Shown here: piece by piece, positions 1 through 64,000 of the stretch
Layout of the letters: each line of letters begins with the position of its first letter
How positions within the stretch are numbered: position 1 is the first letter of the stretch
Assembly: GCF_044324875.1 (NCBI RefSeq)
Contig: NZ_CP172185.1
Strand: one strand, 5' to 3'
Source of the DNA: Escherichia coli
GTDB lineage: Bacteria; Pseudomonadota; Gammaproteobacteria; Enterobacterales; Enterobacteriaceae
Length of the DNA stretch: 64,000 nt
Translations under genes and position numbers: made by a program
Notes under the pieces: generated by a model
Told to the model about the DNA's origin: nothing
The model's database searches: none
The model's input: the letters and a program-made list of their open reading frames with translations, nothing else

Positions 1-331
1 TGCCATTGAAGCGGAGCGTCCCGTGCCGGAACGTTACCTCACAGCTGATACTGAGGGTTTCCGGGTCCTCTGCGAGCGATTCTGGCTGTTCGGCAGCTGC
101 ATCGAGAGTCACAGGAAGTAGCTGGGGGCTCTCTGAAGAAGGTAATAGCAGCTTTCCCTCGCGCCATTGTTGTCGCCATTTGAACAACAGATTGGCGTTA
201 ATGCCATTTTCAAGAGCAAGTTTTGAGATGGATATCCCGGGTTCACAGGAGGCAGCAACGAGCTGCTGTTTAAATTCGGGAGGATAATTAGGGCAGCCTT
301 TTCGCCTGCCGGGAGTCACATTTTTCTGCAT
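1..331 (-). CDS. IS66-family accessory protein TnpA (orfA), 5' part; ORF runs out of the window
   Basis: My reverse-strand translation from the ATG at 331-329 gives MQKNVTPGRRKGCPNYPPEFKQQLVAASCEPGISISKLALENGINANLLFKWRQQW. This is the HTH_Tnp_1-type N-terminus typical of IS66 orfA. The listed + ORF 6..287 is its antisense shadow. Confidence 0.7.
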   Translation of the reverse strand, partial: MQKNVTPGRRKGCPNYPPEFKQQLVAASCEPGISISKLALENGINANLLFKWRQQWREGKLLLPSSESPQLLPVTLDAAAEQPESLAEDPETLSISCEVTFRHGTLRFNG

Positions 332-423
332 ATCTGACACTTTGGTTCCCACTACTTATTTGGTGGACACCACTTTGTCTAATTCGTCAGATTCTGACCA
401 GACGGTTCAGGCTGTACGCTTAC
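1..423 (-). mobile_element. IS66-family insertion sequence, terminal part (continues beyond window start)
   Basis: The reverse strand starting at 423 reads GTAAGCGTACAGCC; IS66-family inverted repeats begin GTAAGCG. An orfA-type ORF follows. The element cuts the IS256-like transposase frame at 423/424. Confidence 0.7.
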
Positions 424-844
424 TGACCTTATCGGTCACCGCGCGGATGGTGGCTGTGGAAACGCTGAAGGCATATAAATCTTCAATCTCCCGACTGATA
501 TCCTGGTAGCTCATTCCCAGCGCAAACAGGCGAATGATCTTGCGTTCGATCTCATCAGACAACGTGGTCTGGTGCTTCTTCACCAGTTGGGGTTAAAAAG
601 TACCATTACGATCGCGCGGAGTCGCCAGTTCGAAGCTACCGGTCGGGGCTTTAATGGTCTTTTTGCCGGAGCCATTTTTACGATTGGCTTCCACATCCTG
701 AGCCAGATGGGATTCAAGCTCTGCAGACAGGGCAGCCTAAGTTAACTGCTTGATTAATGACGTTAAGATTCCATCTTTGCCCGTTAATGCCTAGCCGGAC
801 TGGAGTGCCTTAAGCGCTTTATCGAAATCGAAGGGTTGGGACAT
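424..844 (-). pseudogene. IS256-family (mutator-type) transposase, N-terminal fragment with three in-frame stops, truncated by the IS66 element
   Basis: Reverse translation from ATG 844: MSQPFDFDKALKALQSG*ALTGKDGILTSLIKQLT*AALSAELESHLAQDVEANRKNGSGKKTIKAPTGSFELATPRDRNGTF*PQLVKKHQTTLSDEIERKIIRLFALGMSYQDISREIEDLY. The pattern PRDRxGxFxPxLVKK is characteristic of IS256 transposases. Confidence 0.75.
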
Positions 845-919
845 GTGTCATTCCTTTTTGATTGTATATTACTGGAATGACACAGAATTTCTAACACTCC
901 CTTTTTAGATGAAATATAG

Positions 920-1705
920 TTAATCTTCGGTATGAATGTGTTGCAGCCAGTTTTTTATTACTGTATTTACTTCCTTTGCATGAGTGATATTTAGAGCGTG
1001 ATTTGCGTCGGGAATAACTTCAAGCTTGGAGTGTGCAATCACTTTGTGCATTTTAATTGCTTTCTCTAATGGGATTCCCATATCACTGTCACCATGAATA
1101 ATCAGTGTGGGGGTTGTGATTGTGTTAATTTTTTCTGAAATATCGTCACGTTCCAGCATTGCATTCATGGCATTTCTGATATTTTCTGGCTTATGTCCCA
1201 TCCATACTTTTTTCCATTTTTCTGCTTCAGAGACATTATTTCCGAAAAAAATGGGTAATAATAAGGAGATTATATTTTCCTTTATGATTGGGTCTTGCCA
1301 TCCATTACATAACTCCATGTAACTGGACGCGATTTCTGGTGGATCTTGCTCTGCCTGAGTTGCCATAAGGATTAGCCCTGACAAACGTTCTGAATGTGAC
1401 AGAGCAAATCGTAATGATATATATCCGCCCATCGACATTCCCCCTAAAACGAACTTATCCATTTGTAGTGAGTCTGCAACGCTTAAAATATCATCAACGA
1501 TATCATAGAGTGAGAAAGCTTCTGTTTTTTCAGTGTTTTTATCAAAACCCCGAACATTAATACAAACAAACCTGTGTTTTTCTTTTAGTTCGTCAAGTTG
1601 ATATTTAAACATGTCACTATTCATGAAAAATCCATGAACGAGTATGACTGGGGGATTATTTTTGTTTGTTTCAGTGTATCCAGAGTCAGCAAATGAATAT
1701 TTCAT
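920..1705 (-). CDS. alpha/beta-fold hydrolase (accessory, AT-rich)
   Basis: 261 aa. It has an HG oxyanion motif (VILVHGFF), a nucleophile elbow GGMSMGG (G-x-S-x-G) and a C-terminal DANH histidine region. The DNA is visibly AT-rich compared with neighbouring core genes. Confidence 0.75.
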   Translation of the reverse strand: MKYSFADSGYTETNKNNPPVILVHGFFMNSDMFKYQLDELKEKHRFVCINVRGFDKNTEKTEAFSLYDIVDDILSVADSLQMDKFVLGGMSMGGYISLRFALSHSERLSGLILMATQAEQDPPEIASSYMELCNGWQDPIIKENIISLLLPIFFGNNVSEAEKWKKVWMGHKPENIRNAMNAMLERDDISEKINTITTPTLIIHGDSDMGIPLEKAIKMHKVIAHSKLEVIPDANHALNITHAKEVNTVIKNWLQHIHTED

Positions 1706-2273
1706 GGAGCCTCCTTGATTTAGATGAATATATTGTGTGTTTTGTTAGTAATAGTGAAGCATTTCATTATATTGTCGAACTAGGATATATCTGTTGGATA
1801 AATATCCGTTTTAGAGTTTTTCAAATACTCGCCAGTTAAGACTCTTTTGGTGTGTTTACCAGTCTTGAGATATTGTTGTCAAGTATTTAAAAGGATATAA
1901 ACACACTGATTTAATGCTGATACTTATATATCAATAAATATTACCGGATGCCATGGTTAAAACTGGCTTATTTACTTCAGAAGAACAACGGCTAATGGAG
2001 CGATTGAAGTATTGTGGATATACCTATGCGAAGGTGTTTATGCTCGATTGGTTTTAGCAAACACGATAATATCCGAAAATTGCCTACATGGATAGATTTG
2101 TTAATTGCTATTAGCGGATGGGTAAGATTCATTGATGAGGCGGATTGATGGGCAAAGCCCCAGCCTCACGAACTGGTGGTCTTGAAAGCTTACATATTTC
2201 ATTTATTAAAGACGTAAACGTTTTAACTGTGTGGCATAAAAAGCAGAAGAGTGAAAATCCATAAATTACCGAA

Positions 2274-2603
2274 TTATATCGGTGCCAGTCCGAATTTAGC
2301 CTTTGCACGGTTGCACGACTCATTGACTTCTCAGTTCTCACTGGACATGGCGAATTTTCTGTACGTTGATGAGGGATTTTCATATATCGTACAACAGGCA
2401 TTTCTTCCCGGTATTCCCTCAAGCGCAATACATCGGGGATTTTTCTGATTAGTGCCGATCATGCATCGGTGGAAAGGGGAGGTTTGTTCAGTAAGTCAGG
2501 TGGGGATAGTACCGCCAGCATCATCGGCTTCAGACCAGTAAAAAGAGACGCGGAAAAATATACAACAGGCACCACACGTCATGCATGGATTCAGATCGCT
2601 CAT
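2274..2603 (-). pseudogene. YkgJ-family CxxCxxCC cysteine-cluster protein, disrupted by frameshifts
   Basis: The reverse strand from ATG 2603 reads [34 protein letters not shown], then hits a stop. The homologous sequence continues in other frames ([48 protein letters not shown], then EVNESCNRAKAKFGLAPI*). ORF 2129..2428 is an out-of-frame artefact of this gene. Confidence 0.5.
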
Positions 2604-2780
2604 TTTTAGTACCATTTTAAAGTTTGACTTTGTATTTTTGCAACGAATCGCTAAAGAGAGCAGAAAAAACTATTCTCCAAAACTTGGTTATAACTACTTG
2701 ATTTTATAGATAGAGGCATGCTGTTTACACAGCAGTAAAAAGCATGCCAAATTTGCTATTAACCTTTTGAATATAAAATA

Positions 2781-3644
2781 CTAATCGTCTATTTCGGAAA
2801 CCTTCTTATTCAGCAGACGAGAAGCGCGCCAGTAAACCAGCAACATCAGGCCCATTACGATAGTCAGCGTAATGCTGGTGGCTGCACCAAACGGCCAGTC
2901 ACGAATATTGAGGAACTGTACCTTGATGACGTTACCGATCAGCAGGTTTTTCGCACCGCCCATCAGGTCGGACACATAGAACAGGCCCATCGCTGGCAGC
3001 ATCACCAGCAGACATCCGGCAATAATTCCCGGCATCGTCAGTGGGATAATGATGCGGATAAAGGTCTGCAACTTGCTGGCACCGAGATCGCGCGCCGCCT
3101 CAAGCAACGGCTTATCCAGTTTTTCGATACTGGAGTACAGCGGCATCACCATAAACGGTAGCAGAATGTAAACCAGACCGATAATCACCGCACTGGGCGT
3201 GAACATGATGCGAATTGGTGTATCAATAACGCCCAGCCAGAGCAAAAACTCGTTGAGATAGCCTTTGGTGCTGAGGAAAATTTTCAGCCCGTAGATACGA
3301 ATCAATGAGTTGGTCCAGAACGGAACAATCAGCAGAAACAGCAGCAGCGGACGCACCTTGTGTGGCAGCTTCGCCAGAAACCAGGCAAAAGGATAGCCCA
3401 GCACCAGGCAGGCGAGGGTGGCGATCAGCGCCATATTCAGCGAGTGCAATAGCACTTCAAAATAGAGCGGATCGAGCAGACGCGTGTAGTTATCCAGCGT
3501 AAAGACCATTTTGACGAAACTGGCGTCGTCGCGGGTCAAAAAGCTGGTGCCAATGATCATCAGGTTGGGCAGAAAGACAAACAACACAAGCCAACCGACA
3601 ATAGTGACAATCACTACATTCTGGAACTTACTTGTGTTCTTCAT
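2781..3644 (-). CDS. potB: spermidine/putrescine ABC transporter permease PotB (annotated start may lie a few codons downstream of the longest ORF)
   Basis: The translation matches E. coli PotB throughout. It overlaps the potA stop as in the pot operon. The last residues (VSEIDD) differ from the K-12 C-terminus as I remember it. Confidence 0.9.
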
Positions 3645-4764
3645 CAGCCAGTACGACCTCCCAGCTTTCTACCCAATTAATGGCCATTTTTTGGTCGAGA
3701 GAGTGGTCAAAGTCAGGATCGTCTTCATTGAAGAATTCGCTGACCATCACCATCTTGCCATTTTCCAGTTCAACAACCGACTCCAGCGTCATGCCTTTGT
3801 AGTTACGCTCGCGAACGTAACCAATCAGCCCTTCAGCGTGGTTGTCGTCGTTAATCTCTTCAACACGTAAGTCTTCCGGGCGCAGCAGAACATGCAGTTT
3901 TTGCCCCGGTTCAACGGCGAAGTTAACGTAGATATTACATTCGCGGCCTTCAACGTTGGCGCGTACGCGCTGCTCGTCTAGACGTTCGATGACAGTGGCG
4001 TTAAACATATTGATTTCGCCAATAAACCCAGCAACAAACAGGTTTTTCGGCTCTTCATAGATTTCACGCGGCGTGCCGTCTTGCTCAATGCGACCATCGC
4101 GCATCACCACAATCCTGTCCGACATGGTGAGTGCTTCTTCCTGGTCGTGAGTCACGAAGACGAATGTAATGCCAAGCTTACGCTGTAACGCTTTCAGCTC
4201 GTTCTGCATTTGCTTGCGCAGTTTGTAATCCAGCGCTGAGAGCGACTCATCCAGCAACAACAGACGAGGCTTGTTAACCACTGCGCGGGCAATGGCGACG
4301 CGTTGCTGTTGACCACCAGAGAGCTGATGCGGTTTGCGTTGAGCGAAGGTTTCCAGCTGCACCATCCGCAGGGCTTCCATCACGCGGGGCGTAATTTCAG
4401 CAGCGGGGGTTTTTTGCATGCGTAACCCAAAGGCCACATTTTCGAACACGGTCATGTGGGGGAAAAGTGCGTAGCTTTGGAAAACAGTGTTCACATAGCG
4501 GTTTTCCGCCGGAACGTGGGTGATGTCCTCGTTATCCAGCATGATGCGTCCGGAATCAACAGTTTCCAGACCTGCAATCAGGCGAAGAACGGTTGTTTTA
4601 CCGCAGCCAGAAGGGCCAAGCAGCGTGAGGAACTCGCCATTGTTGATAGTCAGATCCAGCTGGGGAATGACCTCTTTACCATCAAAGCATTTGCGAATTC
4701 CCGCCAATTGCACCAGCGGTGAAAGCGAACTCGGTTGTTTATTCAATTTTTTACTCTGTCCCAT
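3628..4764 (-). CDS. potA: spermidine/putrescine ABC transporter ATP-binding protein PotA
   Basis: 378 aa with Walker [10 protein letters not shown], signature LSGGQQQR and Walker B LLLLDE. The sequence is recognisable as PotA. Confidence 0.95.
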
Positions 4765-5013
4765 GTAAACGCAACGGATGGCTTACCGATGCGGGGTTTG
4801 TGGTTAACCACCTTGGTGACTCTTAATGAGGGCGGTAATTCTACGGCAAACCGCTTGAATCGCCAATCTTTGTTGTGAATTACTGGCTTAGCTTTATATT
4901 CATTAAGGTAATGCTGATAAATATTCCCGCTTGCAGGGGTAAAAGTGACCTGACGCAATATTTGTCTTTTCTTGCTTCTTAATAATGTTGTCACAAAAAG
5001 TGAGGGTGACTAC

Positions 5014-6240
5014 ATGGATAAACTACTTGAGCGATTTTTGAACTACGTGTCTCTGGATACCCAATCAAAGGCAGGGGTGAGACAGGTTCCCAGCACGGAA
5101 GGCCAATGGAAGTTATTGCATCTGCTGAAAGAGCAGCTCGAAGAGATGGGGCTTATCAATGTGACCTTAAGTGAGAAGGGCACTTTGATGGCGACGTTAC
5201 CGGCTAACGTCCCTGGCGATATCCCGGCGATTGGCTTTATTTCTCATGTGGATACCTCACCGGATTGCAGCGGCAAAAATGTGAATCCGCAAATTGTTGA
5301 AAACTATCGCGGTGGCGATATTGCGCTGGGTATCGGCGATGAAGTTTTATCACCGGTTATGTTCCCGGTGCTGCATCAGCTACTGAGTCAGACGCTGATT
5401 ACCACCGATGGTAAAACCTTGTTAGGAGCCGATGACAAAGCAGGTATTGCAGAAATCATGACCGCGCTGGCGGTATTGCAACAGAAAAACATTCCGCATG
5501 GTGATATTCGCGTCGCCTTTACCCCGGATGAAGAAGTGGGCAAAGGGGCGAAACATTTTGATGTTGACGCCTTCGATGCCCGCTGGGCTTACACCGTTGA
5601 TGGTGGTGGCGTAGGCGAACTGGAGTTTGAAAACTTCAACGCTGCGTCGGTCAATATCAAAATTGTAGGCAATAACGTTCACCCAGGCACAGCGAAAGGT
5701 GTAATGGTGAATGCGCTGTCGCTGGCGGCACGTATTCATGCGGAAGTTCCGGCGGATGAAAGCCCGGAAATGACAGAAGGCTATGAAGGTTTCTATCACC
5801 TGGCGAGCATGAAAGGCACCGTTGAACGGGCCGATATGCACTACATCATCCGTGATTTCGACCGTAAACAGTTTGAAGCGCGTAAACGTAAAATGATGGA
5901 GATCGCCAAAAAAGTGGGCAAAGGGTTACATCCTGATTGCTACATTGAATTGGTGATTGAAGACAGTTACTACAATATGCGCGAGAAAGTGGTTGAGCAT
6001 CCGCATATTCTCGATATCGCCCAGCAGGCGATGCGTGACTGCGATATTGAACCGGAACTGAAACCGATCCGCGGCGGTACCGACGGCGCGCAGTTGTCGT
6101 TTATGGGATTACCGTGCCCGAACCTGTTCACTGGCGGTTACAACTATCATGGTAAGCATGAGTTTGTGACTCTGGAAGGTATGGAAAAAGCGGTGCAGGT
6201 GATCGTCCGTATTGCCGAGTTAACGGCGCAACGGAAGTAA
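5014..6240 (+). CDS. pepT: peptidase T (tripeptide aminopeptidase)
   Basis: [19 protein letters not shown]... is the PepT N-terminus. A GAGGGTG Shine-Dalgarno precedes ATG 5014. The longest ORF begins 14 codons earlier. Confidence 0.95.
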
Positions 6241-6248
6241 GCGAAAAG

Positions 6249-6273
6249 GGATGCGGCATGTGATGCCGCATCC
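6249..6273. terminator. bidirectional hairpin between convergent pepT and roxA
   Basis: Perfect 11-bp stem GGATGCGGCAT / ATGCCGCATCC with a GTG loop. Confidence 0.7.
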
Positions 6274-6288
6274 GGCTTAAATCCAAAC

Positions 6289-7410
6289 TTACCCTTCGAA
6301 GAACCAATACCCGCTATTGACCAGCGCCGCGAGCATCGCGAGGAATGACGGATCTTCCAGCGCATCGCCAAAATTCTCCGCAGTCAGCGCAATGTTGCTG
6401 GCGAGTGCATCCAGTGCCGGACGGTGCGGGGAATCGATCTTCTCACCATTGGCATACACGTCGTCGCCAATGCGCAATACGCGCAGACCACCCAGACGCA
6501 CCAGCACTTCACCTTGTTTCAGCGCATCGTAGATTTCATCCGGCTGATAAGGCGGCTCTGGCGGCGCGATATCCAGTTCATGGCGTGACTGGGATATAAA
6601 CTCCCCAAACCATTGCTTAAAGTGTTCCGGCTGGTTGATCAATTCGAGCATCATCTCACGCAGTTTATCCATCTCTTGCGGCAGAACATCCGCAGGATGA
6701 GCGCGAGGTGAAACATCAGGATCGCTGTAGTAGTTGCCGCCCAGTTCACGTTGCAGCACATAATCGGCAAATCCGCTAATCAGTTCCCGCGTATTTGGTG
6801 CGCGAAAACCGACGGAATAGTTCATCGCATTTTCCAGCGCGTAGCCTTCATGGGGGAATCCTGGCGGAATATAAAGAATATCGCCTGGCTCCAGTTCTTC
6901 ATCAATGATGGCTTCGAACGGATCAACCTGTAACAGATCCGGGTGCGGGCAGTGCTGTTTCATTTGCAGCTTTTCGCCCACTCGCCAGCGACGACGTCCG
7001 GTACCCTGAATGATAAACACGTCGTACTGATCGAGATGCGGGCCGACGCCGCCGCCAGGTACAGAAAAAGAGATCATCAGATCATCAATACGCCAGTCCG
7101 GTAGTTCACGGAACGGTCGCATCAGCGCGGCGGTCGGCTCATGCCAGTGGTTCACTGCCTGCACTAACAATGACCAGTTAGTTTCACCGAGATGATCGTA
7201 GCTTTCGAACGGGCCGTGGCTGACCTGCCATTTGCCATCCTGGTGGCTGACCAGTCGACTGTCGACTTCGCTTTCCATCGCCAGACCCGCCAACTCGTCT
7301 GGAGAGATCGGGTCAATAAAATTATTAAAGCCGCGTTTTAACACCACCGGACGTTTCTGCCAGTGACGTTCAAGAAAATCGGGCCAGTTAAGAGTGAGTT
7401 GGTATTCCAT
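6289..7410 (-). CDS. roxA: ribosomal protein uL16 arginine hydroxylase (JmjC/cupin oxygenase) RoxA/YcfD
   Basis: MEYQLTLNWPDFLERHWQKRPVVLKRGF... matches YcfD. The start is taken at the MEYQ methionine. Confidence 0.9.
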   Translation of the reverse strand: MEYQLTLNWPDFLERHWQKRPVVLKRGFNNFIDPISPDELAGLAMESEVDSRLVSHQDGKWQVSHGPFESYDHLGETNWSLLVQAVNHWHEPTAALMRPFRELPDWRIDDLMISFSVPGGGVGPHLDQYDVFIIQGTGRRRWRVGEKLQMKQHCPHPDLLQVDPFEAIIDEELEPGDILYIPPGFPHEGYALENAMNYSVGFRAPNTRELISGFADYVLQRELGGNYYSDPDVSPRAHPADVLPQEMDKLREMMLELINQPEHFKQWFGEFISQSRHELDIAPPEPPYQPDEIYDALKQGEVLVRLGGLRVLRIGDDVYANGEKIDSPHRPALDALASNIALTAENFGDALEDPSFLAMLAALVNSGYWFFEG

Positions 7411-7611
7411 GTTAAGCATCCACAGGCTGGTATCTGCAACCGATTATAACGGATGCTTAACGTAATGCGTGAAGTATGGGCATACTTTATCAATTAGTGT
7501 TTTTTGCCGTTTCATAATGTTTCAGGTTGTGCATTATGTTTTTGATTATAAACAAATTTGTGATTTTTCTTGTTCCAGCTTGTTTCACGTTGTAGCCCTT
7601 TGTGCAACGAT

Positions 7612-7637
7612 CGGTGTAGTTAATGGTGTAGTTAATT
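7612..7637. repeat. attL core: CGGTGTAGTTAATGGTGTAGTTAATT
   Basis: Identical 26-mer at 18721-18746. It contains a tandem 12-mer GGTGTAGTTAAT x2. The imperfect repeat extends leftwards to 7580 (compare 18689). Confidence 0.85.
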
Positions 7638-7658
7638 GTGATGACCGGATTCAAAATT

Positions 7659-8888
7659 ATGAGCAGAGCACTTAACAAGCTGAGCGATACACAGCTAAGG
7701 AAAATCAACGGCACACCCGCCCAAAAAACAGCCTTTCTTAATGACGGTGGAAACTTGAGCGTCAGGCATTCAACCAGCGGCCTTTTAACCTGGTATTTCA
7801 CTTACAGGGCCGGAACGGGAAGGGGGGCATCACCGGAACGCATTAAGCTGGGAAATTATCCTGATCTGAGCCTGAAATCAGCCAGGGAAAAAGCCGCCCA
7901 GTGTCGCGCATGGCTGGCTGAGGGGAAAAATCCACGTCATGAGATGAATTACACCGTACAGGAAGCGTTAAAGCCTGTAACGGTTGGCGATGCGCTCACC
8001 TACTGGCTTGAGTCGTACGCAAAGGAAAACCGTGTGGATTATGACCCACTGAAAAAGCGGCTAAATAATCACGTAATACAGCACATTGGCCCTATGCCGC
8101 TGGATAAATGCGAGCTACGGCACTGGCTGGCCTGTTTTGATCGGGTGGCAAAGCAAGCCCCTGTTTCCGCCGGGTTCCTGCTACAGACATGCAAACAGGC
8201 GCTTAAGTTCTGCCGGAAGCGGCGCTATGCAATCAGCAACGTTCTTGATGATATGAGTGTGGCTGACGTTGGGAAAAAACCGGATATAGGCGAACGTGTC
8301 TTAAGTACCAAAGAACTGGGCGAATTATTGCAGGCACTGGACAAAAAAATATTTTCCCCTTACTACGTCGCACTAATCCGCCTCCTGATTGTTTTCGGAT
8401 GCCGGACAGTAGAACTGAGGTTATCGGAGATCGGCGAGTGGGATTTTACCGAAATGCTCTGGACCGTTCCGAAGGAGCACAGCAAAACGAAGGTAGCCAT
8501 ATTCCGGCCCATACCGGAAGCGATACTGCCGTTCGTCACGCAGCTGATGGAGCAGAACAGGCACACGGGCTTATTGCTGGGGGAAGTGAAACAGGAAACC
8601 AGCGTGTCGCAGTACGGCAGATTAGTGCACAGGAGGCTTAAACACCCTCACTGGTCACTGCATGACATCCGGCGCACCTTTACAACGATGCTGAACGATT
8701 TAGGCGTGGATCCTCACGTCGTGGAGCAGCTTACAGGCCACCAGATGCCAGGAATGCAGCGAGTTTATAATCATTCCCGTTATCTGGATGCGAAACGCAA
8801 TGCGCTGGATATGTGGACGGAGCGGTTAGGGATACTGGCGGGAGCACATGAAAACGTAACCACGCTACCAGTAACCAGAAGAAAATAA
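7659..8888 (+). CDS. int: P4-type tyrosine integrase (DUF4102 N-terminal arm-binding domain)
   Basis: The N-terminus MSRALNKLSDTQLRK...GNLSVRHSTSGLLTWYFTYR...LGNYPDLSLKSAREKA fits the DUF4102 pattern. The C-terminal catalytic region includes HDIRRTF and YNHSRY. The gene lies immediately inside attL. Confidence 0.9.
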   Translation: MSRALNKLSDTQLRKINGTPAQKTAFLNDGGNLSVRHSTSGLLTWYFTYRAGTGRGASPERIKLGNYPDLSLKSAREKAAQCRAWLAEGKNPRHEMNYTVQEALKPVTVGDALTYWLESYAKENRVDYDPLKKRLNNHVIQHIGPMPLDKCELRHWLACFDRVAKQAPVSAGFLLQTCKQALKFCRKRRYAISNVLDDMSVADVGKKPDIGERVLSTKELGELLQALDKKIFSPYYVALIRLLIVFGCRTVELRLSEIGEWDFTEMLWTVPKEHSKTKVAIFRPIPEAILPFVTQLMEQNRHTGLLLGEVKQETSVSQYGRLVHRRLKHPHWSLHDIRRTFTTMLNDLGVDPHVVEQLTGHQMPGMQRVYNHSRYLDAKRNALDMWTERLGILAGAHENVTTLPVTRRK

Positions 8889-8936
8889 TTTTTTTCGTGT
8901 TTTTTCAGTATGCGCATACTGGATAAGTGCACAGAT

Positions 8937-8970
8937 ACAACGTGAAACAATAAGCAACAACGTGAAACAA
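8937..8970. repeat. two direct copies of ACAACGTGAAACAA just 3' of int (candidate integrase arm-type sites)
   Basis: Copies at 8937-8950 and 8957-8970. The reverse complement TTGTTTCACGTTGT occurs at 7580-7593, and at 18689-18702 with one mismatch; each of those is 18 bp left of an att core. Confidence 0.5.
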
Positions 8971-9262
8971 CCACGAACAAGAGGTCAAAAAGTATACAGA
9001 TTTATAAGTTGCTGATTTTTAATGCTCAACTGGTTTTTTATACATTAGCGAATAACGCTTTAAATAGTGAGAAAAAAGTCATAAAACGAGATTTTATGCC
9101 TTTGCATAATACTGAATTAAAATGATTTTTATTAAAATCACCCCGTTTCTGTAAAATACCCGCCACCAACATTTGCCAACTCTGAATCACCCTGACACAA
9201 TCAGACACATCCCAACGCAATAGAACACGAAATAACTCTTTAAGAAACGAAAGGGGGCAATA

Positions 9263-9451
9263 GTGTTAAGCACTGATCGGTTTATACGTGAAAAAGAATG
9301 CGAAAAGCTAACAGGCCTTAGCCGCTCATGCCGCTACCGCCTGGAAAAGGCCGGACAATTCCCATCACGGCGTAAGCTGGGCGGTCGTTCCGTTGGCTGG
9401 TCTTTATCCGAAGTTCTGGCATGGAAGGAAAGCTGCGAGGCAGTTCACTAA
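9263..9451 (+). CDS. alpA: AlpA-family transcriptional regulator / excisionase-like HTH protein (GTG start)
   Basis: 62 aa. The segment FIREKECEKLTGLSRSCRYRLEKAGQFPSRRKLGGRSVGWSLSEVLAWK is the typical AlpA/Prophage_CP4-57 regulator pattern. An AAGGGGG Shine-Dalgarno lies upstream. Confidence 0.8.
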   Translation: MLSTDRFIREKECEKLTGLSRSCRYRLEKAGQFPSRRKLGGRSVGWSLSEVLAWKESCEAVH

Positions 9452-9716
9452 AAAGACTGGCGGCACACAGCCGCCACCCATCCACTAATACAGAGATTTA
9501 ACCATGAAGACTGGATATACGCCCGAACAGGGGCGGGGCTTCGTTCGGCCTGGTGAAACTGAAAAACAACAAAATCGCGGTTTTTCAGGCATAAAAAAAG
9601 CGGCCCCGATAAGGAGCCGCCTTTCTGAACAATTAACCTACAGCGCAAAAAATGAATCTGAGCAGTGGGATTATATCAACCGTGCAACGAAGCGCCACAA
9701 TTGCCGGATAACGGGC

Positions 9717-9744
9717 AAAGAAAAGGCCACCTGTCACGGTGGCC
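9717..9744 (-). terminator. intrinsic terminator downstream of the minus-strand RHH gene
   Basis: Stem GGCCACC / GGTGGCC. On the minus strand it is followed by TTTTCTTT. It lies 34 nt after the stop at 9778. Confidence 0.6.
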
Positions 9745-9777
9745 AATGTGATCAGTGTGGTGGCTTGCTGGTGGCTA

Positions 9778-9969
9778 TCAACCTTTGGGTTCTATACCGC
9801 GCCGCTTTAGTTCAGCGCGCCCCAACTCTTTAAGCCAGTTGGCTAGGCTTATGCCGTCGCTCTGCGCTTCTTTGTCGAATTGCTCTTTTAGCTCTGGAGA
9901 AATTCGCATTCTGAATTGTGGGGATTGCCCATCACCCTTAGGGCTTTTATCACGTTTGATTGTTGACAA
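9778..9969 (-). CDS. Arc/MetJ-type ribbon-helix-helix DNA-binding protein (TTG start on the ORF track)
   Basis: PQFRMRISPELKEQFDKEAQSDGISLANWLKELG fits the beta-strand plus two-helix RHH pattern. It is the only island gene on the minus strand, placed divergently to the early operon. Confidence 0.5.
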   Translation of the reverse strand: MSTIKRDKSPKGDGQSPQFRMRISPELKEQFDKEAQSDGISLANWLKELGRAELKRRGIEPKG

Positions 9970-10103
9970 GTGGTCACCTATTAAATTAGCCTTTCTATTG
10001 TTAGGTGGTCACCTTAACACGGGGACACTTAAAAAAGCAAAGCCCGAAGGCGCTAGGAACACCAACGGGCTTCTAACCACAAACCGTTATGAGAGGTAGT
10101 TTT

Positions 10104-10301
10104 ATGGCTGTAAGACAGCATACCCCACGACTAGCGCACACACAAACCGCCTTTGTGTGGCGTTTTCTGGCACTGAGTGCCGGAGAATCTCAAATCATCC
10201 ACGTAACCGCCTGGACGGAACGCGAAGCGCGTAGCCGTTGCCCGTCCGGTTGTGTTGCTGTATTCGCCGCCCGTATTCGTCAGGGGGTGTACCATGATTA
10301 A
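10104..10301 (+). CDS. Icd-like (host cell division inhibitor-like) small protein of P4-like elements
   Basis: The segment VTAWTEREARSRCPSGCVAVFAARI resembles the conserved core of Icd-like proteins annotated in P4-type islands, as I remember it. ATG 10104 follows GAGAGG. The longest ORF starts at 10089. Confidence 0.4.
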   Translation: MAVRQHTPRLAHTQTAFVWRFLALSAGESQIIHVTAWTEREARSRCPSGCVAVFAARIRQGVYHD

Positions 10302-10662
10302 CCTGTCACTTACCGATCTTAACCGCGTTCAGTTTCGTGAGAAATTTACCGGACAGCTACTCGTCAATGTGGAGAACGGGCGCATAGTGCGTAATTATCA
10401 CCTGCCGGATGGTGCAATTGCCGGAAGCGTTGAAGCATTGCTGGAACTGGCGGAACGTGCGCGACTGATTAAGCCGTCAACGAGCCATCACGATGATGAT
10501 CTGCATTTTACCGGATGTATGGTGAGTCACTACGAAAACGGCGTCGAGGTATCCTGCGAACGGCTGCGTGATGATTGCTGTTTCGGCACACTGCCGGAAT
10601 TTATCGAATTGCTGACCAGTTGCGGATATCAGGTTATTCAGGGGGTGCGCCATGTGCAATAA
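10291..10662 (+). CDS. hypothetical protein
   Basis: The ATG overlaps the upstream stop region (translational coupling). It is part of a tightly packed same-strand operon. No family was recognised. Confidence 0.5.
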   Translation, partial: TMINLSLTDLNRVQFREKFTGQLLVNVENGRIVRNYHLPDGAIAGSVEALLELAERARLIKPSTSHHDDDLHFTGCMVSHYENGVEVSCERLRDDCCFGTLPEFIELLTSCGYQVIQGVRHVQ

Positions 10663-11107
10663 CATCCGTCCGGACGCAGCAGGCGAAGCCATCATAACGC
10701 TAATGCACGCGCTGATTGATATTTCATGCACGGCAGCAACCGCAGAAAAACACATTACCAGAGAGCCGGAATATACAGGGGCAATAATCCCGCATTCGCT
10801 GGCCTACGCACAGCTAACCGCTGATATGGCGCTGAATGAGGCTAAAGCCATCCTGATTGCTGATTGTGAAAATGGGGGGGGGGTTATGCGTGATGATCGT
10901 TTTAATTCCCTGAAACAGGAATTTTCCGGCGTTCCTGATAATGCGGCTGATGCGCTTTCGTCAATATCTGAAATTATGCGGGTGGCTTTTTTCTTTCTTT
11001 GCACTGATGAGCACAGGGATACAGGGCTAAATATTCTTGATATCGCCGCTAATTATGCTGATTTCGTAACGGAAACTGTTTTAAGAAAAACGACGGACGG
11101 GGATTAA
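10652..11107 (+). CDS. hypothetical protein
   Basis: 151 aa. It overlaps the upstream gene by 11 nt. No family was recognised. Confidence 0.5.
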   Translation: MCNNIRPDAAGEAIITLMHALIDISCTAATAEKHITREPEYTGAIIPHSLAYAQLTADMALNEAKAILIADCENGGGVMRDDRFNSLKQEFSGVPDNAADALSSISEIMRVAFFFLCTDEHRDTGLNILDIAANYADFVTETVLRKTTDGD

Positions 11108-11108
11108 T

Positions 11109-11342
11109 ATGCGTGATATTTACCACGAAACAATAGACCGCGCATTTCTTGCACTTTCTCACAGTGAAAATATGTTGGAAATATTGCGCATATGTCTTGA
11201 AACGCTTGGAGATAATGAACGTGATAAACAGAAATCAATGATTGTCACGGCATTAATAACGCTTCTTGAGCCTGTAATAAATGAGTTGCAGGAAATAGAG
11301 ACATTACACGACCAGTATAAAGCGCCCCACACCGGAGAATAA
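11109..11342 (+). CDS. hypothetical protein (helical, acidic)
   Basis: 77 aa. It starts 1 nt after the preceding stop. No family was recognised. Confidence 0.45.
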   Translation: MRDIYHETIDRAFLALSHSENMLEILRICLETLGDNERDKQKSMIVTALITLLEPVINELQEIETLHDQYKAPHTGE

Positions 11343-11347
11343 AAAAC

Positions 11348-11635
11348 ATGAAAAATAAAAATTCTGGCGTTAATGCCAGCGGCCCCGCTCGTCCTGAAAT
11401 CCGTCCCGGCGATATTTTCCGTGATAACTACGGCGGCACGGTAATGATTAAGGGCGTGGAAGAACGGCGCGTAACCTACCGCCGTGATGGCTACGAATAT
11501 GACTGCGTTATGCCTGTTTATCAGTTCCGGCGTGATTTCACGCTGGTGGGCCATCGTAAAGCCGTTAATCAGAAACGTGCTGCAAGTTATATCCGCAAAA
11601 TCCGTGAAATGCTGGTCGCAGGGGGTAAGAAATGA
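11348..11635 (+). CDS. hypothetical protein, possibly DUF4222-like
   Basis: 95 aa. The pattern RPGDIFRDNYGGTVMIKGVEERRVTYRRDGYEYDCVMPVYQFRRDF resembles the small DUF4222 proteins of lambdoid phages; this is a low-certainty recollection. Its stop overlaps the rep start. Confidence 0.4.
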   Translation: MKNKNSGVNASGPARPEIRPGDIFRDNYGGTVMIKGVEERRVTYRRDGYEYDCVMPVYQFRRDFTLVGHRKAVNQKRAASYIRKIREMLVAGGKK

Positions 11636-13038
11636 AACTTGCACCGAACGTAAAACTGTTACCGAAAGATAAACACACTGAGGCGGTTATTTTTGCGGGT
11701 GATAATGCTCACTCCTTTGCAGAACATTACATGATTGCACAGGCCAAAAAAGCAGGCGATCCCATCCCTCCGGTTTACCTGGGCCGTTATCAGTTAAGCG
11801 AACTGGACAACTTACAGATTGTTGATGAAGGACGATACAGGGCAAAGGTCATACGCGCCGGAAACCTGGACGATATGCAGATGCTGACCATTGCCACAAA
11901 ACTGGCGATCGCCGGAGTCCAGGAGGCGCGCCTACTTTCTGAAAATTTCGAACTGCTGGAGGACTGGAGCGACCAGCTACCACGACTACGGGAAACATGG
12001 GAGAGAGGGGAAAGCCTGGTCATGAATGGCGGAAAGCGAAAAATCACACTTCCCATCTCATGGGGTTCTGAGGGATTCGATGCGCAGCAAAGCTACGTCA
12101 TTAAGGGGCTTATTCCGGCTGAGTCATTATGCAGCACCTACGGGGCCAGCGGTTCTTATAAATCGTTCCTCGCCATTTCCTGGTCGTGCCATGTTGCCAC
12201 AGGTATGGCATGGGGAGGCCGCAGGGTAAGTAAGGGTGCGGTTATCTATATCGCTGGCGAAGGCAGCATGGGCGTAAAACGCCGCGTTAAGGCGTGGGAG
12301 ATAACCCACGACAAGGTGGTTACAGATTTGTGCATCATTAACGCGCCTGTTTTCCCTGCATCGCCTGACTATGTGGAGCAGGTTATCAGGACTGCCGGAC
12401 TTGTTAAGAGCAGAACGGGCGAAAATGTGCGGCTGATTGTGATCGACACGCTGGCCCGTTGCTTTGGTGGGAATGATGAAAATGATTCCCGTGATATGGG
12501 CGCATTTATCCAGGGGTGTGACGCGATAAAGCAGGCCACAGGGGCCACGGTGCTGGTGGTTCACCATTCCGGCAAGGATGAAACAAAGGGGGCGCGTGGT
12601 TCCAGTGCATTCCGTGCCGCGCTTGATGCAGAGTACCGAATCAGCCGCGAAAATTCAGACGTTACAGCACTGGTCGCAGCATGTACGAAGATGAAGGACG
12701 CAGAGGAGCCAAAAGAGAGCGCATACGACCTTAAAAGCGTGGAGGTGTTCACCGATACAGATGGCGAAGAAATTGTGTCCATGGTGGTGATTGACGTTCC
12801 CCGCGCCCCTGCTGAACTGGAGCGCATCGAGGAGGCAGGCAACAAGACGGAAAACCATACCGCGCTATGGGGGTGCATCCGTTCACGCACACAGAACGGC
12901 GACAAGTGCACGATCCCGCTGTTACGTGATGACATGAAACGGCTTGGGTATGACGTGAAAAATATGCGGCGATGGTTAGCCAAACTGGAAAAAGACGCCG
13001 TGATTTACATTGATGGTGATGATGTAGGACCACTGTAA
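11632..13038 (+). CDS. RepA-like (AAA_25/RecA-fold) replication ATPase/helicase
   Basis: 468 aa with a Walker A-like GASGSYKS, Walker B LIVIDTLARC and VLVVHHSGKDETKGARGSSAF, typical of RepA/DnaB-like helicases. An iteron array follows immediately. Confidence 0.7.
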   Translation: MKLAPNVKLLPKDKHTEAVIFAGDNAHSFAEHYMIAQAKKAGDPIPPVYLGRYQLSELDNLQIVDEGRYRAKVIRAGNLDDMQMLTIATKLAIAGVQEARLLSENFELLEDWSDQLPRLRETWERGESLVMNGGKRKITLPISWGSEGFDAQQSYVIKGLIPAESLCSTYGASGSYKSFLAISWSCHVATGMAWGGRRVSKGAVIYIAGEGSMGVKRRVKAWEITHDKVVTDLCIINAPVFPASPDYVEQVIRTAGLVKSRTGENVRLIVIDTLARCFGGNDENDSRDMGAFIQGCDAIKQATGATVLVVHHSGKDETKGARGSSAFRAALDAEYRISRENSDVTALVAACTKMKDAEEPKESAYDLKSVEVFTDTDGEEIVSMVVIDVPRAPAELERIEEAGNKTENHTALWGCIRSRTQNGDKCTIPLLRDDMKRLGYDVKNMRRWLAKLEKDAVIYIDGDDVGPL

Positions 13039-13237
13039 AAAGTGAGTAGTAAAAGTGAGTAATGGTGAGGTTTTTACAAAATATTAACACAATTACTCAC
13101 TTTCTCACCTGTATACATGCTCAAAAGTGAGCAGTGAAAAAACACTTATGAAACATGCACATATAAAACACAAAAATCTCAAGTGAGACGAAGTGAGACG
13201 CTTTAAAAAGTGAGTAGTAAAAGTGAGAGATGGTGAG
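13037..13237. repeat. iteron-type replication origin candidate (AGTGAG repeats flanking an AT-rich core)
   Basis: A 33-nt repeat AAAAAGTGAGTAGTAAAAGTGAG(TA/AG)ATGGTGAG occurs at 13037-13069 and 13205-13237. An inverted CTCACTTTCTCACC lies at 13096-13109, AAGTGAGCAGTGA near 13125, and a tandem AAGTGAGACG x2 at 13181-13200. Confidence 0.65.
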
Positions 13238-13239
13238 CA

Positions 13240-13608
13240 ATGAATAAAAACCGAACAGCAGGACAAAATACCGAAGGTAAATTTATGAACACTGAAATTG
13301 AAACACTGAGCATATCAACTGCCCTTCCTGGCTGGTGGGCTAAGTTCAAAGACGACGACGGCACGGAATGGTATAGCCCAATTGCTGCATGGGCGCTTTG
13401 TGATATCCACCATTTCGGCACCGGAGATACTTACCGCGAAATCTTACCCGTGCTGACCAGTGAGCTGGGCATGAGTCCGCATAGTCCTGATGAGGGAATG
13501 TGCGAGTGCCTTTATCTGCCGGATAAGAAGTTTGTTCACTGTGGTGAATCGATGGTATTTGCCTGGTATCCGGTTAACGACAGCAGCAATAGCGGTACTC
13601 TGGAGTAA
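13240..13608 (+). CDS. hypothetical protein
   Basis: 122 aa (alternative start at 13285). Same-strand operon context. No family was recognised. Confidence 0.45.
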   Translation: MNKNRTAGQNTEGKFMNTEIETLSISTALPGWWAKFKDDDGTEWYSPIAAWALCDIHHFGTGDTYREILPVLTSELGMSPHSPDEGMCECLYLPDKKFVHCGESMVFAWYPVNDSSNSGTLE

Positions 13609-13611
13609 ATC

Positions 13612-13854
13612 ATGAAGGTAAACCACAAAAAGACAGATCACCGCGCCATTGACCTTACAGAGCACTGGCTGAGGGTGGCGATAAAAATCATCGACCGCAA
13701 CACGGGGGAAGGATACGCGAAAGCACATCCCGAACTGATAAGTGCATTCATGACCACAGCGGCGGCAAACTTTGCCACGCTGACAGAGCGGGATATTGCC
13801 GAAGCAGAACAGGTAACAACCATCAACGTTAAAACCAGTGAGGTGGAATCATGA
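13612..13854 (+). CDS. hypothetical protein
   Basis: 80 aa. It overlaps the ssb start by 4 nt (ATGA). Confidence 0.45.
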   Translation: MKVNHKKTDHRAIDLTEHWLRVAIKIIDRNTGEGYAKAHPELISAFMTTAAANFATLTERDIAEAEQVTTINVKTSEVES

Positions 13855-14261
13855 CAGCACAGATAGCGGCTTACGGGCGGCTGGTGGACGACCCGCAGGT
13901 AAAACAGACCAGTAAGGGTACACCGATGACGCTGGCGCGTATGGCGGTATCTTTACCATGCGGCCAGGCACAGGACGGACAGGCGACGTTATGGTTATCG
14001 GTCATCGCATTTGGCAAACAGGCCGACTTTCTGGCTAAACATCAAAAAGGCGACGTTGCCAGCGTATCCGGCACGATGCAGGTCAGCCAGTGGACCGGAC
14101 AGAACGGGGAAACGCGGCAGGGTTATCAGGTTATTGCAGACAGCGTAATCAGTGCCCGTGCGGCACGTCCTGGCGGGAACAGACGCAAAACCACAGGCAC
14201 ACAGGGTAATCAGCCACCAGCGGGAGGCGATGACCCTTACGGTGATGATATTCCGTTCTGA
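13851..14261 (+). CDS. ssb: single-stranded DNA-binding protein
   Basis: 136 aa with an OB-fold N-terminal region (AYGRLVDDPQ...TLWLSVIAFGKQA), a Gly/Pro/Gln-rich linker and the canonical acidic tip DDIPF. Confidence 0.85.
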   Translation: MTAQIAAYGRLVDDPQVKQTSKGTPMTLARMAVSLPCGQAQDGQATLWLSVIAFGKQADFLAKHQKGDVASVSGTMQVSQWTGQNGETRQGYQVIADSVISARAARPGGNRRKTTGTQGNQPPAGGDDPYGDDIPF

Positions 14262-14271
14262 GGGGGTGACG

Positions 14272-14544
14272 ATGGTACATGACCGCATAGCGGAGGAACT
14301 CGAGGCAAAAGGATTTTACCGGAGGGCGGCGGCGCGATGGGGTGAAGTTATGAGGCTGGTGAGCACTGACAAGGAGCGCGAACAGGTGGCAATGCGACGG
14401 CTGGAATGTTCCCTGAAGGCACAGAGGCCACCGGAGCCGCCGGATGATTTAGGCGCTCTGAAAAGGTCAGTTAATCGCACTGAAAAACAAATGGGGATAG
14501 CTGGTATTGGCAAAGCAATATGGCGCAACTACCCGCAGAAGTGA
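14272..14544 (+). CDS. PerC-family transcriptional activator-like protein
   Basis: MVHDRIAEELEAKGFYRRAAARWGEVM... matches the PerC/Pch signature (LE.KG.WRRAA.RW..V) as I remember it. The start is taken at ATG 14272 after GGGGGTGA. Confidence 0.55.
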   Translation: MVHDRIAEELEAKGFYRRAAARWGEVMRLVSTDKEREQVAMRRLECSLKAQRPPEPPDDLGALKRSVNRTEKQMGIAGIGKAIWRNYPQK

Positions 14545-14550
14545 GCACAC

Positions 14551-14573
14551 AGCCGGAGCAATCCGGCTTTTTT
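14551..14573 (+). terminator. intrinsic terminator ending the early/replication operon
   Basis: AGCCGGA-GCAA-TCCGGCT followed by TTTTT. Confidence 0.8.
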
Positions 14574-14584
14574 ACGCCTAAAAA

Positions 14585-14621
14585 AAGCCCGATAAGGTCA
14601 AAGGGGGCTTATCGGGCTTTT
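14585..14621 (+). terminator. second hairpin terminator
   Basis: 12-bp stem AAGCCCGATAAG / CTTATCGGGCTT followed by TT. Confidence 0.6.
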
Positions 14622-14784
14622 GTAGAGGAGGTTTTTTATGGTGCACTGGCACACATGATCGGGATAATCATTTCATAATTTGCAACATAACTCAATATTG
14701 TTGCGCAAAATGCAATCATGATTATAATCAGGACTGGATGAACATCCAGTTATGATTTTTTAAGTCAAAGAGGAATTTCTGACT

Positions 14785-14991
14785 ATGGCAGAAGAGAAAA
14801 AAGGCGGGGTGACGGTCTACATAAGCCCCGACATCGTGGAGGCGCTCAAGGAACGCCACCAGCAGAATGTAAAAGCAGGCATTGCGGCAGGACTTGATCC
14901 GCTGGCGATGGTTGAGCCGTCAACAGGCTGGCAGGTGCGTACCTATTTACGTGCGGCGCTGGGTATCAATCAGGTTCACGGAGGTGAATAA
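14785..14991 (+). CDS. hypothetical small protein, first gene of the capsid operon
   Basis: 68 aa. AGAGGA Shine-Dalgarno. Its TAA overlaps the capsid ATG (TAATG). Confidence 0.5.
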   Translation: MAEEKKGGVTVYISPDIVEALKERHQQNVKAGIAAGLDPLAMVEPSTGWQVRTYLRAALGINQVHGGE

Positions 14992-16046
14992 TGACAGGCA
15001 AAGCAAAGGCACTTACAACTAACCAGCTTTTCGCGTACCTGAATCGCGGGGATATTTCGGAATATAAATTTAGTCCGCTGTTTACCACGCTGTTTTTCCC
15101 GAACGTGGCGACCTTCAACACCCAAAACATCATGCTGGACACCCTGGACATTGAAGAGGTTACGATGTCAGCGTTCTGTTCTCCTATGGTGGGTAGTCAG
15201 GTCCAGCGCGATAAAGGGTACGAAACCAGCACGATTAAACCAGGCTACATGAAGCCAAAGCACGAAATCGATCCAACAAAGACCATCATGCGCATGGATG
15301 GAGAAGATCCGGCACAGCTTAACGATCCAACTTACCGCCGTATGCGCCTGATTACTGGCAACATGCGCCGCCAGATAAACGCCATTAAGGCGCGCGTGGA
15401 ATGGCTGGCGGTGAATGCGGTAACGACCGGAAAAAACATCATTGAGGGCGAAGGCATAGAACGCTATGAAATCGACTGGAAAATACCGGAAAACTGCATC
15501 ATACAGCAGGCCAGTGGTAAAAAATGGTCCCAGCAGGATAAAGACATGCACGACCCAATCTATGACATCGAGCTTTATGCTGATCAGGCAGGTTGCCCCG
15601 CCAACGTCATGATTATGGGCGGTGAGGTATGGCGCACATTACGCAGCTTTAAAAAATTCCGTGAACTGTACGATCTTTCCCGTGGATCAGAATCCGCCGC
15701 CGAGCTGGCCTGTAAAAACCTGGGCGAAGTGGTGAGCTTTAAAGGCTATCTTGGTGATCTGGCCCTTATCGTCTATTCCGGCAAATACACTGACAGCGAC
15801 GGGACCGAAAAATATTTCCTTGAGCCTGATTTGCTGGTCCTGGGTAACACCAACAATAAAGGGCTGGTGGCATATGGTGCGATTATGGATCAGGAAGCGG
15901 TAAGAACGGGCGCAACGCAAAACATGTACTACCCGAAAAACTGGATTGAGGACGGCGATCCGGCGATTGAGTACGTGCAGACGCACAGCGCACCGCAGCC
16001 TGTACCGGCAGATATTCGCAAATTTGTTACCGTCAAAATTGCTTAA
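14991..16046 (+). CDS. major capsid protein, lambda gpE family
   Basis: 351 aa. It aligns by eye along its length with lambda gpE: FSPLFTTLFFPN vs FDPLFLRLFFRE, KPGYMKPKHEIDP vs TPGYVKPKHEVNP, YPKNWIEDGDPA..SAPQP vs YPKNWVTTGDPA..SAPLM, and C-terminal FVTVKIA vs FVSVQLA. Confidence 0.9.
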   Translation: MTGKAKALTTNQLFAYLNRGDISEYKFSPLFTTLFFPNVATFNTQNIMLDTLDIEEVTMSAFCSPMVGSQVQRDKGYETSTIKPGYMKPKHEIDPTKTIMRMDGEDPAQLNDPTYRRMRLITGNMRRQINAIKARVEWLAVNAVTTGKNIIEGEGIERYEIDWKIPENCIIQQASGKKWSQQDKDMHDPIYDIELYADQAGCPANVMIMGGEVWRTLRSFKKFRELYDLSRGSESAAELACKNLGEVVSFKGYLGDLALIVYSGKYTDSDGTEKYFLEPDLLVLGNTNNKGLVAYGAIMDQEAVRTGATQNMYYPKNWIEDGDPAIEYVQTHSAPQPVPADIRKFVTVKIA

Positions 16047-16057
16047 CGGGGGATTCT

Positions 16058-16393
16058 ATGGACGCTCCATACATTGAGTTATTTTCAGGCAGCCAACAGG
16101 TATCCACGACGCTGGTACATTTTGCCGCTGATGCTGGCGTTATTCAGGAATTTACCCCGCTGATGCTGGCAGACAATGGCGAGTTTAAGCCGTGGGATGG
16201 TAAGGAATCTGGCAAGGCTGTTTATCTGACCTCGTACCCTGTGGACACGTCAAAGCAGAAATCAGCACAGTGTTACAAGACGGGGATATTCAATATTGCC
16301 GCCGTTAACTGGCCTGACAGCGTCGACACCGATGCGAAAAAATGCGCCGCCTTTGCGGGTTCCGGCGTATCCGTTCAGCCGCTGGCCCGATAA
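16058..16393 (+). CDS. head decoration protein, lambda gpD family
   Basis: 111 aa (gpD is about 110). TPLMLADNGEFKPWDG vs lambda TPLMLDTSSRKLVAWDG; YKTGIFN..VNWP...KKCAAFAGSGVSV vs YKSGTFR..VLWP...KKRTAFAGTAISI. Confidence 0.85.
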   Translation: MDAPYIELFSGSQQVSTTLVHFAADAGVIQEFTPLMLADNGEFKPWDGKESGKAVYLTSYPVDTSKQKSAQCYKTGIFNIAAVNWPDSVDTDAKKCAAFAGSGVSVQPLAR

Positions 16394-16467
16394 GCAGGGG
16401 GAACGATGGCACAAACCAGGGCGATGACGGCGACATCTATCGCATACTGAAAACCATCTGAGACAAG

Positions 16468-16490
16468 GCCGGAGAAATCCGGCTTTTTTT
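16468..16490 (+). terminator. intrinsic terminator after the capsid operon
   Basis: GCCGGA-GAAA-TCCGGC followed by TTTTTTT. It is the same hairpin family as the terminator at 14551. Confidence 0.8.
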
Positions 16491-16710
16491 GCGGGTCCTT
16501 TCCGGCATGTGGACCCGTTACGGGGCGTCGACCTCGCACGTTTTCGCTATTTATGAAAATTTTCCGGGAAAAAGCATGTCAGTTCTTCTTGTTATTAACA
16601 TATTGTTTTTAAAGAAATAACTATCAAGAAAGAAACGACATCATAATGATGAAAAATCTGTTTTTTTTGGCATTTCATGTCGTAACTGATTTTTGATAAG
16701 GAATTGCTGA
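16491..16710 (+). other. lambda-type cos region (cosQ-like 16493-16505, cosN cohesive-end 12-mer 16523-16534, cosB-like R/IHF region to about 16700)
   Basis: GCGGGTCCTTTCCGG...GTTACG|GGGCGTCGACCT|CGCACGTTTTCGCTATTTATGAAAATTTTCCGG compares with lambda ACGGGTCCTTTCCGG...GTTACG|GGGCGGCGACCT|CGCGGGTTTTCGCTATTTATGAAAATTTTCCGG (lambda recalled from memory). R2-like AAGAAAGAAACGACAT. It lies directly upstream of the Nu1 homologue, as in lambda. Confidence 0.8.
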
Positions 16711-17295
16711 ATGAATGTTAATAAAAAGAGGCTTGCCGAAATTTTTAACGTGGACCCGCGGACGATTGAACGCTGGCAGTCACAGGGGCTTCCTTGCGTC
16801 TCCAAAGGCAGTAAGGGCATTGAATCTGTATTTGATACTGCCATGGCAATTCAGTGGTATGCGCGGAGGGAAACTGATATCGAAAACGAAAAGCTCCGCA
16901 AAGAACTGGACGATTTGCGTGCGGCAGCGGAGTCAGATTTACAACCCGGCACCATTGACTATGAACGCTATCGGCTCACAAAAGCGCAGGCAGATGCGCA
17001 GGAACTTAAAAACGAGCGCGATCGCGGTGACGTGATTGATACAGAGTTTTGCATGTACGCGCTTTCAAAACTGGCGAGTCAGATTTCATCAATCATGGAC
17101 AGCCTCCCGCTTACTATGCAAAGGAGCTTCCCACAGATGACCCCCGCCATGCTGGATGGCCTGAAAAAAGAAGTTGTCAGAGCCTGTAACGCATGCACAA
17201 AACTTGATGAAAACATCCCGCGAATGCTGTCCGATTATCTGATGGAAACTACCGGAAATGTGCCTGATAAGTTTCAGCCGGATAAAGACAAGTAA
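16711..17295 (+). CDS. terminase small subunit, lambda Nu1 family
   Basis: [28 protein letters not shown]... vs lambda MEVNKKQLADIFGASIRTIQNWQEQGMP. A long conserved block is shared: IENEKLR...[26 protein letters not shown]. 194 aa vs 181 in lambda. Confidence 0.9.
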
Positions 17296-17313
17296 CGTAG
17301 TGCACAATGACCG

Positions 17314-17336
17314 AAGCCAGTTTACTGACTGGCTTT
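17314..17336 (+). terminator. hairpin after the Nu1-like gene
   Basis: AAGCCAGT-TTACTG-ACTGGCTT followed by T. The U-tract is short. Confidence 0.4.
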
Positions 17337-17635
17337 CAGCGTTGCGCTGGTGGGCGTTATGCGTCAGTGATAAACGTCTCCAATATTACTGATATTCGAC
17401 ATCCCCACCTCTCCACACCAGCTCGAATATCATTTTTCTCATTAAAAACAGGACATTAAAAACTGGTCAGATGTCCCATAAAAAGCCAAATGGGACAGGT
17501 CAAAAGCTTTTTTTGCAGTAATTTTCAATAGGTTACTTGATGTGGTGGTGTCCCATGAAAATTCAAAAATCAGCCGTTTTCCGCGATGCTCCCGCCCCGT
17601 GGCAGGGCACCCCACAAGGAGGACCCGCCATCACT

Positions 17636-17935
17636 ATGGAGGACATGACCATGACCGAGACCGAAGCGCTCGGGATAATCCGCAGTATTACCGGAATCAG
17701 CCAGCAGGCTGGCGAACAGGAGGCCACGCAGCCGGACAGCGTGATCGCCGAAAATTACGTGCGTGTTGTTGCTGATGTAATGCGCCGTGATGGTATTGAG
17801 CTTAACGGCGTGGATATGCGCGACATACGAATCAGAGTACTAGAGTTGCTGGCATACCGTCGACGCGTGGCGATGTATCAGGAGAGCGCGAAAAACACTT
17901 ATCAGTGGAAGAAGCCGGAGCGGTTACGGCGGTAA
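17636..17935 (+). CDS. hypothetical protein (accessory position between packaging gene and attR)
   Basis: About 99 aa from ATG 17636, with AAGGAGG 13 nt upstream. The longest ORF starts at 17537. No family was recognised. Confidence 0.4.
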   Translation: MEDMTMTETEALGIIRSITGISQQAGEQEATQPDSVIAENYVRVVADVMRRDGIELNGVDMRDIRIRVLELLAYRRRVAMYQESAKNTYQWKKPERLRR

Positions 17936-17937
17936 CT

Positions 17938-18510
17938 GGTTGATATTTTCGAAATTCGCCAGCGGCGAACATCGGGGAAACCAGCCTAACCAGTTGATTC
18001 TTTCGGAAACAGCCATTGGCGGAATCCGGCGCGGTAACTTGCTGATATTCCCGATAACGCAAAATTGCGCTGGCTACATCCCTCACATCTGAGGACTGAT
18101 AATGCGACATTGCGCTGGCTGGCAAAGTGCAAAATTGCACGATGGCCTAACCCATTGATTATTTCGAAAACCTGCAATGCAGGAAATCGGGGAAGTAAGC
18201 CTAAGCTATTGATTCTTTCGGAAACCTCAATTTGAGGAAGTCGGCGCGGTAACTCGCTGAACTTAAAGCAAACCTCAAAATTGAGCTGGCTGAATAATCA
18301 TTATGATTACGCAGATGATTAAGGAATGACCGAAGGCGGAAATTCGCCTGTGGTTGATGGGGGAGTTGCAGATCTGCAACTCGACCATGAAACTACGGAA
18401 ACTACCCGTAGTTTGGGTAGTAAGAGTAACACCCAGATTTTGGGACTTACTCGTGATACCCAAATTTGGAGTATCGGTGGCAACCATAACGACTTTCGTT
18501 ACGGTTGATG
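17938..18510. repeat. non-coding array of about 15 short palindromes/hairpins embedded in a duplicated scaffold
   Basis: Two homologous units (about 17941-18076 and 18155-18292) share flanks such as TTGATTCTTTCGGAAAC and CGGCGCGGTAACT. They carry different palindromes at the same three positions. Further palindromes continue to a 12-bp-stem hairpin at 18481-18507. Confidence 0.7.
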
Positions 18511-18720
18511 CTTTTACCCCATTGGGGGAAAGGTATTACGATAATCATAACACCTACCGAACAGGTAAAGCCCACCAGCCTGATTGACATTTAACCGGAA
18601 AAAAAGCCAGGTAGCCCCGTTATGTGGATCCCCATATCGACAGCAACGCCCCCTTAAAATTACCCGCCTTTATATTTCTTGTGCCTATTTGTTCCACGTT
18701 GTTTCATACAGTGCGCCGAA

Positions 18721-18746
18721 CGGTGTAGTTAATGGTGTAGTTAATT
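18721..18746. repeat. attR core: CGGTGTAGTTAATGGTGTAGTTAATT
   Basis: Identical to 7612-7637. Confidence 0.85.
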
Positions 18747-18826
18747 TGCGATTTTTGGCACTTTTGTTTGTGTATATTTTTAATTAAATCAATACATTAA
18801 CTAATATCGGTGATAAAAGGGCATAT

Positions 18827-20287
18827 TTATTCATCTTTCGGCGCAGAATGCTGGCGACCAAAAATCACCTCCATCCGCGCACCGCCCAGCATGCTCTCTC
18901 CGGCGACGATTTTACCCTCATATTGCTCGGTGATTTCGCGGGCTACCGCCAGCCCTACACCTTGCCCAGGGCGTAAAGTATCAACCCGTTGACCACGGTC
19001 GAAAATGACCTCTCGCTTGCTTAATGGAATACCGGGGCCATCATCCTCGACCACAATATAGAGATGCTCGTCGGTTTGCCTTGCAGATATTTCGACAAAC
19101 TCGAGGCAATATTTACAGGCATTATCCAGCACGTTGCCCATCACCTCGACAAAATCGTTCTGCTCACCGACAAAGCTGATCTCTGGCGAAATATCGAGAG
19201 AGATATTGACCCCTTTGCGTTGATACACTTTGTTCAGCGCCGAGGTGAGATTGTCCAGCAGTGGGGCGACCGGATGTAGCTCGCGGCTAAGCAATGTCCC
19301 GCCGCGCATACTGGCACGATGCAGGTAGTAGCCAATTTGCTGTGAAATGCGACTGATTTGCTCCAGCATTACCGGCTCAGCATCACTGACGCTCATCTTC
19401 TCACTACGCAGAGAACGCAGCGTACTTTGCAGCACCGCCAGTGGCGTTTTCAGACTATGGGTCAGGTCGGTGAGCGTTGTACGATATTTGTCGTAACGTT
19501 CGCGTTCACTTTTTAACAATCGGTTCAGGTTTCGTACCAGACTGGTCAGTTCTCGCGTTGTGGCTGGATTGAGCAATTCGCGGTTATGTTCTTCCAGTTC
19601 GCGGACTTCTTTTGCCAGGGCTTCGATGGGGCGTAAACTCCACCTGGCGGCGACCCACAGCAGCGGGATCACTAACAGCAGATTGGCTGAGAGCACATAG
19701 ATAAACCAGCTCCAGACCATATAGGAACTTTTTAGCTCCACCGGAATGGTATCCACCACCACAATGGTCAACTTTGGCATCCGCGATGTTGCCGGGTAGA
19801 CGTTTACCGCCACCGAGTGGGTCATCTCCGCGTCGTCATCATCTTCCCGCACTTCCTGCAACTGTTGCTGTATCGAATGATCTCCACTCAGCAAGAGGCT
19901 GGTATCGTTAACATCCGCTTCAATTTCATGAAAACCATTCGATTTCAGCCAGTCAGGCTGGATCATCTTCATCAGCCAGGGCACGTCACGTTGCGCCCAT
20001 AAAAGCTGCCCGTTCTCATCATAAATTAGCGTCATAGTGGGGCTTTGCTTGTCGATATTTTCGGGTAACTCGACATGCAACTTATTGTTTTCCCACTTCG
20101 CAAGGGTATAGAACAGATTGCTCTCGCCACGTAACAGCCGAAACGTAGTTTTATCGAAACTGACGCTATAACCGATCAGCGCGACCATTCCGTAGGCAAG
20201 CGAAAGCACCAGTACAACCGCTGCCGTTGCCAATAGAAAACGTACCCGCAGCGAGAGCGGGAAAAAAAGACGCAGTAATTTTTTCAT
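18827..20287 (-). CDS. phoQ: sensor histidine kinase PhoQ
   Basis: 486 aa, recognisable as the PhoQ sequence. H-box [10 protein letters not shown] and a C-terminal ATPase domain. Confidence 0.95.
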
Positions 20288-20958
20288 CAGCGCAATTCGA
20301 ACAGATAGCCCTGGCCGCGAACGGTGGTAATCACTTCTTGCGGATATTGTGCCTGAATTTTTTTGCGCAGACGTCCCATCAGTACATCAATGGTATGGCT
20401 TTCCCGCAGCTCCGCATCCGGATAGAGTTGTAGCATTAACGAATCTTTGCTGACCACTTTGCCATTATTGCGTATCAACGTTTCCATAATGGTGTATTCG
20501 AACGCGGTCAGTTTAATCACTTCGTCATTAATAGATAATTCACGGCGGGAGAGATCAACCTGAAACGGGGGTAGCGAAATGACCTGTGAGGCCAGACCGC
20601 TATTACGCCGCATTAATGCCTGCATTCGCGCCATCACCTCTTCAATATGAAACGGTTTAGTCACGTAATCATCAGCACCGGCACTTAATACTTCGACTTT
20701 GTCCTGCCAGCTTTCACGGGCGGTTAATACCAGAATCGGCAGTGAAACATCATTGCTACGCCAGCGGCGAATCAGTGACAGACCGTCCTCGTCAGGCAAA
20801 CCGAGATCGACAATCGCAATATCCGGTAAATGTTCATTGAGATAATAATCGGCTTCTTTGGCATCTTCTGCGTCATCGACCTGATGACCAGCATCCTGAA
20901 TCTGAACTTTAAGATGGTGACGTAACAACGCATTGTCTTCAACAACCAGTACGCGCAT
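20287..20958 (-). CDS. phoP: response regulator PhoP
   Basis: 223 aa OmpR-family regulator, [40 protein letters not shown]. Its stop overlaps the phoQ start. Confidence 0.95.
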
Positions 20959-21019
20959 TTTTTATTTCTCCCTGTCTTAATTATTAAAATAGTGTAACGC
21001 GATTATGTGGTTATGGGGG

Positions 21020-21036
21020 TAAACATTAAATAAACC
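21020..21036 (-). promoter_or_regulatory. PhoP box of the autoregulated phoPQ promoter
   Basis: The minus strand reads GGTTTATTTAATGTTTA, i.e. the direct repeat (G/T)GTTTA-N5-(G/T)GTTTA, about 60 nt upstream of the phoP ATG. Confidence 0.75.
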
Positions 21037-21127
21037 AGCGGGGAGGGGAGGTAAAGTGAAAAAATAAAAAGTGGATAATCTTAATAAGCAGGCCGGACAG
21101 CATCGCCATCCGGCACTGATTTGAGGC

Positions 21128-22501
<1,374 letters not shown>

Positions 22502-23143
22502 TCACAACTCCGGGGTTAAATGAGCAAGAATTTGTTTTGCCTGAGTGGTCAGGCGATTACGAGAAAACATCAGTTGCAGACGTCCGCCGCCGACCTGGTG
22601 CCAGAGCACGGCGGCGCGAATGCCTGCCAGCAGGGTAGCGCGAACTTTCGCCTGCACCTGTGGGCTTTGCAGTACAGCAGGGGAACCGGTGACCTGAATG
22701 CGCGGGCCAAGCGGGCTGATAACATCAACATAGATAGCAGCCATCGCGCTCATCAGCGTTTCGGACTGTAAATCGAAGTGTTCGAGCTGTCGTTGCAGGC
22801 CGTTGATCCGGTTGCCCAGAGTGTCGAGCGCGCCTTTCGCTGAGGAAAGTTTGCGCTCAAGCACCATCAGGCTGAGTGTGTAGCGGGTTAATTCGGCGTT
22901 TAAGCCCTGGCGACTGCTGGCATTGAGCACGCCGAGCAAGGTTTCCAGCCCGACGCGCAGGTTGGCTTCGCTACCGCCAAAAACCGCCAGCGTCGAGCTG
23001 GGGTTCATATCAATAATACTGTTGAGTGAGACGTGTAGCGCATCGGCATCACAATGCCCCTGGTGAGCGAGTTGTTGCACCAGGCGTGCCGACTGACAAA
23101 TACCGGCCAGGGCGAGGGTGATGTCATAGTAATTCTTTGCCAC
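22502..23143 (-). CDS. hflD: lysogenization regulator HflD (GTG start)
   Basis: (M)[28 protein letters not shown] matches HflD/YcfC. Confidence 0.9.
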
Positions 23144-23178
23144 GTTCACTGCTTCCTTGTTTTAAGTAAAGATAATAA

Positions 23179-24800
<1,622 letters not shown>

Positions 24801-24809
24801 TTTGCATCC

Positions 24810-25463
24810 TTAATCTGTCACTTCTCGCCATTCGCCATTGGCAAGATTATCCAAAGAGTAATCACCCATCGCATAGCGAATCAGTCGCAGCGTGGGGAAA
24901 CCAACATGGGCGGTCATACGACGCACCTGGCGATTACGTCCTTCATATAAGGTGATCTTCAGCCAGCTGGTGGGAATACTTTTGCGTTCACGAATTGGTG
25001 GATTCCGCGGCCATAACCACGCGGGTTCTTCAACCAGCTCCGCGCCTGCGGGCAGGGTAGGGCCATCATTTAAGGTTACGCCATTGCGCAAGGCTTCAAG
25101 TGCGTCTTGTGTGGGAATACCTTCCACCTGCACATAATAGATTTTTCCGGTGCGTTTACCCGGCTGGGTTAAACGCGCCTGCAACGCGCCGTTATTGGTC
25201 AGCACCAGTAACCCTTCGCTATCGCGGTCAAGACGACCTGCTGCATAAACGCCCTGAACCGGGATGAATTCTTTTAATGTTTTGCGTCCGGCTTCATCGG
25301 TGAACTGCGGAAGAACATCGTAGGGTTTATTGAACAGGATCACACGCGTGGGCTGGTTTTCAGGTTTACGCCTGGTAGAACGTTGCGAGCTGAATCGCTT
25401 AACCTGGTGATTTCTAAAAGAAGTTTTTTGCATGGTATTTTCAGAGATTATGAATTGCCGCAT
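24810..25463 (-). CDS. rluE: 23S rRNA pseudouridine(2457) synthase RluE
   Basis: 217 aa. RsuA/RluE family motif [17 protein letters not shown]. Confidence 0.9.
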
Positions 25464-25640
25464 TATAGCCTAATAACGCGCATCTTTCATGACGGCAAAC
25501 AATAGGGTAGTATTGACAAGCCAATTACAAATCATTAACAAAAAATTGCTCTAAAGCATCCGTATCGCAGGACGCAAATGCATATGCATATGCAACGTGG
25601 TGGCAGACGAGCAAACCAGTAGCGCTCGAAGGAGAGGTGA

Positions 25641-26891
25641 ATGGAAAGTAAAGTAGTTGTTCCGGCACAAGGCAAGAAGATCACCCTGCAAAACGGCAAA
25701 CTCAACGTTCCTGAAAATCCGATTATCCCTTACATTGAAGGTGATGGAATCGGTGTAGATGTAACCCCAGCCATGCTGAAAGTGGTCGACGCTGCAGTCG
25801 AGAAAGCCTATAAAGGCGAGCGTAAAATCTCCTGGATGGAAATTTACACCGGTGAAAAATCCACACAGGTTTATGGTCAGGATGTCTGGCTACCTGCTGA
25901 AACCCTTGATCTGATTCGTGAATATCGCGTTGCCATCAAAGGCCCGCTGACCACTCCGGTTGGTGGCGGTATTCGCTCTCTGAACGTTGCCCTGCGCCAG
26001 GAGCTGGATCTCTATATCTGCCTGCGTCCGGTACGTTACTACCAGGGCACCCCAAGCCCGGTTAAACACCCTGAACTGACCGATATGGTTATCTTCCGTG
26101 AAAACTCGGAAGACATTTATGCGGGTATCGAATGGAAAGCAGACTCTGCCGACGCTGAGAAAGTGATTAAATTCCTGCGTGAAGAGATGGGCGTGAAGAA
26201 AATTCGCTTCCCGGAACATTGCGGCATCGGTATTAAGCCGTGTTCTGAAGAAGGCACCAAACGTCTGGTTCGTGCAGCGATCGAATACGCAATTGCTAAC
26301 GATCGTGACTCTGTGACCCTGGTGCACAAAGGCAACATCATGAAATTCACCGAAGGCGCGTTTAAAGACTGGGGCTACCAGCTGGCGCGTGAAGAGTTTG
26401 GCGGTGAACTGATCGACGGCGGCCCGTGGCTGAAAGTTAAAAACCCGAATACCGGCAAAGAGATCGTCATTAAAGACGTGATTGCTGATGCATTCCTGCA
26501 ACAGATCCTGCTGCGTCCGGCTGAATATGACGTTATCGCCTGTATGAACCTGAACGGTGACTACATTTCTGACGCCCTGGCAGCGCAGGTTGGCGGTATC
26601 GGTATCGCCCCTGGCGCAAACATCGGTGATGAATGCGCCCTGTTTGAAGCCACCCACGGTACTGCGCCGAAATATGCCGGTCAGGACAAAGTAAACCCAG
26701 GCTCTATTATTCTCTCCGCTGAGATGATGTTACGCCATATGGGTTGGACTGAAGCCGCAGACCTGATTGTTAAAGGTATGGAAGGCGCGATCAACGCGAA
26801 GACTGTAACCTATGACTTCGAACGTCTGATGGAAGGCGCTAAACTGCTGAAATGTTCAGAGTTTGGTGATGCGATCATCAAGAACATGTAA
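25641..26891 (+). CDS. icd: NADP-dependent isocitrate dehydrogenase (intact, no e14 junction)
   Basis: 416 aa, [38 protein letters not shown]. Confidence 0.95.
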
Positions 26892-26914
26892 TCACTACAT
26901 GTGTTAAATATTGA

Positions 26915-26945
26915 AACGGGCGTATAACACGCCCGTTGTTTTATT
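26915..26945 (+). terminator. icd intrinsic terminator
   Basis: AACGGGCG-TATAACA-CGCCCGTT followed by GTTTTATTT. Confidence 0.8.
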
Positions 26946-26993
26946 TATGTGGATATTATTAATAGCATGTCGAGCATATTTATATGAAGCCCA

Positions 26994-27317
26994 TTACTTG
27001 AGTCCATATGGGCATATTTTTATAATACAACTATTATGCAAACATTTATTTGGTATTTCGCTTTCTCCTGGAGGACACTCTTGACTGCTTTTGAGTAAAC
27101 TCCATAAATCCTTGTTGAATGGTGTTATGTTATAAATAGTAATAGGGTATTCTTTATCCTTAAAGATAATACCAGACTTAACCGGTGTAAATATACTTCC
27201 AGGAGGGAGAAATATAGTAGATTGATACCAGATGATCATTTTCATATCACCCCATATGGCTGAAAAAGATATGCCGCATGTAGGTTGAATTACCGTGTCA
27301 ATTACTATCCACTTCAT
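26994..27317 (-). CDS. iraM: anti-adaptor protein IraM (RssB inhibitor)
   Basis: 107 aa, [40 protein letters not shown] matches IraM/YcgW. The gene is AT-rich. Confidence 0.9.
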
Positions 27318-27896
27318 TTGTTATGTCTTATCCCACGGTATTTAATATGGTTCATTAGGATGTTTATTTCTTGATTTTGCATATGAGTATATTACCCCCT
27401 CAAAAAACAAATTAATTAAAAATTAAAACCATTGTTTAGATAAAACAAAATTTAAAGCAAGAAATCTCAATAGATATTAAACAAAATGAGATTTAGTGAA
27501 AACATTAAATTATTCACTTCGTTTTAGATTTGTTTAGCTAAAATGTTATACATTCAAATGACTGAACATCCTGTAATTAAAACATAGCCTTTATACTACT
27601 TTGTGCCAATTTGCTAAACATTATGGTTGGCCTTTTATTTAACGATAATGACGAATATAAGCATAACATGAGAATAAGATTTCAGTTTTTTAGTTATATA
27701 GGAATGGTTTAACCCATTCCTGGCTAAAATACATATAACTGGATGATGACTAAACCAAAACACATGTGCGTTAAGTATTGAAACGGGCGTATGGCACGCC
27801 CGTTGTAGACTGGCCCCCTGAATCTCCAGACAACCAGTATCACTTAAATAAGTGATAGTCTTAATACTAGTTTTTAGACTAGTCATTGGAGAACAG

Positions 27897-28262
27897 ATGA
27901 TTGATGTCTTAGGGCCGGAGAAACGCAGACGGCGTACCACACAGGAAAAGATCGCAATTGTTCAGCAGAGCTTTGAACCGGGGATGACGGTCTCCCTCGT
28001 TGCCCGGCAACATGGTGTAGCAGCCAGCCAGTTATTTCTCTGGCGTAAGCAATACCAGGAAGGAAGTCTTACTGCTGTCGCCGCCGGAGAACAGGTTGTT
28101 CCTGCCTCTGAACTTGCTGCCGCCATGAAGCAGATTAAAGAACTCCAGCGCCTGCTCGGCAAGAAAACGATGGAAAATGAACTCCTCAAAGAAGCCGTTG
28201 AATATGGACGGGCAAAAAAGTGGATAGCGCACGCGCCCTTATTGCCCGGGGATGGGGAGTAA
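27897..28262 (+). CDS. insC: IS2 OrfA (InsC)
   Basis: [53 protein letters not shown]. Confidence 0.95.
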
Positions 28263-29125
28263 GCTTAGTCAGCCGTTGTCTCCGGGTGTCGCGTGCGCAG
28301 TTGCACGTCATTCTCAGACGAACCGATGACTGGATGGATGGCCGCCGCAGTCGTCACACTGATGATACGGATGTGCTTCTCCGTATACACCATGTTATCG
28401 GAGAGCTGCCAACGTATGGTTATCGTCGGGTATGGGCGCTGCTTCGCAGACAGGCAGAACTTGATGGTATGCCTGCGATCAATGCCAAACGTGTTTACCG
28501 GATCATGCGCCAGAATGCGCTGTTGCTTGAGCGAAAACCTGCTGTACCGCCATCGAAACGGGCACATACAGGCAGAGTGGCTGTGAAAGAAAGTAATCAG
28601 CGATGGTGCTCTGACGGGTTCGAGTTCCGCTGTGATAACGGAGAAAAACTGCGAGTCACGTTCGCGCTGGACTGCTGTGACCGTGAGGCACTGCACTGGG
28701 CGGTCACTACGGGCGGCTTCAACAGTGAAACAGTACAGGACGTCATGCTGGGAGCGGTGGAACGCCGCTTCGGCAACGAGCTTCCGGCGTCTCCAGTAGA
28801 GTGGCTGACGGATAATGGTTCATGCTACCGGGCTAATGAAACACGGCAGTTTGCCCGGATGTTGGGGCTTGAACCGAAGAGCACGGCGGTGCGGAGTCCG
28901 GAGAGTAACGGCATAGCAGAGAGCTTCGTGAAAACGATAAAGCGTGACTACATCAGTGTCATGCCCAAACCAGACGGGTTAACGGCAGCAAAGAACCTTG
29001 CAGAGGCGTTCGAGCATTATAACGAATGGCATCCGCATAGTGCACTGGGTTATCGCTCGCCACGGGAATATCTACGGCAGCAAGCCAGTAATGGGTTAAG
29101 TGATAACAGGTGTCTGGAAATATAG
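28220..29125 (+). CDS. insD: IS2 OrfB (InsD, DDE transposase; normally made as an OrfAB fusion by -1 frameshift)
   Basis: 301 aa with an rve integrase core (WCSDGFEF...DNGSCY...ESNGIAES). Confidence 0.95.
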
Positions 29126-29356
29126 GGGCAAATCCACGTTGTTTTTTATAAATATGTTAACCGCTATAAAATAACGTATAGAAAGTCAAGTGATCACATT
29201 TCAAATATCAAGTTGATAGTATTGATCTGGTGATTATTTATGGGTGGCAATAAAAAGATAGTATTACTCATCCATATGAATAGTCTCTGCACTTTTATTT
29301 CCATTATGCTAATGCCTTACTGAATTATGAAGCATTTTTTAAGCGTCCAACTTTAG

Positions 29357-29761
29357 CTAGATTAATGGTTTATTATTTTCTACATCTTCAATATATAAAA
29401 GCGTATTATCAATGGTGTAGTAACTGCGTTTGTTATGATTAACATCAGTAACCCACCGGAAAACGCCCGCGTCTGCCAGTGTTGAACAGTATTCCCGAAA
29501 TGTTGATTTTCCGCAAATATGAAGCAATGCGGCCTCTTTTATTTTAGCAGGGTTCTTGGTCGTACTAACTTTTAACAGGTTCCTGGTTCCTCTTAATAAC
29601 AAAACCGTGTCATCGTGAGTAATAATTCTGATGTTATCCGTAGCCAGATAATAAATGTAATGTGCAATACGGTGATGTTTTAATTCTGAATAAAACCAGG
29701 AGAAGTTTTGCTCTTTTCTCACTTGCTCAAACATCTTTTGAAAAACAACAACCTGATCCAT
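29357..29761 (-). CDS. ycgX: DUF1398-family protein YcgX
   Basis: 134 aa, MDQVVVFQKMFEQVRKEQNFSWFYSELKHHRIAHYIYYLATDN. Confidence 0.85.
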   Translation of the reverse strand: MDQVVVFQKMFEQVRKEQNFSWFYSELKHHRIAHYIYYLATDNIRIITHDDTVLLLRGTRNLLKVSTTKNPAKIKEAALLHICGKSTFREYCSTLADAGVFRWVTDVNHNKRSYYTIDNTLLYIEDVENNKPLI

Positions 29762-29981
29762 CAGGATAATAACCTCTTGTTAGTTGTGAGACTGCGTAGT
29801 GTGCACGATCGGTTTTACCACTTCAATCTGGTCTGTCCTTTGGCTGTGATATGTACAAAGTGTGAAAGGGGAATTACCTGAATTCTCCCGGTGAGCATTT
29901 TGCAACGGACCAGCTCCGGTACAAACGCTGTTGTGGGTTCAGATTATAACATTCTGTCTAAGGGGCGGGATAAAGGTGAAA

Positions 29982-30713
29982 TTAGGGGGTATGAAAGATG
30001 ACTTTATAACCTTGCTCACCCCAATGTTGTAAAAGTTCGTTTTGCCTTCTCGTTGGTGCCATGCCTGTCCAGACAATCAATGTTTGCGTCGGGAACAGTT
30101 CCGGGCGCGGCGATTCAATGGGATCAGCAAGAACAGAAATGTGCCATCCTGATAATGATAAACGCCATGCTTCCAGCCACAATCGGGCTCTCTCTTCAAC
30201 ATTCCACGCCATCAGAATGGCTTCTTTACCGGGCTTACGACGCATTTCGAAAAGCGAGGCTGCTGCGTATTCAATTAATGCGCCGTCAAACATACTGCTC
30301 ATAATGCGGGAGGTGTTGTGATCAAGCACGAGACGCTGACGAACAGGAAGGTAAACATGATTAATCAATTGATCTACCGGGTACTCTCGACCCAGTGAAA
30401 TAATTCTCGCGCGTAGTTTGGCAGGATTAGCCATACGAAGAATTGACATCATCTCTTCTTGCAGGCGGCTCCAGTCATCTTCCGTATCCTGGCTGGTGGT
30501 TTCCAGTAATGCTTTAACTTTGCCTACAGGGACGCCATTACTTATCCAACGCTTGATCTCTTCGATGCGTTGTATGTCTTCTTCATCAAAGAGTCGGTGT
30601 CCGCCTTCACTGCGCTGTGGTTTTAACAAACCGTAGCGGCGTTGCCAGGCCCGGAGAGTGACAGGATTAATCCCGCAACGTTCAGCAACATCACCAATGC
30701 TGTAATAAGCCAC
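29982..30713 (-). CDS. bluR: MerR-like repressor BluR (YcgE)
   Basis: 243 aa. Mer[46 protein letters not shown]. Confidence 0.9.
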
Positions 30714-30917
30714 AATTCCTCCTTGCGGTCATAAATCTCCGTCGCCTGTACACGACCCAATAATACTTTGTACAATATACGCTAAAATTGTACAAAGTAT
30801 AAATAAGATTTCAGCTAAATTGGATGAAACATTATTTTTAATGTGGATTAAATTAAAACATAACGTATTCATTTTCACGATGATTTCCAGAAATCATGCG
30901 AAATAATGTGCTGAAAA

Positions 30918-32129
30918 TTATTTTTTCTCCGGCCACGCAACTGAAGGGATACCATTCAATTTAGCTTTGGCAAACAGATCTCCCTGAAACATCTCAATTC
31001 CTGCAGATTCAAGCCACATCCACTCTTCTGGTGTTGTCACACCCATAGCAGAGACTTGAATTTCAAGTGATGTACAGCATTTTATGATCGCCTGAATAAT
31101 TGCCTGCCGTGGCCCGCTTTTATGAACGTTGGTAATCAATTCCTGACTGATTTTAATTCTGTCAGGCTGGAAGCGTGACAGGAGTAACAAACCGGCAAAA
31201 CCTGCGCCAAAATGATCAATTGCTACACTGATACCGGCAGCCTTTAGCGATTTAACCGCTTCGGCAAACTCATCAAACCGAGATATGACTTCACTTTCAG
31301 TAAATTCAACGATGATTTGTTCCGGCACCAGACCATTGGCCTTTATTTCATCAAGTAAAAAAGAGACTGCGTCAGGCTCGTTAACCAGGGTCATAGGTAA
31401 TAGATTGATTGAAATCATTTTATCACCGAGGTCAAGTGCGTGTGCCATCGCGAATGCAAGCGCCTTACTTTTGAGATCCGCTGTGTAGATTTCCCCTTCT
31501 TTACGCTGCCCAACCGCTATAGCTGACGGGCTGTCTTCATTTTTTTGCACAATGGCTTCAAAAGCGATTATCCGCCGCGATAAGGGATCGACAATAGGAT
31601 GAAAGGCAAAGTGGTCGTTTATATTTGGTGAAAGGGTGCAGGAATCAAGTTCTTTATCAGATCCGTCAGCGATAAAAAGCCAGGAGTCTTCAGCAGGGAT
31701 CTCGAAATAGGTTGATTGTTCGGTTGCAAGGACAAAAGTACGAAAAAATTGTAGCGCTCTGTCATCATAGGTTAGCTGAAATTTTGATGTACCCTTGTCG
31801 AATACGGCCTGTAAAACGTCATCTCGCTCGTGCAGGCGTAAATCAAATAATTCCATTCCTGCTTTGCCAAAACGGCGAGCAGGCGCGTAATCGCACAACA
31901 GTTCAACAATATTATAGTGCCGTGGATCCTGACATATAGCCCGATATATCAGTTGAACCTGTTCTTCCGGACCTTCCAAAAGCTGGAAAAAATGGGAACC
32001 ATTAAACAGTAAGATCCCTGTTACGTCAGACTGCATGTTTCTGCGATTTGCTATCGAAACCATTTCTTCGATTTTTTTGACAGGTTCGTCGTCACGTATA
32101 TGGCTACGATAAATAAGGGTGGTAAGCAT
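30918..32129 (-). CDS. bluF: blue-light sensor BLUF-EAL protein BluF (YcgF)
   Basis: MLTTLIYRSHIRDDEPVKKIEEMVSIANRRNMQSDVTGILLFNG (BLUF domain) plus a degenerate EAL domain. The start is at the MLTT methionine. Confidence 0.9.
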   Translation of the reverse strand: MLTTLIYRSHIRDDEPVKKIEEMVSIANRRNMQSDVTGILLFNGSHFFQLLEGPEEQVQLIYRAICQDPRHYNIVELLCDYAPARRFGKAGMELFDLRLHERDDVLQAVFDKGTSKFQLTYDDRALQFFRTFVLATEQSTYFEIPAEDSWLFIADGSDKELDSCTLSPNINDHFAFHPIVDPLSRRIIAFEAIVQKNEDSPSAIAVGQRKEGEIYTADLKSKALAFAMAHALDLGDKMISINLLPMTLVNEPDAVSFLLDEIKANGLVPEQIIVEFTESEVISRFDEFAEAVKSLKAAGISVAIDHFGAGFAGLLLLSRFQPDRIKISQELITNVHKSGPRQAIIQAIIKCCTSLEIQVSAMGVTTPEEWMWLESAGIEMFQGDLFAKAKLNGIPSVAWPEKK

Positions 32130-32442
32130 TAACAATCCAGGGTAATGGGCGAGGCGAGAGTAAGACGGTAACAGACATATCTTCTTGTGTCTTTCTTTTA
32201 ATACCAAAAGATAACCGTTTCTTTACATTAATGAAAAGTGGAAAAAGTTGAAGACGATTTGTCGAAAATTCTTGTATAGGTTGTCATTTAAATGATGCAA
32301 TATTTTTTATCATAAGTTGTTGTTTTATATGTATTAGCACTAAATGCAAAAAATTAATTTATCATTCTGTACACATATTTCGTACAAGTTTGCTATTGTT
32401 ACCTCACTTAACATTGATTAACATTTTTAACAGAGGCGTAGC

Positions 32443-32679
32443 ATGCATCAAAATTCAGTGACTTCAGATTCTGCGGGAGCAATCACTCGTTACTTTGCAA
32501 AAGCTAACTTGCCTACTCAGCAGGAAACTCTCGGGGAAATTGTGACTGAGATTTTGAAAGATGGACGTAATCTGAGTCGAAAGTCGCTTTGTGCCAAACT
32601 TCTTTGCCGACTGGAACAAGCGACAGGGGAAGAGGAACAGAAACATTATAATGCACTAATTGGGTTGCTTTTTGAATAA
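32443..32679 (+). CDS. ycgZ: two-component connector protein YcgZ
   Basis: 78 aa. First gene of the ycgZ-ymgA-ariR-ymgC operon, divergent from bluF. Confidence 0.85.
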   Translation: MHQNSVTSDSAGAITRYFAKANLPTQQETLGEIVTEILKDGRNLSRKSLCAKLLCRLEQATGEEEQKHYNALIGLLFE

Positions 32680-32721
32680 TGCAACAGCCTGATTATTTAA
32701 CAGGTTAGCTATGAAGTCGTT

Positions 32722-32994
32722 ATGAAGACATCTGATAATGAAAGTATAAAATATGAAATTACTGGCCAGGCGGTGCTCCATATACTGCGCATGAAGATAA
32801 ATTTTTCGTTGCAGACTCTTATTAAGCAATTACTCGTAATGAAATCGGCTGAGGAAAATGCTTTCCGACGAGATTTAATTGACAGCATAATTCGTGATTT
32901 TAGCAACAGTGATACAGGAGGGCCAAACAGAAGAACAGCGATAGCTGACAATAAAAGTATGTTCAATGGTAAGAAAATAAACAGAATACATTAA
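32722..32994 (+). CDS. ymgA: connector protein YmgA
   Basis: 90 aa, operon position and sequence. Confidence 0.85.
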   Translation: MKTSDNESIKYEITGQAVLHILRMKINFSLQTLIKQLLVMKSAEENAFRRDLIDSIIRDFSNSDTGGPNRRTAIADNKSMFNGKKINRIH

Positions 32995-33022
32995 AATTTC
33001 ATAAGTAAGATGAGAGGTTACC

Positions 33023-33289
33023 ATGCTTGAAGATACTACTATTCATAATGCAATAACTGATAAAGCGTTATCAAGTTACTTTCGTAGTTCAGGTAATTTG
33101 TTAGAAGAAGAGTCAGCTGTGTTAGGGCAGGCTGTGACCAATTTAATGCTTTCAGGCGATAATGTTAATAATAAAAATATTATCTTAAGTCTGATACACT
33201 CCCTGGAAACAACAAATGATATTCTTAAAGCTGATGTGATTAGAAAAACACTGGAAATCGTGTTGCGATACACAGCTGATGATATGTAA
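33023..33289 (+). CDS. ariR: biofilm/acid-resistance regulator AriR (YmgB)
   Basis: 88 aa, [47 protein letters not shown]. Confidence 0.85.
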
Positions 33290-33401
33290 CTTTTAATTGT
33301 TAAGTATAAGTTTTTAGAAAACTCATTCATCTTATTTTTGTCTGTCGCTTTAGACTATACACAGCATAATTTTATTGGGTCACTATTCCTACGAGGCTGA
33401 C

Positions 33402-33650
33402 ATGAATAATTCAATCCCAGAGAGATTTATTTTTCAATGTGCTTTGTTTAAAAATCTCGAGAGGGAGGTGTTCATGACGCATGGATATGTTGATAGTCAT
33501 ATAATTGATCAGGCTTTACGCTTGCGTTTAAAAGATGAAACCAGTGTGATTCTTTCTGATCTCTATCTGCAAATCTTGCAGTACATTGAAATGCATAAGA
33601 CTACACTAACGGATATCATTATTAATGACAGGGAATCCGTGCTCTCTTAG
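33402..33650 (+). CDS. ymgC: YmgC
   Basis: MNNSIPERFIFQCALFKNLEREVFMTHGY. Confidence 0.8.
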   Translation: MNNSIPERFIFQCALFKNLEREVFMTHGYVDSHIIDQALRLRLKDETSVILSDLYLQILQYIEMHKTTLTDIIINDRESVLS

Positions 33651-33985
33651 AACTTGTGGAAGGTTTTAGAATAAAGATCAGATGTCTCATCATGCTGGTG
33701 CAAAGTGAGCATTTCAGGCGTTATGCTTTCTTAATATATACGCAATATCAGGGAGCAAACAAGAATGGAGAGCGCTCGGTTTCCATTCTTGACGCCTGAT
33801 TTCCCGCCTAATTTGTTTAATTCTGCCTACATTATGCTCAATAATTAATAGGTTAGATGAAGATGGAGAAAATTTTATCTTCGGCGTGGATATTTGTGAT
33901 GCTCTCTACCATGCTCTCTGTAGACGCCAGCGCGAGCGAATGAATGTCATTTTTATGTATTAAACCCTTTGGCCGGGACAAGTGA

Positions 33986-35509
33986 ATGCGCAATACACTC
34001 ATACCCATCCTCATTGCGATATGCTTGTTTATAACCGGTGTCGCTATTTTGAACATCCAGCTCTGGTATTCCGCAAAAGCAGAGTACCTGGCGGGAGCAA
34101 GATATGCCGCCAACAATATCAATCATATACTTGAAGAAGCGTCACAGGCGACTCAAACGGCGGTTAACATTGCCGGGAAGGAATGCGACCTCGAGGAGCA
34201 ATATCAGCTTGGCACTGAAGCAGCTCTGAAACCTCACCTGCGCACAATCATCATTCTCAAACAGGGAACGGTCTGGTGTACATCCTTACCGGGGAATCGG
34301 GTCCTGCTGTCTCGTATTCCTGTTTTCCCGGACAGTAATTTACTGCTGGCTCCGGCAATCGACACCGTTAATAGATTACCTATCCTGCTCTATCAGAGCC
34401 AATTTGCAGATACGCGCATTTTGGTTACGATAAGTGATCAGCATATTCGCGGGGCGCTTAATGTACCCTTGAAAGGGGTAAGGTATGTATTACGCGTGGC
34501 AGATGACATTATTGGACCTACGGGTGATGTGATGACGCTTAATGGACACTATCCCTATACCGAGAAGGTTCACTCCACAAAATATCATTTCACTATTATC
34601 TTTAACCCGCCGCCACTCTTTAGCTTCTACAGACTTATCGATAAAGGCTTTGGGATTTTGATATTTATTCTGTTAATCGCCTGCGCCGCTGCCTTCCTGC
34701 TTGATAGGTATTTCAATAAAAGCGCAACGCCTGAAGAGATCCTGCGACGGGCTATAAATAATGGAGAGATCGTCCCATTTTACCAACCTGTGGTAAATGG
34801 TCGGGAAGGGACATTGCGGGGAGTTGAGGTGTTAGCCCGCTGGAAACAACCTCACGGTGGATATATATCACCCGCGGCATTTATTCCACTTGCTGAAAAA
34901 TCCGGATTAATCGTTCCGCTTACGCAAAGCCTGATGAATCAGGTTGCCAGACAGATGAACGCTATCGCGAGTAAACTGCCGGAAGGTTTTCATATTGGGA
35001 TTAATTTTAGCGCCTCGCATATTATTTCGCCGACATTTGTCGACGAGTGCTTAAATTACCGTGACAGTTTTACCCGTCGCGATTTAAACCTCGTTCTGGA
35101 AGTTACCGAGCGTGAGCCATTAAATGTTGATGAGAGTCTGGTTCAGCGGTTGAACATTCTGCATGAAAATGGTTTTGTCATCGCGCTGGATGATTTCGGT
35201 ACTGGCTACTCAGGGCTTTCTTATCTGCATGACCTGCATATTGATTATATCAAAATTGATCACAGTTTCGTTGGCCGCGTAAACGCAGACCCAGAATCAA
35301 CTCGGATTCTGGATTGTGTATTGGATCTGGCGCGTAAACTTTCGATTAGTATCGTCGCTGAAGGTGTCGAAACGAAAGAACAACTTGACTATCTGAATCA
35401 AAATAATATCACATTTCAGCAGGGTTATTATTTCTATAAACCGGTAACATACATCGACCTGGTCAAAATTATCCTTTCTAAACCGAAGGTGAAGGTTGTG
35501 GTTGAGTAA
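33986..35509 (+). CDS. pdeG: c-di-GMP phosphodiesterase PdeG (YcgG; CSS-motif sensor + EAL)
   Basis: 507 aa with two TM segments and an EAL domain (EVLARW...EVTERE...DDFGTGYS). Confidence 0.9.
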   Translation: MRNTLIPILIAICLFITGVAILNIQLWYSAKAEYLAGARYAANNINHILEEASQATQTAVNIAGKECDLEEQYQLGTEAALKPHLRTIIILKQGTVWCTSLPGNRVLLSRIPVFPDSNLLLAPAIDTVNRLPILLYQSQFADTRILVTISDQHIRGALNVPLKGVRYVLRVADDIIGPTGDVMTLNGHYPYTEKVHSTKYHFTIIFNPPPLFSFYRLIDKGFGILIFILLIACAAAFLLDRYFNKSATPEEILRRAINNGEIVPFYQPVVNGREGTLRGVEVLARWKQPHGGYISPAAFIPLAEKSGLIVPLTQSLMNQVARQMNAIASKLPEGFHIGINFSASHIISPTFVDECLNYRDSFTRRDLNLVLEVTEREPLNVDESLVQRLNILHENGFVIALDDFGTGYSGLSYLHDLHIDYIKIDHSFVGRVNADPESTRILDCVLDLARKLSISIVAEGVETKEQLDYLNQNNITFQQGYYFYKPVTYIDLVKIILSKPKVKVVVE

Positions 35510-35640
35510 AAATTGATCAGTAAGGCCATGGTGCGGTGTAATTATAGACAGCTAATTAGCTCGTTGCCTCTTGTTACTATTGTTCATTATTTTGTTTGCT
35601 ATAATTGTTTGAAAGTTTTGACAGGATTGCCATTAGTAGC

Positions 35641-35859
35641 ATGAACAATAGTAATAATCTGGATTATTTCACTCTCTATATCATCTTTTCCATTGCATTT
35701 ATGCTGATCACTCTCCTGGTCATCCTTATTGCAAAACCCAGTACCGGGCTGGGAGAAGTGCTTGTGACGATAAATTTGCTTAATGCCCTTGTTTGGCTGG
35801 CGATCAATCTGGTTAATCGATTAAGGGAAAGACTCGTAAGCCACAGGGAGCAGCAATAA
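35641..35859 (+). CDS. ymgF: inner-membrane protein YmgF
   Basis: MNNSNNLDYFTLYIIFSIAFMLITLLVILIAKPSTGLGEVL. Confidence 0.8.
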   Translation: MNNSNNLDYFTLYIIFSIAFMLITLLVILIAKPSTGLGEVLVTINLLNALVWLAINLVNRLRERLVSHREQQ

Positions 35860-36258
35860 TCTTTCAGTTTCTCACTGTCAGTATGCGGCTGAATGGGTTG
35901 CTGGCAGTGAACGCCTGGATCATTGAAGGAAAGGTATTATTGCGCAAATAGTTGTCAACCCTGGTGTTATCACAGTTGTTTTTATATATCATCGAAATAA
36001 TTCCCATGGCAACTATCAACAATTTTGATGTCGAAGAGTTATTTGTTAAACAAAATCGTCACTCCAAAGTGATCAATGTCATGAAAATAAGGTGAAAAAT
36101 GATAATGCCGACTTATTTATCATTTATGTATTGTCGCTGTTTATCTATTTAAATTTCTTGTGCTTTTGTTTTTGTCTTTACCCTCCGTTTTGGTAATCTG
36201 AACTCATAGGTTATTTGACCAGGAATGTTTGTTAATCCAATGAATGGATGGTTAATCT

Positions 36259-38455
36259 ATGAAACTGAAAAAACTCCCCGGGTTTAGTTTAGGACTTATT
36301 GCTTTGGCGGTGGGTAATGCATATGCAACACAATTATTGGATGATTATAGTATAATTTCCTATATAACTGATGAAGAATCGCCGATTGAAATCAAAGATA
36401 ATAATCCGATAAGTAATGGAGAGTATCTAACCACTAAAGACGAAAGCCATGCTGTGAAAGTGGATGACGGTGTAACTGGATATATAAATAATGCCAGTGT
36501 GATGACTAGTGGTGATGGATCTTATGGTATTTCTGTTGATAGTCAAAACAAAGTATTATATATAAGCGATAGCGATATTAAGACCTCTGGAAGCGTATCT
36601 GACAAAGGAAATAACCAAGGTGTTAATGGAGGGATAACAGCCAGCGCAGTAGTCAGTGAATTTGGTGGCACCATCGTTATGAATGGTGATAATTCAGTCG
36701 AGACGAGGGGGGCATATTCAGCGGGACTTTTAAGTCAGGTTAATGATTCTGGTATTGTGGAAAATAACACCCGTCTTGAAACCACAGATAAAACGAACAT
36801 TGTTACCTATGGGGAAAATGCAGTAGGTGTTCTTGCATGTTCAAGTCCTGGAGAGTCTCGAACATGTGTCGATGCTGTAGATGATGAAGTTAGTGATTCT
36901 AACAGTTACGAAGTTATTAGCCGTGCTGATTTAAAAATGAATGGTGGTTCCATAACAACTAATGGCACTAATAGCTATGGTGCTTATGCTAATGGGGAAA
37001 AAGCATATATTAATTTAGATTATGTGGCACTTGAAACCGGGGAGCATGGAAGTTATGCAGTTGCTATTCGACAAGGTAACATTGATATAAAAAATAGTTC
37101 TATTACAACAAAAGGCACTAAAGCCCCCATTGCAAAAATATACAATGGTGGAAAGTTATTTTTTTCCAATGTCACCGCGGTATCAGAACAAGATAAAGGA
37201 ATATCAATTGATGCATCAAATATCGATTCTCAAGCCAAAATAGCACTATCAAGTGTCGAACTTTCAAGTGCTTTGGATAGTATTAATGTTAACAAAACTT
37301 CAACGGATGTAAGCATCCTTAATCGAAGTATTATCACGCCTGGTAATAATATTCTGGTTAATAATACTGGAGGTGGCTTAAACATAATTTCGTCCGACTC
37401 TACTCTAAATGGAGCGACTAAACTCGTTAGCGGCACAACTACACTGAAGCTTTCAGAAAACACAATCTGGAATATGAAAGATGACTCCGTTGTTACCCAT
37501 CTGACTAATTCAGACAGTATTATCAATCTTTCGTATGATGATGGTCAAACATTTACCCAGGGAAAAACGTTAACCGTAAAAGGTAATTATGTCGGTAATA
37601 ATGGTCAGCTTAATATCCGCACCGTATTAGGTGATGATAAATCGGCTACTGACAGACTTATTGTTGAGGGTAATACTTCGGGTTCAACTACCGTCTATGT
37701 GAAAAATGCTGGAGGAAGCGGCGCGGCCACGCTAAATGGGATCGAACTCATAACTGTGAATGGCGATGAATCTCCAGCAGATGCCTTCAGACAAGGTGAT
37801 GCAAGGATTGCAGCTGGAGCTTTCGAATATCAACTAAAACAACAAGGCAAAACTGGTATTTGACAAGTTATCAGTCAGTGAATGAGGAGGATAACAGCTC
37901 AGAGGGAAATTCAGAATCAACAGAAACGCCTACCCCCGTTCTGCGCCCCGAAGCTGGAAGTTACGTCGCCAACCTGGCAGCCGCTAACACTCTTTTTGTT
38001 ATGCGTCTGAACGATCGTGCAGGTGAAACGCGCTACATCGATCCTGTAACTGAACAGGAGCGTTCAAGCCGACTTTGGCTACGTCAAATTGGCGGGCATA
38101 ATGCCTGGCGTGACAGCAACGGACAGTTGAGAACGACCTCGCATCGCTACGTCTCGCAGTTAGGGGCGGATCTGTTAACCGGTGGTTTTACCGACAGTGA
38201 CAGTTGGCGTTTGGGAGTGATGGCTGGTTATGCCCGCGACTACAACTCAACTCATTCCAGCGTGTCGGATTATCGTTCGAAAGGGAGTGTCAGAGGCTAT
38301 AGCGCAGGGCTGTATGCCACCTGGTTTGCCGATGACATCAGTAAAAAAGGCGCATACATTGACGCCTGGGCGCAATATAGCTGGTTTAAAAACTCGGTGA
38401 AAGGAGATGAATTAGCCTATGAATCCTATAGCGCGAAAGGTGCAACCGTCTCGCT
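36259..38455 (+). pseudogene. ycgH: autotransporter YcgH, 5' portion (frameshift near 37848, then cut by the IS21-family element)
   Basis: Signal peptide MKLKKLPGFSLGLIALAVGNAYA followed by a passenger domain. The frame breaks at ...QQGK (TGA 37861) and continues in another frame as TSYQSVNEEDN. The sequence ends at the IS junction ...AKGATVSL. Confidence 0.85.
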
Positions 38456-38554
38456 TGCGTATTCCGCTCTATTCGATCACGGATTGGCATCGAAGTCCGA
38501 TCAGCGATTCGCATCCATTCGATCAACCGGGAACTTAACTTTTTCTACCGCTTT

Positions 38555-39310
38555 TTAACGCGTTTTTTCGCTGCTTTCCACTACCGGGGGATTTTTCCTC
38601 AGTGACTCTCCCTGAAGGACCACTCGGTGTGAGTTATGTACCAGTCTGTCCAGGATGGCATCTGCTGTTGTTGGGTTCTCCATCAGACCATGCCATTTAT
38701 CTACCGGGAACTGGCTTACCACTATCGTGCTGCTTTGTCCGTAACGATCCTCTATGAGCTCCAGAAGGTCATTACACTGGGCGTTACTTAACTGTTCCAG
38801 CCCCAGATCGTCCAGGATTAGAACCTGTATTTTTTGCAACTGTTTCAGATATTTCAGCCAGCTGCCATCAACACGTCCCTGAGCCAGTTGTTCCAGTAAT
38901 CGCCCGGTTCTACAGTACCGGACGCTGTGTTTCTGTCGACATGCCTGTTCGCCCAGCGCATTGGCTATCCAGCTCTTGCCACATCCTGTCGGACCGGTTA
39001 TCAGCAGGTTTTTCCTGTGGGTTATGTAGTGGCCGTTCAGCAGTTCTCTCATCTGTTCAGCCCGCAGACCTCTTGAGGCCGGATAGCGCAGCCCTTCCGG
39101 TGTTGCCTGGTATTTCAGGCCGGCATTTTTTCTCAACCGTGCCACACGGCTGTTTTCCCTGCTCAGAAGCTCGTCATCAACCAGCAGCGTCAGCCTTTCC
39201 TCGAACGACAGTTCGTCGTAGGTCTGAGGCGTTTCCCGCTGCCGTATCAGGCTCCCGGCCATCGCCGGGAGTTTCAGTTGGGTCAGTTTGTTTAACAGGT
39301 TATCACTCAT
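38555..39310 (-). CDS. istB: IS21-family IstB ATP-binding helper
   Basis: MSDNLLNKLTQLKLPAMAGSL... with Walker A GPTGCGKS and Walker B LILDDLG. Confidence 0.9.
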   Translation of the reverse strand: MSDNLLNKLTQLKLPAMAGSLIRQRETPQTYDELSFEERLTLLVDDELLSRENSRVARLRKNAGLKYQATPEGLRYPASRGLRAEQMRELLNGHYITHRKNLLITGPTGCGKSWIANALGEQACRQKHSVRYCRTGRLLEQLAQGRVDGSWLKYLKQLQKIQVLILDDLGLEQLSNAQCNDLLELIEDRYGQSSTIVVSQFPVDKWHGLMENPTTADAILDRLVHNSHRVVLQGESLRKNPPVVESSEKTR

Positions 39311-39326
39311 ACTGTTGTTCCTTCTG

Positions 39327-40892
39327 TCAGTGGTAGTAGCCCGGACCACGCAGGTTTTCATGCTCTGAAGCATATGCCGGATGTTGTTCGCCCTGGCGGG
39401 ATAATGGAAGCTCCAGGTTCTCCCGATGGTGACGCAGCAGATTGTCGATAAAGCGTCTGTCAGGGGCGTTATAGTGCAGGGCAACGTAACAGGCCTTTTC
39501 CAGCCGTTCCGGGCCGTATTTTTTCTGAAGTGCCAGCAGCCCCAGAACTGCACGATAAGCCAGTTCCGGATGGGGTTTTGCCTTCAGCATGGATTCAACC
39601 ACCCGGCCTGTGGACGGGCCCGTACGTTTTCCCTGCTCGATCAGGCGTTCCGGTGTCCATGTCCCGTGCTGCCGGTGGCGCTCTGGCATGTGAAGCGGAT
39701 TGGTTGTGTGTTTATATTCATGTGTGCTGCGCGGATGTTGCGCCACACACTGCCCCTTGTGCCAGAGCTGTACCACCGACTGCCCCGCCTTCAGTGACAG
39801 ACGCTGACCGACCAGTTCGTGTGGAACGGAGTACCAGTGACGGGCATATTCAACGTGGTAGTCAGGGCCAACCTTCACAGCTTTGTATTCCGTGTATTCA
39901 TAAGGTGCCAGAGGCAGCGGAGAGAGTGCTGGCGCATCCAGTATGCGGAAGCGTTCTGCACGGGTTTGATTGCCGTACCCCTTCATTGGCCGGTTATTCA
40001 TGTCTGTCAGTAACTCCCTAAGGCGCGCATTCAGCGCCCTGAGCGTGTGGAAGGTTTCATTACGGATGCGGGCAAGAAGCCATCGTTCAACGATGAGGAC
40101 GCCGTTTTCTGCTTTTGGTTTATCTTTAGGTTTGCGTGGTCGGGCCGGGATGATAACCGTGCCATAGTGCTCAGCCAGTGCCTGATAACTGTCGTTGATG
40201 ACAGGCTCATATCGATCGGCCTTTTTCACTGCGCTTCTGAGGTTATCGGGGATGAGCAGCTTCGGTACGCCGCCCAGGAAGGTCAGGCAACGGCTGTGGG
40301 CATTTAACCATGACATCATGTCCTGACCTTCGCACGCTTCAACGTAGGTATAGTTGGACGCCCCCATTACGGCCACGAAGATTGCCACGCGGCGTATCTC
40401 ACCGGTGTCCGGATTAATAACAGGAACCGTAGGACCACAGAAGTCGATAAAAAGCTTTTCGCCGGCACGATGCTCCTGGCGCATGGAGAGACGTCGCGTT
40501 TTTTTCCACTCCCGGTAGCAACGGCAGAAGTGCGAGTATCCCATCGCTTTGTTACCCGCCTGTGCCTTGTATTCCATCCACAACAGTTGCCGCGTCACAC
40601 CTGGTTTTCTCATTTCCGTATCGAAGTACAACATGTCAGGCATTACAAGCTCTGATGCAAAGGTGTCTTTGGGCGGAAAAATGAGTTTCTCCAGCGTGTC
40701 ATGGGATATATCAGCAGGTAATGGCCATGACAGAGAAGAGGCTTTGAAGCGGGCAAGAACCTCAAAAACGGTTGAGGCGCTGATGTGTAACGTCAGTCCG
40801 ATACAACGGTTAGTCAGCTTCTTGTCGAACTTGAGCTGAAGGATCTTAAAACAGGTTTCCATAGTGCTCCTGGATTTTCTCTTTCTGGACAT
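39327..40892 (-). CDS. istA: IS21-family IstA transposase
   Basis: About 520 aa with an HTH N-terminus and a DDE core (FIDFCG...VAVMGASNYTY...PDNLRSAV...KPKAENG). Start MSRKRK follows GGAGA. Confidence 0.9.
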   Translation of the reverse strand: MSRKRKSRSTMETCFKILQLKFDKKLTNRCIGLTLHISASTVFEVLARFKASSLSWPLPADISHDTLEKLIFPPKDTFASELVMPDMLYFDTEMRKPGVTRQLLWMEYKAQAGNKAMGYSHFCRCYREWKKTRRLSMRQEHRAGEKLFIDFCGPTVPVINPDTGEIRRVAIFVAVMGASNYTYVEACEGQDMMSWLNAHSRCLTFLGGVPKLLIPDNLRSAVKKADRYEPVINDSYQALAEHYGTVIIPARPRKPKDKPKAENGVLIVERWLLARIRNETFHTLRALNARLRELLTDMNNRPMKGYGNQTRAERFRILDAPALSPLPLAPYEYTEYKAVKVGPDYHVEYARHWYSVPHELVGQRLSLKAGQSVVQLWHKGQCVAQHPRSTHEYKHTTNPLHMPERHRQHGTWTPERLIEQGKRTGPSTGRVVESMLKAKPHPELAYRAVLGLLALQKKYGPERLEKACYVALHYNAPDRRFIDNLLRHHRENLELPLSRQGEQHPAYASEHENLRGPGYYH

Positions 40893-41094
40893 TGACGTCT
40901 CCACTGGTTTAAACACGGCAATGGAGACTGTGGTGAAAAGAGTTAATTCCCGGAGTGACTGGCAGGATGCCAATCAATGATCGGAAGCATGCCAAATCGT
41001 GATCGATTGTGATGCCAAACTGTGATCGGAGATGGATGCCAAATCATGATCGATTCGAATGCCAAACTGCGATCGATTCAGATGCCATTTTGCA

Positions 41095-41566
41095 CTCGCT
41101 GGAAGCGGGTTACGGTTTTGCCCTGAATAAATCCTTTGGTCTGGAAGCGGCGAAATATACGTGGATCTTCCAGCCACAGGCACAGGCTATCTGGATGGGC
41201 GTCGATCATAATGCGCACACGGAAGCCAATGGCTCACGTATTGAGAATGACGCAAATAACAACATCCAGACCCGACTTGGTTTCCGCTCCTTTATTCGTA
41301 CTCAGGAGAAAAACAGCGGTCCGCACGGTGACGACTTTGAACCTTTTGTTGAAATGAACTGGATCCATAACAGTAAAGATTTTGCTGTCTCAATGAACGG
41401 TGTGAAAGTCGAACAAGACGGGGCGCGTAATCTGGGGGAAATTAAACTTGGCGTAAATGGCAATCTGAATCCGGCGGCCAGCGTCTGGGGTAATGTGGGC
41501 GTGCAGCTGGGTGATAATGGCTACAATGACACCGCAGTGATGGTGGGCCTGAAATATAAGTTCTGA
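41095..41566 (+). pseudogene. ycgH: autotransporter YcgH, 3' beta-barrel portion
   Basis: SLEAGYGFALNKSFGLEAAKYTWIFQPQAQAIWMGV...MVGLKYKF, the canonical autotransporter C-terminus. Confidence 0.85.
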
Positions 41567-41621
41567 TCCCCGTTAGCTAAAATACCGCGTCGAATTCATC
41601 GACGCGGTAACATATTAAATA

Positions 41622-41951
41622 TTATTTTTTGCCGATAGCACGCATGGTGTCATCAATTGCCGTGATCAACAGCATTTGCGGGTCTTTAGCGCAAACCTGA
41701 TTCAGTTTTTCTACCACTTTGGCGCTCAGTTCCGGAGATTGCTCAATTTTTAAATCACGGCTGGCAACGCTGGCATTACCCATTACCGCAACAATTTCTG
41801 CAACCTGTGCGCTGTCAGTTTTTGCCATTTCGTTGGCTTCTGCGCAAGTAATATAGGTTTCTGACGGCAAACCGTTTTTAATATTGTAGTCCTGCGCCCA
41901 GGTCATTGGTGCGAAAACAAACAGACCCGCCAGTAAAGCAAATTTTTTCAT
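41622..41951 (-). CDS. ymgD: periplasmic protein YmgD
   Basis: MKKFALLAGLFVFAPMTWAQDYNIKNGLPSETY. Confidence 0.85.
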   Translation of the reverse strand: MKKFALLAGLFVFAPMTWAQDYNIKNGLPSETYITCAEANEMAKTDSAQVAEIVAVMGNASVASRDLKIEQSPELSAKVVEKLNQVCAKDPQMLLITAIDDTMRAIGKK

Positions 41952-41960
41952 CATCATTCC

Positions 41961-42305
41961 TTATTTCATTTTACCCAGAATTGCACCACCCGTACCGCCA
42001 ATCACGGCACCTTTAATCGCCCCTTCGAGGCCATTGCCGGTCAGAACGCCAGTGACAGCACCAACAGCGGCACCCACTTTTGCACCTTTACGCGCATTTT
42101 TACCGTCGCGGCCTTTTTCTGTTACTGCACCAACACCAGCGCCAACAGCTGCACCTTTCAGTACGCCATTAACACCATTGCCAGTAAGTAAACCAACGCC
42201 TGCGCCTAGCAATGCACCTTTCGTGGTGCGATTCATATCCGCCATCGCTGGCGTGGAGCAGAACAATGCTGAGATAAGCCCGAAGGCAAGTATTTTTTTC
42301 TTCAA
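41961..42305 (-). CDS. ymgG: glycine-zipper protein YmgG
   Basis: 114 aa with a signal peptide and repeated GxxxG glycine-zipper segments. Confidence 0.85.
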
Positions 42306-42780
42306 CTTAGATGTCCGGTATTAAGTAAGTTGCACACACAATAATTTCGTCTTCAATTAAGATCTGCTTAACTAAAGAACGCTCGCTATTATTCAGATAA
42401 TTCAAAATGAGCGTGACTGTGATGATAGGAATTATGTTTTTTACGGGAATGAGAATAATCTCAAATGAGAAATAACTCATTGATTGACAATATTTTTATT
42501 CAAGAAGTGTCATTGACTGTTAATACAATGTTGTAAAGGTAAGATAATCTGATTTATCAATATTATTGTGTGATTTTTATGTGAGCAGAAGATATTCATC
42601 AGCAACGATTACATTAGTCATTTTATTTTGCCGACGGCCTCATTGTCGAAAAATAAGCGTACGACAGTATTATCAGAAAAGAGTGTTTTATATCCAACCA
42701 CACCTCAGCGCACAGCGTTTAAAAAATGCCTCTTTCTTATGCGGGATATCATCATTTCATCATAATGTCTTTGATGAGCG

Positions 42781-43224
42781 GTGAACATAATACACTTGCG
42801 CTGTCTCTTCAGAATCAATCCCCTGGTCTGGTGCCTGCGGGCTGATGTTGCAGCAGAGCTAAGGTCGCTTAGAGGCTACTATCATTTATCCAATGGCATG
42901 GAATCGAAATTATTCGATACCCGCAGTATATATCGTGAACTGGGCGCAACGCTGAGTTACAACATGCGTCTGGGTAACGGTATGGAAGTTGAGCCGTGGC
43001 TGAAGGCGGCTGTGCGCAAAGAATTTGTCGATGATAACCGGGTGAAAGTGAATAATGACGGTAATTTTGTCAATGATTTGTCGGACAGACGTGGAATATA
43101 CCAGGCAGGTATTAAAGTCTCATTCAGCAGTTCGTTAAGCGGGCATCTCGGGGTGGGGTATAGCCATGGTGCCGGTGTGGAATCCCCGTGGAACGCGGTG
43201 GCTGGTGCGAACTGGTCGTTCTGA
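42781..43224 (+). pseudogene. ycgI: autotransporter beta-barrel remnant (ycgI-like)
   Basis: Only a C-terminal barrel fragment is present, ending ...GVESPWNAVAGANWSF (aromatic terminal residue). There is no passenger domain or signal peptide. The position matches K-12 ycgI. Confidence 0.55.
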
Positions 43225-43589
43225 CCATCAACGATTAAACTGCGCTTCGGCGCAGTTTCCGTTTACAGGATGTTAAAAGAGAAAATTCTGCGGCAAAAAA
43301 AGCCCGCCAGTTACGGCGGGAAACCTCATCCTATGGGAGAACAATGAATAATGAAATTGCGGGGTTATCATCTCCCAGTATACCCATACTAACAATAAGG
43401 TTATTTACTCAGCCAGGTATAAACAATTTGTTCTGTGTGGGGGGAACGGCATTAAGGTGTAAAGGGGGGGAAGCAATGAGTAGCATCAGCAAGAATACTC
43501 GCCGCTCTTATCAAACGTGGATGAGGGGGATGAAAAACTCAAGGCAGAGATAACTCTGCCTTGAAGATAAATGCGCTTTTACAGCGGGC

Positions 43590-43856
43590 TTATTTCAGCT
43601 CTTCTGCTTCCGGCAAGGTCACGTTCAGCTCAAGAATAGAAATATCGCCATCTTTTTGCTCAAGCTGTACGGTTACCATCTCAGGATCAATTTGTACGTA
43701 TTTACAAATGACCTCAAGAATATCTTTACGCAACTGCGGCAGATAATGCGGTTCTGCATCGCTGCGACGGCGTTCAGCAACAATAATCTGCAGCCGTTCT
43801 TTTGCAATGTTGGCCGTGTTTTTCTTCCGCGAGAGAAAGAAATCGAGTAATGCCAT
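43590..43856 (-). CDS. minE: cell division topological specificity factor MinE
   Basis: 88 aa, [31 protein letters not shown]. Confidence 0.95.
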
Positions 43857-43859
43857 AAC

Positions 43860-44672
43860 TTATCCTCCGAACAAGCGTTTGAGGAAGCCTTTCTTCTCTT
43901 CTTCAATGAAGCGGAAAGGACGTTCTTCTCCCAACAGACGTTCTACGGTATCTGCGTAGGCTTTACCCGCATCGGCGTTAATGTCGAGAATGACCGGTTC
44001 ACCCTGGTTAGAGGCGCGCAATACTGATTGATCCTCAGGGATCACGCCGACGAGTTTGATGCGCAGGATCTCCAGCACATCTTCCATGCTCAGCATGTCA
44101 CCTCTGCTTACGCGGCCTGGGTTATAGCGCGTTAACAGCAGGTGCTCTTTAATAGGCTCTTCGCCATTTTCTGCGCGGCGTGATTTCGACGCCAGAATGC
44201 CTAAAATACGGTCAGAGTCGCGTACTGAGGAGACTTCCGGGTTGGTGGTAATAATGGCTTCGTCTGCAAAATAGAGTGCCATTAACGCACCGGTTTCAAT
44301 CCCTGCCGGGGAGTCGCAAACAATAAATTCAAAGTCCATCGCTTTCAGATCATCAAGAACTTTGGCGACCCCTTCACGGGTGAGGGCATCTTTATCGCGA
44401 GTTTGCGATGCCGGAAGAATATAGAGATTTTCAGTACGCTTATCTTTAATTAACGCCTGATTTAGCGTTGCATCGCCCTGAATGACGTTGACGAAATCGT
44501 AAACGACCCGGCGTTCGCAACCCATAATCAGGTCGAGATTACGCAGGCCGATATCAAAATCTATCACGACAGTTTTCTTTCCCTTCTGGGCCAAACCAGT
44601 GGCGATGGCCGCGCTGGAGGTTGTCTTACCAACACCCCCTTTGCCCGAAGTAACAACAATAATGCGTGCCAT
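43860..44672 (-). CDS. minD: septum site-determining ATPase MinD
   Basis: 270 aa with the deviant Walker A GKGGVGKT. Confidence 0.95.
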   Translation of the reverse strand: MARIIVVTSGKGGVGKTTSSAAIATGLAQKGKKTVVIDFDIGLRNLDLIMGCERRVVYDFVNVIQGDATLNQALIKDKRTENLYILPASQTRDKDALTREGVAKVLDDLKAMDFEFIVCDSPAGIETGALMALYFADEAIITTNPEVSSVRDSDRILGILASKSRRAENGEEPIKEHLLLTRYNPGRVSRGDMLSMEDVLEILRIKLVGVIPEDQSVLRASNQGEPVILDINADAGKAYADTVERLLGEERPFRFIEEEKKGFLKRLFGG

Positions 44673-44695
44673 AGAAATTCCTTGTTAAAAAGGGA

Positions 44696-45391
44696 TCAAT
44701 TTAACGGTTGAACGGTCAAAGCGTTTTCGACTAACTGCAGTCGCGCCGCTTTGCCATAAAATTCTGCTGGGATTTGATCACTCAGCCAGTATTCACCTGC
44801 GATGGACACCAGTTCCGCCATCAGGTTCGTACAAAATATTTGCGTTTCCCGGTCACCACTTGCCCCTGCCAGCGCACGACCGCGCATCATGCCATAGACA
44901 TGAATGTTACCATCGGCAATCAATTCGGCCCCAGCGCTAACGTGGCTTGTAACAATCAGATCACATTGTGGAGCATAAATACGCTGACCGGAACGCACCG
45001 GGGTATCTATTAAACGCGTTTTTGTGACCGGCGTTGTATTTTGCGCTGGAGCCTGCGGTGCGGGAGCTGGACGCGGCGCTTTTTCCTTTCCTTCCGTCAG
45101 GATAGGCAGCCCCATTTTTTCAATTTCGGCTTTAAGTTGCGCATCTTTGCAGCCACTTACGCCAATAACCCGCAAACCGGTTGCCGAAACCGCCTTATGC
45201 ATCGCTGACCAGTTTACCGGGTCTTCCAGTGCACTGACGTTGAGTACAACGGGGGCATGTTTTAAAAATGCGGGGGCCTGAGCGATTTTGTCTTCCAGCG
45301 CCTGATGGATAACCTTAGGTTCTGCCTCATGCAGATGAACCACAGATAAAGTGAAGCTACTGCCTTTAAGCTCGATTGGCGTGTTTGACAT
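44696..45391 (-). CDS. minC: septum formation inhibitor MinC
   Basis: [32 protein letters not shown]. Confidence 0.95.
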
Positions 45392-45909
45392 CCTGGCCTT
45401 ACTCAATTAGCTATTAATCATCGCCAGCGCGCGATGATGTTCCGAAGACTATAAGGCATGTTATAGTCTGGATTATATTGAGGCAAGTCACCCTCCCATT
45501 TATTCAGAGTAAAAGTCTATTCTGTGATAAATGGCGCTGATTCATAGCTTAAAAAATACCCTTGTCAATCAACCCATTGCCGTCGTACTTTTGATTCTTC
45601 TTATTTACGCTTCCTTTTTCCGCACCCTAATCGTGACAGCATCTTCAGGCCTGTTTAAATATCCAGTATTGAGGCAAGTGTATTTTTTCACCACGCCAGG
45701 CTTTCTTAACTTTCCATTTTTGCGGCATCATTAAAGAACAGATACCCGTTATCTTAATATCCGCCACAGAATTGCTCTATCATAGAAACCGCAGAAGACG
45801 TCTGATACTTCTGTCAGGTCATCGTAACTCGTCCAGGTCAGCGGTTTTGATTACGGATTGATGATGAAATGAGCATAAGTGTTGTACGGTTGGATTATCA
45901 GGATGTGCT

Positions 45910-46278
45910 ATGAATATGATGCGTATTTTTTATATCGGATTGTCAGGTGTGGGGATGATGTTCTCATCAATGGCGTCTGGAAATGACGCTGGCGGACTTC
46001 AATCTCCGGCGTGCGGCGTTGTTTGCGACCCGTATATTTGTGTGAACTCAGATGGCATTTCCCCAGAGTTAACAAGGAAATATCTCGGCGAAAAAGCCGC
46101 TGAAAACTTACAATCATTACAAGGCTACGATCCCAGCGAATTTACATTCGCTAACGGTGTATTTTGCGATGTTAAAGAAAAATTATGTCGTGATGATCGT
46201 TATTTTGGTGTGGATGGTAAGCGGAGTGGAAAAATCAATCAAACCACCACAAAGATGTTATTTATGTGTCGTGAGTGA
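45910..46278 (+). CDS. ycgJ: YcgJ
   Basis: 122 aa with a signal peptide. Sequence and position match YcgJ. Confidence 0.8.
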   Translation: MNMMRIFYIGLSGVGMMFSSMASGNDAGGLQSPACGVVCDPYICVNSDGISPELTRKYLGEKAAENLQSLQGYDPSEFTFANGVFCDVKEKLCRDDRYFGVDGKRSGKINQTTTKMLFMCRE

Positions 46279-46397
46279 TGCCTTGTTTACATTATGTTCT
46301 ATTCGGCATTGTCTGCTATTCGTCATTAACCTCTTGAGCGACAGAGAGGAGTGGGGCGTTAACGTTTATGACGGGGAGAGTCCCCGTCGGTTGACAT

Positions 46398-46799
46398 TTA
46401 CTTAATTTGAATATCGACGTTATATTTTTTAGTTTTGTTTTTACTGGCGTCGTTTCGAGTTTGCAGCACTCGCAGCTCATATTTGCCAGAAGCAGGGAGT
46501 GAGTATTGTCCGTGACTATCGAGTTCTGGGGAATATCTGGATAAATCAACAGAATCATCGATTCCTGGCCCGAAGAGGTAAGTATCAGCGCCTTCATTAG
46601 AGATACTCACATGCACTTTCTGACCTTTTTTGGCATAGAAGGTATATGTATCGTAATCGTATCCCTTTATTTCGCCGGAGTACTGAGCGCTGCTATGGCC
46701 TTTTCTGAACTCAACATTGACATTCTTACCCGCAGCAAAGCTCGTGGAGGTTAGCAGTGCAAGCAATAATACAGCCTTACTGATGCCCTTGATTTTCAT
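46398..46799 (-). CDS. pliG: periplasmic inhibitor of g-type lysozyme PliG (YcgK)
   Basis: 133 aa, [52 protein letters not shown]. Confidence 0.85.
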
Positions 46800-47006
46800 A
46801 GGTAGTCTCCTGTTCAGAATGAGGACGATGAACTGTTATAATATAACAATTCATCACAGGAGAATTCCAGTGGCTTTCCTGCGTTCGGTTAAATCCCGGC
46901 GCGGCATTTTTGCCGGGGGATCACTTATTAAGGGCGCATGGACTGAACAAACCGCAGAAATCTACAGCTGGCTGGCTTGTGGCGCGGGTTTCATTGATGT
47001 TAGCTT

Positions 47007-47333
47007 ATGCCAAAACCTGGCATCTCAAAGAGTAAAAGTATGTTTTGTGTGATTTATCGAAGCAGCAAGCGTGACCAGACCTATTTATATGTCGAAAAAA
47101 AAGACGATTTTTCGCGTGTACCTGAGGAACTGATGAAAGGTTTTGGTCAGCCTCAGTTAGCGATGATTCTGCCGCTGGATGGGCGGAAGAAACTGGTCAA
47201 TGCCGATATTGAAAAGGTTAAACAGGCATTAACCGAGCAAGGTTACTATTTGCAGTTACCGCCACCACCCGAAGATTTGCTGAAGCAACATCTTTCCGTC
47301 ATGGGGCAGAAAACAGACGACACGAACAAATAA
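47007..47333 (+). CDS. ycgL: YcgL (UPF0745)
   Basis: 108 aa, ...[32 protein letters not shown]. Confidence 0.85.
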
Positions 47334-47404
47334 CCGATATCCGGCGGTGGCATTATCTTTGTCGGCGCGGGTTTTCATATCCACGATAAGGTGAGGGGAA
47401 CGTT

Positions 47405-48064
47405 ATGTATCAACATCACAACTGGCAAGGTGCGCTGCTGGATTATCCGGTGAGTAAAGTAGTCTGTGTTGGTAGTAACTATGCCAAACATATTAAAGAG
47501 ATGGGTAGCGCAGTGCCCGAAGAGCCAGTGCTGTTTATTAAACCAGAAACGGCACTGTGCGATCTGCGGCAGCCATTGGCGATCCCATCCGATTTCGGTT
47601 CAGTTCATCATGAAGTCGAACTGGCGGTATTGATTGGCGCGACGCTGCGTCAGGCTACGGAAGAGCATGTCCGTAAAGCCATTGCCGGTTACGGCGTGGC
47701 GCTCGATCTGACATTGCGTGATGTTCAGGGAAAAATGAAGAAAGCCGGGCAGCCGTGGGAAAAGGCCAAAGCGTTTGATAACTCTTGTCCGCTTTCCGGG
47801 TTTATTCCCGCGGCGGAATTCACCGGCGATCCGCAAAATACAACGCTGGGCCTGAGCGTAAACGGCGAACAACGCCAGCAAGGTACGACTGCGGACATGA
47901 TCCATAAAATCGTTCCGCTGATCGCTTATATGAGCAAGTTCTTTACCCTCAAGGCCGGTGACGTTGTGCTGACAGGCACGCCTGATGGCGTCGGCCCGTT
48001 GCAAAGTGGTGATGAGCTGACAGTCACTTTCGATGGGCATTCTTTGACAACTCGCGTTTTGTAA
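47405..48064 (+). CDS. ycgM: fumarylacetoacetate-hydrolase-family protein YcgM
   Basis: 219 aa FAH fold ([10 protein letters not shown]...GTPDGVGPL). Confidence 0.85.
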
Positions 48065-48140
48065 TACTTTTTGTCGCCTGAAAGCGGCGGCAAAACTTGC
48101 ATCGCTGTGCCAGACTGGTTATAAGGTGCGTTTTAACGTA

Positions 48141-48602
48141 ATGGCGGAACACCTGATGAGCGATGTACCTTTCTGGCAAAGTAAAACCCTGGACGAAATG
48201 AGCGATGCGGAATGGGAGTCGTTGTGTGATGGTTGCGGTCAGTGTTGCCTGCATAAACTGATGGATGAAGACACCGACGAAATCTACTTCACTAACGTCG
48301 CCTGTCGCCAGCTCAATATTAAAACCTGTCAATGTCGGAACTACGAACGTCGTTTCGAGTTTGAACCTGACTGCATTAAATTAACCCGTGAAAATCTGCC
48401 AACATTCGAATGGCTGCCAATGACCTGCGCTTATCGCTTGCTGGCGGAAGGTAAAGATTTACCTGCGTGGCATCCGCTGCTTACTGGTTCGAAAGCGGCA
48501 ATGCATGGCGAACGTATCTCTGTGCGTCATATCGCAGTGAAAGAATCAGAAGTGATTGACTGGCAGGATCATATCTTAAATAAACCTGACTGGGCGCAGT
48601 GA
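48141..48602 (+). CDS. ycgN: UPF0260 cysteine-cluster protein YcgN
   Basis: [40 protein letters not shown]. Confidence 0.85.
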
Positions 48603-48808
48603 TAAATTTAATAGATGTTGATGGGGGCTTTCTTAATATACGTCTGGATACTCGCCATTTCGTAGCCCTGTTTTTGAAAGCGCTCTGTCATAATGAGAGT
48701 TACCCGATACCTTATTATCAACAGGTAACTCTCAATCTTTAAAAAACGGCTGTGTTTTTAAATGTGATAAACTTTATACCTTGAGTACATGGAGAGAATA
48801 ATCGCTTA

Positions 48809-49720
48809 TCAGACTTCAGGTACCTCAAAGAGTGTCTTTTTACCGTGTCTTTTCTGATACTCATTACAGGTGTTAATCATTTTTTTGGCCGCTTCTTTTA
48901 GCAAAGAAAGCATTAAATCATCATAATCAACGTAGAATCTGGTTGTTTCAGTTTCCGTTTTTATCTCCCCGATGGCGGCTATTTCGGTGGTTAATTTCAA
49001 TTTGGCGGCATCGATATCTTTATTCGCTTGTTTAACCGTGTTAGACAGGGTGGTAAAGAAACTCTGCACAGATTTTAACTTGTTCTTCAATTCTGGAATC
49101 AGTTTCCCTTCAACTACGCCCGCAGCAATAGAATAGGAAATGATTAATCCAAATGGACCGGCGACGACACCGGCTGCGGCACCGGCATACGCTTCCTTCC
49201 TGATTTTATCTACCTGTGACTGGAAATAGCTGCTTTTTTCTGAAAAATCATTGGTTAACTGGCTATCTAACGCCAGCAGTTTTCCGGAAGCGTTGTTGAA
49301 ACTTTGTGAGCTTACCAGCAGGGATTTTTGCGCTTCATTCAGCTTCGTGATGCCGTCATCCAGTACCTTAATGAGAATGTCTTTCTGGGCGGATGCTTTC
49401 TTCTCATTGTACTCATCAAATAGCAAAATATATGCTGCGAGCAATTGCGTCGCAACACCACACCATTCATACACCGTTTGGGTTGCTTCAAAATACTTAT
49501 CCTGGCTATCCATAAGTAAGGTTTTAATATCGCCAACTAAAACGGAGGCTGCCTGTGAATACTCCTGTTTAAAGCGACTTAACTCTTTTATGGTTTCATC
49601 GAAGGTCTGCCAGGGGATGACCTGATCGAGATATTTATTATAAAGGTCTAATGCTCCATCTGCGGTTCCGATTGCGTTTTTAACTACCTCTACCGTTTTA
49701 TCTGCAACGATTTCAGTCAT
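48809..49720 (-). CDS. hlyE: pore-forming cytolysin HlyE/ClyA (full length)
   Basis: MTEIVADKTVEVVKNAI...KKTLFEVPEV, 303 aa from the MTEIV start. Confidence 0.95.
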   Translation of the reverse strand: MTEIVADKTVEVVKNAIGTADGALDLYNKYLDQVIPWQTFDETIKELSRFKQEYSQAASVLVGDIKTLLMDSQDKYFEATQTVYEWCGVATQLLAAYILLFDEYNEKKASAQKDILIKVLDDGITKLNEAQKSLLVSSQSFNNASGKLLALDSQLTNDFSEKSSYFQSQVDKIRKEAYAGAAAGVVAGPFGLIISYSIAAGVVEGKLIPELKNKLKSVQSFFTTLSNTVKQANKDIDAAKLKLTTEIAAIGEIKTETETTRFYVDYDDLMLSLLKEAAKKMINTCNEYQKRHGKKTLFEVPEV

Positions 49721-50052
49721 AATCATTTGCCTCTTTAAATATATAAATTGTAATGAAACTCCTGTTTTACAACTATTAATGAATTTTACTTCATCTAATT
49801 CATAGTTAGCCGGGCGAGATGCGTCAATGTCTTTATTTCTATTAATATGATAAATATCAAACAATGTTTAATGTCATTATGGCGAATGCTTCTATTCTAT
49901 TTTTTAGCCGGGTGATATTTTTCATTTCTGCTGGATGAGCGTCGTCGCCAGAAGGCGCGTGAGCACAGGATAAGAGAACGAAAAATCAGCAGTCTATGCA
50001 GCGACAAATATTGATAGCCTGAATCAGTATTGATCTGCTGGCAAGAACAGAC

Positions 50053-50072
50053 TACTGTATATAAAAACAGTA
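50053..50072 (+). promoter_or_regulatory. LexA (SOS) box of umuDC
   Basis: TACTGTATATAAAAACAGTA fits CTG-N10-CAG, 20 nt upstream of the umuD ATG. Confidence 0.9.
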
Positions 50073-50091
50073 TAACTTCAGGCAGATTATT

Positions 50092-50511
50092 ATGTTGTTT
50101 ATCAAGCCTGCGGATCTCCGCGAAATTGTGACTTTTCCGCTATTTAGCGATCTTGTTCAGTGTGGCTTTCCTTCACCGGCCGCAGATTACGTTGAACAGC
50201 GCATCGATCTGAATCAACTGTTGATCCAGCATCCCAGCGCGACTTACTTCGTCAAAGCAAGTGGTGATTCTATGATTGACGGTGGGATTAGTGACGGTGA
50301 TTTACTGATTGTCGATAGCGCTATTACCGCCAGCCATGGTGATATTGTCATCGCTGCTGTTGACGGCGAGTTTACGGTGAAAAAATTGCAACTACGCCCG
50401 ACTGTACAGCTTATTCCCATGAACAGTGCATATTCACCCATTACCATCAGTAGCGAAGATACGCTGGATGTCTTTGGTGTGGTGATCCACGTCGTTAAGG
50501 CGATGCGCTGA
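50092..50511 (+). CDS. umuD: DNA polymerase V subunit UmuD
   Basis: 139 aa, a LexA-like S24 peptidase with the cleavage region [13 protein letters not shown]. Confidence 0.95.
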
Positions 50512-51779
50512 TGTTTGCCCTCTGTGATGTAAACGCGTTTTATGCCAGCTGTGAGACGGTGTTTCGCCCTGATTTATGGGGTAAACCAGTGGTTGTGCTA
50601 TCGAATAATGACGGTTGCGTTATCGCCCGAAACGCTGAGGCAAAGGCGCTGGGTGTTAAAATGGGCGATCCCTGGTTCAAACAAAAAGATCTGTTTCGTC
50701 GCTGTGGCGTGGTTTGCTTTAGCAGCAATTATGAGCTTTACGCAGACATGAGCAATCGGGTGATGTCGACGCTGGAAGAGCTATCGCCCCGCGTCGAGAT
50801 TTACAGTATTGATGAGGCATTCTGCGATCTGACCGGTGTGCGTAATTGTCGCGATCTGACTGATTTTGGCAGAGAAATTCGCGTAACGGTACTACAACGT
50901 ACCCATCTTACTGTTGGTGTGGGGATCGCCCAGACCAAAACGCTGGCTAAGCTTGCCAATCATGCGGCAAAAAAATGGCAGCGGCAGACGGGTGGGGTGG
51001 TGGATTTATCAAATCTGGAACGCCAGCGTAAATTAATGTCTGCTCTCCCCGTGGATGAAGTCTGGGGGATTGGACGGCGGATCAGCAAAAAACTGGATGC
51101 GATGGGGATCAAAACCGTTCTCGATTTGGCGGATACAGATATCCGGTTTATCCGTAAACATTTTAATGTCGTGCTCGAAAGAACGGTGCGTGAACTGCGC
51201 GGCGAACCCTGTTTGCAACTGGAAGAGTTTGCACCGACGAAGCAGGAAATTATCTGTTCCCGCTCGTTTGGTGAACGCATCACGGATTATACGTCGATGC
51301 GGCAGGCCATTTGTAGTTACGCTGCCCGGGCGGCGGAAAAACTTCGCAGTGAGCATCAATATTGTCGGTTTATTTCCACGTTTATTAAGACGTCACCATT
51401 TGCGCTCAATGAACCTTATTACGGCAATAGCGCGTCGGTAAAACTGCTGACGCCCACTCAGGACAGCAGGGATATCATTAACGCCGCTACGCGATCTCTG
51501 GATGCCATCTGGCAAGCGGGCCATCGTTACCAAAAAGCGGGCGTGATGCTGGGGGATTTCTTCAGTCAGGGAGTCGCGCAGCTCAATTTATTCGATGACA
51601 ACGCACCGCGCCCCGGGAGTGAGCAATTGATGGCGGTAATGGATACGCTAAATGCTAAAGAGGGCAGAGGAACACTCTATTTTGCCGGGCAGGGGATCCA
51701 GCAACAATGGCAGATGAAGCGTGCCATGCTTTCACCACGTTATACAACGCGAAGTTCTGATTTACTGCGGGTCAAATAA
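50511..51779 (+). CDS. umuC: DNA polymerase V catalytic subunit UmuC
   Basis: 422 aa Y-family polymerase, [22 protein letters not shown]. Confidence 0.95.
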   Translation: MFALCDVNAFYASCETVFRPDLWGKPVVVLSNNDGCVIARNAEAKALGVKMGDPWFKQKDLFRRCGVVCFSSNYELYADMSNRVMSTLEELSPRVEIYSIDEAFCDLTGVRNCRDLTDFGREIRVTVLQRTHLTVGVGIAQTKTLAKLANHAAKKWQRQTGGVVDLSNLERQRKLMSALPVDEVWGIGRRISKKLDAMGIKTVLDLADTDIRFIRKHFNVVLERTVRELRGEPCLQLEEFAPTKQEIICSRSFGERITDYTSMRQAICSYAARAAEKLRSEHQYCRFISTFIKTSPFALNEPYYGNSASVKLLTPTQDSRDIINAATRSLDAIWQAGHRYQKAGVMLGDFFSQGVAQLNLFDDNAPRPGSEQLMAVMDTLNAKEGRGTLYFAGQGIQQQWQMKRAMLSPRYTTRSSDLLRVK

Positions 51780-51797
51780 ACATAGCGGCAGGAAAAA

Positions 51798-51817
51798 AGC
51801 GCTCCCGCAGGAGCGCT
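51798..51817 (-). terminator. dsbB intrinsic terminator
   Basis: Stem AGCGCTCC / GGAGCGCT. On the minus strand it is followed by TTTTTT. Confidence 0.7.
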
Positions 51818-51824
51818 GAATGGA

Positions 51825-52355
51825 TTAGCGACCGAACAGGTCACGTTTTTTCGCTTTAAACGGCTGGGAAATCACCACCAGCACCGCGACAATCAGGTAA
51901 GCGATAAAAATACCGAGCAACCACTGCGGCATTTCCAGACCTAAAAAATCCCACTGACGCTCGGCGCAATCGCCAGAGGCGACAAACACTTGCGGCACCC
52001 ATTTATCCAGCGGCAGCCATTCCGGGAAACGAACCATAAAATCACAGGTCGCAAACGGCGAAGGATAGAGCTGAAGCATGGTGTGCTCGTAAGTTAACTG
52101 CACACCGCGGAACGCACTATACAACCAGATAACCATCGCTACATAACGCAGCGGAGTTTTCGGGGCGATCGCGCCAATCAGCGCAGCACCCAGAACGCCG
52201 AATAACGCGCAGCGTTCATAAATACAGAGCACGCAAGGTTTCAGTAACATCACATGCTGGAACCACAGTGCCGTCAGTTCCAGTGCCAGAGCGGTAAACG
52301 CCATCAACAGCCACGCGCCCCGGCCTTGTGAACATTGGTTCAAAAATCGCAACAT
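51825..52355 (-). CDS. dsbB: disulfide oxidoreductase DsbB
   Basis: [49 protein letters not shown]. Confidence 0.95.
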
Positions 52356-52500
52356 AATCATTTCCCTGCAATATGCATAGAGTGCGCAGTTTAAACCAAT
52401 TCATTCGCTGCGCCACCAGGAGGCAGCAAAAATAGGACGCAATTGGACAATTATCGGGCGAAAAGGCAAACCGGGCATTTATATGCCCGGTAAGTTGTTA

Positions 52501-54042
52501 TCAAAGCGTTGCTATCCAGCCCATTTGCATAAACCATTCGGTTACAGGGGCAAGCGTAAACTCGACGCAAAGTAGTCCGACGAGTGTCAGGACGAGGGTG
52601 TAAGGCAGGGCCATCCACACCATGCGGCCATAAGAGAGGCGAATCAATGGCGCGAGTGCAGAGGTCAGCAGGAACAGGAACGCAGCCTGACCGTTCGGCG
52701 TAGCGACGGAGGGCAGATTGGTACCGGTATTAATGGCGACCGCCAGCAGCTCGTATTGCTTCAACGTGATAGCGCCGCTTTCCATTGCCGCTTTCGCTTC
52801 GTTGATATAAATCGTCCCCACGAAGACGTTATCCGAAATGGATGACAGCAGACCGTTGAAAATATAGAACAGCGACAGCTGAGCATGTTCCGATGCCTGC
52901 AACACAAACTGAATAATCGGCGAAAACAGTTGTTGGTCGATAATCACCGCGACTACCGAGAAAAACACCGTCAACAGTGCGGTGAATGGCAGAGATTCGG
53001 TGAAGGCTTTACCGATAGCATGTTCATCGGTGACACCGGTCAATGATGTCGCCAGAATAATGACCGACAAACCAATCAAGCCAACTTCCGCCAGATGCAA
53101 CGCCAGCGCAGTCACCAGCCAGACGCCAATAATCGCCTGGACAATCAGACGGATTTTATCCTGACGGGTACGCTGGTGGCGGCTTTGATCGTCAAACTGT
53201 TGCAACACTTCGCGGACTTTCTCCGGCAGCGTTTCACCGTAGCCAAACCAACGCAGCTTCTCTACCAGCAGGCAGGTTAACAGGCCACAAATCAGAACCG
53301 GAACGGTCACTGGCGACATGCGCAGGAAGAAATCGCCAAAATGCCAGCCAGCAGCTTTAGCGATGATCAGGTTCTGTGGTTCGCCCACCATGGTCATCAC
53401 GCCGCCTAATGCAGTGCCGACACCGGCATGCATCATCAGGCTACGCAGAAAGCCACGGAACTGTTCCAGAACCACTTTGTAATGCTTGTCGATATGACTA
53501 TCGTCTTGCAGGTCGGTATCTTCGGTACGGGAAGAGGCTACGCGGTGATAAATACCATAAAAACCGACAGCAACGCTGATCACCACCGCCACGACGGTTA
53601 AGGCATCGAGGAACGCGGAGAGGAACGCCGCCGCCACGCAAAAAGAGAGCGACAGCAGCATTTTGGAGCGAATGCTTAACAGCAAACGGGTAAATATGAA
53701 CAGCAACAGCTGTTTCATAAAATAGATACCCGCCACCATAAACATCAGTAACAGCAAGACTTCAAGATTTGCCGCCACCTCTTCACGGACGTGTTCCGCG
53801 CTGGTCATGCCGATGAATACCGCTTCGATAGCCAACAGACCACCGGGGAGCAGCGGGTAGCATTTCAGGGCCATCGCCAGAGTGAAAATAAATTCCGCTA
53901 CCAGCAACCAGCCCGCGACGAAAGGGCTGATGAGGAAAATTAACGGATTTACGATTAAGAAAATGATGAGGGCGAGTTTGTACCAGTCGGGGGACTGGCC
54001 CAAAAAATTGCGCCATAGCGCGCGGCCCCAGGAGATCTCCAT
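52501..54042 (-). CDS. nhaB: Na+/H+ antiporter NhaB
   Basis: [33 protein letters not shown], 513 aa from this start. Confidence 0.95.
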
Positions 54043-54263
54043 GATGGTTTCCCTTACCTTACAAATAATCAATGATGTTTTTATGTTTAAACGCAAAGCT
54101 TAACGGTCAGGCAGGAGTGAGGCAAGTCTTGATAGTCAAGGGGAAAGAGATGCGGAAAATGAAGCCTTGATCCCTTTTTTCTTCTTTTTGTCTGCTATCA
54201 GCGTAGTTAGCCCTCTGGTATGATGAGTCCAACTTTGTTTTGCTGTGTTATGGAAATCTCACT

Positions 54264-64000: not shown

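Follow-up and report, generated by a model that had tools for sequence, protein, structure and literature searches.

EcCICFT073, the archetypal PICI of Escherichia coli, is inserted between ycfD (roxA) and phoQ. Its induction and transfer need AlpA, and the CFT073 prophage phi4 is its proven helper (PMC6092414). Deletion of either of two of its genes, c1499 or c1500 (Fillol-Salom et al., 2018; PMC6092414), left transfer and helper interference unchanged with the helpers tested, including lambda, and the packaged DNA was all phage-sized (PMC6092414). "Capsid morphogenesis" and "small terminase" are among the five core components of PICIs, and 97% of the elements carrying all five components were in E. 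coli (de Sousa et al., 2023; PMC10085698). A major capsid gene is present in 21 of 29 reference Gram-negative PICIs (PMC10111431).

The island described here was found in a 64-kb window of E. coli DNA, by which we mean the whole stretch analyzed (64,000 nucleotides). It separates roxA (6289–7419, minus strand) from phoQ (18827–20287, minus strand), as first annotated; the two genes are 75 bp apart in K-12. We are confident that it is a classical Gram-negative PICI of the EcCICFT073/EcCIRM12579 family (a "Type A PICI" in the SatelliteFinder nomenclature), inserted at an attachment site already published, ycfD(roxA)-phoQ. EcCICFT073 has the same 68-aa, 351-aa (c1499), and 111-aa (c1500) genes, which are 95–96% identical to those of the island. 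An island of 11,210 bp in O157:H7, which occupies this site too and agrees in size with the 11.2-kb EcCIRM12579 entry of Table S1 (PMC6092414), carries RepA, SSB, PerC, the 68-aa ORF, the major capsid and decoration proteins, a 137-aa ORF, terS, and a 93-aa ORF. The gene set recurs both in the ycfD(roxA)-phoQ islands and in an island at tqsA in strain TUM1886. The initial annotation had assumed classical E. coli PICIs to lack capsid genes and had proposed a distinct, undescribed intermediate strategy. The former is incorrect, as EcCICFT073 has c1499 and c1500, and the latter was not upheld, as EcCICFT073 shares the site and the genes, and capsid and terS belong to the published PICI core. A lambda-type capsid protein, a decoration protein, cos, and a small terminase are the normal published set of an E. 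coli PICI rather than a new strategy.

Comparison with the K-12 spacer placed the attL core, GGGCATACTTTAT, at 7478–7490, the left junction with K-12-type chromosome, and the attR core, GGGCATATTTAT, at 18819–18830, so that the mobile unit measures 11,341 bp from core to core. The core is 12–13 bp long, GGGCATA(C)TTTAT; the attL core matches Table S1, where the att core of ycfD-phoQ PICIs is given as "GGACATATTT" (PMC6092414). The same table contains both the att site ycfD-phoQ and a 26-bp sequence (PMC6092414) that occurs in the island as a perfect direct repeat at 7612–7637 and 18721–18746. This repeat had been taken as the boundary of the insert; it is indeed perfect and present twice, but it does not bound the element. 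The 125 bp to the left of the 26-mer and approximately 70 bp to its right travel with the element to tqsA in TUM1886, and no empty site built from the 26-mer was found among 5,426 genomes. The left copy (7612–7637, plus strand) is a doubled 12-mer (GGTGTAGTTAAT twice) inside the element and begins 135–137 bp past the left core in six islands at two att sites. A second doubled 12-mer (18722–18745) lies in the conserved right arm of attP (18555–18818) and ends 73–75 bp short of the right core in six islands; the arm is nearly invariant as far as this motif in five islands. The 26-bp repeats, as internal doubled 12-mers at fixed distances from the core, are probably arm-type sites of the integrase. 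The same architecture, with conserved arms, was observed at two chromosomal sites, ycfD(roxA)-phoQ and tqsA in TUM1886.

The island ORFs were assigned by Pfam and PHROGs profile searches, which bore out the annotated order of int, alpA, RHH (minus strand), Icd-like, RepA, iterons, ssb, and PerC-like. The tyrosine integrase (7659–8888, plus strand; Pfam Arm-DNA-bind_3 and Phage_integrase) has 409 aa from its ATG, in a 416-aa ORF that opens with GTG at 7638, and is 94–95% identical to those of TUM1886 and EcCICFT073. It is followed by an AlpA regulator/excisionase-like gene (9263–9451, plus strand; Phage_AlpA; E value, 5e-18) and, on the minus strand, by an Arc/RHH-like small protein of accessory or regulatory type (9778–9969; phrog_228, Arc-like repressor; E value, 4.6e-7) with a weak HicB match. 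The segment 10089–11635 (plus strand) encodes an Icd-like protein, three small proteins, and a DUF4222 protein (E value, 5.6e-26). Its PHROG matches are mostly to uncharacterised families; the Icd-like ORF, whose homologue is labeled "host cell division inhibitor Icd-like" in RefSeq, also matches transcriptional-repressor families. The RepA-family helicase/replication initiator (11632–13038, plus strand; Pfam AAA_25; E value, 8.5e-43; phrog_2850; E value, 1.7e-187), with a homologue labeled "helicase RepA family protein" in RefSeq, precedes a putative replication origin (13036–13240). Here, iterons of the AAGTGAG family surround an AT-rich center with a 37-nt repeat pair, and six of the eight copies of AAAGTGAG in the window fall within 13039–13227, with approximately 1.8 expected over the whole window. 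An iteron origin directly 3′ of rep is also the arrangement of published PICIs. Two small proteins, an SSB (13851–14261; Pfam SSB; E value, 8.9e-17), and a PerC-family protein (14272–14544; Pfam PerC; E value, 1.2e-37) complete this region (13285–14544, plus strand), and the relatives carry the same genes.

Two terminator-like hairpins (14551–14568 and 14732–14751), each followed by a T run, set the replication operon apart from the capsid genes (14547–14760, plus strand). A third (GGCCGGAGAAATCCGGC plus a T run; 16466–16490, plus strand), a copy of the 14547–14573 hairpin, follows gpD, so the annotated terminators were confirmed at both places. Between them, a conserved 68-aa protein (14785–14991, plus strand; phrog_3255; E value, 8.7e-36) lies upstream of the capsid gene. 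Its N-terminus is RHH-like in appearance, its BrnA match is weak (E value, 0.15), and its structure model is unreliable (pLDDT 61); the gene was present in all relatives examined. The 351-aa homologue of the lambda gpE family of major capsid proteins (14991–16046, plus strand; Pfam Phage_cap_E; E value, 2e-49) is the orthologue of c1499 and shares 95% identity with it, 43% with lambda gpE, and 46% with the phi4 major capsid protein of CFT073. The 111-aa gpD-family decoration homologue (16058–16393, plus strand; Pfam HDPD; E value, 1.2e-17), orthologous to c1500, shares 96% identity with it and 33% with lambda gpD. The order is E then D, whereas lambda has D then E. The dN/dS values were 0.08–0.18 for gpE and 0.04–0.40 for gpD, comparable to those of int (0.08–0.26), and 0.15–0.44 for the 68-aa gene in pairs with enough substitutions, which indicates that all three genes are kept by purifying selection. 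Of 5,426 complete E. coli genomes, 597 carry the block of these three genes at full length.

The annotation of cos and a Nu1 homologue after gpD was likewise correct. The cos region (16490–16710, plus strand), recognized by its homology to cos sites of the lambda/21 type, immediately precedes terS and comprises a cosQ-like GGGTCCTTTCC, cosN GGGCGTCGACCT (16523–16534), and cosB with three R-like elements (16574–16589, 16630–16644, and 16673–16686). Its cosN is one base off the lambda consensus, a difference shared by the TUM1886 PICI, and the whole region can be aligned collinearly with the phi4 cos of CFT073 (Fig. S5 shows the cos sequences of lambda, phi80, and phi4; PMC6092414). The 194-aa TerS (16711–17295, plus strand) is a full-length Nu1-type protein (Pfam Phage_Nu1; E value, 1.4e-71; profile positions 1–161 of 164), unlike EcCICFT073, which instead has the truncated TerS-binding protein Rpp. 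Residues 1–54 are identical to PDB 7lwr at 51 of 54 positions, the lambda Nu1 chain 6hn7_B was also matched, and the first 100 residues are approximately 97% identical to phi4 TerS. Sequence comparison indicates that TerS is a mosaic, in which the N-terminal half is, like cosB, of the phi4 type and the C-terminal half is PICI-specific. Since the DNA-binding/dimerization half of TerS and cosB are both of the 21/phi4 type, a lambdoid phage that has this type of terminase is the probable helper. The exact TerS protein occurs on 107 public contigs, and the island was at the same site in all five loci examined.

No homologue of TerL, portal, protease, tail, or lysis proteins was found in any island ORF by Pfam and PHROGs, as had been predicted. 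ORF size alone also excludes TerL, portal, and the like, because the RepA ATPase is the only island ORF longer than 351 aa besides the integrase (416-aa ORF). Neither a helper prophage nor a second cos was found within the 64-kb window. The anatomy supports the original view of a helper-dependent integrative satellite of the Gram-negative PICI type with only shell, decoration, and DNA-recognition parts. Because it carries only the gpE-like and gpD-like proteins, cos, and a Nu1-type TerS, a lambdoid helper would be needed for TerL, portal, protease/scaffold, connectors, tails, and lysis.

A life cycle can be proposed from the anatomy of the island, with induction, excision, replication, and transfer modeled on published work on EcCICFT073 and on relatives. 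A lambdoid helper would turn on alpA, and Int and AlpA would excise the 11.34-kb element by crossover within the GGGCATATTTAT core, the arm domain of the integrase presumably binding the doubled GGTGTAGTTAAT approximately 80 bp upstream and 130 bp downstream of the attP core. The RepA-type helicase, helped by the island SSB, would then fire the iteron origin adjacent to the 3′ end of its own gene and yield concatemers. The full-length TerS is expected to bind the island cosB and recruit the large terminase of the helper (gpA type), which would cut at cosN; this step follows the analogy of SaPI TerS and Rpp, since the literature searched yielded no functional work on Gram-negative PICIs with a Nu1-type TerS of full length. 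The DNA would enter procapsids made by the helper, probably in multimeric form (4 × 11.34 = 45.4 kb), and the connectors, tails, and lysis functions of the helper would finish the particle.

The conserved capsid block could also be an interference or defense module, in which the diverged gpE and gpD, with or without the 68-aa protein, poison or mis-assemble competing lambdoid capsids instead of serving the island's own packaging. Purifying selection on genes dispensable for transfer would fit such a role, as would their divergence from helper major capsid proteins if the effect were dominant-negative, and the SatelliteFinder authors think that the PICI capsid gene modifies hijacked capsids and blocks encapsidation of phage DNA (PMC10085698). 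However, lambda interference by EcCICFT073 persisted when c1499 or c1500 was deleted and was later assigned to Rpp, and we regard this role as unlikely. Quite unlikely, in our judgment, is the distinct strategy proposed initially, in which a gpE/gpD shell is built on the portal, protease/scaffold, and terminase of the helper to give island-specific, possibly small, capsids. In its favor, neither gene is truncated and both evolve under purifying selection, they always occur together with the 68-aa gene in the 597 genomes, the tight clustering of island sizes at 11.0–11.5 kb suggests a packaging-size constraint, and SaPIbov5 Ccm and PmCI172 provide published precedents of capsid-protein homologues tied to small capsids. 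Nevertheless, the architecture is canonical, the deletions in EcCICFT073 affected neither transfer nor interference and its packaged DNA was all phage-sized, and at 43–46% identity to lambda and phi4 gpE, co-assembly with helper scaffold and portal is not assured.

Decay from a lambdoid prophage head region, or from a capsid-forming PICI through loss of its TerL, portal, and protease genes, is hardly credible. Capsid-forming and classical PICIs do have int, alpA, and rep in common, and one gene has been deleted here. At 16403–16461 (plus strand), alignment with TUM1886 and CFT073 revealed the scar of a c1501-like gene (137 aa in relatives), in which the start codon is fused, in another frame, to the terminal 50 or so nt; the loss occurred between two copies of ACGATGGCA, a 9-bp microhomology. 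Relatives with more head genes, named in the initial annotation as a possible refutation, differ from this copy by that single gene; no full head module was seen in any relative examined, and the same short gene set is found in hundreds of genomes. Moreover, the remaining ORFs are all intact with dN/dS well under 1, the E-then-D order is the reverse of lambda, capsid and TerS genes of capsid-forming PICIs fall in clades separate from those of PICIs (PMC10085698), and Pfam and PHROGs searches of the island revealed no trace of cI/cro, lysis, or tail genes. The loss of the c1501-like gene may make this copy less fit, although four of five public assemblies examined (L008, L009, L010, and L012) have the deletion; L011 retains the gene alongside the same TerS.

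The right end of the island includes a variable non-coding stretch (17936–18550), rich in repeats and hairpins (a 113-nt repeat present twice and a 23-nt repeat present three times), with no Rfam match and with small ORFs lacking a Pfam or PHROGs family match. Upstream of it, a conserved 94-aa protein is encoded downstream of terS/rpp (17651–17935, plus strand; phrog_1561; E value, 3.9e-49), and a homologue comes after rppA in EcCICFT073 and after terS in the O157:H7 and TUM1886 islands.

Comparison with the K-12 genome demonstrated that the island occupies the spacer between roxA (ycfD) and phoQ, which in K-12 is 75 bp long and empty. Alignment to this spacer placed the junctions at GGGCATACTTTAT (7478–7490) and GGGCATATTTAT (18819–18830), and the element measures 11,341 bp from core to core. 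The core found in the window is the one listed as GGACATATTT for ycfD-phoQ PICIs in Table S1 of Fillol-Salom et al. (2018; PMC6092414), where ycfD-phoQ is given as an EcCI site, and PICIs were found at this site in CFT073, O157:H7, and the draft assemblies examined. A perfect 26-bp direct repeat (7612–7637 and 18721–18746) had been taken as the edge of the insert in the initial annotation, which the K-12 comparison refutes, as both junctions lie outside the repeat. The 125 bp to the left and approximately 70 bp to the right of the 26-mer are also shared with a near-identical island in tqsA of E. coli strain TUM1886, in which the homology stops at that site's own core, ATAACAGCA. The 26-mer was also rejected as the crossover core by a genome search, in which the empty site reconstructed from the repeat matched none of 5,426 E. 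coli genomes at a cut-off of at least 80% coverage.

The 26-mer consists of the 12-mer GGTGTAGTTAAT in tandem (7613–7636 and 18722–18745). Across six islands at two att sites (that of the window and those of the related loci L001, L003, L006, L007, and L008), this doubled motif starts 135–137 bp past the left core and ends 73–75 bp before the right core. In one island, with an integrase that is divergent in its arm-binding N-terminus, the motif reads GGTGTAGTCACT instead. For helper-embedded PICIs, a "doubled motif" positioned −81/+132 bp relative to the attP centre has been reported and was called unique to them (PMC10111431). The window island resembles them in having two co-oriented copies at about these distances, but the helper-embedded elements lie inside helper late genes and use a TGTATTGC-based motif, whereas the window island has a chromosomal site and the GGTGTAGTTAAT motif. 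Based on this matching geometry, the 26-mers are probably integrase arm-type sites. The exact 26-mer is given as the att core of EcCIDI14 in Table S1 of PMC6092414, and several long "att cores" in that table, this one included, are such doubled motifs and may be arm sites; for annotators, the long "att cores" of some E. coli PICIs look like doubled arm sites rather than crossover sites.

The ORF map and domain scans (Pfam/PHROGs) bore out the gene list of the initial annotation. All genes lie on the plus strand except an Arc/RHH-like gene (9778–9969, minus strand). The integrase with a P4-type arm-binding domain (7659–8888) is located at the left end and is followed by co-oriented alpA (9263–9451) and the replication module, in the order seen in EcCICFT073, the archetypal E. 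coli PICI of strain CFT073. Domain scans assigned the stretch at 10089–11635 to an Icd-like protein, three small unknown proteins, and a DUF4222 protein, followed by a RepA/AAA_25 helicase (11632–13038). Six of the eight AAAGTGAG copies in the window are found, as iterons, within 13039–13227, directly 3′ of rep, marking the origin. Two small ORFs, an SSB, and a PerC-family protein follow (13285–14544), and then a 68-aa ORF (14785–14991), a Phage_cap_E major capsid homologue resembling gpE (14991–16046; E value, 2e-49), an HDPD/gpD decoration protein homologue (16058–16393; E value, 1e-17), a full-length Phage_Nu1 small terminase, TerS (16711–17295; E value, 1.4e-71, profile positions 1–161 of 164), and a 94-aa ORF (17651–17935). 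Terminator-like hairpins precede both the capsid genes and cos. The same hairpin occurs twice, with 89% identity, after perC (14547–14573) and just before cos (16463–16489), and the two copies bracket the capsid block as a separate transcription unit.

No match to TerL, portal, protease, tail, or lysis proteins (holin, endolysin) was detected in any island ORF by Pfam, PHROGs, and NCBIfam scans, in line with the claim from the sequence alone for TerL, portal, protease, and tails, and only the integrase and the RepA ATPase exceed 351 aa. The NCBIfam scan yielded nothing usable for the unnamed ORFs, and the only signal from a permissive Pfam scan of the 68- and 94-aa proteins was a weak BrnA/RHH hint (E value, 0.15). 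For the 68-aa protein, a single-sequence AlphaFold model (pLDDT 61, pTM 0.35) was too poor for a fold search. The 64-kb window contains no helper prophage and no second cos, with one cosN and no portal- or TerL-sized ORF.

By these features, the island is of an established type, and both its gene set and its integration site are already known. The definition of Gram-negative PICIs followed here is that of Fillol-Salom et al. (2018). The island has the int-alpA-rep layout, an origin 3′ of the initiator, and an att site that PICIs use and prophages do not; at 11,341 bp it falls within 10–15 kb and carries no tail, lysis, or other structural genes of the excluded kind; and cos and a full-length Nu1-family TerS lie downstream of the replication module. 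SatelliteFinder defines PICIs by five core components, including "capsid morphogenesis" and "small terminase," and among elements containing the complete set, 97% were found in E. coli (de Sousa et al., 2023; PMC10085698). All five were found in the island by Pfam/PHROGs, and the forbidden components (tail, holin, and the portal, TerL, and connectors of capsid-forming cf-PICIs) were absent, which corresponds to PICI Type A when components are matched to the published definition and the RepA-type replicase is assumed to fit one of the five pri-rep profiles. The suggestion that the island represents an undescribed system is therefore not supported, since the element type, att site, capsid and decoration genes, and terS have all been published and are detected by a standard tool. 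It rested on the mistaken premise that capsid genes are missing from classical E. coli PICIs: EcCICFT073 carries the capsid and decoration genes c1499 and c1500, and among 29 reference Gram-negative PICIs, 21 have a capsid gene (PMC10111431).

Other assignments do not fit the gene content. A cf-PICI such as EcCIEDL933 has a similar int, alpA, and rep module and likewise needs a helper for induction, tails, and lysis, but cf-PICIs encode an HK97-type major capsid protein (MCP), protease, portal, head–tail connectors, HNH, TerS, and TerL and form their own small capsids. The island has no TerL, portal, prohead protease, or head–tail adaptor/connector of its own, and its MCP is of the lambda gpE family. 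A cos PICI of the Rpp type would encode a protein of approximately 144–153 aa that has a TerS-like DNA-binding domain but lacks a C-terminus for TerL binding and works only in a heterocomplex formed with helper TerS (Fillol-Salom et al., 2019), whereas the island protein is a full-length Nu1 homologue of 194 aa. A P4-like satellite would have an integrase and AlpA in common with the island; these are the only shared components, and no match to Psu, Delta, Sid, epsilon/Ash, or the alpha primase-helicase was detected. The remnants of immunity, lysis, and tail genes that a defective lambdoid prophage would have are absent, and the genes are intact and under selection. The gene order is E-D-cos-Nu1 here, in contrast to Nu1-A-W-B-C-Nu3-D-E in lambda.

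EcCICFT073 (Fillol-Salom et al., 2018, ISME J; 2019, Mol Cell) shares with the window island the ycfD (roxA)-phoQ site, core, and doubled arm motif, as well as the series int, alpA, small ORFs, DUF4222, rep, ori, ssb, perC, 68-aa ORF, gpE-like, gpD-like, cos, packaging-specificity gene, and an ORF of approximately 93 aa. The 68-aa, 351-aa (c1499), and 111-aa (c1500) proteins have equal lengths in the two islands, and the overall sizes are 11.45 and 11.34 kb, respectively. The two differ in that EcCICFT073 has a primase-type Pri-Rep replicase of 584 aa instead of the RepA helicase, retains the 137-aa c1501 gene, has two cos sites instead of one, and encodes a 144-aa Rpp (c1503) that must pair with helper TerS, whereas the window encodes a full-length TerS (24% identity). 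Helper-dependent induction, packaging, high-frequency transfer, and helper interference have been demonstrated for EcCICFT073 only.

The PICI of O157:H7-O55:H7 strains (EcCIRM12579; here from strain Z1816) resembles the window island in its site, RepA, SSB, PerC, 68-aa ORF, MCP, decoration protein, full-length Nu1-family terS, and 93-aa ORF. With its 11,210 bp, the Z1816 island fits the entry for EcCIRM12579 (11.2 kb) in PMC6092414, Table S1. Unlike the window island, this type of island retains the c1501-like gene (137-aa ORF) and has other accessory small ORFs, and its TerS, of 180 aa, differs in the N-terminal DNA-binding domain (MKSHLMNKKNMAK...), which is of a type shared with the TerS of TUM1886. 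The helper-embedded PICI 11capE is similar in size, gene order, and possession of its own gpE-family capsid gene (PMC10111431), but it lacks the terS present in the window. Among the Gram-positive SaPIs, a satellite TerS redirects helper TerL to satellite DNA, as the island TerS would do by analogy, and SaPIbov5 also encodes an MCP homologue (Ccm). SaPIs use other gene families, with a TerS for headful pac packaging in contrast to the lambda-type cos here, and Ccm demonstrably makes small capsids, whereas no phenotype has been demonstrated for the capsid homologue of the EcCI elements.

The cos region is collinear with cos of the lambda/21 type, with a cosQ-like box, cosN (GGGCGTCGACCT, 16523–16534), and three R-like elements upstream of terS. 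Its cosB is collinear with that of phi4, a CFT073 prophage, with R elements differing at a few positions. The window cosN contains GTCGAC, whereas lambda, phi80, and phi4 have GGGCGGCGACCT. This change is shared with the TerS-type PICI of TUM1886, whereas cos.1 of EcCICFT073 carries the phage version. The window and TUM1886 islands would therefore have cohesive ends differing by one base from those of the helper.

The island TerS is a complete Nu1-type protein of 194 aa with 53% identity to lambda Nu1 from end to end and 24% to RppA. Residues 1–100 are approximately 97% identical to the TerS of phi4, which is the proven helper of EcCICFT073 (PMC6092414), and residues 1–54 match PDB 7lwr at 51 of 54 positions. 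The C-terminal half bears only a loose resemblance to phage TerS proteins and is identical to that of the TUM1886 PICI TerS, whose N-terminal DNA-binding domain differs from the window's. TerS is thus, judged from these alignments, a mosaic of a phi4/21-type N-terminal half and a PICI C-terminal half. The joint lies at a conserved 10-residue motif (16711–17295 aligned with 39933–40481 of the related locus L002 and 11476–12018 of L001). More generally, PICI small terminases look modular, exchanging DNA-binding halves with phages and keeping the C-terminal half, a by-product of the analysis that may be of use to annotators. The exact TerS protein was found on 107 public contigs, and all five loci examined lie at roxA-phoQ. 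The combination of cos and terS seen in the window was present in draft assemblies and in none of the complete E. coli genomes.

The window lacks the 137-aa c1501-like gene, which the examined relatives with complete genomes have between gpD and cos. Alignment showed that the gene was cleanly deleted between the two copies of ACGATGGCA, a 9-bp microhomology, and that an out-of-frame scar is left at 16403–16461. The resulting direct gpD-cos-terS junction was found in no complete E. coli genome. Among five draft-assembly loci examined, four had the deleted form, and the fifth (L011) encodes the same TerS with the gene intact. In RefSeq, the c1501-like protein (L001, 10856–11269, and homologues) is named either "phage head-tail connector protein" or "hypothetical protein." The protein has no Pfam or NCBIfam match, and a comparison aimed at gpFI homology found no similarity to gpFI of the phi4 prophage; the connector label is therefore unverified.

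The gpE-like protein is 95% identical to c1499 and 43% to lambda gpE, and the gpD-like protein is 96% identical to c1500 and 33% to lambda gpD. Identities to the corresponding proteins of the phi4 helper are 46% and 41%, respectively. On these identities, the PICI capsid genes form an old and separate lineage, and the separate PICI capsid clade reported previously (PMC10085698) agrees with this divergence. All island genes are intact, and pairwise dN/dS among five islands was 0.08–0.18 for gpE, 0.04–0.40 for gpD, and 0.08–0.26 for int, with 0.15–0.44 for the 68-aa ORF in pairs with enough substitutions. The low dN/dS and the intact genes indicate that the capsid genes are kept by selection and are not decaying. 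Of 5,426 complete E. coli genomes, 597 (approximately 11%) carry a full-length block of 68-aa ORF, gpE, and gpD.

In EcCICFT073, c1499 and c1500 were named putative capsid and head decoration proteins, and their deletion altered neither transfer nor interference, the packaged DNA being phage-sized (PMC6092414). A puzzle already recognised by specialists is that a constrained capsid and decoration pair occurs in about 11% of complete genomes and yet has no deletion phenotype in the model island. For the gpE, gpD, and 68-aa genes, two hypotheses are live: they may remodel capsids with the natural helper, or they may interfere with competing lambdoid phages. A more specific scenario, which we consider improbable, is that with the natural helper, probably a lambdoid phage with a 21/phi4-type terminase, the conserved 68aa-gpE-gpD block assembles island-specific shells on the helper portal and scaffold, possibly as small heads for one or two 11.3-kb genomes, and that the mosaic TerS then delivers helper TerL to these shells. 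If true, this would assign a function to capsid genes that have been "phenotype-less" in classical E. coli PICIs and would place such islands functionally between classical and capsid-forming PICIs.

From the anatomy of the window and the published biology of EcCICFT073, we infer the following life cycle. A helper would switch on alpA, and excision of the island by Int and AlpA would take place at the 12-bp core while the Int arm domains are bound to the doubled 12-mers. RepA would fire the iteron origin, and the island TerS would bind the island cosB and recruit helper TerL. Concatemeric DNA would then enter helper procapsids, where four copies would amount to 45.4 kb, by arithmetic alone within the packaging window of lambda, and helper connectors, tails, and lysis functions would complete the particles.

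The non-coding DNA at the right end (17936–18550) contains a 113-nt repeat in two copies, a 23-nt repeat in three copies, and short palindromes, with several inverted repeats of 12–33 nt. It differs among related islands and has no coding signal. An Rfam E-value scan of 7000–19500 gave no match, so this 3′ stretch is not a known RNA family. The adjacent 18555–18720 belongs to approximately 170–190 bp before the right doubled motif that are almost invariant in five islands that otherwise differ. As this conserved length exceeds what would be expected for arm sites alone, the stretch may contain additional protein-binding sites, or a promoter directed through attP towards int.

Follow-up and report, generated by a model that had tools for sequence, protein, structure and literature searches.

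The five small open reading frames (ORF1 to ORF5) that precede rep in the 64,000-nucleotide stretch of Escherichia coli DNA analysed here (the window) probably make up the front part of an early operon, proximal to the replication genes, in a cos-type PICI of 11 kb, where coupled bracket genes surround swappable cassettes; we put the probability of this whole reading at about 0.6. Among related islands, two invariant basic bracket genes, ORF1 and ORF5, enclose from zero to five interchangeable acidic genes.

The island and its control region

Judged from its sequence and gene order, the region 7563–18746 appears to be a cos-type PICI of about 11 kb, inserted between roxA on the left and phoQ on the right, and a sister of EcCICFT073 and of OI-51/CP-933C. 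It is bounded by a 75-nt direct repeat (79% identity), whose attL-side copy lies at 7563–7637 (no strand assigned) and whose partner lies at 18672–18746; the 3′ core common to both, GGTGTAGTTAATGGTGTAGTTAATT, is perfect. The adjoining tyrosine integrase (7638–8888, plus strand; Pfam Arm-DNA-bind_3 and Phage_integrase) is 95% identical to the integrases of the CFT073 and O157 islands. The sequence features that characterise Gram-negative PICIs of the EcCICFT073 type were found: a terminal integrase in an element bounded by att repeats at a defined chromosomal site, alpA adjoining int, and a replication protein of the island's own, downstream of which the origin consists of an AT-rich stretch with an iteron set on either side. 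The size of 11.2 kb lies inside the PICI range of about 10–15 kb, tail and lysis genes are absent, and the virion-related genes are limited to lambda E-like, D-like and Nu1-like ones; SSB and PerC are also encoded. EcCICFT073 (Fillol-Salom et al. 2018) and the O157:H7 island OI-51/CP-933C, which carries RgdR (ECs1581; Flockhart et al. 2012), occupy the same chromosomal site (roxA/ycfD-phoQ), and both have been placed between ycfD and phoQ in the literature on RgdR, where OI-51 figures as a P4-derived cryptic prophage (PMC3378721). They share with the window the order int, alpA, divergent small regulator, Icd-like gene, small overlapping ORFs, DUF4222 gene and rep, followed by ori, SSB, PerC and lambda E/D-like head genes, the window differing by an additional Nu1-like small terminase gene. 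The element had been taken for a PICI in the preliminary description, and its att repeats, int, alpA, RepA helicase and iterons, together with a site and gene order like those of CFT073 and O157, bear this out. DNA of the five-ORF region occurs in 1657 of 5426 complete E. coli genomes, about a third.

Upstream of the five ORFs, an AlpA-family regulator is encoded at 9263–9451 (plus strand; Pfam Phage_AlpA 5e-18, 65.2 bits against a cutoff of 21). AlpA is the activator of the EcCICFT073 cycle, and its expression is switched on by the helper (PMC6092414). A putative divergent ribbon-helix-helix (RHH) repressor of Arc/HicB/YlcI-like type follows at 9778–9969 on the minus strand, with weak, sub-threshold Pfam matches to HicB and Arc and a PHROG match to an Arc-like repressor (4.6e-07); past it lie terminator hairpins, with a terminator at 9744–9725. 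The candidate promoter/operator region of the operon (9963–10014, plus strand) contains a TTGACA -35 box that is not matched by a good -10, as well as a 17-nt direct repeat in two copies, TTGACAAGTGGTCACCT and TTGTTAGGTGGTCACCT, 35 bp apart (repeat family D1), and we infer that these repeats and the -35 box regulate the operon. A scan of 7400–18900 with Rfam at E up to 1 detected no RNA element and no C4 RNA (RF01695), the positive controls for which scored 74.9 bits in P4 and 82 bits in a sister island (L090). Downstream of the ORFs, rep (11632–13038, plus strand) encodes a RepA-type helicase (AAA_25; Pfam, PHROG) whose N-terminal ~126 aa are common to the P4-type primases of sister islands. 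The replication origin (13033–13250, plus strand) has two AAGTGAG iteron sets flanking an AT-rich stretch (repeat families D1–D4), the layout described for E. coli PICIs (PMC6092414).

Five coupled genes ahead of rep

Reading of the sequence places the five ORFs head to tail, running into rep. ORF1 and ORF2 overlap by 8 nt (ATGATTAA), ORF2 and ORF3 by 11 nt; gaps of 1 nt and 5 nt separate ORF3 from ORF4 and ORF4 from ORF5, and ORF5 overlaps rep by 4 nt (ATGA). A G-rich Shine-Dalgarno sequence stands before every start, CAGGGGGT being found ahead of ORF2, ORF3 and rep. The annotated CFT073 and O157:H7 islands show the same pattern of overlaps and gaps, and start/stop coupling is kept in relatives, in support of the coupling to rep that had been proposed from the overlapping and abutting junctions. 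The coordinates given in the preliminary description hold for the five ORFs and their packing, except that the ORF2 start at 10291 is an in-frame ACC; the ATG lies at 10294, in agreement with the RefSeq annotation of an ORF2 homologue.

All five ORFs are real genes under purifying selection, with dN/dS between 0.19 and 0.39. Computed over tens of independent alleles, the median dN/dS against relatives is 0.39 for ORF1, 0.26 for ORF2, 0.25 and 0.19 for the N and C halves of ORF3, 0.21 for ORF4 and 0.31 for ORF5, and 0.09 for rep; in addition, every one of the five matches a PHROG family (E 1e-28 to 1e-57). It is hardly credible, then, that some of them are chance open frames or decaying pseudogenes of an intergenic leader: the ORFs are short, ORF2 to ORF4 match nothing in Pfam or NCBIfam, and ORF4 of ECCNB12-2 is a pseudogene, but the selection values over so many independent alleles, the PHROG matches and the conserved start/stop coupling contradict this idea. 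Lack of conservation and of purifying selection had been named beforehand as what would speak against a function in the satellite–helper interaction, and the opposite was found.

The encoded proteins are basic at the two ends (pI above 10 for ORF1 and ORF5) and acidic in the middle (pI 4.4–5.4 for ORF2 to ORF4). The two ORF2 halves, which matched each other weakly, were the only sign of paralogy in an all-against-all hhalign comparison of the small genes, no PADLOC defence model matched ORF1 to ORF5 or rep (0 families), and a PDB sequence search with ORF1 and ORF5 gave no match at E up to 10. Phage genomes contained no DNA match to the region, and tblastn of ORF2 to ORF4 against 50,697 phage records, P4 included, found no homologue; ORF1 matched a single phage record, which is packaged and cf-PICI-like.

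Invariant bracket genes and optional cassettes

Gene counts across 83 related loci set the end genes apart from the middle ones: ORF1 is present in 82 and ORF5 in 79, ORF4 in 59 and ORF2 in 18. The middle genes are present, absent or reordered among related islands, and individually dispensable. Identity to relatives varies gene by gene, ORF4 being 99% and ORF1 52% identical to their CFT073 counterparts. This mosaic of alleles includes the N half of ORF3 (48% identical to CFT073); an unrelated 76-aa gene stands in CFT073 where the window has the duplicated form of ORF2, and the helicase that serves as Rep in the window is replaced in CFT073 by a P4-type primase. The five genes are all but absent from loci anchored on rep in 80 other Enterobacterales species, which therefore give no comparative signal.

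ORF1 (10104–10301, plus strand; ATG after GAGAGG), the invariant first cistron, encodes a 65-aa protein of pI 10.6. The preliminary description had tentatively called it Icd-like, and its score against the NCBIfam model phage_ICD_like (NF033153; 7.8e-18, 64.3 bits) exceeds the curated cutoff of 25. P4 cI-ORF137 belongs to the same family, matching NF033153 at 7.8e-21. A terminator-like hairpin inside ORF1 (10139–10159) was discarded as a candidate element, being weak and not conserved in the CFT073 allele.

ORF5 (11348–11635, plus strand) encodes a 95-aa protein of pI 10.2, and its stop overlaps the start of rep. Its earlier tentative placement in DUF4222 is confirmed by Pfam PF13973 (5.6e-26, 90.3 bits, above the gathering cutoff of 27). 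The protein is 63% identical to RgdR (ECs1581) and to C1493, whose genes likewise are the last small ones ahead of rep in a roxA-phoQ island, and ORF5 is their positional orthologue. To list it as of unknown function was too pessimistic, since these relatives have published phenotypes: RgdR and C1493 switch on LEE1, repress motility and show non-specific DNA binding, and the natural RgdR variant R20C is inactive on T3S and does not bind DNA (PMC3378721). At residues 20–22 ORF5 has PGD, the window reading E-I-R-P-G-D with P as residue 20, in contrast to the RGD of O157 and CFT073. In every one of 80 loci retrieved through DUF4222, the Rep N-domain comes directly after the DUF4222 gene, with helicase or P4-type primase alike. 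Outside satellites, DUF4222 overlaps or directly precedes lambda-O-like initiators in e14, SfII, mEp390 and Klebsiella phages. The e14/lambdoid arrangement ymfL-ymfM-oweE(O) resembles the window in that the end of the DUF4222 ORF overlies the start of the replication initiator; it differs in that the ORF of e14 in E. coli K-12, at about 1204001–1204180 of NC_000913.3, is missing from the annotation and nested in another frame within ymfM, and in that there is neither an Icd-like gene nor an acidic cassette. The substitution pattern in this e14 overlap indicates that the DUF4222 frame, and not the ymfM frame, is under selection.

The acidic 122-aa protein of ORF2 (10294–10662, plus strand), an optional cassette at times located between the two ORF3 halves, seems to be an internal tandem duplication of a ~55-aa unit. 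A motif FTG-x6-ENG...EL, read by eye, is common to both halves, hhalign aligns them over 41 columns with a probability of only 37.5%, and the alignment of relatives includes one-unit and hybrid deletion variants. ORF4 (11109–11342, plus strand; 77 aa, acidic; phrog_2196 7e-36) is likewise an optional cassette, from a very narrow orphan family with only 9 clusters among 1.84 billion representatives.

ORF3 (10652–11107, plus strand; 151 aa, acidic) reads an N half (10652–10873) and a C half (10886–11107) in one frame. In CFT073 and ECCNB12-2 these halves are separate genes, of ~73–79 aa for the N half and 73–79 aa for the C half, and ORF3 is a fusion of the two genes at a tract of ten G (10874–10883, plus strand), the longest homopolymer run in the window, which doubles as Shine-Dalgarno sequence for an ATG at 10886. 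The tract varies from 7 to 11 G across relatives: 7 or 10 G give the fused form, as in the window (G10), 9 the third frame, and with 8 or 11, including CFT073 (G8), the halves are read as two overlapping genes. A homopolymer tract whose length shifts the frame is a feature of phase-variable (contingency) loci. Four haplotypes with identical 441-nt flanks vary in G count (7/9, 10/9, 9/8 and 9/8), a variation that may stem from homopolymer assembly errors. The same fused protein is encoded in five of five clonal O157/O145 complete genomes, and rapid phase variation within the O157 clone was not seen in the complete genomes compared. The conserved DNA around the tract folds no better than shuffled sequences (z = 0.89). 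AlphaFold2 (AF2) models are of low confidence for both proteins, with two beta-beta-alpha repeats predicted for ORF2 (pLDDT 57) and two helical domains joined by a disordered linker for ORF3 (pLDDT 62), whose N half is predicted to form a helical hairpin (pLDDT 70–84 over residues 10–70). Structure prediction with Foldseek had been suggested as a way of placing these genes, and for ORF2 and ORF3 it found nothing in the PDB at E ≤ 0.001. Foldseek matches to ATP-synthase c-subunits were set aside as reflecting a generic helical hairpin, without significance.

Possible roles of the block

By gene order, the ORFs occupy the position of epsilon, orf151 and orf106 in the left operon of P4 (vis/ORF88, cI-ORF137, epsilon, orf151, orf106, alpha), in line with the comparison to P4-like satellites in the preliminary description. 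P4 and the window both have an AlpA/Vis-type gene, then a first cistron of Icd-like type (NF033153 in both), then small ORFs with 8-nt overlaps, the last one reaching the replication protein. The leaders differ, P4 having isrK and the C4/CI RNA, and the window neither of them but the divergent RHH gene; in P4 and in the sister island L090, the Icd-like gene comes immediately after isrK and C4 RNAs. P4 also lacks DUF4222, unlike the window. No similarity was detected by hhalign between the window families and P4 epsilon, orf151 or orf106, the best pair being DUF4222 and orf151 at 9.6% probability, and epsilon reaching at most 1.7% with every window family. The immI operon of phage P1, with a c4 antisense RNA, icd and ant, provides another first cistron of the Icd family that is translationally coupled downstream, as ORF1 would be. 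Work by Riedel et al. (1993) and by Biere et al. (1992) reportedly showed that a block of icd translation silences that operon and that Icd over-expression blocks cell division. The window differs from immI in having no c4 RNA and no antirepressor; tblastn with ORF1 did not retrieve P1 icd, so that the link between the two is carried by the NCBIfam model alone.

Another comparable locus is the prophage-encoded superinfection exclusion system of ECOR61, on contig QOYT01000045.1 (8940–9675), which is needed for cell death triggered by a phage accessory gene and in which expression of phage orf24 leads to growth inhibition (Silas et al., bioRxiv 10.1101/2023.04.06.535777). Suppressor insertions hit an Icd-like gene of 366 nt and a pair of overlapping small ORFs, of 186 and 192 nt. 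Rebuilding the effect took the full set of six linked genes, primase included, and loss of the Icd-like gene abolished it (bioRxiv 10.1101/2023.04.06.535777). Its likeness to the window is one of gene order: an Icd-like gene first, then overlapping small ORFs, then a replication gene. It differs in that the Icd-like protein has 121 aa, with an N-terminal extension, and in that the partner gene is a primase; the transposon insertions could have acted through polarity on that primase.

The published work on EcCICFT073 suggests a sequence of events in which the operon would stay silent as long as AlpA has not been switched on by a helper phage (PMC6092414), and would then be transcribed from the promoter at about 9963–10014, next to the divergent RHH repressor gene. 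Translation would proceed along the chain, each stop overlapping or abutting the next start with its G-rich Shine-Dalgarno sequence, and Rep synthesis would therefore be tied to translation of the upstream cistrons. ORF1 may combine two roles, one as a gated leader cistron and the other as an effector that arrests growth or division. ORF5, always overlapping the initiator start, may share the properties of its nearest studied relatives, which bind DNA non-specifically and reprogramme host transcription. Judging from charge, size, distribution and position, ORF2 to ORF4, which are found in satellites only, most likely act as small modulators that bind to proteins of the host or of the helper.

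The ORFs had earlier been regarded as the most likely effectors of the satellite–helper interaction, by helper sensing or derepression, interference or host takeover. The part concerning host takeover and interference gains indirect support from the host phenotypes of RgdR and from the ECOR61 locus, whereas nothing found here supports helper sensing or derepression. That one or more of the ORFs would act on a helper prophage as P4 epsilon acts on the P2 repressor is very unlikely: the positional analogy with P4, 8-nt overlaps included, and the notion that small acidic proteins could serve as anti-repressors speak for it, but ORF2 to ORF5 are unlike epsilon, orf151 and orf106 in profile comparisons, ORF2 to ORF4 lack homologues in the phage records, and the candidate genes are dispensable, being missing from many functional-looking islands. 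Moreover, in this PICI family it is the helper that induces the satellite, through AlpA, and not the reverse (PMC6092414). A growth-arrest function shared with ECOR61 would cast the block mainly as an abortive-infection or superinfection-exclusion module, triggered by an incoming phage protein, in which the Icd-like protein and the small ORFs stop growth and protect the population. We consider this rather doubtful, since the architectural likeness to the ECOR61 locus (bioRxiv 10.1101/2023.04.06.535777) is offset by the lack of a PADLOC match for any ORF, by a short ORF1 without the N-terminal extension, and by a helicase in place of the primase. The ECOR61 phenotype may also be mere PICI induction, as uncontrolled replication of EcCICFT073 already harms growth and viability (PMC6092414).

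That the conserved genes, ORF5 (DUF4222) foremost, serve as replication-initiation accessories (origin remodelling, helicase loading or Rep control), and not as host or helper effectors, is conceivable though on balance improbable. DUF4222 always overlaps or directly precedes the initiator across PICIs and phages, the Rep N-domain adjoining it is conserved across initiator types, and both the basic charge of ORF5 and the DNA binding of RgdR without sequence specificity (PMC3378721) would fit such a role. Yet RgdR expressed alone alters host transcription and motility (PMC3378721), most of the distant RepA loci of other genera have no upstream DUF4222, and the variable acidic genes would be left unexplained. 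Cloned EcCICFT073 rep plus ori is reported by Fillol-Salom et al. to drive plasmid replication (PMC6092414), though the clone may have carried the upstream DUF4222 gene as well. The LEE and motility phenotypes of RgdR may be side effects of a role in the satellite life cycle.

The block, which we prefer to read as coupled brackets around swappable cassettes, is found in an O157 island affecting colonisation and in the Gram-negative PICI that has been studied best. The links of ORF5 to RgdR and of ORF1 to the Icd cistrons of P4 and P1 join separate lines of work, since the PICI and phage-accessory-gene papers (PMC6092414; bioRxiv 10.1101/2023.04.06.535777) make no mention of RgdR or DUF4222. 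Literature on CFT073 c1490–c1493 yielded nothing besides RgdR/C1493. It is a speculative and unlikely extension that the DUF4222/RgdR family is, in temperate phages as in satellites, a general replication-coupled factor that acts on the host. If true, the hidden DUF4222 protein of e14 could cause, or share in causing, the SfiC division block, which is SOS-inducible and at present attributed to YmfM, and PICIs would bear two proteins that arrest division or growth, one Icd-like and one of DUF4222 type, on either side of a set of swappable modulators. The poly-G junction of ORF3 offers a natural fused/split allelic series usable in experiments, and from the bracket-and-cassette layout comes a short list of six gene families that can be tested for early functions in Gram-negative PICIs.

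Island setting and coding status of the block

The five ORFs belong to an island (7563-18746) that is bounded by 75-nt direct repeats and lies between roxA on one side and phoQ on the other. In order, it carries int, alpA, a divergent RHH gene with terminators and the five ORFs, followed in its downstream part by a RepA helicase, AAGTGAG iterons, SSB, PerC and proteins resembling lambda E, D and Nu1. This is the layout by which E. coli PICIs were defined (Fillol-Salom et al., PMC6092414). EcCICFT073 of strain CFT073 shares both the site and the gene order, and OI-51/CP-933C of O157:H7 occupies the same site; these two islands were earlier located between ycfD and phoQ (Flockhart et al., PMC3378721). 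In the replication origin (13033-13250), two sets of AAGTGAG iterons flank a palindromic AT-rich stretch; they include a 37-nt repeat with copies at 13033 and 13201. Two near-identical terminators formed by a hairpin and a T-run (GCCGGAG-AAATCCGGCTTTTTT; 14547-14573 and 16463-16489), found after perC and after the decoration-like gene, divide the island into transcription units. Candidate operator or activator sites are two 17-nt direct repeats with GGTCACC, found 35 bp apart (9963-10014) in the interval that separates ORF1 from the divergent RHH gene; the first repeat contains a TTGACA box, which lacks a good -10. Towards the right end of the island (17933-18291), a direct repeat of 113 nt whose copies are 74% identical and 215 nt apart, together with three 23-nt repeats (GATAACGCAAAATTGCGCTGGCT), might represent cos or a region related to packaging.

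Both the raw sequence and the list of ORFs confirm the tightly coupled block that the preliminary description had placed upstream of rep. All on the plus strand, ORF1 (10104-10301), ORF2 (10294-10662), ORF3 (10652-11107), ORF4 (11109-11342) and ORF5 (11348-11635) directly precede rep (11632-13038). ORF1 overlaps ORF2 by 8 nt and ORF2 overlaps ORF3 by 11 nt; ORF3 and ORF4 are 1 nt apart, ORF4 and ORF5 5 nt, and ORF5 shares ATGA with rep. Every start is preceded by a G-rich Shine-Dalgarno sequence. The ORF2 start given earlier, 10291, has to be corrected to the ATG at 10294, as the codon at the earlier position is ACC, though in frame; 10294 is also where RefSeq starts an identical homologue. 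CFT073 and O157:H7 share this pattern of overlaps and gaps. The five ORFs are real genes: all five have PHROG family matches, ORF1 exceeds the cutoff of the NCBIfam Icd-like model (NF033153) and ORF5 that of Pfam DUF4222, and against many independent alleles median dN/dS values are 0.19-0.39, compared with 0.09 for rep. The block is thus both conserved and under purifying selection. The interpretation in the preliminary description is supported in part: the PICI setting and the Icd-like and DUF4222 assignments stand, but ORF5 can no longer be counted as a gene of unknown function, since it has a counterpart in RgdR.

The basic bracket genes ORF1 and ORF5

Of 83 related loci, 82 have ORF1 as their first cistron. 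The same NCBIfam family includes the P4 'cI gene product (AA 1-137)' (7.8e-21), whose gene comes first in the P4 left operon (cI-ORF137, epsilon, orf151, orf106, alpha), where 8-nt overlaps also occur. In P4, isrK and the C4/CI RNA lie in the left-operon leader (8420-8692 of the comparison locus L258), and in the sister PICI L090 isrK and C4 antisense RNAs (3003-3191) are found just upstream of the Icd-like gene, whereas these RNAs are absent from the window and from the other sister islands scanned (CFT073, O157, L001, L085, L088 and L257). The regulatory leader itself is therefore a swappable module, and the immunity leader appears to be exchangeable. In the c4-icd-ant operon of P1, a block of icd translation silences the operon by polarity, and P1 Icd blocks cell division. 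At the ECOR61 locus, which has the gene layout of our block, cell death triggered by a phage accessory gene is reported to depend on an Icd-like gene together with small overlapping ORFs and a primase (Silas et al., bioRxiv 10.1101/2023.04.06.535777).

In many relatives the Icd-like domain forms the C-terminal end of a frame open for 320-480 codons, as in the comparison loci L082 (7338-8624), L085 (1968-3071), L090 (1983-3437) and L245 (8215-9189); the CFT073 frame lies antisense across two small annotated genes, among them the YlcI/YnfO regulator. The L090 frame contains a Phage_ASH domain, and the other three have no match in Pfam.

In O157, the DUF4222 gene directly upstream of rep (99 aa) is ECs1581, or RgdR, to which C1493 corresponds in CFT073. 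With 63% identity to RgdR and the same position, ORF5 is a member of the DUF4222/RgdR family. RgdR is an activator of LEE1 and a repressor of motility, and its DNA binding is non-specific; residue 20, part of an RGD motif, is important, since strain ED1a carries a natural R20C variant that is inactive and devoid of DNA binding (PMC3378721). ORF5 differs here, reading R-P-G-D, so that its residue 20 is P. In all 80 loci retrieved with DUF4222, a conserved Rep N-domain comes directly after this gene, with helicase initiators as well as with P4-type primases, and in temperate phages (e14, SfII, mEp390 and others) a DUF4222 ORF likewise ends on the start of an O-like initiator. The N-domain, residues 1-126 of Rep (11632-12009), is common to the RepA-helicase-type and P4-primase-type initiators of sister islands at 41-99% identity, always follows DUF4222 and has no match in Pfam.

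We also would like to point out an unannotated 59-aa DUF4222 ORF (Pfam 8.6e-19) in e14 of K-12 (L246 4002-4181; NC_000913.3 about 1204001-1204180), which is read in another frame than ymfM, within the 3' half of that gene (annotation 'cell division inhibitor'), and extends over the start of ymfN/oweE, which is O-like. In the DUF4222 frame, K-12 and mEp390 differ over the overlap by 25 synonymous and 18 non-synonymous changes, against 3.5 and 34.5 in the frame of ymfM; among close relatives (1-5 differences per pair) nearly all changes are silent in the DUF4222 frame only, one PhiR29_2 substitution going the opposite way. The counts show that selection acts on the DUF4222 frame. Filamentation was assigned to ymfM with a clone of its reading frame, which by coordinates contains the whole DUF4222 domain; the published expression clone would thus contain it as well.

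The acidic cassettes ORF2-4

In contrast to the basic ORF1 and ORF5 (pI above 10), ORF2-4 have acidic products (pI 4.4-5.4). No match to ORF2-4 was found in 50,697 phage records, nor in PADLOC, Pfam or NCBIfam, and the ORF4 family is limited to 9 clusters in a set of 1.84 billion protein representatives. In related islands the three genes are variously present, absent or in another order, with each gene drawing on a separate, independently recombining pool of alleles (48% to 99% identity).

From its sequence, ORF2 seems to have arisen by tandem duplication of a ~55-aa unit: read by eye, its halves have FTG-x6-ENG...EL in common, and a half-versus-half profile comparison aligned 41 columns, at only 37.5% probability. 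The alignment of database relatives includes many one-unit and hybrid deletion forms, and the O157 counterpart has one unit. Many of the one-unit relatives look like deletions between both repeats, at different registers.

ORF3 is two genes read as one. In the relatives CFT073 and ECCNB12-2, these are separate and overlapping, the upstream gene ending in ...ADCENGGGYA* and the downstream one beginning with MRDDRF..., whereas the window and O157 have the uninterrupted reading ENGGGVMRDD. The two genes meet at TGATTGTGAAAAT-G(n)-TTATGCGTGATGATCGT, where over 63 loci n is 7 in 26, 8 in 20, 9 in 11, 10 in 5 and 11 in one, some alleles having interrupted tracts. Seven or 10 G give the fused reading and 8 or 11 the split one, while 9 G take the first gene into the third frame for 12 codons. 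The G10 tract of the window (10874-10883), its longest homopolymer over 64 kb, lies exactly at the junction of the two gene families between flanks (10848-10920) that are invariant in relatives with 7-11 G. In the assemblies, to which homopolymer errors may contribute, the number of G differs in four haplotypes with identical 441-nt flanks; it is uniform within the O157/O145 clone. Synonymous diversity is zero over ~14 codons around the tract, compared with 0.2-0.37 elsewhere, and no special RNA fold was found there. The tract doubles as the Shine-Dalgarno sequence of the downstream gene. Whatever the tract length, both halves can probably be produced, and this would account for the persistence of all lengths. 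In the AF2 prediction, a disordered linker at the tract connects two helical domains.

Proposed functioning of the operon

The block is a PICI early operon of real, coupled genes, in which two invariant basic genes from families with published host phenotypes bracket acidic genes that are interchangeable and satellite-only. We infer that its expression would depend on AlpA and that Rep synthesis would be chained to translation of the upstream cistrons. ORF1 may act as a gated leader and growth-arrest effector, ORF5 as a DNA-binding modulator of the host or of replication, and ORF2-4 as protein-binding modulators. Competing readings of the block, as an abortive-infection module, a replication accessory, a helper derepressor or non-coding sequence, are not mutually exclusive. 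New here are the cassette architecture, the poly-G fusion and the ORF2 duplication, together with the links of ORF5 to RgdR and of ORF1 to P4 cI-ORF137.

Follow-up and report, generated by a model that had tools for sequence, protein, structure and literature searches.

An EcCICFT073-type PICI of Escherichia coli carries a known orf68-E-D capsid gene unit that is under strong purifying selection

Helper-driven induction, replication and high-frequency transfer have been demonstrated experimentally for EcCICFT073 alone, the prototype of the Gram-negative phage-inducible chromosomal islands (PICIs; PMC6092414). Two of its genes, c1499 and c1500, have been described as coding for a putative capsid protein and a head decoration protein, respectively (Fillol-Salom et al. 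2018, PMC6092414). Fillol-Salom et al. deleted each of these genes because of the precedent set by Ccm of SaPIbov5 (PMC6092414). Deletion of c1499 or c1500 did not restore lambda plating and left interference unchanged, and island transfer was also unchanged, whether by lambda or by the prophages resident in CFT073 (PMC6092414). Moreover, the EcCICFT073 DNA that particles contained was all of phage size and small capsids were not formed, so capsid size redirection was ruled out by the authors (PMC6092414). Later work traced both interference and packaging specificity to Rpp, the product of c1503 (PMC6739421). Of 29 reference Gram-negative PICIs, 21 have a major capsid gene, and transfer does not need one; insertions are most often located in capsid gene E, and a backup role has been proposed (Mageeney et al. 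2023, PMC10111431). Our literature searches found no later functional work on c1499 and c1500. The pair is thus a puzzle: it occurs in most reference Gram-negative PICIs and is under strong selection, yet it has been dispensable in every test so far. Solving why satellites keep E and D would clarify how they exploit lambdoid phages.

The window analysed here is a stretch of 64,000 nucleotides from E. coli (GCF_044324875.1 NZ_CP172185.1). An earlier note on this DNA had described a gpE/gpD-type gene pair behind a 68-aa ORF in a satellite island of 11.1 kb. The island is bounded by two exact 26-nt att cores that are spaced 11,109 bp apart, which gives its length and bears out the size in the note (Table 1). 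It is inserted in the roxA/phoQ interval, as is EcCICFT073 in strain CFT073. A scan of all island ORFs with Pfam and PHROG identified only E, D and TerS as virion-related; no portal, protease, head-tail connector, large terminase, tail or lysis gene was found in the island. Since portal, protease and large terminase are missing, heads cannot be made by the island alone. All features of Gram-negative PICIs that can be read from a sequence are present, namely the size, the att site, the int-alpA-rep order, an incomplete set of head genes, and cos together with TerS. An Rfam search of the whole window returned no RNA family within the island. The two 37-nt repeats behind the replicase gene can probably be regarded as candidate ori iterons, judging by where the PICI ori lies according to PMC6092414. 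As to the integrase, the ATG at 7659 is the likely true start.

Table 1. Positions of island features, counted from the first nucleotide of the window
Feature	Position	Strand	Remarks
attL core, 26-nt exact direct repeat	7612-7637	+	Wider 75-nt repeat at 7563-7637
Tyrosine integrase	7638-8888	+	95% identical to the EcCICFT073 integrase
AlpA-family regulator	9263-9451	+	Pfam PF05930, E 5e-18
RepA-like AAA_25 helicase	11632-13038	+	Replication module
Two 37-nt direct repeats	13033-13237		3' of the replicase gene
SSB	13851-14261	+	99% identical to the CFT073 island SSB
PerC-family regulator	14272-14544	+	Pfam PF06069, E 1e-37; directly 5' of the capsid unit
Two consecutive intrinsic-terminator hairpins, upstream	14551-14621	+	Sequence and fold
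Conserved candidate promoter region	14675-14728	+	5' of orf68; sequence and alignment
orf68, satellite-restricted protein, 68 aa	14785-14991	+	PHROG 3255; coupled to E via TAATG
E, lambda gpE-type (HK97-fold) major capsid protein, 351 aa	14991-16046	+	c1499 orthologue
D, gpD/SHP-type head decoration protein, 111 aa	16058-16393	+	c1500 orthologue
Remnant of the deleted c1501-type gene	16406-16461	+	Start codon and last 15 codons, out of frame
Intrinsic terminator ending the capsid unit	16467-16490	+	GGCCGGA-GAAA-TCCGGCT plus T7
Lambda-type cos	16493-16700	+	cosQ, cosN and a diverged cosB-like region; right after the downstream terminator
Full-length Nu1-type small terminase (TerS)	16711-17295	+	Pfam PF07471, E 1.4e-71
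Conserved protein, 94 aa	17651-17935	+	PHROG 1561; 74% identical to the last EcCICFT073 gene
attR core, 26 nt	18721-18746	+	

It is nearly certain that the island is an allele of EcCICFT073. Besides the roxA/phoQ site, the two islands share the orf68-E-D unit with identical gene lengths, and the products are 93% (orf68), 95% (E, c1499) and 96% (D, c1500) identical; the upstream PerC gene, the SSB gene and the terminators are also in common. They differ in three respects. The replication protein is a RepA-like helicase here and a D5-type primase in the CFT073 island. EcCICFT073 has c1501, a 137-aa Nu3-like gene, whereas the window island is without it. Finally, the window island has a full Nu1-type TerS and a lambda-like cosB at the position where RppA is found in EcCICFT073. 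For the 95%-identical copy at the roxA/phoQ site the gene pair, its satellite context, the capsid crystal structure and the knockout phenotypes are already published. The trio is therefore a known, allele-level member of a described EcCICFT073-type PICI feature: the observation in the earlier note is real and is not new. What our analysis adds is the satellite-only lineage, the Nu3-like neighbour and the natural variants without that neighbour, as well as the prevalence and purifying selection of the trio and, in the window island, its own TerS and lambda-like cos.

Like the lambda head genes, the island has the gpE and gpD families and folds (PF03864 and PF02924) and an adjoining cos-Nu1 packaging module, with E 43% and D 36% identical to their lambda counterparts. 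Unlike lambda, it has E and D in reversed order, satellite-specific insertions in the N-arm of E, and no portal, protease, full scaffold, terminase large subunit or head-completion genes. With SaPIbov5 it shares the state of a cos-type satellite that codes for a homologue of the helper major capsid protein; SaPIbov5 Ccm causes small capsids and interference, whereas the c1499 and c1500 orthologues did neither in published tests. The capsid-forming PICIs (cf-PICIs), such as EcCIEDL933, are similar in having a major capsid protein and a small terminase of their own on an int/alpA/rep backbone. The cf-PICIs, however, encode all that is needed for heads and packaging (portal, protease, connectors, TerL and HNH) and form their own small capsids, while the window island has E, D and TerS only. 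Membership in the cf-PICIs was rejected, as portal, protease, TerL and connectors are missing. The earlier note had called it unusual for a satellite to supply its own shell protein. This does not agree with the finding that 21 of the 29 reference Gram-negative PICIs have a capsid gene (PMC10111431), nor with SaPIbov5 Ccm and the cf-PICIs.

Regarding the proteins themselves, the assignment as gpE-like and gpD-like in a satellite setting was right, according to both Pfam and the island context. E matches Phage_cap_E (PF03864, E 2e-49) over profile positions 14-328 of 329, that is, over its full length. It is 95% identical to PDB 3BQW, the HK97-fold crystal structure of c1499, and the next PDB match is the lambda gpE structure 7VI9 (E 4e-81). 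D matches HDPD (PF02924, E 1e-17) and, among solved structures, phage 21 SHP and lambda gpD (1TD0, E 3e-12; 1C5E, E 9e-9). By these matches the product of E is a full shell protein of the lambda gpE type and that of D a gpD-type cement protein, for which assembly into an icosahedral shell and binding to the three-fold sites of the capsid, respectively, are predicted. The N-arm of the satellite E proteins carries shared signature insertions.

The three genes form one unit in the order orf68, E and D, just as the note had it; all three ORFs were confirmed. The orf68 stop and the E start share the sequence TAATG (14989-14993), again in agreement with the overlap that had been claimed. This overlap is kept in eight of nine satellite copies from E. 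coli to Edwardsiella, and the ninth has a 2-nt gap. The order is indeed the reverse of that in lambda, where D (5747-6079) precedes E (6135-7160). The unit was also said to be insulated by terminators on both flanks, and such terminators were found by sequence and fold. More specifically, the first upstream hairpin (14551-14568) is followed by a T-run, and the second, a strong one (14587-14617), lies between A7 and T4; a fold z of −6.2 was reported with the upstream hairpins. The downstream terminator resembles the upstream one (89% identity over a 27-mer). Upstream of orf68 there is a candidate promoter with a weak −35 element (TTGCGC, 14701-14706), a 16-nt spacer and a perfect −10 element (TATAAT, 14723-14728). 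Its region contains three TGCAA(C/T)-type repeats and, in the alignment, is conserved in satellites from E. coli to Edwardsiella. Note that both the downstream terminator and the promoter were missed by the consensus/pattern scanner; they were recognised by reading the sequence, with folding in the case of the terminator and conservation in the case of the promoter. This arrangement suggests that the capsid unit is served by a promoter of its own, probably one that depends on an activator.

The trio is present in 597 of 5426 complete E. coli genomes (11%), and no shortened copy was seen among those examined. Each gene has the same length in all E. coli copies; in other genera the length varies by only a few codons. 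In informative pairs dN/dS of E is about 0.08-0.13, and it is still about 0.08 at a dS of about 1.07. For D, most pairs have values of 0.1-0.25 (range 0.06-0.40). For orf68 the values are 0.11-0.25 against the window copy and up to 0.44 among other alleles; a value of 0.76 comes from one near-identical pair with 7 substitutions only. The trio is under strong purifying selection.

All E homologues that were checked, from 94% down to 54% identity (in E. coli, Salmonella, Edwardsiella and Serratia), are in int-alpA-rep islands and have the E-then-D order. Among 50,697 phage records there was no phage E or D more than 47% identical to satellite E or D. An Edwardsiella island (L005) is located inside the portal gene of its helper, which has the D-then-E order; the helper E lies a few kb from the satellite E, and the two share only 46.5% identity. 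In a Salmonella island (L014) the site is the terminase-large gene of the helper. Because identity is at most 47% to any phage and 46.5% to the neighbouring helper of L005, a recent capture of the pair from a helper was rejected. By sequence comparison, E and D are an old lineage living in satellites only.

In most of the related islands examined, D is followed by a 137-aa gene (c1501 in CFT073; PHROG 1999). Residues 117-200 of lambda Nu3 match the PHROG 1999 profile with E 2.7e-26, and the c1501-type protein matches the C-terminus of the Edwardsiella helper gpC in BLASTP (E 2e-7); direct BLASTP of the c1501-type protein against lambda Nu3 gave no match. On these alignments, the link to Nu3 resting on the PHROG profile and one Edwardsiella gpC, the c1501 type is a homologue of the C-terminal domain that is common to the lambda protease gpC and the scaffold gpNu3. 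The PGAP label "head-tail connector" (elsewhere "hypothetical") was rejected in favour of this homology. The window island has lost the gene by a deletion between the 9-bp repeats ACGATGGCA. Strain ECCNB12-2 has the identical deletion and a trio that is 99.8% identical, on a different island backbone.

The packaging site follows the capsid unit. cosQ (GGGTCCTTTCCGG) is located at 16493-16505 and cosN (GGGCGTCGACCT), with one mismatch to lambda, at 16523-16534. TerS is 53% identical to lambda Nu1 and is a domain mosaic. The earlier note had proposed that about four concatemeric copies of the island fit in a helper-sized head, taking 75-105% of lambda as the packaging range. The arithmetic holds: four copies of 11.1 kb make 44.4 kb, about 92% of lambda, while three copies (69%) or five (114%) fall outside the range. 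With a concatemer unit of 11.1 kb and this range, only four units fit. Such a number per helper-sized head also agrees with the particle DNA of EcCICFT073, which was phage-sized only (PMC6092414).

As the best overall explanation we propose that this is the capsid unit of an EcCICFT073-type PICI whose E and D join helper-sized heads and do not change their size. We give this reading an even chance of being correct. The unit would be transcribed from its own, probably activator-dependent promoter while the helper grows. Satellite E and D would enter heads that are nucleated by the portal, protease and scaffold of the helper; we assume here that satellite E can co-assemble with helper gpE, to which it is 43-47% identical. 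The resulting heads would be helper-sized (T=7), with E and D serving as extra or substitute shell subunits. Packaging of the island would start at its own lambda-like cos and take in a concatemer of about four units (44.4 kb), and its Nu1-type TerS would recruit the large terminase of the helper. If gpE and gpD of the helper are equivalent, the pair would be dispensable with lambda-like helpers in the laboratory, and this redundancy may account for the silent knockouts. A benefit of E and D could be expected where the helper capsid supply is limiting, interrupted (as in helper-embedded relatives) or incompatible. Strong long-term purifying selection fits poorly with full redundancy, so E and D probably have a specific function beyond this explanation. 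It is important to note that the knockout results may not carry over fully, because EcCICFT073 has Rpp and the Nu3-like gene, while the window island has TerS and is without the Nu3-like gene.

The takeover of capsid size that was put forward in the earlier note is contradicted for the 95%-identical orthologue by the silent deletions of c1499 and c1500 and by the absence of small capsids (PMC6092414), the product that marks size redirection factors of satellites such as Sid, CpmA/B, Ccm and TcaP. Capsid identity, the other half of the idea, would mean that satellite E and D are built into the particles. A conditional form of it can be considered, in which satellite E forms satellite-specific shells, small or satellite-only, with natural helpers besides lambda and phi80. 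Its partners would be D, the Nu3-like mini-scaffold where present and perhaps orf68. We regard this as quite unlikely. It is true that the family module has genes for shell and cement proteins and, in most of the islands that we examined, also for a protein homologous to the C-terminal domain of the scaffold, that every part of the module is under strong selection, and that the module resembles CpmB and Ccm, the latter a capsid-protein homologue that redirects size. CpmB acts through a scaffold-like C-terminus. Nevertheless, EcCICFT073 with the full module gave phage-sized DNA only and the deletion mutants transferred normally. In the window island the Nu3-like gene is deleted; moreover, a monomer or dimer of the 11.1-kb island would call for shells of T=3 or T=4, and no adapted portal or protease is encoded. 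A backup role, in which the island's own E and D keep heads coming when the satellite sits in or represses the helper late operon, is in our view unlikely. In its favour, relatives of the module lie inside late genes of their helpers (portal in L005, terminase-large in L014), and Mageeney et al., who found insertions most often in capsid gene E, proposed such a role (PMC10111431). The window island and EcCICFT073, however, are not embedded but lie between roxA and phoQ, and the embedded relatives that we found interrupt B or A, never E or D. The 46.5% identity in L005 also argues against recent capture of the interrupted gene.

Alternatively, satellite E and D could poison or divert helper head assembly and so cut the helper yield, either by mixed unstable shells or by portal-less decoy shells that soak up scaffold. 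The single deletions of c1499 and c1500 left lambda interference in place, and the blocker of lambda packaging is Rpp. As these deletions were assayed with rpp intact, a smaller contribution of E or D could have gone unnoticed; PICIs in general interfere with their helpers, and a divergent shell subunit in the same cell could disturb assembly. A poison needs no cognate decoration protein, though, and it would hurt packaging of the satellite in the same heads. We regard this reading as very unlikely. That the unit is a decaying relic of a captured phage head module, functionless now, is hardly credible. The deletions without phenotype and the loss of the neighbouring Nu3-like gene in the window island would fit with decay. 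The selection data contradict it: dN/dS stays at about 0.1 over a dS above 1, reading frames and translational coupling have stayed intact from genus to genus, and copies of the trio, found in 11% of E. coli genomes, showed no truncation among those examined. The chances are slim for one more reading, in which the orf68-E-D-Nu3-like lineage would be a conditional head-building kit that makes shells of satellite composition, chimeric or smaller, on the portal of a natural lambdoid helper and from a dedicated promoter. Control of the promoter would then be exerted at the conserved TGCAA repeats, and orf68 itself may be the regulator. Experiments with lambda and phi80 would have missed such shells because these helpers supply fully redundant parts.

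No Pfam family matched orf68 at threshold, its sequence profile gave only noise against the PDB, and tblastn against the 50,697 phage records found no match. A profile search of 1.84 billion representatives returned 15 matches only, all from the same narrow family or fragments, and there was no similarity to lambda W, FI, FII or Nu3. Four of 17 family members have sub-threshold matches to RHH_1 and BrnA (E 0.02-0.15). The RHH (ribbon-helix-helix DNA-binding protein) idea is a weak lead, because the Pfam, PDB, representative and phage searches gave nothing firm. A sister clade of satellite E/D modules is wholly without orf68. The suggestion that orf68 determines capsid size found no support, the matches being RHH-like and sub-threshold and the gene being absent from that clade. 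The AF2 model (pLDDT 75) is of the strand-helix-helix type, with the strand at residues 9-13 and helices at 15-34 and 47-58. orf68 is more likely to be a small partner in DNA binding, in regulation or in assembly than to determine size.

The trio of orf68 and the E (gpE-type capsid) and D (gpD-type decoration) genes recurs at 99.8% identity in an island at the tqsA site of E. coli ECCNB12-2. That island differs from the one in the window in its integrase and in its site, and it has an Rpp-type gene in place of the small terminase (TerS) gene. A near-identical trio in such unlike island backbones shows that modules are exchanged between PICIs. The island TerS is itself a mosaic. Over the N-terminal half, which binds DNA, it shares 59% identity with lambda Nu1 but just 38% with TerS of the PKF4 island; over the C-terminal half the figures are 97% for PKF4-island TerS and 47% for lambda. 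Judged from these sequence identities, the differing halves suggest that cos-recognition domains have been swapped onto a conserved TerL-binding domain.

3' of D the window island retains a remnant of a Nu3-like gene, and the deletion is bounded by 9-bp repeats. The ECCNB12-2 island carries the same deletion. In related islands the intact form encodes a 137-aa protein (PHROG 1999), which is a homologue of the C-terminal domain common to lambda gpC and gpNu3; its label in public annotation is 'hypothetical' or 'head-tail connector'.

The TGCAA(C/T)-type repeats upstream of orf68 are kept in satellites from E. coli to Edwardsiella and are a candidate operator for an activator or for orf68 itself. 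The 37-nt repeats are likely replication-origin iterons. The non-coding stretch before attR holds many short palindromes of the form NNNCAAAATTGNNN, close together, as well as 113-nt and 23-nt direct repeats, and this stretch has no match in Rfam.

Features of the island and its surroundings, with coordinates in the window
Feature	Window	Intact counterpart
Two 37-nt direct repeats directly 3' of the RepA-like helicase gene	13033-13237	
Three TGCAA(C/T)-type repeats overlapping a weak -35 / perfect -10 promoter, 5' of orf68	14675-14728	
Deleted-gene remnant (Nu3-like)	16406-16461	10584-10997 in related-island locus L004
TerS, domain mosaic	16711-17295	
Non-coding stretch, last island gene to attR	17935-18670	
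C0299 sRNA	49954-50032	

Two relatives of the island lie inside late genes of helper prophages, namely the portal gene in Edwardsiella tarda and the terminase-large gene in Salmonella Glostrup. In the Edwardsiella locus the helper D-E pair is only a few kb away from the satellite E-D pair. A 463-aa protein (P0074) has both Phage_cap_E and HDPD domains and is apparently an E-D fusion with the domains in satellite gene order.

Outside the island, the icd site of this window is without a prophage. Downstream of icd, IS elements (27800-29200 and 38500-41000; rve-family transposase and IS21-type istA/istB) adjoin autotransporter gene fragments.

Follow-up and report, generated by a model that had tools for sequence, protein, structure and literature searches.

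PICIs, a type of phage satellite, spread virulence and defence genes in E. coli, and the only way of hijacking cos packaging that has, to our knowledge, been characterised in E. coli PICIs is that of Rpp, which depends on the small terminase subunit (TerS) of the helper. In Rpp PICIs of the EcCICFT073 type, int, alpA and a rep/ori module are found together with genes for a gpE-like capsid protein and a gpD-like decoration protein (PMC6092414; PMC6739421; PMC9026076), the last two being c1499 and c1500 in EcCICFT073 (PMC6092414); their cosQ and cosN are near-identical to those of lambda-like helpers, their cosB is unlike that of lambda, and a protein with a TerS-type winged HTH is encoded directly after cos. 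Conserved cosQ and cosN, a non-lambda cosB and an adjoining TerS-like DNA-binding protein are thus already known as a combination in E. coli PICIs (PMC6092414; PMC6739421; PMC9026076).

The island described here, found in a 64,000-nucleotide stretch of E. coli DNA (the window), shares all of these features with the EcCICFT073-type PICIs but departs from them in several others. It lacks Rpp and encodes a full-length 194-aa TerS of the Nu1 family with its own homologue of the TerL-binding region; its cosB has the canonical phage-type order R3-I1-R2-R1 and is of the 21 class, whereas that of Rpp PICIs is a novel sequence without R boxes; and it has one cos site where EcCICFT073 has two, a second having been looked for across the window and found absent. 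When TerS, the downstream ORF and the concatenated other island ORFs were compared with the PDB, none matched RppC (6HLK; 6HN7 chain A), Rpp being a protein of 139-154 aa encoded after cos. What is new relative to the published system is a full chimeric TerS in place of Rpp, a canonical R3-I1-R2-R1 cosB, and an exchangeable cassette set on a satellite-specific C-terminal module. We think it probable that positions 16492-16710 are the packaging site of an 11.1-kb PICI-type satellite, that this site is a three-part mosaic with 21-class specificity, and that it works through a full-length TerS that engages the large terminase subunit (TerL) of a helper.

The element is bounded by direct repeats and carries the following main genes upstream of cos:

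7563 to 7637 (no strand): attL, the left copy of a 75-nt direct repeat, whose exact 25-nt core GGTGTAGTTAATGGTGTAGTTAATT is found at the right end
7638 to 8888 (plus strand): the island tyrosine integrase, with Arm-DNA-bind_3 and Phage_integrase domains
11632 to 13038 (plus strand): a RepA-family replicative helicase (AAA_25)
14991 to 16046 (plus strand): a major capsid protein homologue of the lambda gpE family, 351 aa
16058 to 16393 (plus strand): a head decoration protein homologue of the lambda gpD family, 111 aa
18672 to 18746 (no strand): attR, the right copy of the repeat

The two repeat copies are spaced 11,109 bp apart, which is also the length of the island unit, and the island sits between roxA and phoQ. 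Its content comprises int, alpA, Icd-like genes, DUF4222, the RepA-family helicase with ori iterons immediately 3' of its gene (13033-13069 and 13201-13237), SSB, PerC, the gpE-family and gpD-family genes, cos, terS and a 94-aa ORF; TerL, portal, tail and lysis genes were sought within the island and none was found. This is the layout of Gram-negative PICIs (a 10-15 kb element that has att repeats, int, alpA and an ori-bearing replication module and is devoid of lysis and tail genes), and the PICI of strain IHE3034, which is listed as TerS-encoding (PMC6092414), has the same architecture. The 11.1-kb island is a PICI-type phage satellite of the EcCI-IHE3034 kind. It is not a capsid-forming PICI (cf-PICI), which would need TerL, portal, protease and connectors, as its only capsid or packaging genes are those for the gpE-like and gpD-like proteins and TerS. 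In the rest of the 64-kb window, where we sought a helper prophage, there is ordinary chromosome (phoPQ, purB, icd, bluF, ycgH etc.) and no terminase.

The packaging site was compared with known phages by aligning window positions 16440-17320 to the lambda ends (NC_001416), the phage 21 cos (M81255, OL657228) and PhiR5_1, the best phage match. From 16492 to 16710 there is a complete and correctly spaced lambda-type cos, in the order cosQ-cosN-I2-R3-I1-R2-R1, preceded by a hairpin:

16467 to 16490 (plus strand): GC-rich hairpin with T7 after it, resembling a terminator, dG about -19 kcal/mol, immediately 5' of cosQ; part of the island backbone and 100% identical to island L004
16492 to 16505 (plus strand): cosQ block CGGGTCCTTTCCGG, identical at 14/14 positions to the lambda right end and some 30 bp upstream from the nick
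16523 to 16534 (plus strand): cosN cohesive-end sequence GGGCGTCGACCT, against GGGCGGCGACCT in lambda; 11/12 identical to both lambda and 21 (G6T)
16535 to 16567 (plus strand): cosN flank and I2 block, with bases 30-44 from the nick as in lambda
16572 to 16587 (plus strand): R3, AAGCATGTCAGTTCTT, bp 50-65 from the nick, with G at bp 56 (21 type) and A at bp 59
16596 to 16608 (plus strand): I1, a putative IHF site assigned from its homologous position, with 11/13 identity to I1 as annotated in phage 21
16630 to 16645 (minus strand): R2, inverted, reading TATGATGTCGTTTCTT on the minus strand
16673 to 16688 (plus strand): R1, TTTCATGTCGTAACTG

On the top strand, the nick is predicted to fall between 16522 and 16523. 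An earlier note on this DNA had compared the site with the lambda ends, and on alignment to the lambda record every one of its sequence statements stands. The first 45 nt past the nick (16523-16567) match lambda at 42 positions; the 12-nt cohesive end is one base off lambda, the change creating GTCGAC; and the cosQ region keeps the lambda register to GTTACG and to the nick. The order of R3, I1, R2 and R1 is recognisable in the strings GTTCTTCTT, TTGTTTTTA, AAGAAAGAAACGACAT and ATGTCGT, whose positions are those of the same elements in the annotated phage 21 cos, and cosB (16568-16710) is, as claimed, much diverged, at 52% identity to lambda. With R2 inverted, R3 at about bp 50-65 and terS starting some 190 bp after the nick (here at +188, the spacing that had been counted; phage 21 has 188 nt, lambda 190), the site has the form of a complex cosB. 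The Nu1 homologue is indeed longer than that of lambda, at 194 aa against 181, through a C-terminal extension of 12-13 aa. Chance does not account for the match to a lambda-type cos: the window has one copy of the cosN 20-mer against 0.01 expected, and BLAST comparisons with phage cos regions gave E-values of 1e-156 to 5e-162.

We considered G6T as an island-private form of cosN and rejected the idea, since 12 IMG/VR contigs have the identical 20-mer, among them several genuine phage operons with TerS and TerL and one two-cos island of the Rpp-like kind; G6T is a common polymorphism. The possibility that some related islands are without cosN was likewise rejected, their cos sites having variant right halves of the cohesive end.

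The earlier note had also proposed that the pair of cosB and TerS has a specificity of its own, and this part does not survive comparison with phage 21. There is no difference between lambda and 21 at cosQ and cosN (PMC4669245), each phage favours its own DNA over that of the other more than 1000-fold in packaging (PMC4669245; PMC9026076), and the genetically defined discriminators between them are TerS residues 20 and 24 and bp 56 and 59 of R3 (PMC4669245; PMC9026076). In the island TerS, residues 20 and 24 are E and S, the residues of phage 21 (Q and E in lambda); bp 56 of the R box is G in R3, R2 and R1, as in 21 (T in lambda); and bp 59 is A in R3 and G in R2 and R1, where 21 has G and lambda C. 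The 3' halves of the R boxes are lambda-like. The two halves of the island protein are encoded as follows:

16711 to 17010 (plus strand): TerS N-terminal half, residues 1-100, DNA 96.7% identical to phage 21 gp1
17011 to 17295 (plus strand): TerS C-terminal half, residues 101-194, the island version of the Nu1 TerL-binding region, with a low-confidence tail at residues 183-194

Residues 1-54 are identical at 51 of 54 positions to the solved 21-type domain (PDB 7LWR). Judged by these markers, the cosB/TerS pair belongs to the known phage-21 specificity class, though its cosB and DNA-binding domain come from different donors. Since the cosB is of the PhiR5_1 type, with A at bp 59 of R3, and the DNA-binding domain is of the 21 type, the fit between the two is putative. 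The pair would discriminate against helpers of lambda specificity, not against those of the 21/PhiR5_1 type.

Sliding-window identity over the region defines segments with different nearest relatives:

16420 to 16539: terminator-like hairpin, cosQ and cosN including T6; nearest to another island (TUM1886, L004), 98-100%
16540 to 16739: I2 flank, R3-I1-R2-R1 and RBS; nearest to phage PhiR5_1, 88-98%, with other islands at only 40-65%
16740 to about 17000: TerS residues ~10-97; nearest to phage 21 gp1, 98-100%
about 16980 onward: TerS residues ~95-194 and downstream sequence; nearest to islands L004 and L009, 100%

The region is, on this evidence, a recombination mosaic of an island backbone (hairpin, cosQ and cosN), a swapped-in cassette and an island TerS C-terminal half. 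The DNA-binding domains of L004 and L009 are quite unlike that of the window island, and the window island and L009 differ at none of 258 nt of the C-terminal half, against saturated synonymous divergence (pS 0.8) in the N-terminal half. Because the C-terminal half is 100% identical at the DNA level to that of islands with other DNA-binding domains, a cassette of ~460 bp (16540-17000), holding cosB and the DNA-binding/coiled-coil half of TerS, has recombined into a constant backbone. Its left junction falls near 16540, in the cosN/I2 block, and its right junction at codons ~95-100 in the middle of terS, and both of these are stretches conserved among all lambda-like phages. A single donor of the whole cassette was sought in complete E. 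coli genomes, where the best match reached only 88.4%, so that the cassette is itself a mosaic.

These matches bear on two further proposals of the earlier note. It had described the DNA conservation as specific to the site, and this holds only relative to lambda: since lambda and 21 share cosQ and cosN, and since the hairpin, cosQ and cosN match other islands and the remainder matches other phages, the conservation at cos is not site-specific. It had also suggested that the sites contacted by TerL are kept while cosB is different. In this the reading as a satellite cos stands, with cosQ, cosN and I2 being family-wide conserved parts, as does the presence of a cosB unlike that of lambda alongside an island Nu1 homologue; a private specificity of the pair is the part that falls.

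A close precedent for the chimera is the lambda-21 hybrid hy51 (Frackman/Feiss; PMC4669245; PMC9026076), in which a 21-type cosB and the N-terminal half of gp1 are likewise joined mid-gene to a C-terminal half of another TerL-binding class, the junction lying in the same conserved stretch (codons ~95-100 in the island terS). The differences are that hy51 was made in the laboratory and has the lambda C-terminal half, whereas the island is natural, has a satellite-specific C-terminal half and carries a PhiR5_1-like cosB instead of that of 21 itself. Islands of this kind would serve as a natural experiment on both specificity domains of the lambda-type TerS, for DNA recognition and for TerL binding, which have previously been dissected mainly with laboratory lambda-21 hybrids.

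It is TerS's C-terminal half, with its 12-aa tail, and not cosB, that is truly specific to the island. The island TerS as a whole is 53% identical to lambda Nu1, and the Pfam Phage_Nu1 model spans its residues 1-161; an AF2 model has a winged HTH (helix 16-24), two long helices, a helical C-terminal domain (111-180) and a low-confidence tail. Homologues that share the C-terminal half are 193-200 aa long and have in common the elements VIDTxF and RACNAC and the tail TTGNVP(D/E)K. The island C-terminal half was found in none of 50,697 phage records, the nearest of which reaches 54%, and a profile search of contigs of species-representative genomes returned no match, whereas ~750-790 of 5,426 complete E. 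coli genomes (~14%) carry it. TerL lies downstream in none of 43 related loci, against 7/7 phage controls, and the window island likewise has terS without terL, as a satellite-encoded TerS strategy requires. A dN/dS of 0.09-0.2 indicates purifying selection on the C-terminal half, which is thus both satellite-specific and under selection.

These findings also bear on the possibility that cos and the Nu1 homologue are the end of a decayed prophage, a non-functional lambdoid remnant that has lost gene A and all that lay downstream. Such a loss would account for the missing TerL and other late genes after terS. We consider it very improbable, however: the terS ORF is intact in hundreds of genomes, its C-terminal half is distinct, conserved, selected, never linked to TerL and absent from phage records, and the element around it has the att repeats, int, alpA and rep/ori of a complete PICI-type unit. 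For annotation, this means that an orphan "terminase small subunit" beside a lambda-like cos is the sign of a satellite, not of a broken prophage.

The same C-terminal half is joined to at least five phage-type DNA-binding domains, each with a matching cosB. The N-terminal types found on it are that of 21 (the window island), lambda (P0047), an N15-like type (P0108, IHE3034), which is the majority, a Gifsy/Citrobacter-like type (P0005), the type of the P0046 prophage (P0013) and a further type (P0014-17). In every island case examined the upstream R boxes agree with the recognition helix: lambda boxes go with a lambda helix, AGATCC with the P0005 helix, CATGTCGG with helices like that of 21, and the N15-like domain with a simple cosB. 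In these comparisons cosB and the DNA-binding domain vary together while the C-terminal half stays constant, which implies that the island TerS reads the island cosB.

This co-variation is evidence against another use of the site, in which the TerS of a helper of 21/PhiR5_1 specificity would itself bind the island cosB, and the island TerS would be redundant or act mainly as an interference factor. SaPIbov5 and P4 are served in this way: they have a helper-type cos and no TerL, as does the window island, and SaPIbov5 has a capsid-protein homologue (Ccm) comparable to the island gpE homologue, but they encode no TerS, whereas the island has one that co-varies with cosB. Recognition by a helper would agree with the 88-98% identity of the island cosB to that of PhiR5_1, with the presence of the T6 cosN variant in genuine TerS and TerL operons, and with the finding that cloned PICI cos sites alone give some transfer by lambda and phi80 (PMC6092414). 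That a terS with nothing essential to do should nonetheless stay intact and under selection in ~14% of complete E. coli genomes is hard to reconcile with it, and we regard this explanation as distinctly improbable.

If the island TerS does read the island cosB, its C-terminal half may provide the contact with the helper. In lambda, TerS residues 100-181 bind TerL (PMC6739421; PMC9026076), and by homology to this region of Nu1 it is plausible that the island C-terminal half binds a helper TerL; the capture of helper gpA proposed in the earlier note is plausible too. Among seven phages, TerS C-terminal tails and TerL N-termini sort into the same three classes, namely lambda/phi80/N15, 21/Gifsy-1 and PhiR5_1/PhiR12; the island C-terminal half is nearest to the PhiR5_1/P0046 class, at 54-56% identity, and is 38-56% identical to any phage class. 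This distance leaves direct TerL binding less than guaranteed, and a hetero-oligomer could take its place: the island TerS would co-assemble with helper TerS through its dimerisation/coiled-coil region (~40-100), the mixed oligomers would bind the island cosB, the helper TerS would supply the TerL contact, and packaging would be redirected and the helper poisoned. Rpp acts in exactly this way with helper TerS (PMC6739421; PMC9026076), and the central region of Nu1 is the most conserved part of the alignment, ENEKLR... being invariant or nearly so. We think such co-assembly unlikely here, because the island C-terminal half is clearly homologous to the TerL-binding region and under purifying selection, and because it stays constant while DNA-binding domains change, which would be needless if it had no partner. 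Mixed dimers would, moreover, have two recognition helices, yet the three R boxes of the island cosB are of one type.

We therefore return to direct use of helper TerL as the preferred reading, and the steps that it would involve can be set out in order. A lambdoid helper would induce the island, which would replicate as concatemers. Island TerS dimers would bind R3 and R2 across an IHF bend at I1, and the TerS C-terminal half would recruit helper TerL, the island having none of its own. Helper TerL would then nick the top strand of cosN at 16522/16523 and its bottom strand at a distance of 12 nt, translocate the DNA and terminate at a cosQ/cosN further downstream. A head of lambda size would be filled by four units of 11.1 kb (44 kb), provided that the island gpE and gpD homologues do not alter head size; the DNA of EcCICFT073 is packaged at phage size (PMC6092414). 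If the helper were of lambda specificity, the island alone would be packaged, owing to its 21-type cosB/TerS pair.

Several observations count against this model. First, resident prophages did not mobilise the PICIs of strains IHE3034 and 18098, both of which encode TerS (PMC6092414). Second, the exact TerS variant of the window occupies a single chromosomal site in all 107 inspected contigs, a pattern that gives no sign of recent mobility. Third, the terminator-like hairpin lies just upstream of cos, and a search between it and the terS ATG found no sigma-70-like promoter.

The proposed arrangement resembles, by analogy, the TerS_S strategy of SaPIs moved to cos packaging. Pac-type SaPIs with their own TerS (TerS_S) and Ppi also have a small terminase without a large one, which would pair with helper TerL to package satellite DNA only (PMC6739421), and they too have a small conserved gene adjoining terS, which in the window island is the 94-aa ORF. 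They differ in that packaging there is headful and here cos-type, and in that the TerS families are unrelated, that of the island being Nu1. In the literature searched, the coverage of which is incomplete, we found no published mechanism for a Nu1-type PICI TerS and nothing on PhiR phages. A chimeric Nu1-type TerS in about 1/7 of complete E. coli genomes would be a second hijack route, independent of helper TerS.

It is also possible, if somewhat doubtful, that the C-terminal half with its TTGNVP(D/E)K tail is a satellite device for seizing helper TerL, that the 94-aa ORF is a Ppi-like partner of it, and that the two make up a third packaging-hijack strategy of cos satellites beside Rpp and plain carriage of cos. 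If this were true, the cassette of cosB and DNA-binding domain would be swapped freely with phages, and a satellite could re-assign its specificity (21, lambda, N15 and others) while keeping one TerL-capture module. The candidate partner lies beyond terS:

17651 to 17935 (plus strand): conserved 94-aa ORF, phrog_1561

Neither the annotations of its homologues nor its AF2 model give a sign of likeness to Ppi: all 948 homologues are called "hypothetical" and are without a Pfam family, and the model (pLDDT 69) is an uninformative set of three helices. The ORF is a regular companion of the gene: of 58 related loci, 55 have it 3' of a TerS of the island type.

Natural chimeric TerS proteins occur in phages as well as in satellites: in those of group P0050 (837 member sequences) the DNA-binding domain is of 21 type and the C-terminal half of lambda class, and the TerS of locus L020 joins a domain of the Gifsy/Citrobacter-like type P0005 to a 21-class C-terminal half and is followed by TerL. 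Because these phage chimeras exist, TerS domain shuffling is not limited to islands; shuffling at the conserved mid-gene junction stretch is general, in islands and phages alike. In island cos sites (loci L065-L077, L044, L049, L012, and L088), the cohesive end retains its left half (GGGCG[G/T]), and base pairs 7-12 vary (CAGACG, AAGGCG, CAGGCG, and CAGCTG), in agreement with the variability of this right half reported for lambda-like phages. Features of the window island and of two other loci are as follows.

Features of the island and of two other loci (window coordinates unless a locus is named)
13033-13069 and 13201-13237: pair of 37-nt direct repeats with 92% identity, just 3' of the helicase gene
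14547-14573: GC hairpin and T-run, after perC
14991-16393: gpE-family capsid and gpD-family decoration genes
16467-16490: GC hairpin and T-run, immediately 5' of cosQ
17651-17935: 94-aa ORF, phrog_1561, without a Pfam family
L025 (IMGVR_UViG_2851955134_000006, 12.3-kb contig), 9529-9548 and 10292-10311: two T6-type cos sites, inverted
L003 (E. coli GF4), 10438-11795: island segment

With its two cos sites, one followed by a gene for a 146-aa HTH protein, L025 resembles EcCICFT073, which also has two, and it looks like a PICI of the Rpp type.

The capsid gene precedes the decoration gene in the window island, whereas in lambda the order is D then E, and a 137-aa "head-tail connector" gene, found between the decoration gene and cos in related islands, is missing. 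The GF4 island, at the same roxA/phoQ site, has the capsid module and lacks terS, and of the downstream ORF it carries just a frameshifted remnant. Among 58 related loci, 55 have the 94-aa ORF after island-type terS; the 948 close homologues of this ORF are all annotated "hypothetical", and its AF2 model has three helices at low confidence. Speculatively, it may be a packaging accessory.

The two GC hairpins are nearly identical and look like terminators; the interval from the cosQ-proximal hairpin to terS showed no sigma-70-like promoter. The 37-nt repeats are probably ori iterons of the island. Between the 94-aa ORF and attR, at 17933-18291, lie three 23-nt GATAAYGCRAMATTGCGCTGGCT-like repeats and a direct repeat of 113 nt with 74% identity.

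Follow-up and report, generated by a model that had tools for sequence, protein, structure and literature searches.

A non-coding array of IHF-site and palindrome modules homologous to phage roi/rha genes in an Escherichia coli satellite island: candidate operator mimics for helper Roi-family proteins

Roi and Rha are common proteins of lambdoid and Stx phages. The Roi protein of phage HK022 reportedly binds a site within its own gene, close to an IHF site, and IHF is said to stabilise this binding; rha of phi80 and P22, which is related to roi, reportedly behaves similarly. To our knowledge, the only known phenotype of Roi and Rha is that they prevent lytic growth in IHF mutants. IHF sites are also combined with other protein-binding sites or palindromes elsewhere. 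The datA locus of E. coli consists of DnaA boxes together with an IHF site that is essential, and the iteron inc arrays of plasmids likewise titrate; in P1 parS, ParB boxes flank an IHF site; and REP palindromes enclose an IHF site in the E. coli RIB/RIP (BIME-1) elements. How Gram-negative satellites recognise and manipulate their helper phages is largely unknown. In the satellite P4, cox-boxes upstream of the PLL promoter are bound by the autoregulatory Cox protein of the helper P2 and let the satellite respond to its helper (PMC3936717). The replication origin of PICIs comprises two direct iteron sets flanking an AT-rich stretch, directly 3' of the replication initiator gene (PMC6092414), and the helper signal that turns on AlpA has not been identified (PMC6092414, PMC11773190).

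Here we analysed a 64-kb stretch of an E. coli chromosome (the window), in which an 11.1-kb chromosomal island (7612-18746) adjoins phoQ/phoP and carries a 26-nt direct repeat at both ends (Table 1). The island encodes a P4-type integrase, an AAA_25 helicase, SSB, PerC-like, AlpA-like and Arc-like proteins, a lambda-E-like capsid protein, a gpD-like decoration protein and a Nu1-like small terminase. The gap between its last ORF, of 99 aa, and attR is occupied by the array region described below. The array of 573 nt makes up 5% of the island, and the share of about 7% given for it in an initial annotation of this DNA corresponds to all non-coding DNA up to attR. Related islands in RefSeq adjoin phoQ or lie between cspD and clpS, the island at the cspD/clpS locus being bounded by an identical 26-nt repeat, and pieces of the flagged region occur in about 1,600-1,700 of 5,426 complete E. 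coli genomes. No relatives of the 99-aa ORF were found in species-representative genomes. We considered whether the PICI EcCIMP1, which also carries PerC and is helped by Kapi1, a phage with a roi of class 1 (see below), is the same island and rejected this, as it is a different island at another site.

Several roles could be set aside from the context. The array is not the packaging site, because a lambda-like cos sits elsewhere in the island, and the array itself contains no cosN-like sequence. A PICI replication origin was rejected as well: the array is 4.9 kb from the end of the helicase gene (13038), the palindromes are not iterons and an AT-rich core is missing. The centromere-like role that had been suggested initially lacks a partner, because the island encodes neither ParA nor ParB. 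The 10-mer AATCATGATT at 14714, in the capsid-operon promoter region, had been regarded as a related dyad, a link that found no support; it simply abuts a TATAAT.

The richness of the region in dyads, on which the initial annotation was built, is real and far beyond chance. Counting perfect dyads with a stem of at least 5 and a loop of at most 7, positions 17938-18510 contain 28, as against 4.4 +/- 2.5 in mononucleotide shuffles (0 of 500 reached 28), and no other 573-nt segment of the 64 kb matches this number. The sequences and coordinates quoted in the annotation are correct apart from the second-slot dyad of its first unit, given as AGCCATTGGC and in fact the 9-mer GCCATTGGC, and two of the dyads it singled out, CCAAATTTGG and AGGCG-N6-CGCCT, are each at chance level when taken singly. 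The two homologous units that it described can be aligned without gaps (17933-18045 with 18148-18260, 74% identity), but the real unit is smaller: in place of three slots in two units there is one type of module repeated six times (A1, B1, C1, A2, B2 and C2). The annotation had overlooked that the modules contain IHF sites and originate from phage genes, and that the element at 18358-18478 is separate. The region is non-coding, as had been proposed, with short, overlapping ORFs and module lengths that differ by non-multiples of 3.

Each module spans about 48 nt and consists of the IHF consensus WATCAANNNNTTR, 10 nt and a palindrome, whose centre lies 16-17 nt past the end of the consensus; all modules are on the minus strand. 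In A1, B1, A2 and B2, a palindrome of 9-15 nt follows WATCAANNNNTTR at the fixed 10-nt spacer. The perfect WATCAANNNNTTR sites at 17933, 17987, 18148 and 18202 place four within 282 nt on one strand, and the whole window contains 13 versus 3.8 expected. The step from module to module is 54 or 48 nt (IHF spacing 54, 48, 54). The TAA in the IHF site of A1 is the stop codon of the 99-aa ORF, and the 3' end of this ORF, CGGCGGTAAC, reappears as CGGCGCGGTAAC ahead of every C module. The IHF-like site of C1 fits WATCARNNNNTTR, the WATCAR variant. The third-slot sequence belongs to a three-copy family ending in CTGGCT, and the dyad of C2 reappears at the equivalent place in other arrays. The partial or degenerate modules at 18076-18147 all lack the IHF consensus; other islands have GTGCAAAAATGCAC in a complete module that includes an IHF site. 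The scaffold of the linker holds GGTCATAATGACC or GGTGGAAATCACC in other islands and has no phage match.

Table 1. Coordinates of the array, its modules and neighbouring features of the island within the window
Feature	Position	Strand	Sequence and remarks
Lambda-like cos	16523-16575	+	cosN GGGCGTCGACCT and flank; 188 nt upstream of the Nu1-like terS
Last island ORF, 99 aa	17636-17935	+	function unassigned; phrog_1561, no Pfam match
Module A1	17933-17976	-	IHF TATCAACCAGTTA 17933-17945; palindrome TTCGCCAGCGGCGAA 17955-17969
Module B1	17982-18030	-	IHF AATCAACTGGTTA 17987-17999; palindrome GCCATTGGC 18012-18020
Module C1	18031-18075	-	IHF-like TATCAGCAAGTTA 18035-18047; palindrome CGCAAAATTGCG 18058-18069; then CTGGCT
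Partial/degenerate modules	18076-18147		CCTCA-CATC-TGAGG 18081-18094; GCGACATTGCGC and CTGGCT 18104-18120; GTGCAAAATTGCAC 18127-18140
Module A2	18143-18191	-	IHF AATCAATGGGTTA 18148-18160; palindrome CCTGCAATGCAGG 18171-18183
Module B2	18197-18244	-	IHF AATCAATAGCTTA 18202-18214; palindrome CCTCAATTTGAGG 18225-18237
Module C2	18246-18291	-	decayed IHF site 18250-18262; palindrome CTCAAAATTGAG 18274-18285; then CTGGCT
Linker, second kind of scaffold	18291-18357		CTGAAT[AATCATTATGATT]ACGCAGATGATT, then AGGCG-N6-CGCCT
Three-hairpin element	18358-18478		20-nt palindrome GAGTTGCAGATCTGCAACTC; AAACTACGG/CCGTAGTTT; GGGTAGTAAG.../...CTTAC...TACCC
Tail hairpin	18481-18527		CAACCATAACGA/TCGTTACGGTTG, then TTGATGCTTTTA and CCCCATTGGGG (18517-18527)
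Right copy of the 26-nt direct repeat (attR)	18721-18746	+	CGGTGTAGTTAATGGTGTAGTTAATT; left copy at 7612-7637

As relatives we used 80 metagenomic loci, retrieved via the neighbouring 99-aa ORF, together with three RefSeq islands. Across the 84 related islands, one slot holds at least 14 different palindromes. The covariation that the initial annotation had proposed looking for in homologous islands is present: among 24 non-redundant modules, 91.7% of the cells are complementary, compared with 69.6% in shuffles (0 of 500) and only 34-55% with a slid partner, and five of the six pairs vary on both sides (T-A 8, C-G 7 and G-C 7 at one position, for example). Its central proposal, selection on dyad symmetry despite replacement of the sequence, is upheld by these compensatory changes.

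Compensatory change would also keep the stems of a multi-hairpin non-coding RNA, which had been put forward initially, or of hairpins in single-stranded DNA, and the folding scores on the two strands (z = -3.6 and -2.7) point the same way. However, the symmetry extends to the two positions nearest a single-base centre (1 and 2), and these could not form pairs in a hairpin whose loop is at least 3. A single one-sided cell of the G-U type stands against 28 double changes in the same 24 modules, the two strands fold about equally and the stems measure just 4-7 bp. Furthermore, an Rfam search over 8000-22000 gave no match at E<=1, and homologous sites lie inside protein-coding genes, beside an IHF site. 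We consider hairpins in RNA or single-stranded DNA an extremely improbable basis for the array.

The related arrays are mosaics that combine between 0 and 5 modules in many ways, and module content differs between islands with nearly identical genes. No single module can be essential, because islands carry anywhere from 0 to 5. The commonest related array has one C-type module followed by the conserved tail, and a C1-type module comes immediately after the 99-aa ORF in most related islands. The orientation is nearly uniform, with 147 IHF consensus sites in module orientation versus 21 in the opposite one (84 islands, 90 kb), and the palindrome-plus-IHF geometry is found in 41 of the 69 unique modules of the relatives. 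Four to five IHF sites with regular spacing might by themselves form an architectural element, in which bends phased at 54 nt serve the integrase at att or assist compaction or packaging and the palindromes are incidental. The location of the array, 0.2-0.8 kb from attR and beside an element with integrase-arm-like GTAGTT motifs, would suit this arrangement. However, the palindromes must be under selection too, since they show compensatory change and a fixed geometry. Moreover, the array lies farther from the core than a usual attP arm would, its length ranges from 0 to 400 nt among islands with the same att repeat, and cos is located elsewhere. An IHF-only role thus appears very unlikely to us.

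The further dyads listed in the initial annotation exist, but those from 18363 on belong to a separate element, near-invariant across islands, in which no replacement is seen. This three-hairpin element lies outside the module array and folds strongly on both strands (z = -6.0 on the plus strand and -7.4 on the minus strand). It has no Rfam match (E<=1) and no phage match, and contains AACTAC/GTAGTT motifs resembling the att repeat; it may be a small RNA or a platform for integrase arm binding. The adjoining hairpin segment at 18481-18527 is limited to one tail variant. It ends in CCCCATTGGGG, which equals the phage class-6 palindrome described below, albeit with a shorter spacer and no IHF consensus.

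The best phage matches of A1, B1, A2 and B2 fall on the same codons of homologous Phage_pRha-domain genes in constant relative orientation, just downstream of the recognition helix, and span 27-48 nt at 81-96% identity. A1 matches at 81% over 43 nt inside the Stx2_EH2201 'DNA-binding protein' (EH2201_130, pRha domain; E=0.3) and was aligned to phage class 5 (GCGCCAATGGCGAA). A2 matches at 96% over 27 nt inside the gp39 antirepressor of Stx2a_WGPS6 (E=0.1); its dyad and spacer are those of phage class 4, and its core dyad CTGCATTGCAG is that of HK022 roi. These two matches are weak if taken singly. B1 matches at 89% over 36 nt inside the L14 antirepressor of phiP27 (E=8e-3), with dyad and spacer identical to phage class 3 and an IHF site that differs at all four N positions. 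B2 matches at 94% over 48 nt inside roi/ant of HK620, H-19B, HK75, Stx phages and Kapi1 (E=6e-11), where the matching stretch encodes RLPQIEVSERINNLG; its dyad and spacer, too, are identical to a specific phage allele. The matched proteins all carry a Phage_pRha domain at the N terminus, and some have a KilAC domain as well. In other islands, CCCCCATTGGGGG modules match the roi of VT2-Sakai. The homology ends abruptly 5-7 nt outside the composite site, whereas the flanking coding DNA is far better conserved among the phages.

Among 50,697 phage records, the C-type modules, the D-type modules and the three-hairpin tail gave no real match. The C-type modules are the commonest and apparently ancestral. 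Separately, C2 shows a 14-nt match inside the 'regulatory protein' gene of an Stx phage. No other part of a roi gene occurs in the 84 arrays or in the window, where only 15-16 codons resemble Roi, and searches with Pfam, PHROGs and tblastn revealed no Rha/Roi-like protein in the 64 kb. The array, which is non-coding and lies in DNA that encodes no pRha protein, is thus a derived copy rather than a strict member of the Roi/Rha operators located within the gene of their own binding protein. With so few Roi-like codons, we rejected a coding gene or pseudogene, and we also rejected a remnant of integration into roi, since no att repeat adjoins the modules and the matched E. coli roi genes are intact. 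A known repeat or MITE had been named as a possible refutation; the modules occur at a median of one place per genome, either in the island family or in roi genes, and the REP consensus is absent, so a dispersed repeat of the MITE, REP or BIME kind was rejected too. A search of 185,579 species genomes for the tandem-module pattern found nothing real, yielding chance matches in AT-rich genomes and one false match in Enterobacteriaceae.

To describe the phage side, we collected 233 roi-like genes from IMG/VR. Their roi-like domain is nearly invariant save for one cassette, which comprises the recognition-helix region and, about 10 codons on, the palindrome, 10 nt and a perfect IHF consensus; the latter encodes E-K/R-I-N-N-L. 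At the homologous place, HK022 roi has CCTGCATTGCAGC, 10 nt and AATCAATGATTTA. The 233 genes fall into seven classes, each with a distinct helix variant and a distinct palindrome. The variant KRHDNVKRTIETL goes with CCTCAAATTGAGG, SRHDKVKQSIERL with CCCCCAATGGTGG or CCCCAATGGGG, SQH(S/K)DVKRSIERL with (G)CGCCAATGGC(G), SRPDNVKISIERL with CCTGCATTGCAGG, and SRPDSVKRTIETL with TTTCCAC-N5-GTGGAAA. Helix and palindrome are thus associated, and an identical cassette was found in differing N- and C-terminal contexts. The association could be mere linkage, since both lie within 60 nt. In the HK620 genome, the class-1 palindrome is single and lies within roi.

When array modules are compared with the nearest phage alleles, the IHF sites differ at 67% of their free (N) positions (56 of 84) but at only 7% of the consensus positions (13 of 189), and the palindromes are kept. 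The class-2 site is a perfect palindrome in the arrays and an imperfect one in its coding version. The IHF consensus and the palindrome are thus under purifying selection. Because the N positions have diverged and the consensus positions have been kept, selection acts on protein binding rather than on coding or complementarity. This pattern of divergence fits selection for binding of IHF and a dimer, and does not fit coding, RNA complementarity or mere recency.

The same comparison bears on a role as RNA, in which the array, transcribed as the 3' end of the capsid-terS operon, would pair with about 45 nt of the roi mRNAs of several phage types as an antisense RNA and silence or sponge them. 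Every module is indeed antisense to roi relative to island transcription, the complementarity extends over 27-48 nt at 89-96%, and there is no convincing terminator between the ORF and the array. However, divergence at the four free IHF positions with conservation of consensus and palindrome is the opposite of what selection for complementarity would leave. The copied piece is, moreover, the most allele-specific part of roi and not the near-invariant coding DNA next to it, the C modules have no target, and no Rfam family matches. We therefore hold an antisense function to be quite unlikely.

Neutral debris would be another way to account for modules that clearly derive from coding DNA: fragments of roi left by recombination with helpers, or pieces of a duplicated pseudogene, without function. 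The arrays are mosaic and variable, and the near-identity of one of their modules to a phage allele suggests that exchange was recent. Yet every capture has the same boundaries and excludes the better-conserved flanks, the orientation is uniform, and mismatches avoid the IHF consensus. In addition, the palindromes are perfect or improved, and no further part of the roi gene accompanies them in the 84 arrays. We give little credence to functionless debris.

The explanation that best accommodates these observations is that the array consists of double-stranded DNA binding sites, neither a gene nor a folded RNA. We consider it probable, judging from the homology and the pattern of divergence, that the array offers helper Roi-family proteins a set of IHF-assisted operator mimics with multiple specificities, acting as decoy or sensor. 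The role as operator or decoy for dimeric helper proteins, which was among those suggested in the initial annotation, thereby gains specific support from the homology between the modules and the palindrome-plus-IHF site of roi/rha. Several observations speak against this reading: the C-type modules lack a phage counterpart, the A1 and A2 matches are weak when taken singly, no promoter adjoins the array, the number of modules varies between islands, and linkage could account for the pairing of helix and palindrome. The modules are copies of the composite site in the 5' part of lambdoid roi/rha/ant genes, and the satellite probably captures or senses a helper regulator, since the site lies inside the genes for that regulator. 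If the palindrome types correspond to recognition-helix variants of Roi, a single satellite would display several helper Roi specificities. In the window, A1 is predicted to be class 5-like, B1 class 3, A2 class 4 (HK022-like) and B2 class 1; the class-6-like palindrome at 18517 and two C-type sites with no assigned partner would be additional sites.

The island's own dimeric regulators (AlpA, the Arc-like and PerC-like proteins, or the 99-aa ORF product) could in principle be the ligands, in which case the likeness to roi would reflect a shared ancestry of the DNA module alone. The island does encode several small DNA-binding proteins, C-type modules with no phage match stand behind the last ORF in nearly all islands, and the stop codon of this ORF falls within the first IHF site. 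However, four to six different palindromes per island are not matched by an equal diversity of regulators, and module content varies while the genes remain nearly equal. The dyad and spacer of A2, B1 and B2 are identical to specific phage alleles, and the island has no pRha-domain protein. We regard regulation by island proteins as unlikely.

For operator mimics of helper Roi, the partners would come in trans from lambdoid phages in lytic growth, because the island lacks a pRha protein. During helper lytic growth, Roi would be expressed from the nin region, and Roi dimers together with host IHF would load onto the satellite array; we infer that both proteins bind the modules. The most likely consequence would be titration by a decoy, amplified via satellite replication, which would disturb the autoregulation of Roi and hence the timing of the helper. 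Alternatively, bound Roi and IHF might signal the presence of the helper or form a roadblock at the attR-side end. We favour the decoy because position would be irrelevant, replication would amplify it, the palindromes are optimised and the specificities are many. The chief sub-alternative, a sensor or roadblock close to attR, is modelled by analogy on the P4 cox-boxes bound by P2 Cox. In this respect, the scan for sigma-70-like promoters found one in 16400-19000, inside the ORF, versus 3.7 expected, and none in or adjoining the array, although weak or activator-dependent promoters would escape such a scan. Terminator-like sites are at chance level.

If the array acts as proposed, operator mimicry would constitute a new class of cis-acting weapon or sensor in satellite-helper conflicts. 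It would link the question of satellite-helper recognition with the Roi/Rha problem, both testable by simple experiments. A recognition code would be predicted, with five helix types paired with five palindromes, and the modules could serve as a sequence marker of the phages that an island has met. There might also be relevance for the induction of Stx phages in EHEC, where the same island adjoins phoQ. More tentatively, we offer as a possibility that E. coli satellites keep an evolving library of operator mimics taken from the self-regulatory sites in the roi/rha genes of many helpers, with palindromes perfected and modules shuffled between islands, that would sequester or read the helper regulator together with IHF. 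This library would then be a multi-specificity decoy or sensor at the DNA level in the satellite-helper arms race, and would provide the first physiological clue to the purpose of Roi and Rha.

In the literature, we found no description of Roi/Rha sites, antirepressor sites or IHF arrays in satellites. The closest likeness is to HK022 roi, which has the same composite anatomy (palindrome, 10 nt, WATCAANNNNTTR) and direct sequence homology. However, the phage site is present in one copy per genome, inside the gene of its presumed binding protein, whereas the satellite array holds four to six copies of several specificities in non-coding DNA and encodes no such protein. The P4 cox-boxes resemble the array as satellite sites for a DNA-binding protein of the helper that also acts on helper DNA, the binding to the array being predicted. 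They differ in being 9-nt direct or inverted repeats for one protein, located at the promoter that they activate, whereas the array has no evident promoter, would need a host bending protein, and carries many specificities copied from inside a helper gene. The datA locus and iterons also group sites by which a regulator is sequestered, as is proposed for the array, and in datA, IHF serves as an architectural cofactor; however, they titrate an own or host protein with a single specificity, whereas the array would titrate the proteins of the parasitised element and is polymorphic. P1 parS shares the IHF bend beside specific protein boxes in a fixed geometry, although the array modules are repeated, have differing palindromes and are homologous to roi and not to par, in an island with neither ParA nor ParB. 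RIB/RIP elements likewise place an IHF site beside palindromes in non-coding DNA, but the array has no REP consensus, is not dispersed and is limited to the island family and roi genes. Titration arrays, and sites in satellites that a helper protein binds, are thus known kinds of element, whereas a polymorphic array of mimics copied from helper genes appears to be new.

In the phage roi-like genes (L002, L003, L086-L090 and L091-L330), the N-terminal pRha domain was otherwise about 95% conserved, and the recognition-helix region together with the downstream in-frame palindrome formed a hypervariable cassette. This helix-palindrome cassette was found swapped among phage genes that differ at both their N- and C-terminal ends. 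In these genes the codons for E-K/R-I-N-N-L are at once the IHF consensus.

The island array is a mosaic of modules each carrying an IHF site and a palindrome. The last ORF of the island ends in CGGCGGTAAC, and its TAA stop codon forms the start of the array's first IHF site. The ORF-end sequence recurs as CGGCGCGGTAAC ahead of each C-type module (palindrome followed by CTGGCT), and the pattern looks like the outcome of insertion of A-B pairs of modules, with short direct repeats on either side. The 99-aa ORF belongs to PHROG 1561, to which PHROG assigns no function, and Pfam gave no match. A pattern-based search found no relatives among 185,579 species-representative genomes; in E. coli and in gut metagenomes, however, the ORF is common.

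Palindromes are also swapped within a second scaffold, shared with the related islands L004 and L005, which reads CTGAAT, one of AATCATTATGATT, GGTCATAATGACC or GGTGGAAATCACC, and then ACGCAGA; a phage counterpart of it was not found. An additional piece, present in some arrays, weakly resembles genes of Hafnia and Salmonella phages that encode KilAC antirepressors or DNA-binding proteins (E 0.2-0.8), and the arrays may have sampled other gene families too.

Coordinates of features in the window and in related islands (L001, L004, L005)
Feature	Position	Remark
Last ORF	17636-17935 (+)	adjoins array
Last-ORF 3' end and recurrences	17915-17945, 18027-18047, 18242-18262	
Second scaffold	18291-18323; L004 about 5195-5230; L005 about 5475-5510	swapped palindromes
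Additional array piece AAACTACGAAATTTTCGCAGTTTAATTA	L001 14310-14400; L004 5070-5150	
Three-hairpin element	18358-18478	120 nt, near-invariant; either strand folds (folding)
26-nt direct repeat	7612-7637 and 18721-18746	bounds island; also right ends of L001, L005
Palindrome AATCATGATT	14714-14723	upstream of capsid gene
cos, lambda-like	16523-16575	GGGCGTCGACCT then CGCACGTTTTCGCTATTTATGAAAATTTTCCGG

Folding revealed three strong hairpins on both strands of the three-hairpin element (z = -6.0 and -7.4), which stays conserved in relatives even beside neighbouring ORFs that differ by 25%. The relatives' changes comprised two that were wobble-compatible on the + strand and one that was disruptive. 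Neither Rfam nor the phage sequences gave a match to the element.

The 26-nt boundary repeat consists of two tandem GGTGTAGTTAAT units, and it also flanks the island where this occupies another site in the chromosome, at cspD/clpS. A further cluster of GTAGTT/AACTAC motifs, like those of the att repeat, lies at 18391-18421.

The palindrome upstream of the capsid gene immediately abuts a perfect TATAAT, and is probably part of that promoter. A connection between this palindrome and the array was looked for, and none was found. The cos site precedes the gene for the Nu1-like small terminase by 188 nt, the same placement as in lambda.
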